Assembly (NCBI RefSeq): GCF_037042905.1 | Contig: NC_087249.1 | Coordinates: forward strand, 14,880,001-14,944,000 | DNA length: 64,000 nucleotides | Source: Lytechinus pictus | Taxonomy: Eukaryota | Direction: 5' to 3' | In this document: positions 1-64,000 of the stretch, piece by piece | Numbering within the stretch: position 1 is the stretch's first letter | Layout: every line of letters starts with the position of its first letter | Translations under genes and position numbers: made by a program | Notes under the pieces: model-generated | The model's database searches: none | What the model was told of the DNA's origin: nothing | What the model saw: the letters and a program-made list of their open reading frames with translations, nothing else

Positions 1-2
1 CA

Positions 3-225
3 CGTGCGTTGACAAAGGCAGAACGCAATTATCCGCAAATAGAGAGAGAAGCGTTGGCGATAGTGTTCGCACTTAGAAGATTCCACATGTATATATTCGG
101 TCGTAAGTTCACACTGGTGACTGACAATAAGCCACTCACAGCTATATTCGGACCGTACAAGAGCTTGCCTGCTCTAGCAGCCGAACGGATGCAGCGATGG
201 GCGATGTACCTGGCAGGCTTTGATT
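3..225 (+). CDS. pol: Gypsy pol, RNase H segment upstream of the insertion
   Basis: Frame reads RALTKAERNY...RWAMYLAGFD and joins in frame to 2805 (GGC TTT GAT TAT GAT ATT = GFDYDI) once the insert and one TSD copy are removed. Confidence 0.92.
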
Positions 226-1227
226 TTGCCCCGGGAACCTCGACACGACGTCTTTAGACAGTGTCGAGGTCCTGAACGCTCCCACTCGTTCTCACCGGAG
301 TGCACTGATGCACTAGATTAATCGCTAAATTACAAAAACATGGATGATAAAACGAAACCAAAAATACGACAGTTAGGACTGACCTTACCTAAACAAACTG
401 AGTTCAAGATACGTTCTCCTTAAAATTACGAACATTCGATGGAATCGTACAATAGAGGATCAATTTTCGGATTTCGTACGAATCGCCATGTTGAATTAAA
501 TTAAAAACATGTATGCGCATGCGCAACATGAATATTTATAAGATGTCGTCACTGTTAAGGTTAATGAATATGCATTACAAGAAGAGATAAGAAAACTTCG
601 GTCGAATCACGAACTTGCTTTTCAAATAAATCGCGATTTAGGTATTTCAGTAATGGATATCAATCTTGCTTGCATTTAACATAGAAAAAAAAACATTATT
701 TAAAGAAGAATTCATTTCATTAAAATTATATTTATCTCAATCTGTATATTATGAACAAACATGACTGCGTTTACAAAATACATTTTTTTTTTTTAAAGAA
801 GAAAAAAGAAGGTATTCAACTTCAAAGGAGGGGGCCACTATGGTGGCTTGTCAGGGATCAGTTGTGACTCATCGGGGGGGGGGGGGGGCATAGCTAGGGA
901 CACGTCCCTTGCATGGGTTGTGAGTGTGACTCGTAAGGGGGGGGGGGCATAGGTACGCTAGTGGGAAGATGTTGCCTGAGAAAGACGTATCCAGCCGGTT
1001 GTGGTAAACAAAAAAATGTATATATATATAGGGGAAGGCGGGGTAAGTTGAGCCATCACCCCCGGGCTAATAATAGAGTTTTATTTTTTTTTATTTGTGA
1101 CGTCATATATGCGAGCATTTCTCTTTCTTTTTAAAGCAGGTATTTCTGCATTTATTCAAAATTGCAAATTTATAACAATTATTTAAAATCAAACATACAT
1201 AATGATCAAATTACAACGGTGACAATG

Positions 1228-1409
1228 TAGTTGGCGGTGGAAGCCAACAATTTTAGGGGGCACCACATTTTTTTGAAAAGCAAAAAAAAAATGACAAAAA
1301 AAATTGAAGCAAAAAAAAAAAGGTTATCAACAAAAAATTTAGGGGGGTTCGTAACCCCACCTAAAATTTAGGGGGGATACTCCCCCCGCCCCCACTTCCG
1401 CCGCCTATG
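1228..1409. mobile_element. Short MITE (GGCGGTGGAAG...CTTCCGCCGCCTATG) nested in the 226-2795 element
   Basis: Inverted ends; it interrupts a segment that is contiguous in the homolog at ~7140-7360. Confidence 0.6.
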
Positions 1410-1829
1410 GTTATAAGAAGATATAGACATAATTCATGTAAACAATAACAAATGAATTCAAATGCAGAGACCAGCTACCGTAAGCTGAATGCTTGAAAAA
1501 ATAGCAGCCATATATATGGCTAAAATCAATTCAATAATGGTTTGTTAAAAACATGCCTCGCAGCCAAAGGCTGAATAATTATTTTGTACAACAATTTACA
1601 ACAATAGAATAATACTCAAATACAAACATGAAATGATATCAAATTACTAGTACTTCTTAATATAATACAAGGAAATAAATTATTTGCAAAGAATAGGCTT
1701 CATCATTTCAAGCGTCAATACAAACCACATAAAATAGGCTATCAAATTATCTTTTTACTCACAAGGTGTATCAATTGTTTTCAATTATGCATATTAAAAA
1801 AAATGTGCACACCACGTGCATAATCTCTC

Positions 1830-2190
1830 TCGAAAAAAAAAAAGATGATAAAGAAACTAATTTAAATATAGAGACAATAGGTAGAAAAGTAAAGAAAAAA
1901 GAATAAAAAAGAAAACGAAAGGGAAAAGAAAAGACAAGAAACGAAGAAACAAGAGCAAAAGTCAAAAAGAAAAGAATGAAACAGTAATTAAAGAAAGGAA
2001 AAGAAAATCAACTACGAAACGAAAAGTAGATGAACAAAATATGAAAATAATAAAAACAAAACGGAAAAGGGGATAAAAAATAAAGAAAGTGAAAAGAAAT
2101 CACGAGGGAGAACTAAGAAATAATATTAGAACACGAGAAAAGAATGAAGAAAAAAATTACATGAAAAGAAGCTAATCGAATAAAAACAAA
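1830..2190 (+). repeat. Purine (A/G)-rich low-complexity tract
   Basis: Composition almost entirely A and G. Confidence 0.8.
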
Positions 2191-2804
2191 AGGCCGTTAA
2201 AATAGTGATTTATTCACTGGCTGCCACGCAGCCAAACCATCGAAAAAGAAATTACGCCACTAAGTTAGACTTATGAATATTCATATTACCCTTTCTCGCA
2301 TGCCTCATACGATAGCCTTTTGTCAAAGACTTCTAGTATATTTCTATAGGATCCTCAGTGAATAAACAGGGTGAAATTAATAGGAAGAGCGTATTATAAA
2401 CGTATTATAATTTTATTTTTTTGTTTTTATAAGGATTAGGCTATTATTTTTCTTTTGTTTTTGTTTTCTGCTAGCACGAAGATAAAAATCAATTTATCTC
2501 GTTGCCTCGTCAAAAGGCTATATCGATCCTCCATTGCTTCCTGTACAAAAGACTTTTAATGCACACCGGCAAAATTTTCCGACGTTTTTGCTTCGTTTTG
2601 GGGAATTATTTCGAAGTTTTGAGGGCCGCCCATATTGCGCCTTAAGTTGTAAGTATGTATTGATTCCTTTGTAACAGTTTTGTGCAATTTTATGTATTTT
2701 TGATTGATTCCCGATGCTCATCTGGTTTGATCTGGTGAGCCGGGGTGAATCACAACGCAGCCCGAACACAGTACGTGTTCGGGCTGCCGCAGTAAGCTTT
2801 GATT

Positions 2805-4339
2805 ATGATATTCGATATCGTACATCCCAAGCGAATGCCAATGCCGATTGTTTTTCACGGTTACCTGACAGAAAGGAAGAACCGGATGTTCAAGAACCGG
2901 AAAATGTAGCTATCTGTCACGTAGATGCTTTACCGATGAGTTATGAGGAATTGCGCAACGCGACGCGCAAGGACAAGACACTGTCGAGAGTAATGCGCTA
3001 TTCTCTAGATGGGTGGCCTAAGCGGTTACCGGAAGCAGACAAAGATCTGCAAGGCTTCTATGGGCGCAGATTCGAGATTACCATAGAAAAAGGAATTTTG
3101 TTATGGGGAATGCGAATCGTGGTACCACTGAAAATGCGCAGTGCAGTTTTGCAAGAAGTACATGAAGGGCACTTAGGCGTAGTCAAAATGAAGGCCATTG
3201 CGCGCAGCCATGTATGGTGGCCTGGCATTGATGCGCAAATTGAAGATGCGGCGAAGCAATGTCAAACATGTCAGGTGGTTCAGAAGCAACCATCGCCAAG
3301 TCCATTGCATCCATGGATCCCAGCAACGCGGCCTATGGAGAGGATTCATGTAGATTTTGCGGGTCCCTTGGAAGGACTGATGTTCATGATTGTTGTTGAT
3401 GCATATAGTAAATGGCCAGAGGTGACTATTATGCCAAATATTACTACCGAGAAAACCATTGAAGCATTGAGAAGCATATTTGCAAGATTTGGACTACCAC
3501 AGATCCTAGTATCGGACAATGGTCCACAGTTTACATCCGCGGAATTCACAGAATTCATGAAGTTGAATGGAATAGTGCATAAGCGAAGCGCGCCCTATCA
3601 TCCGAGTACAAATGGGCAGGCCGAGCGTTTCGTACAATCAGTGAAACAAGCACTGAGAGCATCCAAATCAGACGCAGGAAATGTTCAGTCGAGATTGGAC
3701 AGATTTCTTTTGGCATACCGGAATGCCGCACATTCGGTTACGGGCGAATCTCCCGCAGCGTTGTTCTTGAATAGACCTTTGCGTAGTAGGTTGGATAACC
3801 TCCGCCCTAACGTCACAAGAAGGTTTGCGAGCCAATTACACGAGCAAACCATGCAGAGAGAAACACACAGGAAGACCAATAGATTGCGAAAATTTGAGAT
3901 AGGTGACCATGTTTTGGCCCGTGATTATGTAGGAAGGATTAGATGGGTACCAGGTCAAATAGTAGACAGGGAAGGTCCTTTAGGATACAAAGTACAGGTT
4001 GAGAAAGGGGTATGGCGAAGACATGTAGATCAATTGTTGCCTAGATTAGTAAAGGAAGATGGAGAGACTGAAACTCCAGGTACAGAGTTTGACTTAGATA
4101 CAGAGATAGAAAAGTTACAGAGTAGATACAATGATGTTGGTAGAGATCCAATAGGTATTGGTACCAGGGAGCCTCAAACTAGGGCAGATTTGTCTATGCT
4201 AGAACCATCTCAACGAATGGGTAGTATGGAAAATGAAACAAATGGGAATCAGGTGGATTTTCCCAAACCTGACAGCTTCAGGTTGAGAAGATCTGACAGG
4301 GTAAGAAAGCAACCCAGTAGACTTGTTGAAACTATGTGA
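2805..4339 (+). CDS. pol: Gypsy pol C-terminal part: RNase H end plus integrase
   Basis: NADCFSRLP; HEGHLG..KMK..ARSHVWWPGID...CQTC zinc finger; HVDFAGP, SDNGPQF, NGQAERFVQ DDE core; RRSDRVRKQPSRL tail. Confidence 0.95.
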
Positions 4340-4952
4340 GTTAAAGATTTATTGGTGTTATTGCATCTGGTGTTCAAAGGTGTCACAAAAGTCTGTGACC
4401 AGTTGTTTTGTTTATTTTACATATTGATGTTAAAGGTTAACTATTACAAACAGTAGCATTAACTTATTTTCTTTGGAGATAATATGTTCAGTTTTTACCA
4501 TGAACCATGGAAAAGTAGGTTCTTTGGAGATTTAACATTAACAAACTCATTAAATATGAGAGATGCATATGTTAAAAATTTATAAGTACTAGAGAAGCAA
4601 ACACAAATAATTACCCAAAACGAACAGTTACTTTGGTTGAGTGATATTTTATTACACAGTTAAACTCACAAAAATGTAAATTTGACAGACTTGGTTTCAT
4701 TACAGAATAATATTTATACTTGGATATGTGAAGGTATTACATTACAGTAAAGAATGTTTATTCTACTATCGAAAACGGACATGGGTAAACCAATAGTATG
4801 ATACATTGAATAATTGGTAGTAATGGTTCAATTATCATGTTTTTGTTATTTTAAGGTGAATTACAAGTGACAGAATTACATATTAATAGGTATGAAATGC
4901 ATATTTCTTTATACCACAGGTATACAACTTTTATATTAGGAGGGGAGAGAAA

Positions 4953-5164
4953 TGTTAGATATACATATTGCATTGATACAGTTGGCACTTCATAGATAGC
5001 GTAGTAACGACATAGTTACTCATTGAACTCCGTGTTATACGAACTTGATGTAGTGTGAATCCAGAGTTTGTGCGTATTAAAGATGAACGTTGATCAAACA
5101 CAGTTGTAGTCTTCGAGACTGATTACTGGATGTTCCCTATAAAGAACCCTATAAATACACAACA
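4953..5164 (+). repeat. 3' LTR (212 bp)
   Basis: Starts TGTT directly after the PPT and ends AACA; the downstream flank ATAACAATACAC matches the empty paralogous site at ~34098. Confidence 0.85.
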
Positions 5165-5785
5165 ATAACAATACACAAATAGTTGACAGGAGAATAGTTT
5201 AACGAGTCAAGGGGAAGTATTAGGAAGGGAAGATAAATAATATATTAGAAATAGTTTGCTTCGCCATATAGCAGGTATAAAGAATATAACAATCACAATT
5301 GGTAATAATAGAATGCCATAAAATCATATAGATTTTTAAAGGAAAACGGAGCATAGCTCTCGAAGATGGAAAGGGAAAGTCACACTCTTAGTCAGTGTAC
5401 ATGGTGACACATAAAAGGAGAATTACAAATCCGTTTCTGAAACTGTCGTAAAACACGCCTATTCGTGGGAATAAGAATTGTATAGAAGTATTAAATGTGG
5501 GAGACAAACACTTACCTAATAAGTGTCTCCACAAGATGTTCGAGAACTTGGTCCTAAAATGCAGCAAGAATCTTGCGATAGCTTCTTTGACGTTGCTTGT
5601 TGCTGAACACTCTATCGACACTTGACTTGACACTTTCACATATACTACCTCAGGGTCATTGGGTGGGAATATGGGATTGCGAGCGAGAAGGCGTAATGTT
5701 CGCACGTATGCGCAGAGGTGAGCGGCATATATCGCCGGATATAATGCGCAGGGCACATTGTTTATGCTACACCTCGCCCTATATA
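5165..5785. repeat. Diverged duplicated block, paralogous to ~34098-34705 (partial copies at ~33390-33490 and ~9449-9498)
   Basis: Direct alignment, roughly 90% identity by eye. Confidence 0.85.
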
Positions 5786-6100
5786 TAGATTGGTAGATGT
5801 TTTGAAATTGCGAATTTATAATTTGACAATCTCTAAAATGAAAACAAACCAAAACAAAACAAATGTAGGTAATTCCTGATTGTCAACACAAACAAATTTA
5901 ACCAACAGGAGGATCTACAAACAATAAGCAAGTGCAGCATACACCCATTAAACGTAGTAAGGAACTCAATGGTACTGTTAATAGCATTGTCTTGTCACCA
6001 AAAGGATCTTAACTCTGCTACCCACATCACCGATGAAGCTTAGAAATCGATCCCGAAACTATATTAAAGAAACAGTGATCTGCATTGTCATGAATCAAAC

Positions 6101-6545
6101 TAGACAGCTGGCAGCCGTCTGTTTCGAGGAGTTTTTTAACATTTTTTATTTTTTATTTCTCCTCGTACACAGACGGCTCGCTAGCGTGCAGCCATCATTA
6201 GGGGACATGCAATGCAAAATCCCCCCGTCGGGGCTCTTCAATTTTTGTCTTTAATGAATAAAAATTTTGAAAATTAATGCGACCAAAATGCAAATTAATA
6301 TTCCCTCTTGTCATTAATTGCCAAAAAACGGAGAAAAATCAAGTTAAAAGGAACAAAAACAGTGACTTACCTCAGCTGTCGCGCAAATTCACTTCCCCGT
6401 TTTATCCAATCTTAAGTACATAAACATATGGCCATTGAGTCCCCTGTACAGATCGCGCTAGAACTTCGGTCTCTGTATTTGGTGAGTGAAGCCAACGGAG
6501 TTCAGCTGAACAACCAACATAACAGAGACCGAAGCTTTTGGTCTA
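6101..6545. mobile_element. Non-autonomous DNA transposon, TAGAC...GTCTA ends, 9-bp TSD (AcademH- or Mutator-type)
   Basis: TSD GAATCAAAC at 6092-6100 and 6546-6554; second copy at 41388-41824. Confidence 0.9.
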
Positions 6546-6876
6546 GAATCAAACCATCCTTCAATGCGGGATGAACAGCTTCGAAACTTTCGAGCAAGAC
6601 CTCAACTCATGAGAGCTTTAATTAATAATTTTTTTTCATCCGTGCAGGATGCTCATTCAACCGATATTTAATAGATGGAGATTCCGTGATAAAGGGCATC
6701 AAACTTTCACGTCTGTCAAAGAGACCCGTTAAATGCAAACCACTTTGAAATGTTCGCATTGGAGAAGTTTGCGACCTTCACTTCGGCTGTTCAAAGTAGT
6801 CGCAAAGCTTGAGTCGTTAGCTGAACAAATTATTGGTCTAACCCCAGCGAAGAATTTTTTTTTTCTCAACCACAAT

Positions 6877-8752
6877 TAGGGTTGCAAAATTCCCGGGAAT
6901 TTTCGCGGTGGAAACTTTCCACGGGAATAAACGGGAATTTATTGGTAATTTTGGGAATTTTCGGCAATGATACTGATTGTTTCAAGCCAAAGTTTCAATC
7001 CAAATATTATGCTAAGACAGTCAGACAAGGCATAATTTCAATGAATTTCATGTAAAAGTTGATTTACTGTATCAGTGGCTGAATGGTACGTGCAATGGCA
7101 GTACATGTACACTGCAAATGCTTTACACAAGGGATATACATTTTTTTAAAGCAGTATTTCTGCATTTATTAATAAATCAAAATTACAAATTTATAACAAT
7201 GATATAAAATCAAACATATATACTGATCAAGTTACAAAGGTGACAATTGTATAGTAGTTAAGTAGATATATAGACATATTATTCATGTAAACAATAACAA
7301 ATGAATTTAAATGCAGAGGCCAGCTATCGTAAGCTGAAAGCTTGAAATAATAGCAGCCAGGAACGATGTTGTTCATGGAACGATGCCTATTGGATATTCT
7401 GGTCTTTCTGCAGCTGATGGGAATCAATATTGATAATAATTATAACATTATTGTTGTTATAAGCATTATTATTATAATTTCATTATCATTACTTTATTTC
7501 TTATTTATTTCTGCATAACAGAAGTGAGAACTTGGTGCTGTTTGCGGCGTTAATTTGATGAACTCATACAGATTGCTGGTTCCAGCTTAAAGTTTATTTT
7601 AGTTCATTAACCCTCTTTAGAAATAAACATTTTCGTTCATTATTTTCAAAATACTAGATCAAATTAATGAAACTGATATGAAAATGTCATTTAATATCAC
7701 AAAATATATGAAATTAATAACAAGTTTCTCAATCTCGATCATGGTCAAAGGTCATTTGAGGTCAACAAACTTAGTGCATGTTTTTTTTCTCCCTTTGTGA
7801 AAAATTATTCATCTTGGTTTCAAGGACAGCCATTATATTGTTATTTCTTGACCCCCCCATTTTTTCGGGGGTGCACGGATTGGGACATCTCAGAAATAAA
7901 TTAGTAATTTAACATTTTTCGTTCCTGGACCTGATTTTTCCCATTTAAAGACTCAAGCCAGTGCCATAGCTGGTGGTGGGATTAGTCTGCTGTGCAAACT
8001 TAGTCTGCATGCACAGACCCTGATTGAAACTTTGATCAACAAGTATAGTAGGTCTCCACGCAAAATCTTGCCGTTTCCTGAGCGAGAGGGCCTTCAGTAC
8101 ACAAGGCATGAGTAGGCTTCACATTCAGACCCTTAAATCATGTGAAGGCTTTGCACAGCAGACTAGCAAACCCTGCACTCGAGGAAAGTGTTCTGAATAT
8201 GCAGCTAGGTGTCTGCCAATGACTTGTGTACAGAAGGTACTTTTGTTGAACAGAAAATTGTATTCCTGCTAGTCTTGTGTGAAGACCTACTTGTGGAACA
8301 AAGTTCAATAAGGGTCTGTGCGTGCAGACTACATGTAGGGGGCAATGTTTTTATGTAATGGCAGTTCTCACATAAAAAAACCCTTGACAATGAAAAATTG
8401 AAAATGGGTAAAGCAAAGCTTTATTTTTTTACGTTCAATTGATAAGCTTCATTTTGTACAATGCTCCACCATGTTACTGGATACATAGACATGTATTATA
8501 ATGTGTTGCATGTACAGTTTGATTAATATTTTATACCATGGGCAATTTAAAGAATGAAGAATAGTTTAAATACAAATGGAAAGTATAATGTTTGAGGATA
8601 TCAATTCATAATTTTGTATTTAAAAACAGAATTTATCACTTTTGGTAAAAAAAATGAAAATTCCCGAAAATTCCCAAATTTCCCGGCAGCTGAAAATTCC
8701 CGAAACTTTCCATGGAAATTTTCCAATTTTTTTCCAGCCCTTTGCAACCCTA
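6877..8752. mobile_element. Non-autonomous hAT transposon
   Basis: 12-bp TIR TAGGGTTGCAAA/TTTGCAACCCTA; 8-bp TSD ACCACAAT at 6869-6876 and 8753-8760; subterminal GGGAAW repeats. Confidence 0.92.
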
Positions 8753-10427
8753 ACCACAATAATCCATCGTCGCGGAGAATAATCGAGCTGCTACGAGAAA
8801 TGGCGGAATGTGGCTTTGAAACTTCTAGCCAATCAAGGAAACTTCGGATGTCGTATAGACAATGACAACGTCACGCCTGGCATGCATCTCGTCGCTGATG
8901 GCGTTCACTCAAATGGCTCTGCTTTACCTGTACTGGCGCAAAAAACATCGCTTACCTTCGCGGTTTCGCTTCACGGCCAGCGTGTCGCCCTTAAGAATCT
9001 TCTCCCACTGTCATCAGTGATCAGGCAAGGAGGAACGACAAGCTATATGAATTAATAAATTTATATTACCAAAATGTTCAAATTTATAAGAATTAGGCAA
9101 AAATATTTGATAAAACAATACAGGAAACATCACTAAATGTTAAATGGGAACAATTATCAGGTCATACAATTTAAACTAGTGAAAAATTAAGAAAAAAAGA
9201 TTTAGTTGAACGCAATTCACGCCATGCCAATAGCCACTGACAAATAACTAAACAAGCTAAATCCTTGATATACACAAATTACTTGTTTTATACTCTCTAT
9301 CACTAGGCCGTGAAACAAATTTTAATACTTTTTCGCGTACAAGTGTTTCTTAAAAATGTTTCTAAATGGTGAGCAATTTATTGATCATTAAAGATCACCA
9401 ATTTAAATGGATGGAGCTGCTTGCACAACGCCAATAAAATATTGAATAGGGGAGACAAGCACTCATCTAAGTCTCTCGACAAGATGCCCGAGATCTCGCA
9501 GCGGCGTAACAGGGGTCGGTGGCCAGGGGGGGGGGGGGGGGGGGGCAAGAGCCAAAAATTTCCCGGTCATATCATGGTATGAACAGGCGTAATGGTGTAA
9601 TGAGGCGACGATTCTGAAAGGGCGAGACATTGCGTATCAGACAGAATTTATCTTTAAAAAAAAAGTTGCGAGCAAGCGAAACGAGCGAGCAAAATGTTTT
9701 GACATTTTTAATACAAAAATCAAATTTTGACATGATTTATCCAGAGAATACTTTATTTCACTCTTCTCTCTTTCAAATGTCATTCATTCCTTTTTTGTGG
9801 TCTGTATGCCACTGTGAACATGATTCTTTGCGGAAGTAGCGTGAAGAGTAAACAAATGAGAGGCGCAGTATGGCGCATGTGCTAAAAGCTGCTTAATATA
9901 AGTCCCGAGCGAGAATAAAAATCACATTTTCATAAGAATTTTAATTTGAGACAGTTTTGACATAATATTCAGTAAAAAAATATCATATCCGACTCGTTCA
10001 ATTCAATTCAATTCAATTCATTTATTATTTTCCATTAAAAAACAACAAAATATGTACATTTGAAATACACATGTATATACATAAATAGATCAAATACATA
10101 AGCATAGTAAATTAATATTGTAAGTAATAGAAATAAATGGAAAATGGAACACCTGTAGAAAGCTTTTTTTTAAAAGCTTGTAAATGGCAGGAGTCCAAAA
10201 GTTAACAAAATACAAATATAATAATGATAACAATATTAGATGGCGCATGTATTTGAATTCAACGTCTTGCCCCCTATCCCCACCTGCCCCCGGTCCCCAC
10301 CCCCCCTATCCCCACCTGCCCCCATCCCCCCTATCCCCACCTGCCCCCTGTCCCACCCCCCTACCCCCATCTCTCTCTCAGGTAGAATTCAAAATTAATA
10401 TAGGTTAAAATCTAAATTGAAATAAAA

Positions 10428-13400
10428 TTAATATGACAACAAATAAACTTTAAGATTTTTTTTGAAAGTATTCAAAAAGACATTCTCCGTAATCGAAGTT
10501 GGTAATGAGTTCCATACTGTGGGCCCTGTATATCTAACTGTTTTTTGCATATACTGCTTATCAATATTCCAGATATGTAATTTTTTACTATTTCGAGTGT
10601 TATATTTGTGAATCATAGAATTAGTTTCAAACATATTGGCAAGAGGAGGCAAAACGGTTCCTTTGATACACTTGAATACAAAAATGGCAATTTGATAAGT
10701 GTTCAATTTATAAATATCTAATGTGTTTAACTGTTTGAATAGAGGTTTAGAATGAGCTAAATAATGCGAGTTTGTACAAATACGCAAGCAACGCTTTTGC
10801 AGTAAAAACAATGGTTTCAACTTTGAAGGGGTTGAATTTGCCCAAACGATATTACCATAGGACAAATAAGATAAAATTAGTGAATTATAAATAGTAAATA
10901 ATATATTCAGTGGTAAATAGTGTTTAAGTTTTGAAAGTAATCCTGTAGTTTTGCTGATTTTTGAAGAGATCATTGTAATATGAGGCTTCCATGAGAGATT
11001 CTCATCTAATAGTATACCTAGGAATTGTATGTTAGATACTCTTTCAATAAGAGTTTCATCTATATATAATGGGGGTACTTCATATATTACTTGCTTTCTA
11101 CTACTCTGTATTGTTTTGAAAAGAATACATTTTGTTTTTGCTAAATTTAGTGATAATTTGTTAACTTTAAGCCACAATGATACCTTTTTGATTTGTTCAT
11201 TAAACTGATTAACTAATAAATGTATATTGTTATTACTCATAAACAATGAAGTGTCATCAGCAAATTGTATAAACTTTAAGAAAGGGGCAGAGTTACAAAT
11301 ATCATTTATGTATAAGAGAAATAATAGGGGGCCCAAATTTGATCCTTGCGGAATTCCGCATTCCATCAGCAATTGTGAAGAAGTACACCCATTATATTCT
11401 GTAAACTGATATCTATTAGAAAAATAACTTTTGATCCATTTCAATGCTATCCCTCTTACACCATAATTAGCCATTTTCTCAAAAAGTATAGAAAAATTTA
11501 TAGTATCAAAGGCCTTACTCAGGTCCATAAAAACACCAAAAATAAACTGGTTTGAATAAAAAGCATTAACAATTCTATCATGAACAGATATCAAAGCAGA
11601 ATCTGTAGAAATATTTCTTCTAAATCCATACTGATCATTATGTAATACTTTATGTTTTGCTAAAAAATCATATAACCTATTGTAAAATATTTTCTCAACA
11701 ATCTTTGAAAAGCAAGAAAGGAGTGATATAGGGCGATAATTACCGATTATTTCTTTATCCCCCTTTTTAAATATTGGAATAATTTTTGATACTTTTAATT
11801 GCGAAGGTACTATCCCTGCGTTAAGTGAAAGATTAACTATATGAGTTAGGGGTTTTGCTATTGCATATCTAACATACTTAACAACGTCGGGACTAATGTC
11901 ATCCCATCCACAAGACTTACCATTCTTAAATGAACCAATTATTTGATAATTTCATCCTCATTAGTAGGTTTCAAGAATAAACAGTCTTTAAGAGGAGGAC
12001 TCAAAAAAGAAGAAAAATAGTTATCACTGTAATTACTATTTTTAATTGAAGATGCTAATTTTGGTCCAATGTTATTGAAATATTTATTAAAAGTGTTAGA
12101 TATTACCTCAGGATCGCTTAAAGTGTTTCCTTCATGTTTAAAATGTTGTGGTAAAATAGACTTTTGTTTATGAATTACATCATTTATCAATTGCCATGTT
12201 TGCTTAAGATTAGTTCTACAATCATTAAATTTTTGATAAAAATACACCTTCTTTGCTTTTCTAAGTTCTGATGAAATATTGTTTCGAATTGCCTTATATT
12301 TCTTTTCATTTTCTTTTACAGGGTAGCAACGAAACTTTTTATACAGTTTATTTTTCAGTTTGATTTTTTTTAGCAAGTCAAATGTTACCCATGGTTTCTT
12401 TATTTTATTTTTCTTACTTTTCTTAACAAGTAAAAATGATTCATTGTAATGTGTTTGAAATTTAGAAAAAAAGAGATTGTATGCGTTATTAGGACATATG
12501 CTTTCATAAACATCTAGCCATTGTTCACAACATAGTTTGCGAAAGAATGATTTCTTTGTCTTGTCGTTGATTACCCGTGTTTTCTTTTGCATCTCACTTT
12601 TCTGATACATTGGCATGTTGCTTACTATGACGAAGACCGGTAGGTGATCTGAAACATCAGAGTAAATGATGCCACTTTTCAAATCTGAAGTGTATGAATT
12701 AATAAAAATATTGTCGATTAATGACACAGAAGTTTTTGTAATTCTTGTCGGTTTACTTATCATAGGCCTTAAACCATTTGAATATATATTATTTAAAAAA
12801 GTATTTACCCTAGTATCAATAGAAGACTTTAATAGGTTCAGATTAAAGTCACCTAATACATATACATTTTTGTTTTCTTTTGCCAGAGACTGTAGAATAT
12901 TATCCAAATTATCATTGAATTCTAATATATTTGAATTTGGTGGCCTATAGACAAGTAATATCAAAATATTTTTCCCACGTGGGACTTGAATTTCGAGAGC
13001 AAAACATTCTTGACAATTCGTTATCAGACTTAGATCATTCCGTATTGAATATGTAACAGTAGTTGAGATAAGAAAAGCTAAGCCGCCTCCTCTACTTGAT
13101 TTTCGATCTAAATGAATAAATTCATAATCTTGAATGTGAAATATAGGGAGGGAATTATCCGAAATCCAGGTTTCCGTAAGCCCAACCACTGAAAACGGAT
13201 AATCTAAGGAATGAATTAATTGTTCTATATTAGATGAGTTCTTATTTAGGCTTCGACAATTTATATGCAACAAACCAAAGTCAAATTTATCATTTTTTCC
13301 TCTATATTTACAACAAAAATCTTCTGGAAGAATATATTGACAATCTTGAAGCAACGGATTGAAATTCCTGTCCGGATCAAGACCAATGACATCATCATCC

Positions 13401-13693
13401 TCATCATTAGTTATGTCATTAAGAGTCTGTGTAACTTGTGTAATCAATTCTGTGTCATCATGTTCAACAGAATCAAGAACATTTTCAATAAATTCTATGT
13501 TGTCAGAAATGTGATTAAATGGGAAAATATTACATAGACATTCATAGCATATCCAATCAGTTGGGTATCTTTGATATGCATTTGATACCAATCCACAATT
13601 ATCTGCGTGATATTTCAAACAGTTAGTGCACTGTATACCATTACCATCTATACAGTCACAAGTACATTCACTGAACGTTAAATTGTTGATCAT
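10428..13693 (-). CDS. LINE ORF2 (PHD-like Cys finger, APE endonuclease, reverse transcriptase) with one 1-bp frameshift near 11942
   Basis: HINCRSL, GLTETW, VYRPP, LGDFN, IDNIF, SDHLP (APE); after the shift KSCGWDDI, NYRPISLL, QYGFR, DLSKAFD, PQGSNLGPLLF, FADD, FLGILLD in one open frame. Confidence 0.93.
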
Positions 13694-14039
13694 TTACATA
13701 CTGATCAAAGTGAATTATTATCCTGAAAGTACCAATCCCAATGGAACCTGTATGGCTACATGTAAATAGAATAACAACTAATGGAAATGCAGTGAGCATT
13801 TTGGGCGAGAAACATCTAAAAATGGTAATAAAACCATATATAACCAAGTCTAGTAATAAAGAAGTGCACATTTTGAGAGAGAACCAACAACCATAAAACA
13901 ATGGAGATAAAAACAAGAATAAGGCAGTCGAAAGGCAGTACTTAGCTTATAAGCACTACTACTACTACAGACTATTTACAAGTGAACAGGAATATGAAGC
14001 TGTTCTTCAGTCTTATAATCTTATTCAGAGCCAGGAGCC

Positions 14040-14987
14040 TTAAAGGCTTTTACACAAGTTGTTGAGTTGACTTAATGAAGTTATAAGTTTTTTTACTGGC
14101 TCACTTCCGTTCGTCTTCACAGTGGCAAAAATTCTTCCGTCATAATACCATGCGTTTTCAACCATTGGATTTTTTCTCGCGGCCATTAGAAGTTTGAACT
14201 TTTCATTGACTAAGTCTTCTGCTAATGTGAGTCCTGATCCTTTCAGCTTCTTCTTGATTAGCATTATCTCATTTCGTTTTCTGTAAGAACAAAACTTTAC
14301 CAGTATGGACCTTGGTCTAGGCTTATCAACTGCAACCTTCCTCTTGGTCTCAGTAGTTTTTTTCTGCGTGCCCTTACCGACATCAGGCAGTCCTTCAGTG
14401 ATGGGTGTACTGTCGACGGCAGATGTGATGTCCTGGATGTCTTTGACGTTACGTGTGGCGATACCTGGAGGCCTCTTGCCAACTCTGTGGGACCTATCAA
14501 TGTCTCCATGCGTCAGGGGGCAACCAAGAGTTTTGGTGACAATATCAATAACAATGTTATCAGTGTTTTCATTCAATGACTCATCAACACCATAGATTCT
14601 GAGAGAATTGCGGCGACTATATTGTTCGAGCTCTGTGATTTCATTTTCAAGGTGCAACAGCTTTTCAGTTGTTTTTTCAAGAAAATTTTCAGTATGAACC
14701 ATATTACTTTGTGATTTATCAATTTCATTTCGTATATCATGCAAGGTTCCATCTATCATGTCTATTCTTTCTTCATTTTTGTTTATTCTTGCAGATAGTT
14801 TAGCTCTCACATCATCGATGCATTCCTCAATCAACTTCTTGAGTATTTCTTTAAACTCTTTATCCTTGAAAATTTCTTTCACAATTTCAGTTATACCGGT
14901 ACTACTTCCTTTAACTTTACTCTTTTTGTCAGCTTTGGCTTCTGACTTCGTACCTGAACGTAGAGTAATCGAGTTCTCTTCGGACAT
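14040..14987 (-). CDS. LINE ORF1 (coiled coil + RRM + CTD, L1-ORF1/Transposase_22-like)
   Basis: LEQYSRRNSLRIYGV.E..NENTD, DIDRSHRVG, PRSILVKF, EDL, AWYYDGRIF motifs. Confidence 0.92.
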   Translation of the reverse strand: MSEENSITLRSGTKSEAKADKKSKVKGSSTGITEIVKEIFKDKEFKEILKKLIEECIDDVRAKLSARINKNEERIDMIDGTLHDIRNEIDKSQSNMVHTENFLEKTTEKLLHLENEITELEQYSRRNSLRIYGVDESLNENTDNIVIDIVTKTLGCPLTHGDIDRSHRVGKRPPGIATRNVKDIQDITSAVDSTPITEGLPDVGKGTQKKTTETKRKVAVDKPRPRSILVKFCSYRKRNEIMLIKKKLKGSGLTLAEDLVNEKFKLLMAARKNPMVENAWYYDGRIFATVKTNGSEPVKKLITSLSQLNNLCKSL

Positions 14988-16325
14988 GCTACCCGGAAGT
15001 GTAATGTAAACATCACAAGAATTGCATCGTGTGGGACCGAAGTGCCAGTTCGAGCGAAGATAATGTTACCACTCTCAGAACAATCTCACAACAATCCACT
15101 TAATCGAGAACATAAATTACCATTTATGCAGCTCTGTCCGACTGTCCAACTTAAACTTCAGTTTTGCTTCAATTTGTCAAATTTTGGAGCATAAATCGTC
15201 TCAGAGAAAAATAAATCTGGATCACCAATATAGCGCCATCTATATAAACTCGTTTCCTTTGCTTTTCTTTCCTTTTTTTTTTCTTGGTTGAAGAACTTTT
15301 GGGGACCATGGCCCAACCCTTCCATAATCATATACGGCAGTGCTATGCGGTTGGGGTCTGTCTGGAGCTCCCGGAACTTCTTGATATCAAAGCCATATAA
15401 ACCTCGAAGATTGCCGCTATTTTTAATGAAATCGCGGGTATATACAGAATATAGCTGTTACACAACACATTCATATATGTTTATGAAGGGAGAGAGAGAG
15501 AGAGACAAAGATTACATCAGTGCGAGATAATGCATTACATGTAACTGTTTAATTAAGCCAATTAGTACAAACATGAATTATCTAAAAAGACCCATTTTCA
15601 TTCTGTTTGGTTGCCATGTCCCTGTTGAAGGTCAACTTTCCATGCCTATCGATCCAATAAATCTGTCAACATCACCACAGTAATTGTTATTATTATCATT
15701 ATCATCATCATCATTATTATTATCATTTATTCGGCAAAGGAAATTACAAAAAACCCAATACATTTCAGCATAAACAATACAAGATAAGAAATATCAAACA
15801 CTGGAACGCCAGGGACAGAAGAAATTAACCAAATTACTGTGGCATAACATAAAGCCTTCTGTCCCAATTCCAATGGTTGATTCACAATCTACATTATAAT
15901 ATAAAGTAAACAATGATAAAGTACTAGTAATGTGAAGGGATATGACATGCGAAAGGAGTATTCGAAAACAATGTGGGATATAGATCAATTGCAATTTAAA
16001 CTATATGAGTCACTCTCCCCAATAATGGTGGAGTCTTGCAAAAGTTACAAACCTCGATCTACGACTATCCTTGGAAAGAGTAGCTTGGAGAACTAAAACA
16101 GGAATAGACCTGCCACGCAAGAACCGACATTCGAACTGATGGTGAATAGCCGTTGTTACACTAGGAAATTAGGTAGCCTCTTATGGGTCGCAAATTCAAC
16201 GCGGAATATTTTGTTTAAATGGGATAACGTGAGGGAAACAATCATAAATGAATCATTCGATCGTGACCTACTGAATTCCTAAAGTCCATCCTGATAAAAA
16301 TGGTTCATAAGTATATTGGTGATGG

Positions 16326-16600
16326 CTAAAGCGAAGACTGAGCAGTCTTGGAGCTACCTTGGGGTAAAGAGACGGATGCGACTGAAGTTGGAGGTTGATC
16401 ATCGTGACCGTTACCGGGTACAGAATGCTCTGACGGGTCGGTAGACTGATTTATGGATCCGGCAGGAGCAGCAGGATCTTGGTTCTGTGTTTGGCCTTGG
16501 TTTGGATCCTGCTGATCTGGTTCCGATACGCAGCACATGAGACAGGAGAGCCATCTGTAGAACGATTGCCCACAGGAAGCTTCAGGCAGCGGGAATTCGC
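16326..16600 (-). CDS. Terminal coding exon of the multipass membrane protein, copy A
   Basis: Acceptor ttgtttctttattatcctAG at 16602-16601; phase 1 matches the donor at 17759; reads (G)EFPLPEASCGQSFYRWLSCLMCCVSEPD...AQSSL*. Confidence 0.8.
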
Positions 16601-17759
16601 CTAGGATAATAAAGAAACAAAATCGAGATTGATCTATTTAGAGATGATAATTTGCTTTTCTTAAAGGGTTTAATGTTTAGCTATGATAAGGGTAGAGGTC
16701 GAAGGGTATGATGATGATTTTTCTACCATGAATTAACACGAGGCTATTTTGCAATTACTGTCTTATAGGCATTGCGCCCTCTCCAGTGCCTAGAGTACAC
16801 ACTAATGTTGCTTCTACTTCTATCGCAGTACATTTTTTTGCAGGGGGGAGCAAGACACAAATAGATTTTGAAGAAACTAATGGGGCGCTTTTAAATTTTC
16901 TAAAGTGAATTAGAAGGATTTCAAGCACACCTTTGTTGAAGCTAGTGATATTTTTCATAAAAATGTAAGTTTCTTAAATTTCGGGGGGGGGGGGGCTGGG
17001 GCTTTTGCGACTAGATGGATATGAACAGGTAAGGTTCTCCTTACGTTGTTCATGGTACATAAAGAATATTATACCCCTTACTGAAAATTTGTTATTGATT
17101 GGTCGAGGGCCCTTCACGCGTGACTAATCATAATTTCACCCGACCATAAGATCAAAATAGTTGGTGACGTCGGGGTAGAATAGTTTTTTTTTTAAATAAT
17201 ATTTTGGGTCCGACTGAAAACCACGCAATCATCACTCAGGCACAGCGCACGACGGACTGCCTCCACCGGGTAAGTCTTGTGATGCAACGGCGCTCGACGC
17301 AGGGGTCTGCTCATGGGTCTGCTGAGAGATGAGCGCAGCGCAATCAACACAGGTAAAAATGCAATGCTAGCTGAATCACAAACTCTCCGATAAATAACTG
17401 TCAATGTGAAATCGCGTCTTCCTTGTTTACAATGAGTCTGTATGCTGAAAATAAAATAAGTGATGACCATCATTAATTAGATCATCGAATGATTCGGGCC
17501 CCTTGATTTTAGTTCAGCAGGGTTAGTTCACAATCGGTAAGAGGAATTATGAGAAGATCGATCTCACTAGTTCAGCCGCCGCGCCGCGCAACACCAAACC
17601 ACCTTGGGTGATGCTTGGGAGCCGACGGTAGTTTATTCTCGGTCGGTCTGGCAATGTTACTATGTTTAAGTAGTAATTGCCGAACCAACCTCGGACAACG
17701 ATATGTCCACTATACTTTCTCAAACCAAATATATTTGTATGATATAAAAGGTGCATTAC

Positions 17760-19641
17760 CTGTCTGGGCGTACTCTCTTAGATCCTTTTCGAGTTTCATG
17801 AGTTTGTCTTGGGTGCTGTTCTTTGCTTTTCCACCAGCTGTAAGAGAACTCCCTCCTAATCTCCCTGCAGCCGCAATCACCAAAGGTACTGTTGTGACAA
17901 CGTACTCGACGAATGAAGAAACATGAGTGGTTCTGTCAATGAAGACAACAATGAGAGCGACGATGACAAGAAAGACTATTCCGATGATGATGTGCTTGAT
18001 AGTATTGAAGACATGACTGTACAAAGGTAGCCATTTTCGGATAATGTCACGGAGGAGACTGGACTCTATCGTGAATTGTAATTGCGGAGATCCGTCACCT
18101 GTCTGCTGAAAGATTTTGTTTTGCAAACTGTCATCCCGGTCCACTTTTGTGCCGACAGAGTGAATCTTGCTGAAGAGGTGTTGGTAGCTGTCAAAAAACT
18201 GAATTATGTTAGCAACAAAGAAAAATGCACCAAGGATGATATTGATCCAGACGGGGCTTCCATACCTAATATTTATGGCTATTCCAATTGAGGTTAAAAC
18301 AATGATTTCGACCAAGAGCATAGCTGTCGCTGAGAATCGGAAAAAACAGAAAATTACCACAGCAATGTAGTAAAGAACCCTCGTCTTCTTACTCTTCCAG
18401 TTGTATTGTTCCTCAATGAATTGTCCTTGAGTACCATTGTCACTAAGGCGGTACTTGTAAATAAAGTACAAGAAAACTACAGCTCCATCAATGTATAAGA
18501 TGTTGGCTAATCCAAAATCAAGACCCCATGCATTGGTTCGGGTGAACATCTCTCCACGCTGGAAACTTCTGTAAGCGTATTCATCAACTCGGGTGGCATA
18601 CCACAGGAAAGCTACAAAGTAAATGATGAATGGTACAGCATAAACCAAGGCCCAGTATGTCATGTTGAACATTTTGTGATGCCGTGTGTTATTTGAAGCA
18701 AGCATGAGCAACACAGGTGGGATAAGATTGATTCGTAAGATGTTTACTGACTCTCCAGAGCCTTCATCCTGGTAATTAAAATTTCTGGAGTAGATCCTCC
18801 ACAATTCCCAGATGAGGGCCAACAAGAGCAATATGTAAGTAATCCCAAAAGAAATAGTAACGATAGTACATCCAATTGTAAACGAAGGGTAAACTAAACA
18901 GTTGTCCTGATCACATGTCTCTATATTCATGATATTCCAACATTCGTAATAGCTGCTCGATTGCAGATCGAAGAGACTATAACCAGGAATCAACGTAGCC
19001 CCAAACAACGGTGAGCTTAAATACCTTTCTTTACATAAGACGTCATCCTTGACATCCTGTGAAGCACCACCTGTATTCTTCAACTGACGCCGAACTTGAC
19101 GCAGGACTTTGGACAATGTATATCCCAAGCAACCATCGGAATACGATTCGTTTAATGCTCCAGTGTTGTCGATTGTGACATTGACCCAGTGAAACCCGAA
19201 GCTCAGAGTGTTCAGAGACAAAGACTTGTTGTCGTAGGGGAAATGGAGTAAGGTTTTTCCCCTGCCACCAAGCCCCCAGTGCCAGACCGATGGGTTACTC
19301 TGCTCTGAGTTGTCTGGTAGGTTGTCATCGATAAAGACGAGATTGATTCGTACTAGGCTAACATAATCGTTGGTAACATTAAGTCTTGAGATGATTCCCT
19401 GCACCGTGCCATCAGAAATGTTTAGCTCTTTGGTGCACGGTAAGTCCATCTTTGTGTCATTTTGGATGAACAGCGAGTCGCTGTCCAACGAAAAACGGCG
19501 ATATATGGCAGAATCCTCAAGGTCCAGAGACGTCCCCTTGTGTTGCGTTAAGAGCAGTACCATAAGCAAGGAGAGAAGAAATAACAGAGGGATGCCTACC
19601 ATCAATTTCCTGTTGATGTTTAATTGCTTTTGGTGAGCCAT
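17760..19641 (-). CDS. Uncharacterised multipass membrane protein, main exon, copy A (627 codons; ~718 aa spliced)
   Basis: 1.9-kb open frame; N-terminal hydrophobic anchor, ~220-aa Cys/sequon-containing ectodomain, 7-8 further hydrophobic segments; acceptor AG at 19661-19660; donor AG|GTAATG at 17759. Confidence 0.9.
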
Positions 19642-19814
19642 TCTGGGTATCTTTGCAATCTACAAATATAAAAAATGTCAATACTAAAATTAATTATGTT
19701 ACCGGGATTCCTTTAATAGGTACACTCATATCAATTTTTTTTCGAGAAAAGGTTATATTTCGTTTTCAACATCATGATTTTAGTCTAGGTGAATTGATTT
19801 TCTATTTCTTTTAA

Positions 19815-20397
19815 AGGGATGGTCCGGGCTGAAAATATTTATACCTTAATACATAAAGTAGAATTTACTGAGAAAAATGCCGAAAATTTCATCAAATCGG
19901 ATAACAAATAAAAAAGTTATAGAAAATTAAAGTTTAGCAATATTTTGTGAAAACAGTCGTCATGAATATTCATTAGATGGGCTGATGATGTCACATCCCC
20001 ACTTTCCGTTTTCTTATGTTGTTTATACATAAAATCATATTTTTTTCATTATTTCATACTTGTGTGAATAATATGTCTACCTTATAATAAAATAAGTTGC
20101 AGTAATAAATATCTAATGCACTAAATCAGTTGTCAATCCAATTTTTCTAGTTCTTGGAGGAAAAAAATTGAATAAACCTAATTTTATATGATAAAATACA
20201 AAAGAACAAGTGGGGATATGACATCATCAGCCCACCTAATGAATATTCATGACGACTGTTTTCACAGAATATTGCTAAATTTCAAAATTTAATAACTTTG
20301 TTATTTGTTATCCGATTTTGATTAAATTTTCGGCATTTTGCTCAGTGAATTCTACTCTATTTATTAAACTATAAATATTTCAGCCCGGACCATCCCT
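19815..20397. mobile_element. Kolobok-type MITE
   Basis: TTAA TSD, AGGGATGGTCCGGGCTGAAA termini, ~200-bp TIRs. Confidence 0.88.
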
Positions 20398-20499
20398 TTA
20401 AGATGATAATTCATGTTAATTTTTGGGTCATGTGGGCCTTCCCATACATTGCTCGCTCGTAGCCCGGCTCCACGTCACACCATAAGTATACACTAAATA

Positions 20500-21650
20500 C
20501 TAGTAAACCAAAGAACATGATATTTGGGTCCAAGCAGCGGCTCCATAATTTTAAAAATGTTAAGATTGTTAATGGTAAAAGGGAAAATGAGTGAGTATCC
20601 AGTAATAAGTATCTAGGTGTCATACTCGATGAAAAAATTTAATACGAGAGGCGCATAGATCACATCGCTGAAAAGATTTCAAGAAAAATTGGATTTCAAC
20701 GTCGATCTGCAAAGCTTTATATCCCGGATGACATTTTTACACTACTCTGTAATGCTTTGCTCATGCCTAATTTGATTATTGTGACGTAGCTTGGTCTAAT
20801 ATTTCACTCGGTTTCCTTGACAGACTTACTAAATTGCCAACAGAATGACAAGAATGATCTTAGGGGCCCATCCGCGAACTCATTTATTTTTCTGTCCTAT
20901 AATGGAGAGATCTCTTTTCCAGACGGCATTTTCACCGAAATGTGTGAAGTATTTAAATATGTTAACTGTATTGCTCCCTCATATTTAAGTGAACGATTCA
21001 TTAAACATAATTATGATAGACAAGATAAATGTCCACTGTCTCTCTTCAGGTAAACAGTGTACAATAATAGGGGCAAGAGGACGTTTCAATACATCGGGAC
21101 CGCCGACTGGAATAATCTTCGGATAGATCAACGCTAGACAATATTCCTCAACTCATTCCGTGCCTCAATTAACGAATGAAAATGGATAAGCCTTGCAATG
21201 CAAGATACACAACAATGAGTAGTTGATTTATATTCTAATTGGGCAACATTTACGTTACTCCAATTCTACTCATTACTCATTCCTCAACATATTCTCAAAT
21301 TATTTCTTAATCAATTGAACAATACTCTAATACCAGTCATCCTTCCGTTTCCTGTTAAATCGTATTTAGCGGTTTCCGATTGCCTTAACCTTTTTTATTT
21401 GTCTTAACTTTAAAGTAAAGCTATTTTTGCAATTCAATATGATCTTTTATATGGTTGTATTTTAATGCTTATCAATCTATTTTTAAAGAAATAATGTAAT
21501 ACCTGTATATGCCATTTTGATTGATATATTCTTTGTAAATATTGCAGAAGTTGATTTTTTATCCCAGGGCCCTCAAGGACAGTAGTTTATGTAACTGAGG
21601 CCTCCCTGATTAACTAAAACTGAAAATGATTAATGAATTGATAAATGAAT
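20500..21650 (+). mobile_element. Decayed CR1/L2 LINE 3' fragment
   Basis: KYLGVILDE, HIDHIAEKISRKIG and FDYCDVAWSN remnants; 3' stem-loop near 21565-21608. Confidence 0.75.
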
Positions 21651-23512
21651 TAAAAATATTAATAAATATATGACATTTTGCCAAGGACGAGATGACACAG
21701 AAACAATTGTTTTTAGTGGCAGCGTGTCTCAAATAAAAGGTCCCTGCCATTTATCACTAGAAAATTATTAATTCAAGTTTGATATGAAATATAGGTTACA
21801 TATTTGGAAACCTCAATTTATTTACAGGTCTTCGCTAGTCCCGAGTTCAGTTCACAAACCCTGACACGCGATGGTATAGGTACATGTATATGTCATATGA
21901 ATTCAATGAATTCAGTTATCATAACAAAAATAATGAGGAGTCGATAAGACTGACCAGTACATGTATATATTTGGCGTCCTTAAGTTCAAAGCCCATTTTG
22001 GCACCCATTACTTATCAATTTGGCAACGCTCAAGTTTGATCAATATGACGCCCCTACACGTTTAAGATCAGTTCAGTTGACATTGCCCCCCCCCTATATT
22101 CCGCATTATAACGCATTTTCCTCCTAATGTCCCCCCTTGTCTTTCTCTCTACATTCTATAATCCCTATTCGCTTCTTTTTTCTCCCCCTTTTCCTTTCTT
22201 ATCTTTCCCCTATTTATCTCTCCATTCACTTTTTTTCGCCCCCCCCCCCTTTCGCACCAACCTTTTATTTCGCCTATCCGGTTAAAATTGCCTCGTTGTG
22301 GCCTCCCCTGGATACACGCATGATGCTCCCTCGCATTTCCGTAAATCACTGTGTCATCTATGCTGTTTGTGTTATTATCCAGGGTATTGCAGGGGAGAGA
22401 GTCAGCTTTCGATTAACCTTCCTGCGGCAAACCATATTCTAGACAACATCCGCCATCCAGCAAATATCCGGGAGAGTTTTTTTGTTTTTCAAGGGGGAGG
22501 AGGGAGGGGGTACTCGGGTTTGGAATGGGTTGGGGAGTGTGGCCCCAAACTGATACCATAGTTGAAGACCTATACAGTTATGCTAACGTTAACCGATTTA
22601 TTCAGTTATAATGGGGTGGTGGAAGTTCTTGGACGAACCTCGCTTTTATAAAACATACTAGTGCTGAATTTGGCATCCAACTCTATTCTACAGCCTAGAC
22701 AATAACATAAATAATTTTCCTGACCTGTATGAATGGTTTATATTAAAGGTACCCAATCTTTTACCAGAACTGGAGTACGTCCCATAATACATTGATGAAC
22801 GTGCTCTTATTGTAATTGCCGATCTACCCCCACGACATTCGTCTACCACATGTTTCATCTGATCCCACATGGGCTAATCCTAGTTCGTCTACAGCCACTT
22901 CGTCTATCCTGGTCTGACATTCAATTCAATTCAATTAAATTCAAATAAACATTTATTTTCTTCCATTACGTTACATTTTTCATAAATATTAATTAAAAAA
23001 AAACTATTTGTTATTAAAAAATTAAATATGTACATATCGAGTTTAAAGAAGATAGCGTATACCCTAAAAGATGAGGCTTGTGGCGGGATACGCCTATAGA
23101 CAAAAATACAATACAATTCAGCCCAGATGTTACCTCGTTTGATTTCCATGATAACCATTTGGTATAATGTCCACATGATCTACTCCACCTAGTCTATTAT
23201 GCTTTAATAGGTGAACTGTTTTAAGAACCATATTGTTAGTAGACGAAGTGGAAATTAGACCAACAGGGCGTTAGGCGAAATGAGAATTAGAATAAGTGGG
23301 TATTAGAGCAAGCGTAGATCGTATGACAATTAAAACCAACAATAGTGGAAAAATTAATATAAACCACATGTATCTTTAACCGACATGTGTTAGTTAACTT
23401 AGATTTAGAAACTGTATACATGTACGCCTACACATCTGCACATGGGAAATACTTATATCATACTACTATTATATCATGTAACAGAAGTAATCATGTAAAT
23501 AATGAAACTTAC

Positions 23513-23591
23513 CACCAATTTACGCTGAACATTTAACTGGATGAAACGAATACCTTGTTACTGCGTTGGAGATGGGCAGGCAAATTGCGAC
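23513..23591 (-). other. Candidate upstream non-coding exon of the membrane-protein gene
   Basis: ttttcatAG acceptor and TG|GTAAGT donor, both present in copy B; the main exon starts at an acceptor, so an upstream exon is expected. Confidence 0.3.
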
Positions 23592-25074
23592 CTATGAAAA
23601 TACGGCAGATTTTTAAAGACAGACAGATCTGAATCGATATACTTTCGATGTCAGGCCAATTGAAAGTCCAGTTGAAGCTATATACGCGTTTAAGTGTGTA
23701 GTTAATGGCCTCTATCAAAACCACATTCCCATGACTATACTTTCAGGAAGTTTATGACAAAGGTACATCCGTATCGGAAAACCGAGAGGCGGAACCAGGA
23801 CTTTAAAAAATGGTATTACATGCAGTCGAACCATGTCGAACCAACTGTTGGAATTTTGACTTATGAAAACTATTCAAGTTTCAATATCGCTGCAGTTCTC
23901 ATTGACAAAATAATTTTCTTTTACTTTTTTTTCTTCTTCTTCAATCTCCTTCTCCTTCATTTCTCATAACCTTCTTCTTCGTCCTCCTCTGTTTTGTGTG
24001 TGTGTGTTGGTGGAGGGGGGGGGGTGCTGTTAAACATATTGGACTAAATTTGGAAGCGGATATGGACCCTCCTAAACAAATTATGTCAGCACGAAGCGCA
24101 AGCTAAACATCTTTTATTTCCCATCTGAAAACGAGATATGTCTATGAAGTCCGGACCCACATTGTAACACTCTAAATTTCATAGATCTGAAATAAATAAA
24201 GACCGACTGGAGTCTGGGACCGATCGAATTCCAGAGTTCCAGCGTCCCATAGAAGCTGAGCACTAATCTAAGTCCTTCAAGGCCCCAAGCCCCCTCCCCA
24301 AAACACCAACATTTCAGTCCAAAACCCAGATAACGACAGGCACTTAGCCAACCCAGATCCACTACAAATCCATGGTAGTGTATGAATTTTGATGCACCAT
24401 CATGACCATACGTCGATCGAGCGATTACGTTTATTACTAATGGTCTTTATATATATATATATATCTAAAAGCATTTTTGCAGCTCAAAAGGCTGAATTAC
24501 AAATAATCGTACAAGGTAAGCGATTCTCATAGAACTGTAAAGAACAGTTTACGATGTACTTGTGATGTGTTTTGGGGGGCATTTTGGACTGGTTGACGGC
24601 TGGACACCCCTGGTCATCGTACAATGGCCGAGGCTCTCATGAGTCTCAGGTAACATCAGAAGGGTGATCGGACAAAGATAATTGGGAGTTTTGATCTTCC
24701 GATGTCCCTGGTACCGATCTTTCTATTCTTGACACATCGTTAAAGTATCGTCCAATTTCCTGCCGTGAATCGACCGGTGTCCCTAGCATTGGAGGTCAAG
24801 TCCTTGAGAGCAGGCATCGAACAGACATCGGTTGATTATCGATCAACGTCTAGGTGTCCGGACATTAGTCACTAACCGACCGATGTCTGACCGGTATGCA
24901 TCGACGTATGATCTATGTATGGCCTATTTGCTTTGACATCGGCCGGACAACAGCCGGTGATTACAGATGCATCAGGGGCCCTTGATAAACCGCGTTTTTG
25001 TACACTAAACAAGACACCACAACACAGGAAGATGCAAATAGGAAAAGTGAAATATATATATATATATATATATA

Positions 25075-25651
25075 TTCAAAACCACATTCAAAACCACATT
25101 CAAAACCAGACATGCATCTCACAAAGCGTCATTTAAATAAAAGAGAAGAGGCACAGCACCGAGCTCAGTAAGCATATCTGGAAACTGAAAGATGAGGGCA
25201 CACCCCACAAGATAACCTGGATAATCGTACGCCATGCACAACCCTACTCTCCACTCACAAAACGCTGCAACCTCTGCCTATGGGAGAAATACTTCATCAT
25301 CACCGCAAACAGAAACAACAATTTGAACTCTCGAACTGAACTCATATCTACCTGTAGACATAAGAAAAAGTTCCTCCTTGCTGGATATGGATAGCCCCAC
25401 CAGCCCCCCCCCCCCCCTCACATGTAACCATGTAGTAATGACCCCTAAGTACCCCGATGTAATAAACAATACACATGTACCCCTTCAGTAACCCCTTTCA
25501 TCTCTGTCAACCCAATGTTATACCCTAATGCACATGCTCTGTATACTTTATTCTGTCCCAAAATTGTGTTCTTCATACTAATCAGTCGCTGATGAGCCTT
25601 AGGGTGAAACAGTCTGTACGACTAGCTTAGTTAAGCAATCCAACCAATAAA

Positions 25652-25657
<6 letters not shown>
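25075..25657 (+). mobile_element. Penelope-like element, 5'-truncated, inserted in (TA)n; absent from copy B
   Basis: [12 protein letters not shown]...[13 protein letters not shown]...[19 protein letters not shown] (C-terminus of a PLE GIY-YIG protein), hammerhead motif, AATAAA. Confidence 0.88.
25584..25623 (+). ncRNA. Type I minimal hammerhead ribozyme
   Basis: agtcg-CTGATGA-gcc ttag ggt-GAAA-c agtct g-TA-cgact; predicted cleavage after 25618. Confidence 0.85.
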
Positions 25658-25689
<32 letters not shown>

Positions 25690-25765
25690 AACGATATTAC
25701 ATTCTGAGAGTTCAAACAAAGTTTATTTCCAAGTCTTGGAAATAAACTTTGTTTACCTCTTTTTC

Positions 25766-25813
<48 letters not shown>

Positions 25814-26427
25814 ATATATAATGCCAAATTTCGAGGCCCTATTATATGTCACCCATGTGGAGGTGCTACCTAATGACGAGAACGTATCTCTGTGGATAAA
25901 AAAAAAATTAAAGAAGGACGGGGTGAGAAGTGTCACAAGGCAAACACAAGACTCATTATTTCTTTATAGTCACATGTGTAAAAAAGTAAGATGGGATAAA
26001 CTCACTTTAAAAAGAAATAAATAATGACAGAATTCATACTTTGCCATTAAAAGATCAGCAACCATCCTTCATTTTCTGTGAATATGGTGATATCTTCAAC
26101 GTTTTTCTCAATAAGTGGTCTGAAATCCAGAATACTCTAAAACTTAGCTGCAGCAAAGCTAATAACAGGTATTCTTGGGCAAATAAAAAGAGTTCCCATA
26201 AAACATTACAAGGATCAAACGATACATCTTCCCTGGACTTAACTGAAGCAGTAATAGTCCCGATTGATGTTCAAATGATAAAGTTAGCCTATCAGATGTG
26301 TATCGTTAATTTTGTATGAATATATCTATATGTATGACATCATGGTGGTGCGCGGTCACAAGTATTTAACAACATTGTTATCGTCGATCTTGGAAAAGAG
26401 ATCTTCGTGAAACGGTTAACGGACAAG

Positions 26428-26654
26428 ACATGCAAGAGCTTTGGCAATTCTTTTATTTAAATATTGTAAAGAAATGGATAAAGAGAACAATGGTAGGCGT
26501 AGCTTAAATCAAGGTTCCCCAGAGCTATCTACCCTTTGGAAAAATTGATGCCGAAAAATGTCTCTGCCGGGAATCGAACCCGGGCCCCCAGCTTTGAACG
26601 CCGATGCCTTAACCACTAGACCACAGAGACGGGTTAGTGGCTAGGGCGACTGGT
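26428..26654 (-). mobile_element. tRNA-containing retro-repeat abutting (TA)n
   Basis: Its 3' part (26428-26488) recurs as an independent insertion in (TA)n at 62197-62277. Confidence 0.65.
26559..26630 (-). tRNA. tRNA-like gene with UCA anticodon (repeat-borne; function unproven)
   Basis: Stems GTCTCTG/CAGAGAC, GTCT/AGGC, TCGGC/GCTGG (loop GTTCAAA), CCGGG/CCCGG (loop TTCGATT); A and B boxes; TTTTT directly after the discriminator. Confidence 0.7.
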
Positions 26655-26919
26655 TATATATATATATATATATATAATAATCGTAGATTTAAGTAACACA
26701 ATTCGATAAATAAAGTTATCTCAGATGACATTTGTATTTAAAAGTAAAACGGAGGGTCTTAACGAAAAAAAAACAAAGCTTGTACAAAAGGCAATCCCCT
26801 AACTTAGTTTCATTACAAACTTACAACAAAAAAATATTGGGTCGTAATAATATATAGAAATATTGTTTAAAAAATTTGACTCAAAACTCTTACGCCTAGG
26901 TGCCCTTTATATTCATAAA

Positions 26920-27900
26920 TCCTTATGTAGAATATTTAAACTGAGTCTTTCACTAAGGTCAGTCCCCGACGATTGGAAGAAAAACAGCTCCTATATATAA
27001 AGGAAAGGGTCTAAATTGGAGAAGACAAATTATCAGCCAATATCAGTTGTCTGTCATATTTAGAAATCAATTGAAAAAAATGTTAAGAACAGCTCATTAT
27101 CTTCTTAATTACGATCAGTTTGCTTTCTTACCAAATCACTCTACAGTTTCTTGTTTACATAGGGTAGCCGACGAGTGGGACGAAGCCTTTAACGAACATG
27201 AAGTTGTTGGAACTAATTATCAAGTCTTCATGCTTAAAATTAGATCCACGGATAAACTTATTCATTGATGATAAGCCAGTAGAAAAAGTAAAAAAATGTA
27301 AGATATCTTGGAGTCGAAATAGACGAAAACCTTGAATGAAATTCATATATTGCTCTATCATCCAAAAGTTAAGCTTATAAGATTTTTTTAACTCGGTAAA
27401 TTACGACATATCCTAAATAAAATCCTACTGAATATATTATACAAATTCAATATAGAACCTTGTTTCTACTATGCAATATCGGTTTGGGGAAATAAAATTT
27501 GTTCAAATGCACTCTAAAAACTTTTTAGACTTCAGAAACGAGCTGCTCGATATACGCTACCGTAAATCTCTATCTTATAAATCATATTGGGGAACATAAT
27601 GTTAAGGAGATTAAATGGACATCTATTGAACAAAGAAAGTAATATTTTTAGCAAACTTGATTACTATAAATGTGATCATGGACTGGCCCATCTCGTTTAT
27701 ATAATAATATTGAAATGGTTTGCGACAGACATGATGTTAGGACACGTACAGCAACTTTGATACTGTACACTAAATGGTGTTCCACCAAAATTGAATGCCA
27801 CAAGAAATATTTTATGTTTTCCCGCCGCACATGTCTGGAACAACTTACCAGATTCGCTTAAAAACGCAGTTTCCGTAAATTATTTCTAATTATCTTATTA
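26920..27900 (+). mobile_element. Decayed CR1/L2 LINE RT fragment
   Basis: VPDDWK, PIYKGKG, NYQPISV and DQFAFLPNHST remnants with stops and frameshifts. Confidence 0.75.
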
Positions 27901-28246
27901 AAATATGTATTTCTTATGATATTGCGTCAAATCTAAACTCACGTTGGGTGTCTGATACAATTTTCATGAGCATATATGAATGCATTTGTATGTTCGTCTT
28001 TCCTTTTCATGTTATTACGTATGATCCTATAGACCCTTCTGTTGATTCCGGAAAGTATTTGTAACCCAACGCTCTTGTGTATTATAACCTTTACTTCAAG
28101 TTATCATTTTAATATACAATTCCCTCATTCCTGTATAACATTTATATTACGTTTCTGTTGCTTGTAATAATTCGAACTCTTTGATATTTTATAGTTTTAG
28201 ATGTCTTTGCTGGTATGGGTTTTGTGTATACTGCGAGTAAGGTAAG

Positions 28247-29280
28247 GTGTCATCGTCATCTGGTAAAGTGACCCACCCTAGACCAATTATAGTCAAATTC
28301 GCAACATATCGTGTTCGTCAGGCTGTACTACATGCGCGTCGAAAGCTGAAAAACTCAGGGATTTCGATCTCAGAGGACCTTACGGTAGCAAATTATACCA
28401 TCCTGAAGACTGCAAGAGAATCAGCAAAAGTCTCAGCAGCGTGGTCCACCGACGGGCGCATTTTTGTTGCTCTTCTTTCAAGCAATGGGTCAACCGTCAA
28501 GAAACTTGTAAGATCTGTAGAAGAAGCTAAAAATTTATGATGATGATGATTGTGAAGGAGTGAATCATTTAGTGACTTGCCAGACCTAATTTCCTGGGAG
28601 ATACGCATCATTTACAGGGATATTTTTAGACACTTTTATTATTACTGTGTGTTAAGTTGTTAAAGTGTTGAATTCTTTTACTTCATTTTACTTCATCATT
28701 TTAGTTGGGATTGTGTGTGTGATGGGTAAGAAGTTTCCTTGTGGAATATGTGAGAACTCTGTTAAAGTCAACCAAAAGGGATTACAATGTACTACTTGTC
28801 GGAAATGGATTCATTTGTCATGTACTAGTGTAACTTCAAATTTATATACTAGTAGTTCAGTGCAATTTGTTGATTGGGAATGCTCCAGATGTGTCCTGCA
28901 ACGGTTACCATTCTACGATATATCAATGTCATCCACTGATTCTGAAGATTTATGTGAAAATTTAAATGAAAGGGTAAATATGACCAATGATTTGAAATAT
29001 AATCAATTGTTAAATACTAAGGGCATGAGATGTATTCAGTTGAATGTCGTCAGCCTACTCAAACACTTGGACGAAGTCAAATCAGTACTGTACAGTAACA
29101 ACATTGATATCTGTGCCTTGAATGAAACAAGACTAGATGATAGCATTAGCAGTCATGAAATTAATATACCTAATTATACTGTGATACGCAGAGACAGGAA
29201 TAGGAATGGAGGTGGTGTTGCTACATACATTTGCAATAATATTGATCATCAGCAACTGTTTCACAACTCCATGGAAAATC
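28247..29280 (+). mobile_element. LINE internal fragment: ORF1 C-terminus plus ORF2 PHD finger and start of APE
   Basis: PRPIIVKFATYR..ISEDLT..WSTDGRIF; CGIC..CTTCRKWIHLSC..WECSRC; LNETRLD, RRDRNRNGGGV. Confidence 0.85.
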
Positions 29281-30119
29281 AACAAGGTTGCAGTTCCTCC
29301 CTAAAATTTAAATTTGAATGAAAATATAAGTTGCAAAAAGAGGCGAAGTTTCATCCGAAATCAAACAATAGCCAAATATCAATTAAACAAAAACACAAAA
29401 TCTCACGTGCACATGACAGTCCTTTGATTATAATAGTGTAAAGTTTAAAATCTTCTAAGAGAGTTTAAAATTTATTTCACATCGGAAAGTGTCCTTTTAA
29501 GGCAAAGTTCAATTATCAAGGAAAACATTTTGACAATCCAAATTTTGAATACGTGCCCAACATTGTACATGAAAGATTTTCTTTGCTTATGCCTTTGTAG
29601 ATTACAATAAAATGATCATTATCTATTTATTATCAAGTTCGAAGCACTGAAAAAAATGTTCTTCCATTTTTGCTGCCTAGTTTGATCTGCAGTGCCTCTA
29701 TGCTTACTCTATGTAGGTTTGCCACCTGTTTTTTTCTTATAATTCTTTTTTTTTAAAGACATTTTGAACCTTACTAGCATTCCTAACTTCTAGACATTCT
29801 CTGAGGGGGATCGTTCTCTTGAAATCGAATGAATTTATTGCCATATAATAATTTTCACGTTTGGGTGGTCATCATCTGATCATGATCTACACTGCAAACA
29901 AGGAATGTTTTAGCTTCCATATTCCTTTGTCAATCGTGAATAGGGATTTTATGCTCTGAATGCCATGCACATTGGCGAGACGCAGTCACGATCAAATGCA
30001 AAGCGCTTATGAAAAGGACTTGCCGCAATTTTTGGCGTTTTTCCCATCATATTCATAACAGCAAACCTCTCTCACCTTGATAATTCGTATTCTGCAACAA
30101 CAATACAGTCGCCTAACAT

Positions 30120-30790
30120 TATTCACGTTGGTGTTTTGGTTGATTTGTCAAATGCATTTGGCGCTATAAATCGTGTTATCAAGTTATTTTTCAGGCACTG
30201 TGGGATTCGAGGACTAGCACATAGTTGGGAAAGTAGCTGCCTGTCCAATCTCTTTCAATGTACAAAATATAATACCTGCTCGTCTGTACCTAAGAAAATA
30301 GTGTGTGCAGTTCAACAAGGGTCCTTGCTGGGGCCTCTGTTATATATAATTGTACATACATGATATTGTAAAGGGGTCAAATACTCCGTCATTCATACTG
30401 TCTACTGGTATGTTGACGATACAAATCCATGTTCAAAGGTATAGTTCTAGCTTCCCAGCAAGAACAATGAAATGATACTTCTCCAAGCTTTGTACATTGT
30501 TTGAGGAAAAAGGTAAACAACTCTGTAAACCCCCGTAAATGTAACTTCATTATTTTGTCAATAATCGTAATAAGATATATCAGTGTGAGTCTTTTAAATT
30601 AAATTTGACTTGTGTCAGAGTGTCGGGATTGCTAAAATAATAATAAAAAAATCCTGGTGTAGCTATTGTCTAAAAATTAACTTGAAAATGCCATATACAT
30701 GTACAAGATATGGATGAGAAAATATCAAAGAATACTGTCTGGAATTATACCAAGATTAAGGTACTTTTACCAGCTGATATATTACGCATA
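30120..30790 (+). mobile_element. Decayed LINE RT fragment
   Basis: DLSNAF, GIRGLA, QQGSLLGPLL and YVDDT remnants. Confidence 0.7.
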
Positions 30791-30798
30791 TTGGATTC

Positions 30799-31050
30799 CA
30801 CGCTGTAAAAAAAAATATTGGGTAAAGTTTTAACCAGCACGAGGGTAATGTCAAACCTATTTTGGGCAGTATTTTACCCAGTGCGGGAAGCATATTGTCC
30901 AGTAAGGTAAAAAAAAGCAACAATTACTTTAGAATGGGCCAAATTTTTATCACACTGGATAAATAAAATGCCCCCCAAAAGCCCAATGTTGATTGGACAC
31001 ATAATTACCCCCATGGAGCATTTTTACCCAATATTTTTTTTTAATGCACA
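30799..31050. mobile_element. MITE with AAAAATATTGGGTAAA inverted ends
   Basis: Inverted terminal sequences; TSD not resolved. Confidence 0.55.
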
Positions 31051-31272
31051 CTTGTTTTGTCGTGGGGAAGTACTTATAAGTCTAACCTAAAGCAACTGGT
31101 CGCAAAACAACTTAAAATAGTCAGAATCATAGCTGAAGCAAGAAGCAAGCTCAATATAAAAATTTAGCACATACTCGGGCGTTAGCTGCACCAGAAATAT
31201 ATTTTTATTCATCAATGTATTATTTAACTTATGCCTATCTATTTCGCTAAGGGGGTTTTGATGCAATATATA

Positions 31273-33351
31273 CACAACAAAAAAAGTAAGTCCCCCCTAA
31301 ATCAAATTGCTGTAACTTTTGAACAGAATTATTTTGAGATATGATATTCCGTAGGTGGTTTTCTACACTCATTAAGCAACTCCTTGGGAAAAATAAGATT
31401 GATCAGTTGAGTCATGCATGAGTAATTAAAGATTGAATTTAAAATGACAATTTTTGAAAGTCACAAGAGTCGTTTTTCAGATTGTGCAAATACAAAGTTG
31501 GGCAAATGTTGTCTTTAGGTGAATTTTATGGTGTTATGCTGTTTTACTATCCATCATTTAGCCACTCCACACACAATTTTGATATCATAATGTTCATGGT
31601 TGAGTGAGCACAATGTATTGCAGGGGCCGCGGAAGCGGGGGGGGGGGGGCTGGGCGGGGAGCTTCAGTCCCCCCCCCACTTTTTTCCAAAAGCATGTACA
31701 AAAATGTAAAAATTACCATACGATTGTGATTTTTTGCATGGCCAGCCCCCCCCCCCCCACTTTGAAAACCCTTCCCCGGCCCCTGTCTTGTGACGTATCA
31801 TCATAGGGGTTTATGGTTGTATCCTCTACAACATGTTAGATCATGTTAACATTTGAGAATTTTGGTGGATGGCTCCCCCGATTATAGGCCCCTCCCCCAT
31901 TTTAAAATTCTGGACCCACCACTGATTTGTCCATAGATTAAACTGATCATGAGGAATTGTTAGGAAAAGAATACATTTATGCAGTATAAGGAGTATTCAT
32001 TCCTAAGTTTTCAAATGTGCTCGTTCAACCATGAAAATGTTTAAAGTTCGGAAAGTATGTGGTGATAGAAATGATGGATGATAAAAACAATAGCAATTTG
32101 AAACCGAATTTGCCCCCAATATTCACTTCATTACCCTTTAAAATGAGTCTGTGACATTGAAAATACCAATTTTCTCACTTTGATGCGTGCTCACTCATCC
32201 ATAAATAAACAAATCGATTTCATTTTTGCACAGAATTTTGCCCATAGGTTGATAAACATTACTGCCAAATGACATTGCTAAAGACAGCCGTGAAAAAAGT
32301 TCCACTATATTGAATAAGGGGTTACTTATTCTTAAACAGGTGCACCCATAATGTACACAAGTCTATGAGAGACGAAGTCAAAATTTTAACAAATATGAAA
32401 TAAGGGTTTGTTTCATGGACGGTTTTTGTTACTTCTGCCAATAGTTATTTCATGGAACTTCGTACATGGCTTCAGAGTAACACTATCCAAAAGGCGCACA
32501 CACCAAAATAACCATTCGATACGACACAGAGTGGGGCCAAGGCCTTGAACTTTCTTCTCATTTGCATAATTTTCGAATATTGTGTGCTCACTGATGCATG
32601 AAACATCGTGATTTTCATAAAAATCAAATCAAATTAACTATGCAAGGAGGTTTGTGACAGATATCCATAGTAACTAATTGCATTTTTTCCAATAACGTAA
32701 AAAAGAGCTAATCGCATTCCACATGTTCATTCAAGCGTGGATATTTAATTAAACGCGTTTGAATCACTGAAGCATGTTAAATGGTCATGAACATAACGAA
32801 AAAGTTGAGAAAAGATCATTTTCATTTACCAAAATGAACCAATACTTGCCTATGATATTTGAAAATCGTATATTTTTGTTTTCAATAAATGTTCATTGAA
32901 CCGTGAAACGATGAATATTGTTGAAGAAATTCTTCCAAAAATAACTGTCATCATATTCTATCATTTTTATTGATATAAATGTGTAAAAAATCCAATTAGA
33001 GCAAATTTGGACTTGTGTTTATTCAACCGTGAAATTTAGCCAAACAAGTTGTATCGTCTTTTAGAGAGTACCTTTTACAAGCCTTCTGACTATTTTTTAT
33101 GATGAGAATGTAAAATTAGTTCCAATAAAATGGAATCAAAGTCATGATATTTGGCTTGTGACTTTTGAAAAGTGACATTTTTGCCTTCTGACGGTGCTCA
33201 CTGAAGCATGAAGTGAAATACGTACATAACGTTTACTCAGAGGGTAGCTTATAAAATTACCTACACGCTCATGTAAAAATATATTAAAAACTCGCATTGG
33301 TTCGGAAATTATTGATGTTTGTTTAAGGGGGGACTTACTTTTTTTGTTGTG
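31273..33351. mobile_element. Non-autonomous TA-TSD (Tc1/mariner-type) transposon
   Basis: 26-bp TIR CACAACAAAAAAAGTAAGTCCCCCCT flanked by TA; nested CAGGGGCC..GGCCCCTG MITE at 31621-31784. Confidence 0.88.
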
Positions 33352-34097
33352 TATATATATATATTAATATATATATGTACAGTATATATATCATATAGAA
33401 AGTCGTAAAAATCATATAGATTTTGAAAGGAAAACGGAGCATAGCTCTCAAAGAATGAAAAGAAGAAGTCACACTCTCAGTCAATATATGTACATATATG
33501 TAAATACAATTCACGCCCCCCTTCATTAATCCCTTTGCCAAGACACAGGCCTTGTTCTTATAAAGGTATCATTAATTTCATAGGCCATAAAAAGTGGAGC
33601 AAAGTGACATCAGAAATGCACTATATCTAATTTTTTTATTACGAAAAGCTACGTCTGGTCCCTAGATCGAGGGATTAGCCTAATTTGAGTTGGGGTTGAT
33701 TGGTTGATCATTAATTGTTTCATGGGGAAAATGGGAAAAATATTATTTTTAATGACATGGTATTACGAAATATCACATGGCTAGTTGTTGTGGAAAGAGA
33801 ATTACCATAAATGACCTGTGCCTCATCGAGTGACGTCAGTGTTAGAAAAAGCGTTATAAGCACCAATTCATTGATCTGCCAGAAGTTTCAATGACCTCAT
33901 CAAGTTTTTATTCGAATAAGACCTTATTTTGATATATAAAAATGCCATTTCACAATGTAGAAATGAGTGAAAAGATGTTCAAATTCTTTAATACAATTGA
34001 AAGAAAATGTCACGAGACCTCTTGAATTATTTAGAAGTGATTATACGTGAACATTTCGCAAAGGTGATGGTTTCATTTGGAAGATGAAACATTCAAC

Positions 34098-34705
34098 ATA
34101 ACAATACACAAATAGTTGACAGGAATAGCTTAACGAGTCAAGGGGAAGTATTAGGAAGGGAAGATAAATAATATATTAGAAATAGTCTGCTTCAGTTCGC
34201 CATATAGCAGGTATAAAGAATATAACAATCACAATTGGTAATAATAGAATGCCATAAAAATCATATCTATTTTTTAAGGAAAACGGAGCATAGCTCTCAA
34301 AGATGGAAATGGGAAGTCACACTCTTAGTCAGTGTTCATGGTGACACATAAAAGGAGAATTACAAATCCGTTTCTGAAACAGTCGTAAAAACACGCCTAT
34401 TCATGGGAATAAGAATTGTATAGAAGTATTAAATACGGGAGACAAACACTTACCTAATAAGTGTCTCCACAAGATGTTCGAGAACTTGGTCCTAAAATGC
34501 AGCGAGAATCTTGTGATAGCTTCTTGACGTTGCTTGTTGCTGAACACTCTACCGACACTTGACTTGGCACTCTCAAATTTACTCCCTCTGGGTCAATGGG
34601 TGTGAATATGGGATTGCGAGCGGAAGGCGTAATGGTCGCACATATAGAGGTGAGCGGCATATATCGACGGATATAATGCTCAGAGCACATTGTTCATGCT
34701 ACACC
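34098..34705. repeat. Paralog of 5165-5785, lacking the Gypsy insertion
   Basis: Direct alignment; empty site ..TTCAAC ATAAC AATACAC.. Confidence 0.85.
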
Positions 34706-35432
34706 CCCTAAACCCTATACAATAATGTTACCTGAAACTCATGCAAGACGATCAGTGACGCTTGCTTACCATTTTGTAAATTTATTTAGGAACTTGATCC
34801 CTAAACTTTCAAAGTTAGGCTAGCATTATAAAAAGTATCCCGAGCCTGGCCAAAGATCATTGTACATAAAAGACATGAAACTCATGCAAGTAGATCAGAG
34901 ACACCTGATCAAAGATTATCAAAATTCAAAAGCTGCAAAATGGCACAATATTGAAAGTCACTGTTCTTTTTTCCGTGGTGATGAGTGAGTTTCTCAGCGG
35001 TTTTGTTTTTACTTTGACCGATAATTCCTCATCGGTTTTAGTAAATATCAATGTGTAATTAATATCAATGAATAGATCATTTAATTTTCTTTAAAATGAT
35101 TCCCTATATGATATGATTATCATTCATATGGAGGTGCAGTGCCTTGAAATGTGGGGCAAGGTCAAAATTCAAAAGTTGCAAAATGACGCAATATTGAAAG
35201 TCACTGTTCTTTTTTCCGTGGTGATGAGTGAGTTTTTTCAGTAATTTCTTTTGATTGTTTTCATGCACCTTAACATCAACATTAACATGGAATCATCAAA
35301 CACACCTCTGCACAAGCAAAAACATAACAAACAAACATGCATGGGTATTTCAAACAACGACACAAACCATGTTATCTCACAGAACCATCACTACAGAAGC
35401 AGGGGCTTGGTTTGAATGGATTTTCATCTTTA

Positions 35433-37266
35433 CAGTGCGTCCCAAAAAAACTATACACTTTTAATATGGCTGCCAAATAAAAAATGTAGCACTTTGGGGA
35501 AAAAGACTTACATATATGGAAAGCCAATAAAGTCAACTTTCAAATGACACCAAAAGGGTGGAAAACGATTCATGCTTGAGTGAGCACTGCCCACTGAAAC
35601 AAAGGGTATGAAAATTAGGGTGGGCTGGAATTAGCCTTCCAATTTATGTCAGTTTTTGAGAGGCAAATCCTTTCGAACTTGCAAAGTTAAGAGTCGTTTT
35701 GATAAATTAATGATCAACCGTGACCAGTTTTGGTTGCTTAAGCAAATTTTATAAATTATTAAATTGAACTTTAATGCAGGAGTGAACACAAATTACACTT
35801 TTTTGGGCAACATTTCAACTTCATCATTTGGATCTCTTTTTGGGCACTTTCAACTTTATCATTTGGATCTCTTTTTTGGGCAGCATTTCAACTTCAACTA
35901 TCATGTGGATTTCAGCAATGTGTTCATGGGAGTCGGGAGAATGGGGGGTGAGATAGAACTTAACTGGGAGAAGTAGGTTGATGGAATAAGGGTCAACAGA
36001 ACATTCAGCCCCCGCCCCCTACCTCTTTCCCGCCCTCCCCTCCTGTTGAGAGACTGATGGCTATTGGCATGTACGCGTGAAGTCCAGAGCAGAATGTTGA
36101 TTTCAAGATTAATTCTGAATTGGGGCATCAACTTTTTCCTATCAATCATTTAATCAACAATTTATCAGTAAATCAACTTATTCAATGTGCAATGTGATCA
36201 ATCAAACATTCAGTTTTTTTTCAATAAATTATTTCATTAATCATCATAATCATTAAATTTCTTGGTAATCATTCAATAAAAAAATGACCATCAGCCACCG
36301 GTCACTTGGCAGTTAAGTTTTGAATAGGCTACAATCCAGGAAGTGCGACAGAGAGGGGGGGGGGGGGGGGGGCTGGGAAATGGAGGTGGAGAGGGGAGGG
36401 TACATATGACTTTTAATTTGTAAAAGGACAAAAAGAAGAGGAATGCCCTTTTAACCAAGTCTTAGCATATCTCGGCCTCTTGCTTGTAACAGGTACCATC
36501 ACATTACTCTGACTCTCACGAACACACTTCTGAGGTCCACAAGATGAATATGCTACACTAAAATTACAATTCCAGTTCACTCGTGCATTAAATTTCAATT
36601 TAGTAACTCATGAAATTTGCCTAAGAAACCCAAACTTATCTCACTCATTCATTTAGCTTAGCAAGTTCCAAAGGACTAACCACTCAAAAAAACTGTAAGG
36701 CTAGTTCCTGCCCAGCCTAGTCAAGCTTAGTCTCTCAGGAGGAGAGAAGCAGGGGGGGGGGGGTTGAGATGGAAAGAGGGGTTGCTAAATGTTCTGTTGA
36801 CCTTTATCCCATTAACGTACTTCACCTACCTAAGTCATATTACCCCCTCTTCTGACTGTCATGAACACATTGTTCAGATCCACATGATAAAGACAAAATG
36901 GTGCACTAAAAATTGCAATTTATGATCACTCATGCATTAAATTTCAATTTAATAACGCATTAAATTTTCACAAACAACAAACTGATCACAACTGACTTTA
37001 ATTCACCAAATAACCCTCAACTCTGCAAGTACCAAACAAAAAAACCTGAAAGAAATTGGAAGGCTAATTCCGGCCCACCTTAATTTTCATACCCTTTGTT
37101 TCAGTGGGCAGTGCTCGCTCAAGCATGAATAGTTTTCCAGCTTTTTGGTGTCATTTGAAAGTTGACTTTATTGGCTTTCCATACCTATAAGTCTTTTTCC
37201 CCAAAGTGCTACATTATTTATTTGGCAGCCATTTCAAGAGTGTATAGTTTTTTTTGGGACGCACTG
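35433..37266. mobile_element. Non-autonomous Tc1/mariner-type element with long TIRs
   Basis: TA|CAGTGCGTCCCAAAAAAACTATACACT...GGGACGCACTG|TA; TIRs >200 bp; nested in another repeat with direct-repeat units (34920-35240, 37320-37720). Confidence 0.9.
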
Positions 37267-38614
37267 TACTGACACAGACAAAAGAACCATGTTCTGTATT
37301 GACCCTTCATGACTATTTCTGCTCGTTTTGCAGCTTTTCGATTCAGACCTCATCCAACACTTTTGAATCTTGCTCTTTTCGTGATGGCATGATCATAACA
37401 AGCATGGTATCATCTTAAAGAGCATTAAATCATCTTTCGAATGATATCAAATATGCATTGTGCAATATTAGGAGTTGGGAGAAAGGAATGGTCAACTCAG
37501 ATTTCCAAACCCTTTTTGCTCGTTTTGCAGCTTTTCATTTCAGACCTCATCCAACACATTTGAATCCTGCTCTTTTCGTGATGACATGATCATAACAAGT
37601 ATGGTATCATTTTAAAGAGCATTAAATCATCTTTCGAGTGATGTAAAATATGCATTGTTTAAAATTGGGAGTAGGAAGAAATTAATGGCCAAACACAAAT
37701 TTCCAAACTTTTTTTGAGAGGTTTATTTCCGCCCCTGTGGTTCCAATGGTTGATATGATCGGTTGCCATGCTTCCTCGCACACGTACAATCGCCACTCCA
37801 TTACAGCAGCACAGTGTTCGACTGTCGATTAAAATTTTAAAAGTTTCACTGGTGTAAAGAGCAAAATTTCTTTCAAACTCTAGATTGCTTTATCATAGGC
37901 ACTAACTGTGTTTTGGGTTTAAAATGATAAAATAATAAAAAAAAGATAGTCGGATCTCGACTTCAGTGCCCAAGTTGGTACAATATATGGGTGATCTTTT
38001 CCTGACGTTCCCGCATCGTAATGCTTCCTTAGCACCGCAGCTGGTAGATCGATCAACAAACGTTATTAAAACTGTGGCAGAATTGTCATTTTTGCCTTAA
38101 ACCTTATTAGTTGTTTTCAGAATCGTCTCATACAATAGGTTCAGGGGTAACAACAATAGTTTTTTTTTTCCAATTAGTATACCCCTGAGTCCAACATCTA
38201 AAACGACCTTATTTTTCATTTTGTTTGGTTGCCATGTTCCTGCGGAAGGCTTACCCTCCATGCTTATCGATCCCATAAATGTTTCACCACCACAGTCATC
38301 ATTATTAATCTTATTTTTTTATTCGGCAAAGAAAAAAAAGGCAAAAAAAAGTAAAGAACACACACACACAACAAACACACGGTATAAACAATACAGAATA
38401 AGAAATATCAACCATTGGAACGACATGGGCAGAAAAAGTTAGCTACATTACTGTGGCATAGAGCCTCATGTCCCGATTCCAATGATTGATTTACAATATA
38501 TATCAATAGCTAAACAATAATAAAGTACTGGTAATGAAAAGAGATATTAACATGCGACAGGAGTATTCGAAAACAATATGGGATATAATGTAGATCAATT
38601 GCAATTTAAAACTA

Positions 38615-39599
38615 CAGTGCGTATCAAAAAAAGTTTACACTTACAAAACATCCTGTAAAATTATACATTTGTAATATCCTGAAGATTTTTCCACATTTTA
38701 ACATTGGTCCAGATCTATTTAAGCAAATGACGATATAACTGTCGAAAAATATTTCCGCTTGAGTGAGCACCACTTACTTTTGAAAAGTTAGTGAAAAATA
38801 ATTTGCGCAGAACTTTGAAATAGTTATGCGAATAAAAGTAGACCTTAATCATGAAGAACACGTTGAAATTAGCTAGTAAAATTGATTTGAAGATATCTTT
38901 TACCTTTTTAACTTATTTCCTTGCCCAAAACACTTCAAAGAGTGCATTGCGCCCAACCCCACTCCCCCACACACCGAGGCCATCGTGACGATATTTGCTT
39001 TACACCGAGCTGTGATTTACATGAAATGGCTTAGGCTTGATTTTCATTTTGTTAATCATTGTCAAGCTTGGAAAAGGTGTGGAGAAACAATTATTAAATA
39101 AAAAATGAAATGTAAACCCACTTTAAATGATAAAAACTTAGTGAAAAAATGCTGGAGATGTCTGATATAAACTTTTGTTCACATTTAGCTATGTCCTCAG
39201 ATCCAGCTGGCACAAAAGGGGTAAAGGTTGTGCTTACTAAGTGTTGACATTTCAATTTGGGTGGCAAAATTGTTACAAAATGCTTGAATGTATCTGTTTT
39301 ATTTCAATTGACTAAAAGCGCAAGGGAAATGTATGAGAAATGTTTCGCAGGGTAGATTTGATTTCGCCCTTTCCCCTTGACACAGCGTGAAAACTAGCAT
39401 TTCTGCGCAAACAGATTTCTGCGAGCTTTACAAAAATGGACAGTGCTCATTCAAGTGTAACATTCTGTCAAAACTTTTACTTTCATTGGATAGGTGAGAC
39501 ACAAACCTAAGATTATATGTGAAAAAAATACCCACATGTTGTATATTTTTTAATTCCCAGGGCTTTTTCAAAGTGTAAACTTTTTTTTGATACGCACTG
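38615..39599. mobile_element. Tc1/mariner-type MITE
   Basis: TIR CAGTGCGTATCAAAAAAAGTTTACACTT; TA duplication confirmed by the empty site at ~16002. Confidence 0.92.
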
Positions 39600-39757
39600 T
39601 ATACGAGTCTCTCTCCCCTATAATGGTGGCGTCTTGCAAAAGTTACAAGCCTCGATCTACGACTATACTTGGAGACAGTAGCTTGGAGAACTAAAACTGG
39701 AATAGACCTGCCACGCAAGAACCGACAATCGAGCTGATGGTGAATAGCCGTTGTTAC

Positions 39758-42398
39758 GGCTTATTATAATCACTCGGGTCGCGTTCGCGTTCGAAATCAC
39801 TCGGGTTTTGGATTTTTGGCGATTTTTTTATTTCGATGCAATTTTTTTTCTAACGGTGTCTTCAATGGGACAAACACGCTGGGAAAATAAAATGAAATTG
39901 AAATTCTAGTTTCGTTTTAAGCCGGCAAGTACCTTAGATAAAATGCACTCGCCTACTGCTTAACATAACAAACAAACAAATCAGCCATGTGGCTCAACTA
40001 TCCTAGAATACATCCAGACTTCTACTGTTTTTATACGAGGACTCCGAGTCGGAACTTGCCATATCTGCCACATCGATATGACATCGTCATTCCCATGTGC
40101 GGACATGCATGCCTGCATGCAATGGTTTATTATAATCACTCGGGTCGCGTTCGCGTTCGAAATCACTCGGGTCGCGTTCGAAATCACTCGGGTTTTGTTT
40201 TTTTTGCGATTTTTTTTTTATTTCGATGCGATTTTTTTTCTAACGGTGTCTTCAATGGGACAAACACGCTGGGCAAATAAAATGAAATTGAAATTCTAGT
40301 TTCGTTTTAAGCCAGCAAATGCCTTAAATAAAATGCATCATCTTAAAGGCGCAAGTGCAATTAAAATGTAATAGAAGTCGCAAGCACGCGCGATGATTCG
40401 GAACATGTTATTAAAATGCTGTGGGGAGGTAACGTTTTCAAATCAATTTATTACTATCTTCAGAAATTAACTTTTGATAACCAAGAACAAATATAAAAGA
40501 AGCGGGGTCCGCTATCACCACGAGGTTGAAGAGAAGTGTCTATCATCATAAAGGAGGTAAGAGAGTAGTGCAGTGATGTCCGTCGGTAATACGACCTTTA
40601 CAAGTTCAAGGCGGCGTCCGCTATCACCACGAGGTTGAAGAGAAGATATCTATCCTCGTAAACATCGTCAGAGATAATACTGCGTCTTTCTCCCTGATTA
40701 ATGCGACCTCTAAATAGCTAGCACCTCAAAAAAATCTTGAAATATGTTCTGAACGATCACGCACTGTAACTAGATCTACGCCGATATTTTATATCCGATT
40801 TTTCCTTCAAGGGGCATGATCGAAGATTGGCAGGTGATCGCGCCGATTGTGGTAAAATCGGGTAAAATCGGGAGCCGATTTTAAAATCGGTTAATTAAAA
40901 CAGGTACAATTACGATTTTAAAATTAATTTAAAATCGATTTCCAAAATCAATTTTAAAATCGATCTAAGATAAATTTTAGATCAGTTTTAGTATTAGTTT
41001 TTAAAAGCCCATTCACATTTTTACTGATGCTGACGAAAAGTTAGTTTGGTTGTCAGAGCATTATTTGTCCTGCGTCTAAATAACTATGTCCGATCGAAGG
41101 ACCGTTTTAATTTCGGAAAGGTAGGAGAGACAGAGAGAGAGACTGATCCCCGTTCAGCTCAACGTATACGTTTGGCACGCGAGCACAAAGAAGATCAATT
41201 AAGCACATCACCTAATGCAATGTTTCGAGAATTTAGGTAGGGAATTTTTTAGGTCTCCAGTTACTTAAAACATGATATGGCCATTTTATCTATAAAATAA
41301 GACAAATTTTATGAGAAATGGACAATAGTTAAGAGCAGAATTTTAAAACGCCTATCGGAAAGATCGTCCTCAAAGCTCATTACGTATTAGACAGCTGGCA
41401 GCCGTCTGTTTCGAGTTTTTTAACATTTTTATTTCTCCTCGTACACAGACGGCTCGCTATGGTGCAACCATCATTACGGGGTTAACAATGCAAAATCCCC
41501 CAGACGGCGCTCATCGATTTTTGTCTTTATTTCATAAAAATATATGGAAAGAACTGTATCAAATAAATATTATTATTCCGTTTTGTCCTAAAATGCACAC
41601 AAAAAAGAGAAAATAAACTTAAAAGGGGAAAAACAGTAACTAATTGCTTCGGCTGTCGCGCAACTTCACTTCCCCGTTTTATTGGAACGTAATGCATAAA
41701 CATATGGCCATTGAGTCCCTGTACAGATCGAGCTAGAACTTCGGTCTCTGTATTGGTGAGTGGAGCTAATGGAGTTCAGCGGAACAACGAACATTACAGA
41801 CTGGAGACCGAAGCTTTTGGTCTAATTACGTATATATGCATTAAACCACGGATGGCTGGCTATGCATACCGCTGAATAAAATACTTTCGGACGAGCTGCA
41901 GACTGACTGGCACTGTAACGTGGGATCTAACTCGACTGGACTCACGTTACCTTGCTCCATGCTACCGATGCACGCCGTGTCCGACCGTGGCCGGGTCCCG
42001 CCTTGGGGCCATTGCATGCAGGCATACATGTCCGTACATGGGAATGACGATGTAATATCGATGTGGCAGATATGGCAAGTTCCGACTCGGAGTCCTCGTA
42101 TAAAAACAGTAGAAGTCTGGATGTATTCTAGGATAGTTGAGCCACATGGTTGATTTGCTTGTTTGTTATGTTAAGCAGTAGGCGAGTGCCTTTTATTTAA
42201 GGCACTTGCCGGCTTAAAACGAAACTAGAATTTGAATTTCATTTTATTTTCCCAGCGTGTTTGTCCCATTGAAGACACCGTTAGAAAAAAAATCGCATCG
42301 AAATAAAAAAAATCGCCAAAAATCCAAAACCCGAGTGATTTCGAACGCGACCCGAGTGATTTCGAACGCGAACGCGACCCGAGTGATTATAACAAGCC
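39758..42398. mobile_element. Non-autonomous DNA transposon with GG..CC ends, 8-bp TSD and ~370-bp TIRs (Merlin-like)
   Basis: TSD GTTGTTAC at 39750-39757 and 42399-42406; single copy at the empty site ~16152; left TIR partly duplicated. Confidence 0.88.
41388..41824. mobile_element. Second copy of the TAGAC...GTCTA 9-bp-TSD element
   Basis: TSD ATTACGTAT at 41379-41387 and 41825-41833; aligns to 6101-6545. Confidence 0.9.
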
Positions 42399-42856
42399 GT
42401 TGTTACACCAGGAAATTCGGTAGCCTCGTAAGGTTCGCAAATTTAAACTTTGTTTAAATGGGAAGGGGGCACAAAATGATCAATAGATGATTCGATCGTG
42501 AACTAACGTTCCCCTACCTACCGCCTCCAACAAAACCATCTTTAATTCCTAAATTCCACATTGACGAGAAGAGTAAATTGCTGATGCTACTTAAAAACCC
42601 CGACATAGTTTCTCAGTATCCAGGAATATGATTTTGTGTTATATGTATTGGTGATGGCTGTAGCGAAGAATGGGCAGTCGTGTAGCAGCTGCCTTTAAAG
42701 AGACAGCTGCGACTGGAGTTGGAGGTTGATCATCAGGACCATGACTGGGTACAGAATGCTGTAATGAGTTGGTAGACTGATTGATGGATCTGGGTTAACA
42801 TATTGATTCATGCGCGAAGCGCGAGCTAATATTTTGAATTTCTGACCTGAAACCAG

Positions 42857-43011
42857 GGGAGCGTTTCATGAAGGGACTTTGTCTGACAAGTTCTGTTTTA
42901 TCCGACAATTACCATAGTAACCATGGTAACAGTACCTCTCAGCCAATCAGAATTAAGGAAAGATGTCAGATCTGACAACTTGTCGGACAAAAATGTTGAT
43001 GAAACGCTCCC
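42857..43011. mobile_element. PIF/Harbinger-type MITE, adjacent to a second MITE (~43015-43149)
   Basis: CAG|GGGAGCGTTTCA...TGAAACGCTCCC|CAG. Confidence 0.8.
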
Positions 43012-43449
43012 CAGGGCTCCGTAACACAAAGATTAGCGATCAATCGTTAAATGAATTGACCAATCAAGATCAATGTTACACGCGCATTTGTCGCAAAATA
43101 TATATTCAATATATATTTGCTATTCATCGCAAACCTTTGTGTTACGGCCTGTTTGTTATCACGAACAAAATGCGTATCTCACTAAAAATTAATCCGAGCG
43201 CGAAGGTGTGATGAAATAATTAACATACATACCTGAAAAGAGCTATATTAATGACTATTTGCAGTGACTCATGAACAAAATGTATATCTCTTTAATCAAA
43301 ACATGCGAGCGCGAAGCGTGAGCTGAAATTATTTGAGATTCTGATTGAAAACTGGAAATGTGTACCACCTTTGCAATCATAAATAGGATTGGTATCTTAT
43401 CAAACAACTAATGCGAGCACAAAACTCGATCTAAGTTTTTTTAAAGTTA

Positions 43450-44085
43450 GATTTAATTTCCCTCCCCAACAGAAGCAAGTTTATATTATAGTTAATTAAG
43501 TCTATCTCACAAAATTGTATCGAACCTAAATCATTTCTCCAATCACTTGGAATTGCATGATATATTTAACCTATTGTAAACAAATGATCACTTCCCATAC
43601 CAAGGTTAAAAAAGTATGCGACTGGTTTAACATATCCATTGTCAATGATATGTTTCACCTTAATTAACCCTCGTTTTAATAAATCTTTATCAAATATCAT
43701 CTTATTTTCTATACAAATATTCTTATTATTAAAAATGATTGGATTTTTAGAACCATTGAAATGTCTTAAATTATCGATCTCTTGCCAAGCATCTAGCATT
43801 TCCAAATAATACGATGGAATCTTCAACTTACTTTTTATCTTTTTCATTTCATAATCACATAGAAAAATTAACCTTTCTCCAACTGAACTTAGGGAATAAT
43901 AACAAATAACTTCCACCCCAGATTTCTTTCTCCATACAAAAGTCTTTTTACCCATATAATACGCTGCGTTCTAACAAATATTTCAAAATTTATCATTTTA
44001 ACCCCACCACAATAATACTTCTGATACATAATTTTTCTTTTAATACGATCTTTCCCTCCCCATATAAAATCAAATGATAATTTGA
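43450..44085 (-). mobile_element. Tx1/L1-clade ORF2 fragment
   Basis: FDFIWGGKDRIKRK..GGVKMINF..WVKRL, YYLEMLDAW, IIFNNKNI motifs. Confidence 0.75.
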
Positions 44086-44649
44086 TTTTATACACCCACA
44101 TACACACACACGCTATTTCACTCTCCTGTTAATCCTCTCTTTTATATTAGCTGTGCACATACAATTCAAAATTTACATTTTTCATCCTAAAACAAAACCG
44201 AAACGAAAAGGATCTTTGCTAGTCAACAAAATGTTTGAAAGAAATTTATTTCAATATTATTTATGTTTCAATAAAAAGACTGAGTAAATTGGTTTCTACG
44301 TGTTAGTTTGATATTAACTATAAACTAAGTACATGATTTAGTGTGATTTTAGTCAAATTCCCTGTACAATGTTAAACACAAATTAAATGTTTTTTTTTTG
44401 TTGTTGTTGGGGGGGGGGGGGGGGGCCATGAACTGTAAACAAAGAATAAAGATTGGAATGACAACAGCAAAACTTAAGAGTAACCTTCCATTGATCAATC
44501 TAATCACTAAAACTCTCGAGTTGTTTTAGTTCATGGTAATTTGTCTGTGTACATAAAAAATCAATTCGCCATCGAACCCATTCTGATTTTATAAAAGGAC
44601 GAAGTTTATTTGCTTATCTAAGTAATGTTCAAATGTTAAGAAATTAACG

Positions 44650-45560
44650 AAATAGATGAAATAGATAGATAGATAAGAAAAGATAAGATAGATAAAATAA
44701 ATAAGATAGATTAGATAGATAGATATTTATTCGTCTTTCTTTCTGCACATATATTTTGTCTTAATAAGTGTGATTTCACATTCTACAAATGCGAATCAAT
44801 CATAAACCGTTGTTTCAGTAGAAAAAGGAAACACAGCAAATAACGAATTACGTATTGAACGTACAAGGAGAACCCCTAAAAGGCAGGGCTTGTAAGGCTA
44901 GGGTCTCCTTTGTTTCAAGTAAATGACTAAATAGTATTCAGTGTATACATGTAATATCTCTAAAACTAGAAAAAAAACTACTAAAAAACAACCAAGAAAA
45001 CAAACTTAAACTAATCAATTACAAAAACACACAAAAAAGAATAGAGTAAATCGCTTGAATATACCATTTTTAAGTCTAATAAACTAACAACAATAAAATT
45101 AAGTGATATATGATGGAAGAAGAATAAAACATGCTAAGGTGAAAGAAACACAAGAAAAGAATACAAAAGGAAAAAACGGGCTGACCCTCTGCAGAAGAAT
45201 CCAGTTAGACAAGATACAAGAAAAATAGATACTGATATATCATAACATTCTCCTGTCTTCTGTACACTTTTTATAGGCTCCAAAAGTAAAAAAAAACAGT
45301 ATAAAAAAGCATATCTTAACCTAGAGCGACTCACAAATAACAATTAAGAAGATAACCTTTAAGTACACGCTGAAAAGTATATATGCTTACCGATTTTTTT
45401 TATATTTGAATTGAGAGAATTCCAGAACCTGGGTCCAGTACTTACAACTGCCCTAAAAGCAAAGCTTGTACGTAACTTTGGTAAGTGGAATGCAGAAGCA
45501 TTTCGTGTATAAGGTAATGATCATTGTTAGTGATCAGTAACATTTTGAGAGAGACAAGTG
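44650..45560 (-). mobile_element. CR1/L2 LINE 3' end with (CTAT)n tail
   Basis: YTRNASAFHLPK..GPRFWNSL remnant, 3' UTR stem-loop at ~44867-44910, AATAAA and microsatellite tail. Confidence 0.7.
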
Positions 45561-45789
45561 TTAGCTTTATTGAAGAATAAGTCAGATGCTTAACTATGTA
45601 AATAGTTTAAATTGAGTTAGAACGTGCATCTGATCACCAGTTGCATATCATGTGAATTAATCATAGCGGGGAACTTGCATTATAATATGCAGCATTCATA
45701 TCGCGCTTAATATAAATGATTTTAAGCGCTCCATACTATTACACCGGCTCTATAATGACATGTGCTCGTATAATACCCCTTTCATAAAC

Positions 45790-46130
45790 CCAATAAAACC
45801 TATCCTCCAATTAGCCGCCTAAGAGTAATGCGGATAATTCAATAAAAATTGCGTTCACAAACTCCGAAAATTATCCGCATTATTTTTACGAGCGCCCGTC
45901 CTGAAAAAGGCGGATAATCGTCATGACAACTGGACACGTCCCCTCCGATGCGGTTGTGTTGGAAAAGGGTGACCTTGTGACCGCACCATGGCAATTATCC
46001 GCATTATTTGGAAATACGTTCATAAACTCAAAATCTTGTCCCGATGCCGCTATTATGCGGATAATAGCAGCATCAGAATAATGCGGATAACTCTTGTCCT
46101 CCTCTGATTTTACGACCAAATTATGCTGCT
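45790..46130. repeat. MITE-like stretch with dispersed GCGGATAAT/ATTATCCGC units
   Basis: At least six copies in both orientations. Confidence 0.55.
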
Positions 46131-46149
46131 ATTATTTTCCCTGTATAAC

Positions 46150-46390
46150 CACCAAATTCCTCTGCAGGCGTAAATAACATTGTTGCCAGTATAATGAACC
46201 AAGTGAATACTCATGCAATTGTAATTAGAGACTTTAACTGTGACATGAGCTCTGCCAAGAGTGATTCATGGTCAACCATCTTACAATCAATTATGTCAGG
46301 GTTATCATTTTATCAACTTATTGACCAGCCCTCTACGGAAACACTTTCTTCTGAAACAATAATAGACGTGATATTTTGTACTGGTCTGGA
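46150..46390 (+). mobile_element. Decayed LINE APE endonuclease fragment
   Basis: IVIRDFNCD, QLIDQPST, TIIDVIF. Confidence 0.6.
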
Positions 46391-46454
46391 AAAGACACAA
46401 TATATTATATATATTATAGTATATTATATTATTATATTTGCATTTGAGCGCAGC

Positions 46455-47060
46455 TTTAGATGGCGTAGTCTTTTCTAGTAGCACACGGTCCAGGGGAATT
46501 TTCGTCACTGCTCCGAGTTAAAGAATAGACCTTTCCCGTGATCCCAGAGTAGCAGTGAAGGAAAGCATCCTGCCAGGCATTAATAACCATATACGGACGT
46601 CACTGCTGAAGAAGTGCAAGTGCACTGGTTGGTGGTGAGACATTTCCTTTTCAAACGCCGCAAGGCCAACCGGTTTACGACCGTGCTGCACTGGTCGTCA
46701 TCCGCCCTTTATGCATCACCAAGATGTGCCTCAGTGTTCCCAGTGAGAGACTTCTGTCCGGAAGTTCCTCTTGGTGTCGCCAGAGGTTAGGATGAAATCA
46801 AAGTCGACTTGACGGATGGCTAATTACACCGGAAGATTGGACAGGAGCCGTAGGATGCATTCCCACTGTGCTGGCGTGTATTTCGCCACCTATTTTGAAT
46901 GGATCCGTTAGGCAAATTTCCGATTGGAGTCAATTATTTGGCCCAAAACCTCTTCTTCGAAATCCAGATGGGAGAAGTTCAAAGGATCACAATAAATAAG
47001 AGCTCCGCCAGTTATGGGTAGATACATGTAGTGGTCCGTGTCACGGTCTTGGAGCATTAC
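46455..47060 (-). pseudogene. Decayed intronless TatD-family nuclease
   Basis: Ordered motif remnants GGALIYCDP, RIHSK (GIHPK), AIRQVDFD (AIGEVGLD), ILVMH (shifted frame), PVHLHFF, IPLDRVLLE, with multiple stops. Confidence 0.7.
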
Positions 47061-47369
47061 TCGGCGCACATCTTGGGTTCCTGACGCGGAATTGGTCAGC
47101 TTACCATGATATCTAAGCAAATATCTGAAAAACAACACTATATATATATAATTTTTTTTTTTTGGGGGGGGCTGAAATAGGCACATGTATACTCTCCAAT
47201 CTGATGATGAAAGAGTACTGAGAAAAAAAATATTTTTGAGCGGCTCTGAAAAAAATCATAAAATGCCTAATATCTCAACTTGTGCAAAATGTGATATTAC
47301 GTTTTCCATTGGGAGGCAGACTAGCAGGTCTTAGGTTAGTGTTAGAAGAAGTCTAAGACTAACCTAAGA

Positions 47370-47683
47370 ATGAGTGGGCTCTGCAATCTCTGCCTTGAAG
47401 AGAAGTACATCATTATCACCAATAGCAAAAAGTGCCTCAACAAAAGATCAGAAATAATATCAAAGTGCCGCCATAGACACCGGCCAAGACCCCCAGAAAA
47501 CCAATCAGGTGTGACGACCCATCGCAGCACGCAGACACAACCAAGTCGTCAAATCATCAGTCTGCCTGAAGATCGCCGAAAGTGTGAAACCGTCGCGACG
47601 GTAGTAGACCGAACTGACCAAGGTATGAATATATATATGCTCTGCCCCGGCATTGAGCACTTTTTGGAAACCTCAACCAATCC

Positions 47684-47684
<1 letters not shown>
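47370..47684 (+). mobile_element. Penelope-like 3' fragment ending at (TA)n(GA)n
   Basis: LCNLCLEEKYII..LNKRSEIISKCRH motif; hammerhead. Confidence 0.85.
47560..47609 (+). ncRNA. Type I hammerhead ribozyme (variant stem II)
   Basis: gtctgc-CTGAAGA-tcgccgaaagtgt-GAAA-ccgtcgcgacgg-TA-gtagac; predicted cleavage after 47603. Confidence 0.78.
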
Positions 47685-47758
<74 letters not shown>

Positions 47759-47812
47759 ACATCTTCATGAGATAATACATTAAGTTCCAACGAAAACTTT
47801 ATTCCAATGTAT

Positions 47813-47855
47813 ATTCCAATTTTTCGACTCAACACCACGTCTTCTTCAGGGATAC
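47813..47855 (-). ncRNA. Minimal hammerhead-like motif of an opposite-strand Penelope end
   Basis: tcc-CTGAAGA-agac..gtc-GAAA-aa-TT-gga followed by AATAAA; stems I and III are very short. Confidence 0.55.
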
Positions 47856-47959
47856 AAAACTCACAATGACATGGTTCATTCATGATTGTGGTGGTCATGG
47901 ATACTCGCGGTTATAGAAAAACATAATAATAATAATAATAATAAAAATAATAATAATAA

Positions 47960-48620
47960 GCACCAAAAGGCGCCGACTGTAAAAGTTAAGCGTAAGTGAG
48001 GAAATTATTATGCCATAATCAATTGAAATTGACGCAACCACATTCATGAATATTGTTAGCAACGAATCCAGTTCGGTACCTAGAGCTCTGACAGATTCAG
48101 CCAGTTGAACGATAGAATCACAAATTGACAAATGAATATGGTCAGGTAAGTAGTGCCTATGTCTAGGAGAAATAATGAATAGAGATTGCTTTTGTTCAAG
48201 AGTGACTTATTTCTTACCATCCATTCATTAACTTCTCGAAGTAATTTCTACATCAACGAAAAAAAAAGCATTGCGAAAATTAGCTAGGAATTTGGGATCA
48301 AATGAAGTTGTCTTATAAACAAAGTGAAGAGTAGAGGTCCTAATTCAGAACCCTGAAGAGCTCCGTATGGCAAATTAACCCTCTACGATATTTGGTAACC
48401 AATTGACACTCTTCATGATCCAAATACGACCTAAACCAATTATGTACAGTATTAAGAAAAAAAATCAGCGTGTAAACTATTCAAAAGTAAGTTGTGATCA
48501 ATGGTGCCCAAGGCCGACTGCAGGTCAAGCATGACCATAAAATGGCGTTTATCCATTGATAACAACAATTCTGTAACCGATAACATTATTGACCCGAAGT
48601 AAAGCCGATTCTGTGCAATG
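47960..48620 (-). mobile_element. Decayed LINE RT fragment
   Basis: DLQSALGTIDH, QGSELGPLLF and LGTELDSLLT remnants. Confidence 0.65.
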
Positions 48621-48865
48621 AATAGCTTTATAAGCAGATGGTAGTTTTTCGTACAGATTACAACGATCCAGAAGCGCCAATAATTATACTTCTTGATGTA
48701 ATTCTAACAGTATTACAAACATTTTTAAAGAGATAAAGAGATGACGATCAGAAATACATAAAACCAAGTAAATACAAAGCACAGTGAAAGTGTGATACTG
48801 ATGATTATTGCGAATTATTCTTGAAAACATTGTGAAATTACTAATTAACATTGTATTTGGCCAGC

Positions 48866-49854
48866 CAAGAAAGATCTCTACTTAGGCCAAACTGAAAACT
48901 TCTGCTATGACTTGTGGCTCGTAGCTCAGAAAGTTTCCGCTCATTCCCGGTTCTTATGATAAAGAAATACTAACGTTATTGACCCTAAATGATCTTTGAT
49001 ATTGATCACGTGACCAGAAACTCGTGCAAAATGATCAGTGATACTTGATTACCCTAGTGTTCAAGTTGTATACGATAGATCCATTTCAAAGTGGTTATGG
49101 ATTTAAAAGTTCTTCATCCAATTACATAAACTCGTGCAAGATAATACATGTAATAAGTAATACTTGCTTACCCGTTTGTCCCAGTTTCATGAAATAGGTC
49201 CGTATAACCTTGGTTAGGAATTAAATGCTGACACGCCCAACATGGTCAAAGTTCATTGACCCTAAACAACTTTTTACCTTCATCATGCTACCTTAAAGTC
49301 ATGAAATACGATCAGTGATACTTGCTTACCCTAATGTTCGATTTTATGAACTTAATCTTTAAACTTTAAAAGTTAGGCTAACATTCTAAAAAATATCTCA
49401 GCCTGGTCTGAGATTATTGTAACTAGATGACATTTGACCTTTAAATGCTTAATCATGTGACATGAAACTCAAGCTAGTAGATCACTGACACCTGATCCAA
49501 GAATGTCATGGTAACATTAAGTTTCATGAACTAGATCCATAAACTTTCAGACTTACGATGATACTTCGAAAAATTAACATTAACTAAGATTTCAATGTTG
49601 ATTACCACACCTGGTCAAAGTTTATCGACCCTGAGCTTTGACCTTGGTCATGTGACTTGAAACCCATGGAGGACGATCAGTGATAACTGTTTACCATTAT
49701 GTCCAAGTTTCATTAAAATAGGTGCATATACTTTCTATGATGAAATTTTGATGAAATTAAAAGAAAAAAATCAAAGGTGACGACGCCACAGTCGCTTCCG
49801 CCGTCGGTAACACGGCGCCTGTAGTCTCGCTGTTCTAGGCAGGCAAGACAAAAA
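48866..49854 (+). mobile_element. Helentron-associated (HINE/Tsp-like) element with internal TGACC-rich tandem units
   Basis: Several imperfect ~150-bp units (GTGACC..AAACTC..GATCAGTGATACTTG..AAGTTTCATGAA) and a 3' hairpin GTCTCGC..GCAAGAC before an A-run; related piece at 34730-34915. Confidence 0.6.
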
Positions 49855-50957
49855 TGGGAAACGCTTGAAATTCATTGATGTAATAAGATCTGATCAGAAT
49901 GTATAGTTACCAAGATATTCACAATATCAGCTTCATTGGACAAAATTGCATAAATATTTTCATGTTCAGTCACCATGCCTCCTCGTAAACGTATAATTGC
50001 CACGTCTATTCAGCTGTACAGTGCTCGACCGTCGGTTAAAAAGTCTTAATATTTCTGGTGTAAATACCGAAATTCCTTACAAAAACACCCCATCACTGGA
50101 TTGCTTTATCGTAGGCATTTGACTGTGTTTTAGGTTATAAATGCTGGTTTGTAATGTTGCCTAGCACCCCGGCCGTAGTACACTTCAGTAGATCGATCCA
50201 TGATAGGTCCATGATCGATCAACACAAGTTCTCAATTCTGTGGTAAAATAAGGTCAAAACGCTCATCAGGTTGCAATTTTTGTAAAAAATTATTAGCTAT
50301 TTGAGGAATTGCCTCATTCATCAGGCTCAGGGGGTCGAAAATAGATTAAGCTAATCAGTACAAACCTGAATCTATCTAAAAAGACCCATTTTCATTTTGT
50401 TTGGTTGCCATGTCCCTGGTGCAGGCCAACTTTCCATGCCTATCGATCCGATAAATCTTTCGCCATCACCACAGTAATTTTTATTATCATTATCATTATT
50501 ATTATCATTTATTCGGCAAAGGAAATTACAAAAAACGCAATAAATTTCAGCATAAAGAATACAAGATAAAAATATCAACCACTGGAACGCCATGGACAGA
50601 AGAAATTAACCAAATCAGAGGCATAACCTAAAGCCTTCTGCCCCAATTCAAATGGTTGATTCACAATCTACATTATAATGTAAAGTAAACAATGATAAAG
50701 TACTAGTAATGTGAAGGGATATGACATGCGAAAGGAGTATTCGAAAACAATCTCCCCGACATTCGAACTGATGGTGAATAGCTGTTGTTACACTAGGAAA
50801 TTAGGTAGCCTCTTATGGTTCGCAAATTCAACGCGGAATATTTTGTTTAAATGGGATAACGTGGGGGAAACAATCATAAATGAATCATTCGATCGTGACC
50901 TACTGAATTACTAAAGTCCATCCTGCCAAAAATGGTTCATAAGTATATTGGTGATGG

Positions 50958-53900
50958 CTATAGCGAAGACTGAGCAGTCTTGGAGCTACCTTGGGGTAAA
51001 GAGACGGATGCGACTGAAGTTGGAGGTTGATCATCGTGACCGTTACCGGGTACAGAATGCTCTGACGGGTCGGTAGACTGATTTATGGATCCGGCAGGAG
51101 CAGCAGGATCTTGGTTCTGTGTTTGGCCTTGGTTTGGATCCTGCTGATCTGGTTCCGATACGCAGCACATGAGACAGGAGAGCCATATGTAGAACGATTG
51201 CCCACATGAAGCTTCAGGCAGCGGGAATTCGCCTAGGATAATAAAGAAATAAAATCGAGATTGATCTATTTAGAGATGATTAAAAATGATTATTTGCTTT
51301 TCTTAAAGGGTTTAATGTATAGCTATGATAAAGGTAGAGGTCGAAGGGTATGATGATGATTTTTCTACCATGAATAAACACTAGGACATTTTGCAATTAC
51401 TGTCTTTTAGGCATTGCGCCCTCTCCAGTGCATAGTGTGCACACTAATGTTGCTTCTACTTCTATCGCAGTACATTTTATTGCAGGGGGGGGGGGCAAGA
51501 CACAAATATATTTTGAAGAAACTTAATGGGGCGCTTTTACATTTTCTAAAGTGAATTAGAAGGATTTCAAGCACACCTTTGTTGAAGCTAGTGATATTTT
51601 TCATAAAAATGTAATTTTCTTAAATTTCGGGGGGGGGGGGGGGCTGGGGCCTTTGCGATTAGATGGATATGAACAGGTAAGGTTCTCCTTACGTTGTCGA
51701 TAGTAGATAAAGAATATTATATCCCTTACTGAAAATTTGTTATTGATTGGTCGAGGGCCCTTTACGCGTGACTAATCATAATTTCACCCGACCATAAGAT
51801 CAAAATAGTTGGTGACGTCGGGGTAGAATAGTTTTTTTTTTACATTTTGGGTCCGACTGAAAACCACGCAATCATCACTCAGGCACAGCGCACGACGGAC
51901 TGCCTCCACCGGGTAAGTCTTGTGATGCAACGGCGCTCGACGCAGGGGTCTGCTCATGGGTCTGCTGAGAGATGAGCGCAGCGCAATCAACACAGGTAAA
52001 AATGCAATGCTAGCTGAATCACATACTCTCCGATAAATAACTGTCAATGTGAAATCGCGTCTTCCTTGTTTACAATGAGTCTGTATGCCGAAAATAAAAT
52101 GAGTGATGACCATCATTAATTAGATCATCGAATGATTCGGGCCCCTTGATTTTAGTTCAGCAGGGTTAGTTCACAATCGGTAAGAGGAATTATGAGAAGA
52201 TCGATCTCACTAGTACAGCCGCCGCGCCGCGCAACACCAAACCACCTTGGCTGATGCTTGGGAGCCGACGGTAGTTTATTCTCGGTCGGTCTGGCAATGT
52301 TACTATGTTTAAGTAGTAATTGCCGAACCAACCTCGGACAACGATATGTCCACTATACTTTCTCAAACCCAATATATTTTTATGATATAAACGGTGCATT
52401 ACCTGTCTGGGCGTACTCTCTTAGATCCTTTTCGAGTTTCATAAGTTTGTCTTGGGTGCTGTTCTTTGCTTTTCCACCAGCTGTAAGAGAACTCCCTCCT
52501 AATTTCCCTGCAGCCGCAAACACCAAAGGTACTGCTGTGACAACGTACTCGACGAATGAAGAAACATGAGTGGTTCTGTCAATGAAGACAACAATGAGAG
52601 CGACGATGACAAGAAAGACTATTCCGATGATGATGTGCTTGATAGTATTGAAGACATGACTGTACAAAGGTAGCCATTTTCGGATAATGTCACGGAGGAG
52701 ACTGGACTCTATCGTGAATTGTAATTGCGGAGATCCGTCACCTGTCTGCTGAAAGATTTTGTTTTGCAAACTGTCATCCCGGTCCACTTTTGTGCCGACA
52801 GAGTGAATCTTGCTGAAGAGGTGTTGGTAGCTGTCAAAAAACTGAATTATGTTAGCAACAAAGAAAAATGCACCAAGGATGATATTGAGCCAGACGGGGC
52901 TTCCATACCTAATATTTATGGCTATTCCAATTGAGGTTAAAACAATGATTTCGACCAAGAGCATAGCTGTCGCTGAGAATCGGAAAAAAACAGAAAATTA
53001 CCACAGCAATGTAGTAAAGAACCCTCGTCTTCTTACTCTTCCAGTTGTATTGTTCCTCAATGAATTGTCCTTGAGTACCATTGTCACTAAGGCGGTACTT
53101 GTAAATAAAGTACAAGAAAACTACAGCTCCATCAATGTATAAGATGTTGGCTAATCCAAAATCAAGACCCCATGCATTGGTTCGGGTGAACATCTCTCCA
53201 CGCTGGAAACTTCTGTAAGCGTATTCATCAACTCGGGTGGCATACCACAGGAAAGCTACAAAGTAAATGATGAATGGTACAGCATAAACCAAGGCCCAGT
53301 ATGTCATGTTGAACATTTTGTGATGCCGTGTGTTATTTGAAGCAAGCATGAGCAACACAGGTGGGATAAGATTGATTCGTAAGATGTTTACTGACTCTCC
53401 AGAGCCTTCATCCTGGTAATTAAAATTTCTGGAGTAGATCCTCCACAATTCCCAGATGAGGGCCAAGAAGAGCAAAATGTAAGTAATCCCAAAAGAAATA
53501 GTAACGATAGTACATCCAATTGTAAACGAAGGGTAAACTAAACAGTTGTCCTGATCACATGTCTCTATATTCATGATATTCCAACATTCGTAATAGCTGC
53601 TCGATTGCAGATCGAAGAGACTATAACCAGGAATCAACGTAGCCCCAAACAACGGTGAGCTTAAATACCTTTCTTTACATAAGACGTCATCCTTGACATC
53701 CTGTGAAGCACCACCTGTATTCTTCAACTGACGCCGAACTTGACGCAGGACTTTGGACAATGTATATCCCAAGCAACCATCGGAATACGATTCGTTTAAT
53801 GCTCCAGTGTTGTCGATTGTGACATTGACCCAGTGAAACCCGAAGCTCAGAGTGTTCAGAGACAAAGACTTGTTGTCGTAGGGGAAATGGAGTAAGGTTT

Positions 53901-54583
53901 TTCCCCTGCCACCAAGCCCCCAGTGCCAGACCGATGGGTTACTCTGCTCTGAGTTGTCTGGTAGGTTGTCATCGATAAAGACGAGATTGATTCGTACTAG
54001 GCTAACATAATCGTTGGTAACATTAAGTCTTGAGATGATTGATATGCAAAGCCTTTCATACGAATTGATAAAGAGCGAAATGATATTCCTTTGATTTACA
54101 ATGCTATGTATGTTTAAATTGTCACTTCCCACTCTATATTTTGGTGTTAATTGTTTCTGATGTTAGATATTTTGTATTTTGTATTTTTGATGTTGTTTGT
54201 TGTTGTTGTTCATAGTTATCTTGACATGTATTTTAAACTGCAGGGCGCCTTTGTAAAGCAGTTTTAAGAACTGAACAGGCCTACCCTGCAGTATAAAATA
54301 AATAAAACAAAATAAATAAATAAATAAATAAATAAATTCCCTGCACCGTGCCATCAGAAATGTTTAGCTCTTTGGTGCACGGTAAGTCCATCTTTGTGTC
54401 ACTTTGGATGAACAGCGAGTCGCTGTCCAACGAAAAACGGCGATATATGGCAGAATCCTCAAGGTCCAGAGACGTCCCCTTGTGTTGCGTTAAGAGCAGT
54501 ACCATAAGCAAGGAGAGAAGAAATAACAGAGGGATGCCTACCATCAATTTCCTGTTGATGTTTAATTGCTTTTGGTGAGCCAT
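50958..54583 (-). pseudogene. Membrane-protein gene copy B, disrupted (main exon 54583-52403, last exon 51232-50958)
   Basis: 298-bp LINE-tail insertion at 54041-54338 brings a stop at ~codon 101; A7 versus A6 frameshift at 52984-52990. Confidence 0.9.
54041..54338 (+). mobile_element. 5'-truncated CR1/L2 LINE 3' end with (AAAT)n tail
   Basis: Absent in copy A; ATT at both junctions; CTGCAGGG..CCCTGCAG stem-loop before the tail. Confidence 0.88.
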
Positions 54584-54755
54584 TCTGGGTATCTTTGCAA
54601 TCTACAAATATAAAAAATGTCAATACTAAAATTAATTATGTTACCGGGATTCCTTTAATAGGTACACTCATATCAATTTTTTTCGAGAAAAGGTTATATT
54701 TCGTTTTCAACATCATGATTTTAGTCTAGGTGAATTGATTTTCTATTTCTTTTAA

Positions 54756-55336
54756 AGGGATGGTCCGGGCTGAAAATATTTATACCTTAATACATAAAGT
54801 AGAATTCACTGAGAAAAATGCCGAAAATTTCATCAAATCGGATAACAAATAAAAAAGTTATAGAAAATTAAACTTTAGCAATATTTTGTGAAAACAGTCG
54901 TCATGAATATTCATTAGATGGGCTGATGATGTCACATCCCCACTTTTTGTTTTCTTATGTTGTTTATACATAAAATCATATTTTTTCATTATTTCATACT
55001 TGTGTGAATAATATGTCTCCCTTATAATAAAATAAGTTGCAGTAATAAATATCTAATGCACTAAATCAGTTGTCAATCCAATTTTTCTAGTTCTTGGAGG
55101 AAAAAATTGAATAAACCTAATTTTATATAATAAAATACAAAAGAACAAGTGGGGATATGACATCATCAGCCCACCTAATGAATATTCATGACGACTGTTT
55201 TCACAAAATATTGCTAAATTTTAAAATTTAATAACTTTGTTATTTGTTATCCGATTTTGATTAAATTTTCGGCATTTTGCTCAGTGAATTCTACTCTATT
55301 TATTAAACTATAAATATTTCAGCCCGGACCATCCCT
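54756..55336. mobile_element. Kolobok-type MITE (copy B)
   Basis: TTAA TSD and same TIRs as 19815-20397. Confidence 0.88.
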
Positions 55337-55439
55337 TTAAGATGATAATTCATGTTAATTTTTGGGTCATGTGGGCCTTCCCATACATTGCTCGCTCGTA
55401 GCCCGGCTCCACGTCACACCATAAGTATACACTAAATAC

Positions 55440-56590
55440 TAGTAAACCAAAGAACATGATATTTGGGTCCAAGCAGCGGCTCCATAATTTAAAATTTTTT
55501 AAGATTGTTAATGGTAAAAGGGAAAATGAGTGAGTATCCAGTTTTAAGTATCTAGGTGTCATACTCGATGAAAAAATTTCATGCGAGAGGCGCATAGATC
55601 ACATCGCTGAAAAGATTTCATGAAAAATTGGATTTCAACGTCGATCTGCAAAGCTTTATATCCCGGATGACATTTTTACACTACTCTGTAATGCTTTGCT
55701 CATGCCTAATTTGATTATTGTGACGTAGTTTGGTCTAATATTTCACTCGGTTTCCTTGACAGACTTACTAAATTGCCAACAGAATGACAAGAATGATCTT
55801 AGGGGCCCATCCGCGAACTCATTTATTTTTCTGTCCTATAATGGAGAGATCTCTTTTCCAGACGGCATTTTCACCGAAATGTGTGAAGTATTTAAATATG
55901 TTAACTGTATTGCTCCCTCATATTTAAGTGAACGATTCATTAAACATAATTATGATATTAGGACAAGATAAATGTCCACTGCCTCTCTTCAGGTAAACAG
56001 TGCACAATAATAGGGGCAAGAGGACGTTTCAATACATCGGGACCGCCGACTGGAATAATCTTAGGAAAGATCAACGCTAGACAATATTCCTCAACTCATT
56101 CCGTGCCTCAATTAACGAATGAAAATGGATAAGCCTTGCAATGCAAGATACACAGCAATGAGTAGTTGATTTATATTCTAATTGGGCAACATTTACGTTA
56201 CTCCAATTCTACTCCTTACTCATTCCTCAACATATTCTCAAATTATTTCTTAATCAATTGAACAATACTCTAATACCAGTCATCCTTCCGTTTCCTGTTA
56301 AATCGTATTTAGCGGTTTCCGATTGCCTTAACCTTTTTTATTTGTCTTAACTTTAAAGTAAAGCTATTTTTGCAATTCAATATGATCTTTTATATGGTTG
56401 TATTTTAATGCTTATCAATCTATTTTTAAAGAAATAATGTAATACCTGTATATGCCATTTTGATTGATATATTCTTTGTAAATATTGCAGAAGTTGATTT
56501 TTTATCCCAGGGCCCTCAAGGACAGTAGTTTATGTAACTGAGGCCTCCCTGATTAACTAAAACTGAAAATGATTAATGAATTGATAAATG
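55440..56590 (+). mobile_element. Decayed CR1/L2 LINE 3' fragment (copy B)
   Basis: Duplicate of 20500-21650. Confidence 0.75.
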
Positions 56591-58714
56591 AATTAAAAAT
56601 ATTAATAAATATATGACATTTTGCCAAGGACGAGATGACACAGAAACAATTGTTTTTAGTGGCAGCGTGTCTCAAATAAAAGGTCCCTGCCATTTATCAC
56701 TAGAAAATTATTAATTCAAGTTTGATATGAAATATAGGTTACATATTTGGAAACCTCAATTTATTTACAGGTCTTCGCTAGTCCCGAGTTCAGTTCACAA
56801 ACCCTGACACGTGATGGTGTAGGTATGTCATATGAATTCAATGAATTCAGTTATCATAACAAAAACAATGAGGAGTCGATAAGACTGACCAGTACATGTA
56901 TATATTTGGCGTCCTTAAGTTCAAAGCCCATTTTGGCACCCATTACCTATCAATTTGGCAACGCTCAAGTTTGATCAATATGACGCCCCTACACGTTTAA
57001 GATCAGTTCAGTTGACATTGCCCCCCCCCCTATATTCCGCATTATAACGCATTTTCCTCCTAATGTCCCCCTTGTCTTTCTCTCTACATTATATAATCCC
57101 TATTCGCTTCTTTTTTCTCCCCCTTTCCCTTTCTCATCTTTCACCTATTTATCTCTCCATTCACTTTTTTTTGCCCCCCCCCTTTCGCACCAACCTTTTA
57201 TTTCGCCTATCCGGTTAAAATTGCCTCGTTGTGTCCTCCCCTGGATACACGCATGATGCTCCCACGCATTTCCGTAAATCACTGTGTCATCTATGCTGTT
57301 TGTGTTATTATCCAGGGTATTGCAGGGGAGAGATTCAGCTTTCGATTAACCTTCCTGCGGCAAACCACATTCTAGACAACATCCGCCATCCAGCAAATAT
57401 CCGGGAGTGTTTTTTTGTTTTTCAAGGGGGAGGAGGGAGGGGGTACTCGGGTTTGGAATGGGTTGGGGAGTGTGGCCCCAAACTGATACCATAGTTGAAG
57501 ACCTATACAGTTATGCTAACGTTCACCGATTTATTCAGTTATAATGGGGTGGTGGAAGTTCTTGGACGAACCTCGCTTTTATAAAACATACTAGTGCTGA
57601 ATTTGGCATCCTACAGCCTAGACAATAACATAAATAATTTTCCTGACCTGTATGAATGGTTTATATTAAAGGTACCCAATCTTTTACCAGAACTGGAGTA
57701 CGTCCCATAATACATTGATGAACGTGCTCTTATTGTAATTGCCGATCTACCCCCACGACATTCGTCTACCACATGTTTCATCTGATCCCACATGGGCTAA
57801 TCCTAGTTCGTCTACAGCCACTTCGTCTATCCTGGTCTGACATTCAATTCAATTTAATTAAATTCAAATAAACATTTATTTTCTTCCATTACGTTACATT
57901 TTTCATAAATATTAATTCATAAAAAAATATTTGTTATTAAAAAAAAAAATATGTACATATTGAGTTTAAAGAAGATAGCGTATACCCTAAAAGCTGAGGC
58001 TTGTGGCGGGATACGCCTATAGACAGAAATACAATACAATTCAGCCCAGATGTTACCTCGTTTGATTTCCATGATAACCATTTGGTATAATGTCCATAAT
58101 GATCTACTCCACCTAGTCTATTATGCTTTAATAGGTGAACTGTTTTAAGAACCATATTGTTAGTAGACGAAGTGGAAATTAGACCAACAGGGCGTTAGAC
58201 GAAATGAGAATTAGAATAAGTGGGTATTAGAGCAAGCGTAGATCGTATGCCAATTAAAACCAACAATAGTGGAAAAATGAATATAAACCACATGTATCTT
58301 TAACCGACATGAGTTAGTTAACTTAGATTTAGAAACTGTATACATGTACGCCTACACATGGGAAATACTTATATCATACTACTATTATATCATGTAGCAG
58401 AAGTAATCATGTAAATAATGAAACTTACCACCAATTTACGCTGAACATTTAACTGGATGAAACGAATACCTTGTTACTGCGTTGGAGATGGGCAGGCAAA
58501 TTGCGACCTATGAAAATACGGCAGATTTTTAAAGACAGACAGATCTGAATCGATATACTTTCGATGTCAGGCCAATTGAAAGTCTAGTTGAAGCTACATA
58601 CGCGTTTAAGTGTGTAGTTAATGGCCTCTATCAAAACCACATTCCCATGACTATACTTTCAGGAAGTTTATGACAAAGGTACATCCGTATCGGAAAACCG
58701 AGAGGCGAAACCTG

Positions 58715-60757
58715 GGGCCCATTTCATAAAGGTACAGCGTCAGCGTCAAGTCCCAAAACAGCATCAAATTTTCACTTGCAGCGTCAAATTTAATATTTGA
58801 CGCTGCAGCGCATTTCATAAAAAGTTGACGCTCCAGTGGGAGCGTCAACTTTTTACTGGAGCGTCAAGTATGGTTACTGGAGCGTCAAATAGGGTTAAAT
58901 ATTTGACGCTGGTCATGGGGGAGCGTCAAGTTGACACTGTAAAAGGTTTTTCATTGTGAAGAATGGCATACGTTGTGCTCAGGCATGCCCAAAGGGCTCT
59001 TACAAGAGAACGGATATCTAGATCGAGCAATGTCTATGATAATAATGCTAATGAATAATATATTAAGGTAATGCTTTCTAGTAGAAATGCCGTTTCTTTT
59101 TTGTTGTTCTACCTATCCCCCCCCCAAAAAAAATGTTAAAAAATTCCTACGAAACAGCAAATTTTTCAGTCTTTCCCAGGGCAGGCAAAGGGAAAAAAGG
59201 GAGGTTATAGACAGACTTAAAAACAAAAAAAAATTGAGAGGATTTTTTTTCTTGTGGGAAAAAATAGAGGAAGGTAGATCTATTATGTGGAAGTGTTTAA
59301 TTCAAGGCCTAAATTAAAAAAGCCCTAGGCCATAAACAAGGTTACACTTCGGAATTCCGAAGGTTCTTTATTCCGAAGGTCCATAATTCCGAAACACGTA
59401 AATTGCCTATACCTCGACGTTCGTTAATCTGAAAACGTAAAAGGGTTCGTTAATCCGAACATTTGTTGCGTTATTTCGAAGGTTCGACAATCCGAAAACG
59501 AAAAAAGGTTTGATGTTCCGAAGGTTCGTTAATCCAAGAACGAAATAAGGTTCGTTGTTCCGAAGGTTCGTCAATCCGAAAACGAAATAAAGTTTGTTAG
59601 TCCGAAAACGAAATAACGTTCGTTAATCATTTCGTTTTCGGACTAACGAACCTTCGGAATTACGAACCTCATTTCGTTTTCGGATTAACGAACCTTCGGA
59701 ATTACGAACCTCACTTCGTTTTCGGACCAACGATCCTTCGGAATAATGAAGCTTCGGAATTACGAATGTATGCGATAAAAAAATGATTGCTTTTTTTTTC
59801 AGTTTCTGACTTTCTAAAAAAAAAAAAGTTGTGGCCATGGCATTGTTGAATCCATTTACTGAATGGTTATTCACTGTTGAAACCGATAACTTAAAAATCA
59901 TTTCCATTTTGAACAAAAATAATCTTTTAAGGTCATTTTCGATGTTTCATGCATAATTAGAGCCTACAAATTTACTTGCTTCAGGGTGATTTTTAACAGC
60001 ACTGCACCTGCAGTGGCCTGCGCCTGCCTTGTTGTTGATACAACCTTGCATTACCGACACAAATAGTGTGGGACTGGGATTAAACTTGTACGGTAGAAAC
60101 TTTGTTGAAGGTGAAATTTCGACCGGCAATAATGATGCCTTTTTACTTTTTTCAAAATAATTTTTTCCATGGCATAGGGCTAAAATATATCAATTCTCTG
60201 AAAACTTACACAATGGAGAATAATGCTATGCCATCCCAGGAAAAATTAGTATTTTCTTCTTACTCTCTTCTAGAATTGCAAGCCAGGCATCACCATAGAG
60301 CCATCACTCTGTATCAACGGCTAGTCTTATATGCTGCAGACCCTGTTTGCAGCTGCTAAATAACAATTTCGCTCCCAAAAAAATTTACAAGCAAAAAAAA
60401 ATATATATTCTCCTTCAATTTTGTTTCTTCTAATTTTGCTTCTCAAAGGTGTGGGGGGGGGGGCACAGGCCGGCTGTGCCCCCCCCCCCGGATCCGCCAG
60501 TACTTTCTACCTAAACTTATGACTTGAATTGAAAACAAAAAACTGGAGAGAAAGGGGATTTCCCCCTAATCAGCCTCGTACATGACTATTCAAATAATTC
60601 GCTGGAAAGTCAAGCTGACTTTCCAGCGAATGTGCTTCTATGAAATGCAAAGTTGCTAGCATAGCAAGTTGCTAGCATAGCAAGTAAAAGCTGCTATTCT
60701 ACCAGAGTTGCTATCATAGCAACTTGCTATGATAGCAACTCTTTATGAAATAGGCCC
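58715..60757. mobile_element. PIF/Harbinger-type composite insertion specific to copy B
   Basis: TIR GGGCCCATTTCATAAAG/CTTTATGAAATAGGCCC, CTG/CAG flanks; empty site AACCAGGAC at ~23794; nested TTCCGAAGG-repeat MITE at ~59345-59770. Confidence 0.85.
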
Positions 60758-61400
60758 CAGGACTTTAAAAAATGGTATTACATGCAGTCGAACCATGTCG
60801 AACCAACTGTTGGAATTTTGACTTATGAAAACTATTCAAGTTTCAATATCGCTGCAGTTCTCATTGACAAAATAATTTTCTTTTACTTTTTTTTTCTTCT
60901 TCTTCAATCTCCTTCTCCTTCATTTCTCATAACCTTCTTCTTCGTCCTCCTCTGTTTTGTGTGTGTGTTGGTGGAGGGGGGGGGGGTGCTGTTAAACATA
61001 TTGGACTAAATTTGGAAGCGGATATGGACTCTCCTAAACAAATTATGTCAGCACGAAGCGCAAGCTAAACATCTTTTATTTCCCATCTGAAAACGAGATA
61101 TGTCTATGAAGTCCGGACCCACATTGTAACACTCTAAATTTCATAGATCTGAAATAAATAAAGACCGACTGGAGTCTGGGACCGATCGAATTCCAGAGTT
61201 CCAGAGTCCCATAGAAGCTGAGCACTAATCTAAGTCCTTCAAGGCCCCAAGCCCCAAAACACCAACATTTCAGTCCAAAACCCAGATAACGACAGGCACT
61301 TAGCCAACCCAGATCCACTACAAATCCATGGTAGTGTATGAATTTTGATGCACCATCATGACCATACGTCGATCGAGCGGTTACGTTTATTACTAATGGT

Positions 61401-61436
<36 letters not shown>

Positions 61437-62128
61437 CTCTAAAAGCATTTTTGCAGCTCAAAAGGCTGAATTAAAAATAATCGTACAAGGTAAGCGATTC
61501 TCATAGAACTGTAAACAACAGTTTACGATGTACTTGTGATGTGTTTTGGGGGGCATTTTGGACTGGTTGACGGCTGGACACCCCTGGTCATCGTACAATG
61601 GCCGAGGCTCTCATGAGTCTCAGGTAACATCAGAAGGGTGATCGGACAAAGATAATTAGGAGTTTTGATCTTCCGATGTCCCTGGTACCGATCTTTCTAT
61701 TCTTGACACATCGTTAAAGTATCGTCCAATTTCCTGCCGTGAATCGACCGGTGTCCCTGGCATTGGAGGTCAAGTCCTTGAGAGCAGGCATCGAACAGAC
61801 ATCGGTTGATTATCGATCAACGTCTAGGTGTCCGGACATTAGTCACTAACCGACCGATGTCTGACCGGTATGCATCGACGTATGATCTATGTATGGCCTA
61901 TTTGCTTTGACATCGGCCGGACAACAGCCGGTGATTACAGATGCATCAGGGGCCCTTGATAAACCGCGTTTTTGTACACTAAACAAGACACCACAACACA
62001 GGAAGATGCAAAGAGGGAAAGTGAGCTATATATATATATATAAATATATCTAACGATATTACATTCTGAGAGTACCAACAAAGTTTATTTCCAAGTCTTG
62101 GAAATAAACTTTGTTTACCTCTTTTCCT

Positions 62129-62196
<68 letters not shown>

Positions 62197-62199
<3 letters not shown>

Positions 62200-62277
62200 T
62201 CTTCATCCATTTCTTTCACACAATATTTAAATAAAAGAGTTGCCAAAGCTGTAGTACATGTTTAACTTCACACATTT
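62197..62277 (+). mobile_element. Short insertion in (TA)n: 3' end of the tRNA-containing repeat
   Basis: Matches the reverse complement of 26428-26488; absent from copy A. Confidence 0.75.
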
Positions 62278-63016
62278 ATATATATAATGCCAAATTTCGA
62301 GGCCCTATTATATGTCACCCATGTGGAGGTGCTACCTAATGACGAGAACGTATCTCTGTGGATAAAAAAAAAATTAAAGAAGGACGGGGTGAGAAGTGTC
62401 ACAAGGCAAACACAAGACTCATTATTTCTTTATAGTCACATGTGTAAAAAAGTAAGATGTGATAAACTCACTTTAAAAAGAAATAAATAATGACAGAATT
62501 CATACTTTGCCATTAAAAGATCAGCAACCATCCTTCATTTTCTGTGAATATGGTGATATCTTCAACGTTTTTCTCAATAAGTGGTCTGAAATCCAGAATA
62601 CTCTAAAACTTAGCTGCAGCAAAGCTAATTCTTGGGCAAATAAAAAGAGTTCCCATAAAATATTGCAAGGATCAAACGATACAACTTCCCTGGACTTAAC
62701 TGAAGCAGTAATAGTCCCGATTGATGTTCAAATGATAAAGTTAGCCTATCAGATGTGTATCATTAATTTTGTATGAATCTATCTATATGTATGACATCAT
62801 GGTGGTGCGCGGTCACAAGTATTTAACAACATTGTTATCGTCGATCTTGGCAAAGAGATCTTCGTGAAACGGTTAACGGACAAGACATGCAAGAGCTTTG
62901 GCAACTCTTTTATTTAAATATTGTAAAGAAATGGATAAAGAGAACAATGGTAGGCGTAGCTTAAATCAAGGTTCCCCAGAGCTATCTACCCTTTGGAAAA
63001 ATTGATGCCGAAAAAA

Positions 63017-63088
63017 TATATCTGTCGGGAATCGAACCCGGGCCCCCAGCTTTGAACGCCGATGCCTTAACCACTAGACCACAGAGAC
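63017..63088 (-). pseudogene. Degraded copy of the UCA tRNA-like sequence
   Basis: Same anticodon arm; three substitutions in the 3' strands of the T and acceptor stems. Confidence 0.7.
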
Positions 63089-63379
63089 GGGTTAGTGGCT
63101 ACGGCGACTGGTTATATATATATATATATGATAATCGTACAATTCGATAAATAAAGTTATCTCAGATGACATTTGTATTTAAAAGTAAAACGGAGGGTCT
63201 TAACGAAAAAAAACAAAGCTTGTACAAAAGGCAATCCCCTAACTTAGTTTCATTACAAACTTACAACAAAAAAATATTGGGTCGTAATAATATATAGAAA
63301 TATTGTTTAAAATTTTTGACTCAATTTGACTCAAAACTCTTACGCCTAGGTGCCCTTTATATTCATAAATCCCAATGTA

Positions 63380-64000
63380 GAATATTTAAACTGAGTCTTT
63401 CACTAGGGTCAGTCCCCGACGATTGGAAGAAAAACAGCTCCTATATATAAAGGAAAAGGTCTAAATTGGAGAAGACAAATTATCAGCCAATATCAGTTGT
63501 CTGTCATATTTAGAAATCAATTGAAAAAAACGTTAAGAACAGCTCGTTATCTTCTTGATTACGATCAGTTTGCTTTCTTACCAAATCACTCTACAGTTTC
63601 TTGTTTACATATGGTAGCCGACGAGTGGGACGAAGCCTTTAACGAACATGAAGTTGTTGGAACTAATTATCAAGTCTTAATGCTTAAAATTAGATCCACG
63701 GATAAACTTATTCATTGATGATAAGCCAGTAGAAAAAGTAAAAAAATGTAAGATATCTTGGAGTCGAAATAAACGAAAATCTTGAATGAAATTCATATAT
63801 TGCTCAATCATCCAAAAGTTAAGCTTATAAGATTTTTTTAACTCGGTAAATTACGACATATCCTAAATAAAACCCTACTGAATATATTATACAAATTTAA
63901 TATAGAACCTTGTTTCTACTATGCAATATCGGTTTGGGGAAATAAAATTTGTTCAAATGCACTCTAAAAACTTTTCAGACTTCAGAAACGAGCTGCTCGA
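63380..64000 (+). mobile_element. Decayed CR1/L2 RT fragment (copy B)
   Basis: Duplicate of 26920-27550. Confidence 0.75.

Follow-up and report, generated by a model that had tools for sequence, protein, structure and literature searches.

How is a transposon that encodes no genes, and that carries a different hairpin at each of its ends, cut out and moved, and what does it leave at the place from which it departs? These questions are raised by one insert near the start of a 64,000-nucleotide stretch of the genome of the sea urchin Lytechinus pictus (contig NC_087249.1, positions 14,880,001 to 14,944,000 of the forward strand), which we refer to as the window. As a class, the element is an ordinary one; what we find noteworthy is that its family has left scars made of little else than its tips, together with what those scars would imply for the cut and for a helicase. 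The reading that we prefer, and to which we give a probability of roughly 0.55, is that the insert is a gene-less derivative of the AcademH transposons whose helicase-assisted excision would proceed by a deep staggered cut, stranding the hairpin tips on the donor chromosome.

A Recent Insertion in a Gypsy Element

Is the insert real, and is it young? Both points have been confirmed. The insert is window 226-2795 (2570 bp), coordinates and sequences agreeing with the initial annotation, and it interrupts the pol of a host Gypsy element, read on the + strand from an RNase H part at 3-216 (PF17917, E 6e-21 over window 3-224) into an integrase part at 2805-4339 (PF00665, E 2e-17; PF17921, E 7e-16). 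A 9-bp target site duplication, GCTTTGATT, stands on the + strand at either side, at 217-225 and at 2796-2804. In the 812 Mb of genome searched, all seven other copies of this Gypsy are uninterrupted and hold the 9-nt site once (99-100% identity over 196 nt), and the empty target site is present in contigs from three of four public runs. The exact boundaries, the duplication and the recent movement that had been claimed for this insert are thus borne out.

What was inserted is a non-autonomous, internally deleted copy, oriented on the + strand. From its left, helicase-side tip it runs through one arm of a weak terminal inverted repeat (226-247, +) and a subterminal hairpin (237-270; 10-bp stem, 14-nt loop starting 22 nt from the tip) into a left body (271-791, +), which in sister copies precedes the helicase gene. 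The internal-deletion junction lies at 791-795, where alignments with longer copies break (element 565-570), and the deletion took the helicase exon and the start of the transposase from the window copy. The right body that follows (795-2756) is non-coding, its counterpart in sister copies lying upstream of their transposase gene; several copies lack the stretch at ~795-1068. A second hairpin (2757-2787; 13-bp stem, 5-nt loop starting 22 nt from the tip) and the other arm of the inverted repeat (2774-2795, -) make up the transposase-side end, and both hairpins are places at which the remnants described below have their breakpoints. The window copy is the shortest among the long forms. It has a twin on C16, 18 substitutions away, with the same deletion and a 10-bp duplication of its own, so the deleted form has moved as such.

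The outer arm of the right hairpin doubles as a recurrent insertion target. At one 9-nt site within it, window 2775-2783, three different elements with 9-bp duplications have inserted (L072, at C3:19493394, L184 and L187), and one of the three is the window family itself.

Two Ends and Two Hairpins

The stems are perfect, pairing 237-246 with 261-270 on the left and 2757-2769 with 2775-2787 on the right, and they exceed what chance would give: shuffling the left 60 nt produced a 10-bp stem 4 times in 2000, shuffling the right 60 nt produced a 13-bp stem 0 times in 2000, and the folding z of four 80-nt strands was -2.9 to -5.0. That each end has its own, different stem is therefore sound, and the hairpins are kept across the family. 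Both loops start at nt 22. The two ends share little sequence.

Two companion claims survive in part. One was that there is no proper terminal inverted repeat. The element, whose termini are TT..AA, does match itself at only 14 of 22 terminal positions, and a longer inverted repeat is absent from its first and last 600 nt; the weak repeat is nonetheless real, being above chance (23 of 20000 shuffles). The other was that the ends are recognized as local palindromes and not as terminal repeats: the remnants do break inside the hairpins, but the weak 22-nt inverted repeat exists beside them. Less fortunate was the expectation of compensatory changes in the stems. Across 15 sequences of the left stem, six of nine pairs are invariant, none of the nine has a two-sided change, and the loop varies; given this pattern, a hairpin and a pair of binding sites look alike, and, as far as an alignment can tell, the ends may be recognized in folded form, as hairpins, or as binding sites arranged in inverted pairs. 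In copies that are otherwise intact, small insertions sit in the loops, as though these had been broken and rejoined.

A Family and Its Targets

How large is the family? A right-end 21-mer has 151 exact matches in the genome and a left-end 22-nt pattern has 154, the reversed control giving 0 for each; the left hairpin is intact at 61 places, and a right-hairpin pattern gave 58 matches, 4 of them unrelated. There are ~60 long copies, some forming a young subfamily at 95-99% identity and others an older one that is ~70% identical internally and has retained its ends. Their sizes differ by internal deletions and nested elements, and tandem arrays, considered as another source of that variation, were ruled out.

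The 9-bp duplications looked for in other copies were found. In a set of 41 other long copies, which range from 2.6 to 20 kb, the duplication is 9 bp long in 36 and 10 bp long in 3, which makes 39 of 41, and is imperfect in the remaining 2; in another set, 26 of 26 copies had 9 or 10 bp. At 73 sites with 9-bp duplications, a few of them in related repeats, the target preference is a mirror image, with G/T 0.86, C/T 0.85 and A/T 0.96 at positions -4 to -2 and A/T 0.94, A/G 0.92 and A/C 0.86 at +2 to +4, as would fit symmetric, two-ended integration by a DDE enzyme.

An array was seen at C3:12394295-12419750 (L097, L098, L172), in which the left end and its flank occur in five tandem repeats, the helicase exon being multiplied. 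The array is closed off by a right end that has decayed and by the duplication.

Gene Scraps and the AcademH Lineage

To which transposons does such a family belong? Sister copies answer with scraps of two genes. At element ~650-800, longer copies hold the first exon of a RecQ-type helicase, with motif I, reading left to right (inward); 35 of the 41 genome matches to this exon (E<1e-17) are family copies, and it matches the Pfam DEAD profile (PF00270) at E 1.6e-5 and 25.1 bits, slightly below the cut-off of 26. From the other side, reading right to left (inward), three copies (L093, L064 and L073) hold the start of a cysteine-rich zinc-finger exon, in scraps of 200, 58 and 17 residues. This scrap is 40% and 35% identical to the first exons of two genes on C16, in which a profile derived from a DUF6589 protein matches 8 and 7 further collinear exons; DUF6589 we take to be the Academ transposase. 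The C16 homologs have a PHD finger and facing helicase C-terminal pieces, and the PHD finger in these nearest relatives presumably marks the PHD sublineage of AcademH. Facing scraps of a helicase and of a DUF6589 transposase make the family, with a confidence that we would call high, a non-autonomous AcademH derivative and neither an HUH element nor a new superfamily. AcademH had been one candidate of the initial annotation; a family outside the described groups, which it had also entertained, is what the same scraps speak against. In the excerpts available, AcademH duplications are given as 9 or 10 bp (PMC10045372), AcademH is said to carry DEAD/Helicase_C domains (PMC10799480), and Academ is credited with an RNase H-like domain (PMC5751038).

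A long copy with the same ends and an intact transposase had also been hoped for, and only the scraps in sister copies were found. Translation of the long copies and of ~40 flanks of unpaired ends yielded no intact master with these ends; long frames encountered there, when considered as master genes, proved to be those of nested LINE, Gypsy and other elements, and the family copies translated hold no MULE-type reading frame. Searches with both gene scraps met no intact close gene in the genome, and within 30 kb of the closest helicase exons elsewhere, on C15, C12 and C2, there is no matching transposase. In two raw RNA runs, read at 6%, the helicase exon has almost no cover and no spliced joint leads from it; the ESM Atlas returned only leads under 0.9 for a first exon.

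For one full AcademH in the genome, the ends could be determined. At C10:32259752-32276882 lies a full-looking element of 17.1 kb with a 111-bp inverted repeat, a 9-bp duplication, helicase and transposase genes that face each other, and a tip stem of 5 bp only; for the AcademH loci on C16, C5 and C2, a hairpin-plus-duplication scan gave no ends among the matches listed. The model of the C10 transposase (P0001), for which 104 of the 153 sequences collected were used, has an RNase H/DDE fold at pLDDT 94.9, with conserved residues D225, D377, H412, D660 and E664. A wide structure search gave 21 chains at Z>=8, every one of them an integrase or a transposase. The P-element transposase is among the joint best (Z 9.7, rmsd 6.4, with 363 aligned, the longest alignment of those rows), a rank that it shares with retroviral integrases. 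With Foldseek nothing matched at E<=0.001, its first ten rows all being transposases or RAG1, and phmmer against solved structures gave nothing.

Other relatives were noticed along the way. At C16:9364000-9404000 and 9433000-9503000 there is a pair of AcademH genes that have decayed; they have PHD fingers, and their PHD exons are tandemly multiplied and accompanied by a 66-bp minisatellite. At L195-L206 and L213-L217 there are at least 14 intron-free DUF6589 frames of ~970-1850 residues, which we assume to be, as seems likely, a nuclease-bearing Academ lineage.

Tips Without a Body

What does the family leave behind? The lists of left and of right ends are both complete for C1-C8. They contain 96 left ends and 99 right ends, which form 70 pairs, and the spacing of these pairs falls into three groups: 36 of 70 span 45-81 bp, 29 span at least 2570 bp, and in the five in between (302-1162 bp) the tips, which again stop within hairpins, are separated by foreign DNA. 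No element-derived product of 81-2570 bp occurs on these contigs. A divergent copy of 213 bp with extra left sequence lies on C13.

Overall, the remnants measure 42-83 bp. None is smaller than 42 bp: a search that allowed 19-49 bp and required only 9 and 10 terminal bases gave 12 loci, all of 42-49 bp. Most other remnant patterns required the outer arms, and all of these searches detect only scars that retain element sequence. Of 57 small loci submitted to a parser, 56 were parsed; the pair lists supplied 20 of these, unpaired ends 4 (of 5), the 19-49-bp search 12 and a further set 20 (of 55), and together they reduce to 48 sites with 45 different sequences. By exact match the 48 sites keep 18-40 nt of the left tip and 18-33 nt of the right; with a single mismatch tolerated, two remnants extend to about 41-43 nt. 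Microhomology of 1-5 nt joins 26, while 5 are blunt and 17 contain filler. A perfect 9- or 10-bp duplication surrounds 38 of the 48, and 47 have lost the inner hairpin arms, which the long copies conserve. One-sided remnants likewise stop in a hairpin, two bodies start at element positions 40 and 41, and end-to-end joins in the same loops appear in contigs from three public runs. Small-share runs from other organisms added nothing. Identical remnants at several loci (L102, L106, L112 and L127; L105, L108, L150 and L152) have identical flanks, and because identical remnants mostly share flanks, we believe that they were copied inside other repeats.

That the remnants are excision scars of donor sites is, in our estimation, very likely. 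The literature that we searched held no account of Academ excision scars or hairpin ends; an earlier description may nevertheless exist, for example in Yuan and Wessler (2011) or in Kojima's paper of 2020, reportedly the one that defined the AcademH lineage of Academ DNA transposons.

Similar remnants attend two other families with 9-bp duplications and hairpin ends, which are candidate parallels, neither being tied to a transposase. One (L096:2996-5748; L135; C16:9388947-9392130; C2:52958540-52961454) ends in CACTCA...TGAGTG, has 249 right ends and a hairpin near each end, with a loop that begins at nt 25, and shows 9-bp duplications in four of five long copies seen. Thirty of its right ends comprise 17 that are intact, 5 with altered loops and 8 without an adjoining body, and for 3 of these 8 the second duplication copy is 28-38 nt away; a two-ended remnant pattern gave 0 in the genome. 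The other (L272:6804-7417; L342-L381) has long inverted repeats starting TAACCCAG and a 12-bp subterminal stem, and is represented by 552 intact ends and 90 remnants of 24-54 bp, many of which keep just 12 nt per side; 9-bp duplications flank 7 of 10 that were checked.

A Deep Cut at the Hairpin?

How might such scars arise? P elements offer a precedent. They are cut at the 3' tip and, on the other strand, 17 nt inside (PMC7776569, in excerpt), and the 17-nt overhangs of the donor heal to leave the duplication and both tips, joined by microhomology or templated filler (PMC2895639, in excerpt). The remnants of the window family are made up in the same way, except that they keep 18-43 nt, which would suggest a deeper stagger, set at the hairpin.

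We picture the reaction as follows. A DDE transposase and a RecQ-type helicase, supplied in trans, likely move the window element. The transposase would cut the transferred strand at the element's two tips, but would cut its partner strand much deeper, at the hairpin, whose loop begins at nt 22 and beyond which the longest remnants reach 40-43 nt. Between the two cuts would lie a duplex of 20-45 bp, which the helicase would separate; so long a duplex would need unwinding, and this would explain why a helicase is there at all. The element would then integrate with a 9-10-nt stagger, and the 3' overhangs left on the donor would fold back, be trimmed in the loop, and be joined by microhomology or templated filler into remnants of 42-83 bp. 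Partial gap repair may account for the longer internal deletions and one-sided truncations. Extended to the lineage, the idea becomes more tentative, and we lean slightly away from it: AcademH might make the deepest staggered cut known among DDE transposases, at ~22-45 nt and set by the hairpin, with a RecQ helicase unwinding between the cuts and the remnants recording the reaction. Among the points counted against the deep cut are that pattern searches gave 0 remnants for the C10 AcademH, with its conventional inverted repeat, and 0 for a helicase-bearing family on C18 (counts not scaled to copy number), that no change in the left stem was two-sided, and that many remnants of the family with the 12-bp stem retain so little of each tip.

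The main rival to this deep staggered cut, which is itself read from scars that either course could leave, is aborted gap repair. Suppose that the element is cut flush at its tips, that synthesis refilling the gap from the sister chromatid halts, or folds back on itself, on reaching the first hairpin, and that the short ends are then joined. Incomplete synthesis followed by end joining is the common outcome of P excision (PMC2895639, again in excerpt), the family does include long internal deletions as well as long copies in which one end is truncated at the loop, and the family with the 12-bp stem has 24- and 49-bp remnants that end exactly at the first self-complementary points. Stalling at a stem of 10-13 bp should leak, however, and the range of 81-2570 bp is empty of element-derived products on C1-C8, the 213-bp copy on C13 being the exception; both sides stop in hairpins despite having little sequence in common; and the floor lies at 42 bp. 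The near-empty range and the floor argue against aborted gap repair, which we consider unlikely.

Might the small units instead be mobile mini-elements that were inserted as such? They retain both tips, most of them have perfect duplications, and a small number of junction types are found at more than one unrelated site. The recurring junctions, however, lie at 2-5 nt of microhomology and carry different subfamily marks, almost every site has a sequence of its own, the inner arms that long copies conserve are gone from all but one remnant, and identical remnants mostly owe their number to common flanks; with junctions so diverse, we regard mobile mini-elements as improbable. Equally improbable, we think, is mis-cutting, in which the transposase or a structure-specific nuclease of the host would break extruded, paired hairpins and the middle would be lost in an event unrelated to productive transposition. 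The small loop insertions of intact copies are what it would produce, as are the altered loops in 5 of 30 ends of the CACTCA family; against it, remnants are about as many as long copies (36 versus 29 on C1-C8), which is high for an accident, and the stems are short. Least credible of all is an HUH element (Helitron/Helentron-like) or a Mutator. Helitron/Helentron and IS200/IS605 elements share subterminal hairpins with the window family, a likeness that the initial annotation had raised, and Helitrons share the helicase; HUH elements use an HUH nuclease and are not known to make a 9-bp duplication, whereas the window family has duplications of 9-10 bp, symmetric targets and scraps of a DEAD-type helicase and a DUF6589 transposase of the DDE kind. 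Mutator would fit the duplications, and the Mutator-like Muta1, with duplications of 8-9 bp, has a palindromic motif at its ends (PMC5499845, in excerpt); unlike the window family, it has long symmetric repeats and no helicase, and its cleavage leaves hairpins on the flank and its excision is more than 90% precise (same excerpt).

Comparison with Known Systems

How does the family compare with systems that are already known? With AcademH it shares duplications of 9 or 10 bp and the pairing of a DEAD/Helicase_C helicase with a DDE transposase. It differs from the C10 AcademH in having a 14/22 match and two unlike hairpin ends in place of a 111-bp perfect inverted repeat, and from AcademH in the literature searched, where tip-only remnants were not found, in having them in abundance. 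P-element donors keep the duplication and both tips, with a join of the same kind, and the P transposase has a DDE fold related to that of the C10 relative P0001; yet P elements make an 8-bp duplication, a length seen in 0 of 41 long copies of the window family, and have a 31-bp perfect repeat, a 17-nt stagger and no helicase, whereas the window family keeps ~18-43 nt of tip and has hairpins and a helicase. KolobokH likewise combines a DDE transposase with a RecQ helicase, but it is described, in the excerpt of PMC9587614, from fungi, with a TTAA-specific 4-bp duplication and RR..YY termini; the varied 9-10-bp duplications and TT..AA termini of the window family rule out that identity.

Why should any of this matter? 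A family with recent activity and scars that are dated and number in the dozens predicts where each strand would be cut and what the helicase would do, and a natural full element in the same genome makes the prediction about the cut testable. Of the difference in duplication length within Academ, the excerpt of PMC10045372 says only that it seems related to the accessory enzyme. There is also a plainer consequence, in that tiny "hairpin mini-elements" of sea urchins may be excision scars and not MITEs, which affects both annotation and counts of activity.

Other Observations

Three further features were noted. A tyrosine-recombinase frame with DUF3504 lies at L100:3534-4502 and is, we presume, Crypton-like. 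In the window itself, three long frames that resemble a non-LTR retroelement lie at 10431-15065 (-), and two long frames at 17713-19659 (-) and 52912-54162 (-) have a protein stretch in common, one of them with what looks like a predicted membrane segment near its start.

What the first reader, a model, noticed from the sequence alone, without database searches (positions are those of the whole stretch)
16326..19641. Orphan multipass membrane protein family in a birth-and-death tandem array
Seen: ~718 aa. It has an N-terminal anchor/signal and a ~220-aa ectodomain with several Cys and N-X-S/T sequons, containing the motif WHWGLGGRGKTLLHFPYDNKSLSLNTLSFG. Seven to eight hydrophobic segments follow, then a short coil (DKLMKLEKDLREY) and a disordered tail. 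Nearly all of it is on one exon. I recognise no GPCR, transporter or channel signature. One intact copy, one fresh pseudogene and one old relic lie within 40 kb. Inference: an uncharacterised, fast-turnover receptor or channel family, a pattern typical of immune or chemosensory genes.
Basis: partly seen in the sequence, partly recalled or inferred. Interest (0 to 1): 0.7.

Follow-up and report, generated by a model that had tools for sequence, protein, structure and literature searches.

The report
Sea-urchin DUF8415-type membrane protein gene cluster
This is a real, transcribed sea-urchin gene for an eight-helix membrane glycoprotein of unknown function; it is not an orphan but a fast-evolving branch of a small family (Pfam DUF8415) shared by echinoderms and molluscs, and a recent duplicate beside it has been broken by a jumping element.

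Summary
On the minus strand, CDS 19641..17760 plus 16600..16326 encodes 718 aa. It differs by one residue from RefSeq XP_054756453.1 of Lytechinus pictus ("uncharacterized protein LOC129262369"). Spliced transcript contigs from two studies use this GT-AG intron.

The protein has an N-terminal signal anchor and a roughly 220-aa cysteine- and sequon-rich ectodomain. Seven further helices, a cytosolic coil and a disordered tail follow.

The local Pfam library, PDB sequence search and fold searches give no significant match. It is still not an orphan. Profile comparisons (hhalign 99.5%, E 1e-22) tie it to starfish and roughly 1000-aa mollusc proteins that carry Pfam PF28478 (DUF8415).

The genome holds six loci: three in this cluster and three long-form genes on other chromosomes. 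That is too few for an expanded immune or chemosensory family.

Local turnover is real:
- an intact paralog lies 27 kb away (dN/dS 0.4-0.57);
- a 12.7-kb segmental duplicate (about 97-98% identical) carries copy 2, which is broken by a 298-bp young SINE-like insertion and a +1 T in a homopolymer;
- a 3'-end-only relic lies between the two copies.

Function is unknown. A nearly invariant Glu inside a membrane helix suggests a transporter or channel-like core, but this is inference only.

The parts
17760..19641 (-). Coding exon 1 of copy 1 (codons 1-627). It covers the signal anchor, the ectodomain, seven TM helices and the coil.
   Evidence: ORF. Transcript contig 17759-19660 has 0 mismatches in X1 and X4. 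The translation equals P0001.
16601..17759 (-). Single intron, 1159 bp, GT..AG on the minus strand.
   Evidence: The joint 16599->17759 (cut +1) is seen in contigs of two studies and in one raw RNA read. Donor and acceptor context is shown.
16326..16600 (-). Coding exon 2 (codons 628-718 plus the stop). It encodes a disordered, Cys- and Pro/Gln-rich tail.
   Evidence: tblastn; translation.
15733..16325 (-). 3' UTR, as far as the transcript contigs reach.
   Evidence: Contigs 15733-16599 (X1) and 15872-16599 (X4) are joined to exon 1.
50958..54583 (-). Copy 2, a recently disabled duplicate with the same two-exon layout. Exon 1 reads in three frames.
   Evidence: tblastn. DNA alignment shows 98.7% identity and the indel list. 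Frames and stops are shown.
54041..54338 (+). 298-bp SINE-like retroposon with a (TAAA)n tail, inserted after codon 83 of copy 2. It brings in stop codons.
   Evidence: The genome gives at least 618 candidate copies, and all 40 scored are 99-100% identical.
52984..52991 (-). T7 in copy 2 against T6 in copy 1. This is a +1 frameshift in a homopolymer and could be a sequencing error.
38170..42793 (-). Old relic. It consists of four colinear fragments of the 3' UTR and the last ~45 codons (38170-38610, 39600-39757, 42395-42505, 42646-42793), separated by insertions. No exon 1 is present.
   Evidence: blastn with word size 7 and tblastn.
15552..28237 (.). Segmental-duplication block A (12.7 kb), which carries copy 1.
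   Evidence: Self-blastn.
50345..64000 (.). Segmental-duplication block B, which carries copy 2. It runs to 64689, just beyond the window. Long pieces are 97-98% identical to block A, one short piece is 91%, and there are extra insertions.
   Evidence: Self-blastn.

Best explanation
Shown: copy 1 is a functional, transcribed two-exon gene of Lytechinus pictus. It encodes a 718-aa polytopic membrane protein. Shown as homology: the protein is a divergent, shortened, echinoid-specific branch of the echinoderm and mollusc family that Pfam lists as DUF8415 (PF28478).

Proposed topology, inferred from hydropathy, charge distribution and the AF2 model:
- the N-terminus is cytosolic;
- TM1 is an uncleaved signal anchor;
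- a roughly 220-aa extracellular or lumenal alpha/beta domain follows, held by conserved cysteines (C69, C203, C234) and probably N-glycosylated;
- seven more helices give 8 TM in total;
- the C-terminus is cytosolic, with a coiled helix and a disordered Cys-rich tail.

Long-form relatives carry one extra hydrophobic stretch of 35-50 residues between the helices equivalent to TM4 and TM5. Where it is about 50 residues long, it is probably a two-helix hairpin. The echinoid branch has lost this stretch.

Inferred mechanism, not shown: the ectodomain, with its family-wide W..G..LL..S..L..G motif, binds a ligand or partner. The helical bundle has a nearly invariant membrane-embedded Glu (E445), followed by T450, G453 and N457 on the same helix, and Y486 on the next helix. 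I read this bundle as a polar transport or conduction core, that is, a transporter or channel-like protein rather than a G-protein-coupled receptor.

Shown: the locus has duplicated repeatedly. The order of events is inferred: first the P0001/P0002 split (dS about 0.3), then a 12.7-kb segmental duplication. Copy 2 of that duplication was inactivated very recently by insertion of a still-young SINE-like element.
For: Gene and expression:
- Spliced contigs with 0 mismatches are found in two studies.
- The CDS matches RefSeq.
- dN/dS against the neighbouring paralog is 0.40 (NG86) to 0.57 (YN00), so the protein is under selection.

Family:
- A HMMER profile of four echinoid proteins finds 26 representatives. 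The named ones come from Diadema, Asterias, Apostichopus and Amphiura.
- hhalign of the echinoderm profile against chiton P0035 gives 98.9%, E 1e-17, over residues 114-583.
- The short-clade profile against the DUF8415-bearing set gives 99.5%, E 1.1e-22, over residues 424-630.
- DUF8415 is on record for P0015, P0026, P0028 and P0035-48.

Architecture:
- The AF2 model built with 44 sequences has pLDDT 73 and pTM 0.69.
- Conserved residues are listed.

Locus history. In the tree, the two L. pictus genes are sisters relative to S. purpuratus.
Against: - No functional evidence of any kind exists. The transporter or channel reading rests only on a conserved intramembrane Glu and on topology.
- The PF28478 model itself could not be run. 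No hit to it is on record for the echinoid proteins.
- The fold model is of middling confidence. It was searched only as a whole 640-residue chain.
- Expression is very low in the two raw RNA runs. Tissue and stage are unknown because the run labels are coded.
- The +1 T in copy 2 sits in a homopolymer and may be an assembly error.
Confidence: 0.8

Rival explanations
1. The protein is a WLS/GOST-like receptor or cargo chaperone. In this reading, one N-terminal helix and a lumenal ligand-binding domain are followed by a GPCR-like seven-helix bundle. It would escort or sense a ligand and would not transport ions.
For: - The 1+7 TM topology, with a large disulfide-bearing domain between TM1 and TM2, is the same as in Wntless (my knowledge of WLS structures).
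Against: - By my recollection of WLS helix positions, which I did not test, the WLS match pairs model helices 3-5 with WLS helices 4-6. That is one helix out of register and so has opposite membrane orientation.
- Foldseek lists no WLS or GPCR row with E <= 0.001.
- No 7TM or MIG-14 Pfam hit appears in any of the 44 members, even at E <= 1.
Confidence: 0.12
2. This is the first reader's reading: a fast-turnover receptor or channel family evolving by birth and death, as immune or chemosensory gene families do.
For: - The cluster holds two intact genes, one freshly broken copy and one relic.
- The duplication is lineage-specific relative to S. purpuratus.
- dN/dS is raised to 0.4-0.57, and the echinoid branches are long.
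Against: - The genome has only six loci, and the 1.84-billion-protein library gives only 26 representatives.
- Known sea-urchin immune and chemosensory families run to tens or hundreds of genes (my knowledge).
- The family predates the echinoderm-mollusc split.
- dN/dS is below 1 in both the ectodomain (0.38) and the TM part (0.36), so there is no sign of diversifying selection.
- No expression or domain evidence points to immunity or chemosensation.
Confidence: 0.1
3. Copy 2 is not a paralog. It is the other haplotype of copy 1, placed wrongly in tandem by the assembler. The 'fresh pseudogene' would then be an allele carrying a SINE insertion.
For: - Divergence of 1.3-2.2% is within sea-urchin heterozygosity (my knowledge).
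- Low-depth contigs in run X1 carry exactly the copy-2 intron variants, 14 of 14. An allele would give the same result.
Against: - The window and 50 kb of flanks contain no N gaps.
- The duplicated blocks end cleanly at 28237/64689. The 22-kb spacer between them has no second copy.
- The same cluster holds an older paralog and an older relic, so tandem duplication is habitual here.
Confidence: 0.15

Closest known systems
Pfam PF28478 (DUF8415) proteins of molluscs and echinoderms, e.g. Liolophura sinensis LOC135473341, Mizuhopecten yessoensis LOC110452456 and Asterias rubens LOC117294428. All are uncharacterised.
   Same: - Homology is demonstrable: hhalign 98.9-99.5% and HMMER E 5.9e-14 to the Asterias protein.
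- Both have an N-terminal hydrophobic anchor.
- The ectodomain motif is shared (W120, G128, LL131-132, S142, L146, G149).
- The cysteines C69, C203 and C234 are conserved.
- The TM motif E445..T450..G453..N457 is shared, as are Y486, P539 and the C-terminal helix.
   Different: - The echinoid branch is shorter: 620-720 aa against 740-1090 aa.
- It lacks the extra 35-50-residue hydrophobic stretch, a probable hairpin, and the long loops between TM4 and TM5.
- It sits on a long stem in the tree, 1.84 substitutions per site.
- No PF28478 hit is on record for it.
Wntless (WLS) and other GOLD-domain seven-TM (GOST) proteins.
   Different: - No sequence or Pfam similarity was found.
- The structural match covers only three helices and appears to be out of register.
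- The ectodomain model is mixed alpha/beta, not a beta-sandwich.
TRP-type six-TM cation channels, including polycystin and mucolipin, which carry a large S1-S2 ectodomain.
   Same: A large glycosylated ectodomain follows the first TM helix. TRP chains dominate the weak Foldseek list.
   Different: - All Foldseek rows have E above 1 and TM-score of about 0.1.
- There is no pore-loop segment between the last two helices.
- There is no Ion_trans or PKD_channel hit.

Membership tests
Pfam PF28478 / DUF8415 | Significant match to the PF28478 profile HMM. | not testable with these tools
   The model is absent from the local Pfam copy. The precomputed tables list it for P0015, P0026, P0028 and P0035-48. 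They do not list it for P0001-4 or P0008.
Pfam PF28478 / DUF8415 | Demonstrable homology to proteins that carry the domain. | tested here: met
   - Short-clade profile (A4) against the DUF8415-bearing set (A5): hhalign 99.5%, E 1.1e-22, 201 columns.
- A2 against chiton P0035: 98.9%, E 1e-17, 459 columns that include the ectodomain.
- hmmsearch E 5.9e-14 to Asterias P0015.
Pfam PF28478 / DUF8415 | Shared architecture and signature residues. | tested here: met
   In the 44-sequence alignment, conserved residues at >=75% identity include C69, W120, G128, S142, G149, C203, C234, P309, R358, E445, G453, Y486 and P539. The order of hydrophobic segments is the same, apart from the missing extra hydrophobic stretch.
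G-protein-coupled receptors (7TM) | Match to a 7tm profile, or an in-register seven-helix structural superposition. | tested here: not met
TRP / voltage-gated-like 6TM channels | An S1-S6 fold with a pore loop, and an Ion_trans or PKD_channel profile match. | tested here: not met
Wntless / GOST | A GOLD-like beta-sandwich lumenal domain plus a GPCR-like TM2-8 bundle, and the MIG-14_Wnt-bd profile. | tested here: inconclusive
   - The topology is compatible.
- There is no Pfam hit.
Expanded immune or chemosensory receptor families (birth-and-death) | Large lineage-specific copy number and diversifying selection on the ligand-binding part. | tested here: not met
   The genome has six loci. Ectodomain dN/dS is 0.38 between paralogs.

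The most novel reading that the evidence does not exclude
DUF8415 proteins, including this echinoid branch, would be a structurally new class of membrane transporter or ion channel with no solved relative. In this reading, an extracellular Cys-knit sensor domain is coupled to a helical bundle built around an invariant intramembrane glutamate. The class would be kept in echinoderms and molluscs and lost, or changed beyond recognition, in chordates and ecdysozoans.
Probability: 0.2. Interest if true: 0.7.

Novelty: new member of a known kind. Interest (0 to 1): 0.33.

Why it matters
The gene is already predicted in RefSeq as an "uncharacterized protein". Its longer relatives already sit in a Pfam DUF. 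The new points here are modest:
- The echinoid proteins are linked to DUF8415, which extends that family's range and shows a reduced eight-helix form.
- The conserved core is defined: the ectodomain motif, three cysteines and an intramembrane Glu.
- Expression and selective constraint are shown.
- The cluster gives a clean, datable example of gene duplication followed by knock-out through a currently young SINE.

If DUF8415 proved to be a new transporter or channel fold, it would matter for the physiology of marine invertebrates. L. pictus is a genetically tractable urchin in which the idea could be tested.

Tried and rejected
1. Walker A / P-loop. Residues 123-130 (GLGGRGKT) fit G-x4-G-K-T. 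However, the Lys is Arg in the other echinoid members of the four-sequence alignment, and the motif lies in the ectodomain. I treat it as chance.

2. AF2 with only four sequences gave pLDDT 35, which is unusable.

3. ESM Atlas searches gave nothing usable.
   - By features, the window protein scored 0.76 to an oomycete cluster, below any useful level.
   - Chiton P0035 and P0026 gave no hit.
   - By shape, TM-score was <= 0.23.

4. PDB sequence search with profiles. The best hit was connexin-43, E 0.0065 over a hydrophobic stretch. I judged it compositional.

5. TRP channel lead from Foldseek: rejected after re-alignment.

6. Internal repeat or inverted-repeat transporter architecture. hhalign between halves of the TM region gave probabilities <= 0.6%.

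7. Homodimer test of residues 255-640 (complex prediction). The verdict was 'no answer', with score 0.00. The partner's own fold was uncertain and the alignment was not used. This is no evidence either way.

8. Literature. There were no papers for PF28478, DUF8415 or the LOC identifiers.

9. A search for exon 1 of the relic found nothing above chance in 27.5-50.3 kb.

10. Earlier scan notes held nothing relevant.
Full report
**1. What is there**

The window comes from Lytechinus pictus, chromosome-scale contig C5:14880001-14944000.

- A 643-aa ORF lies at 17710..19641 on the minus strand.
- Transcript contigs from runs of two different studies (X1, X4) cover 17759-19660 and 15733-16599 without a single mismatch.
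- These contigs join 16599 to 17759. One raw RNA read shows the same joint.
- On the minus strand this is a GT..AG intron, 17759..16601.
- CDS 19641..17760 + 16600..16326 gives 718 aa. It matches XP_054756453.1 ("uncharacterized protein LOC129262369") except for V652I.
- The 3' UTR reaches at least 15733.
- In two raw RNA-seq runs the gene is almost silent. Expression is therefore condition-specific, but the run labels are coded and I cannot say where it is expressed.

**2. The protein**

Hydropathy and an AF2 model built on 44 family members (pLDDT 73, pTM 0.69) agree on the layout.

| Element | Residues | Notes |
|---|---|---|
| N-terminus | before the first helix | short and basic |
| First hydrophobic helix | about 9-36 | too long for a cleaved signal peptide, so I read it as a signal anchor |
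| Ectodomain | 37-258 | mixed alpha/beta; six sequons and six Cys |
| Helices | 259-284, 319-351, 368-398, 415-456, 463-502, 540-572, 575-595 | seven further helices |
| Tail | 628-718 | low-complexity, encoded by exon 2 |

With positive charges on the inferred cytosolic loops, the simplest topology is N-in, eight TM, C-in. This is inference.

Residues conserved across echinoderm and mollusc relatives:
- In the ectodomain: C69, W120, G128, L131-L132, S142, L146, G149, C203 and C234.
- In the 'LIPP' loop: P309.
- R358.
- On helix 415-456: the string E445, T450, G453, N457.
- Y486 and P539.

A nearly invariant acidic residue (41 of 42 sequences) in the middle of a membrane helix is the only hint at mechanism.

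**3. Relatives**

A word-indexed search found only four close proteins: an L. pictus paralog at 75%, an S. purpuratus protein at 69%, and one unnamed assembly at 50%.

A full HMMER scan of 1.84 billion cluster representatives, using the four-sequence profile, found 26 proteins. Every one that carries a name is an "uncharacterized protein" of an echinoderm:
- Diadema setosum
- Asterias rubens and A. amurensis
- Apostichopus japonicus
- Amphiura filiformis

A profile of these also picked up a 1012-aa chiton protein. hhalign gives 98.9%, E 1e-17, over 459 columns from the ectodomain motif to the last helices. That protein seeds a mollusc set of about 1000-aa proteins (Patella, Mizuhopecten, Mya, Dreissena and others). 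All of them carry Pfam PF28478, which the gene tables name DUF8415.

The starfish long-form protein P0015 and two unnamed hits of my echinoid profile carry DUF8415 as well. A short-clade profile against the DUF8415-bearing set gives hhalign 99.5%, E 1.1e-22.

The window's protein is therefore homologous to DUF8415 proteins. The Pfam model itself is not in the local library. No hit to it is on record for the echinoid short proteins.

A quick ML tree separates three groups:
- molluscs;
- several long-form echinoderm clades;
- a strongly supported, long-stemmed clade (1.84 substitutions per site) of short proteins. Its named members are all echinoids, and it contains the window's gene.

Long forms have an extra hydrophobic stretch of 35-50 residues and long loops between the helices equivalent to TM4 and TM5. 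The short clade lacks these.

**4. Comparison with known folds and families**

- Pfam gives nothing for the protein. No family recurs among the 44 members, even at E <= 1.
- PDB profile searches give only compositional hits.
- The tool's own calibration places these values at noise level for helical proteins.
- By my recollection of WLS helix positions, the WLS match is also one helix out of register.
- The ESM-Atlas shape search gives TM-score <= 0.23.
- No internal repeat is detectable.

No characterised family is matched.

**5. The locus**

Whole-genome six-frame searches find six loci:

| Locus | State |
|---|---|
| Copy 1 (this finding) | intact |
| Paralog at C5:14868267-14870162, about 27.5 kb away on the same strand, outside the window | intact; this is P0002 |
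| Copy 2, in the window | broken |
| Three single-ORF long-form genes on C2, C4 and C1 (780, 784 and 744 aa open frames) | open frames; the C2 match includes one TAA |

Copy 1 against the P0002 gene gives dN 0.12-0.14, dS 0.25-0.33 and dN/dS 0.40-0.57. The ratio is 0.38 in the ectodomain and 0.36 in the TM part. The protein is constrained but fast-evolving.

In the tree, the two L. pictus genes are sisters relative to the S. purpuratus protein. The duplication is therefore lineage-specific, or the second S. purpuratus copy was not sampled.

Copy 2 lies in a discrete segmental duplication, 15552-28237 against 50345-64689. The long aligned pieces are 97-98% identical (one short piece is 91%), and copy 2's block has extra insertions.

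Over the gene, the two copies differ at 45 of 3396 aligned sites. Eight of these lie in the 1882-bp exon 1 and 29 in the 1159-bp intron.

Copy 2 carries two lesions:
- A 298-bp insertion after codon 83 (54041-54338) brings in stops.
- An extra T lies in a T6 run at about 52990. This lesion could be a homopolymer sequencing error.

The insertion ends in a (TAAA)n tail on the plus strand. It belongs to a dispersed repeat with at least 618 candidate copies in the genome. All 40 scored copies are 99-100% identical to it. It is therefore a very young SINE-like element, and the knock-out is recent.

Low-depth contigs in run X1 carry exactly the copy-2 intron variants, 14 of 14. Copy 2, or an allele like it, therefore exists in other animals and is at least weakly transcribed or present as carried-over DNA.

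The 'old relic' is a colinear, insertion-riddled 3' end: part of the UTR and about 45 terminal codons, at 72-93% identity. No exon 1 is present.

The neighbourhood is rich in transposable elements:
- an integrase ORF at 2714-4339;
- LINE endonuclease and RT ORFs at 10428-13693.

An assembly artefact, with the two haplotypes placed in tandem, cannot be excluded for copy 2. It is unlikely, however: there are no gaps, the block ends are clean, and the 22-kb spacer is unique.

**6. Verdict**

The gene is uncharacterised, fast-evolving and locally duplicating.
- It is not an orphan, and it is not an expanded immune or chemosensory-type family.
- It is best filed as a divergent, shortened echinoid member of the DUF8415 family.
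- My mechanistic guess is a ligand-sensing ectodomain on a transporter or channel-like helical core centred on E445. This is inference only. A WLS/GOST-like receptor or chaperone is the main functional rival.
- The homodimer prediction returned no verdict.

Noticed in passing
window 19775-20442 (and 54720-55370 in the duplicate): A foldback or MITE-like element of about 600 bp, with 195-bp inverted arms (19811-20004 / 20208-20401), sits about 130 bp upstream of the gene's start codon. It is enormously abundant in the RNA-derived contigs and raw RNA reads, with depth in the thousands against about 20 for the gene. The transcript contigs of the gene stop just before it.
   Followed up: partly
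window 54041-54338: This is a very young, high-copy SINE-like repeat of about 295 bp with a (TAAA)n tail. The genome gives at least 618 candidates, and the 40 scored are 99-100% identical. It appears to be active now or very recently in L. pictus.
   Followed up: partly
window 10428-14987 (minus strand) and 2714-4339 (plus strand): On the minus strand there are LINE-type ORFs: an AP-endonuclease (11939-13693), a reverse transcriptase (10428-11594) and a 315-aa ORF with no Pfam hit (14040-14987). A separate integrase ORF (rve, Integrase_H2C2) lies at 2714-4339.
   Followed up: partly
window 28665-29321 (plus strand): A 218-aa ORF with a PHD finger. It overlaps the start of, and adjoins, a 2-kb block (29279-31272) that is 98.8% identical to sequence about 35 kb upstream (window coordinates -5528..-3542). 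It may be part of another young repeat or duplication.
   Followed up: no
G000:C2:3983730-3986021, C4:11700712-11702712, C1:22909411-22911495: Three long-form DUF8415-like single-ORF genes (744-784 aa open frames) lie on other chromosomes of the same genome. The C2 match includes one TAA.
   Followed up: no
window 39785-40337 and 42009-42402: Inverted repeats of about 340 bp, 94-97% identical, bracket about 2 kb inside the relic. They look like the ends of an inserted element that split the relic.
   Followed up: no
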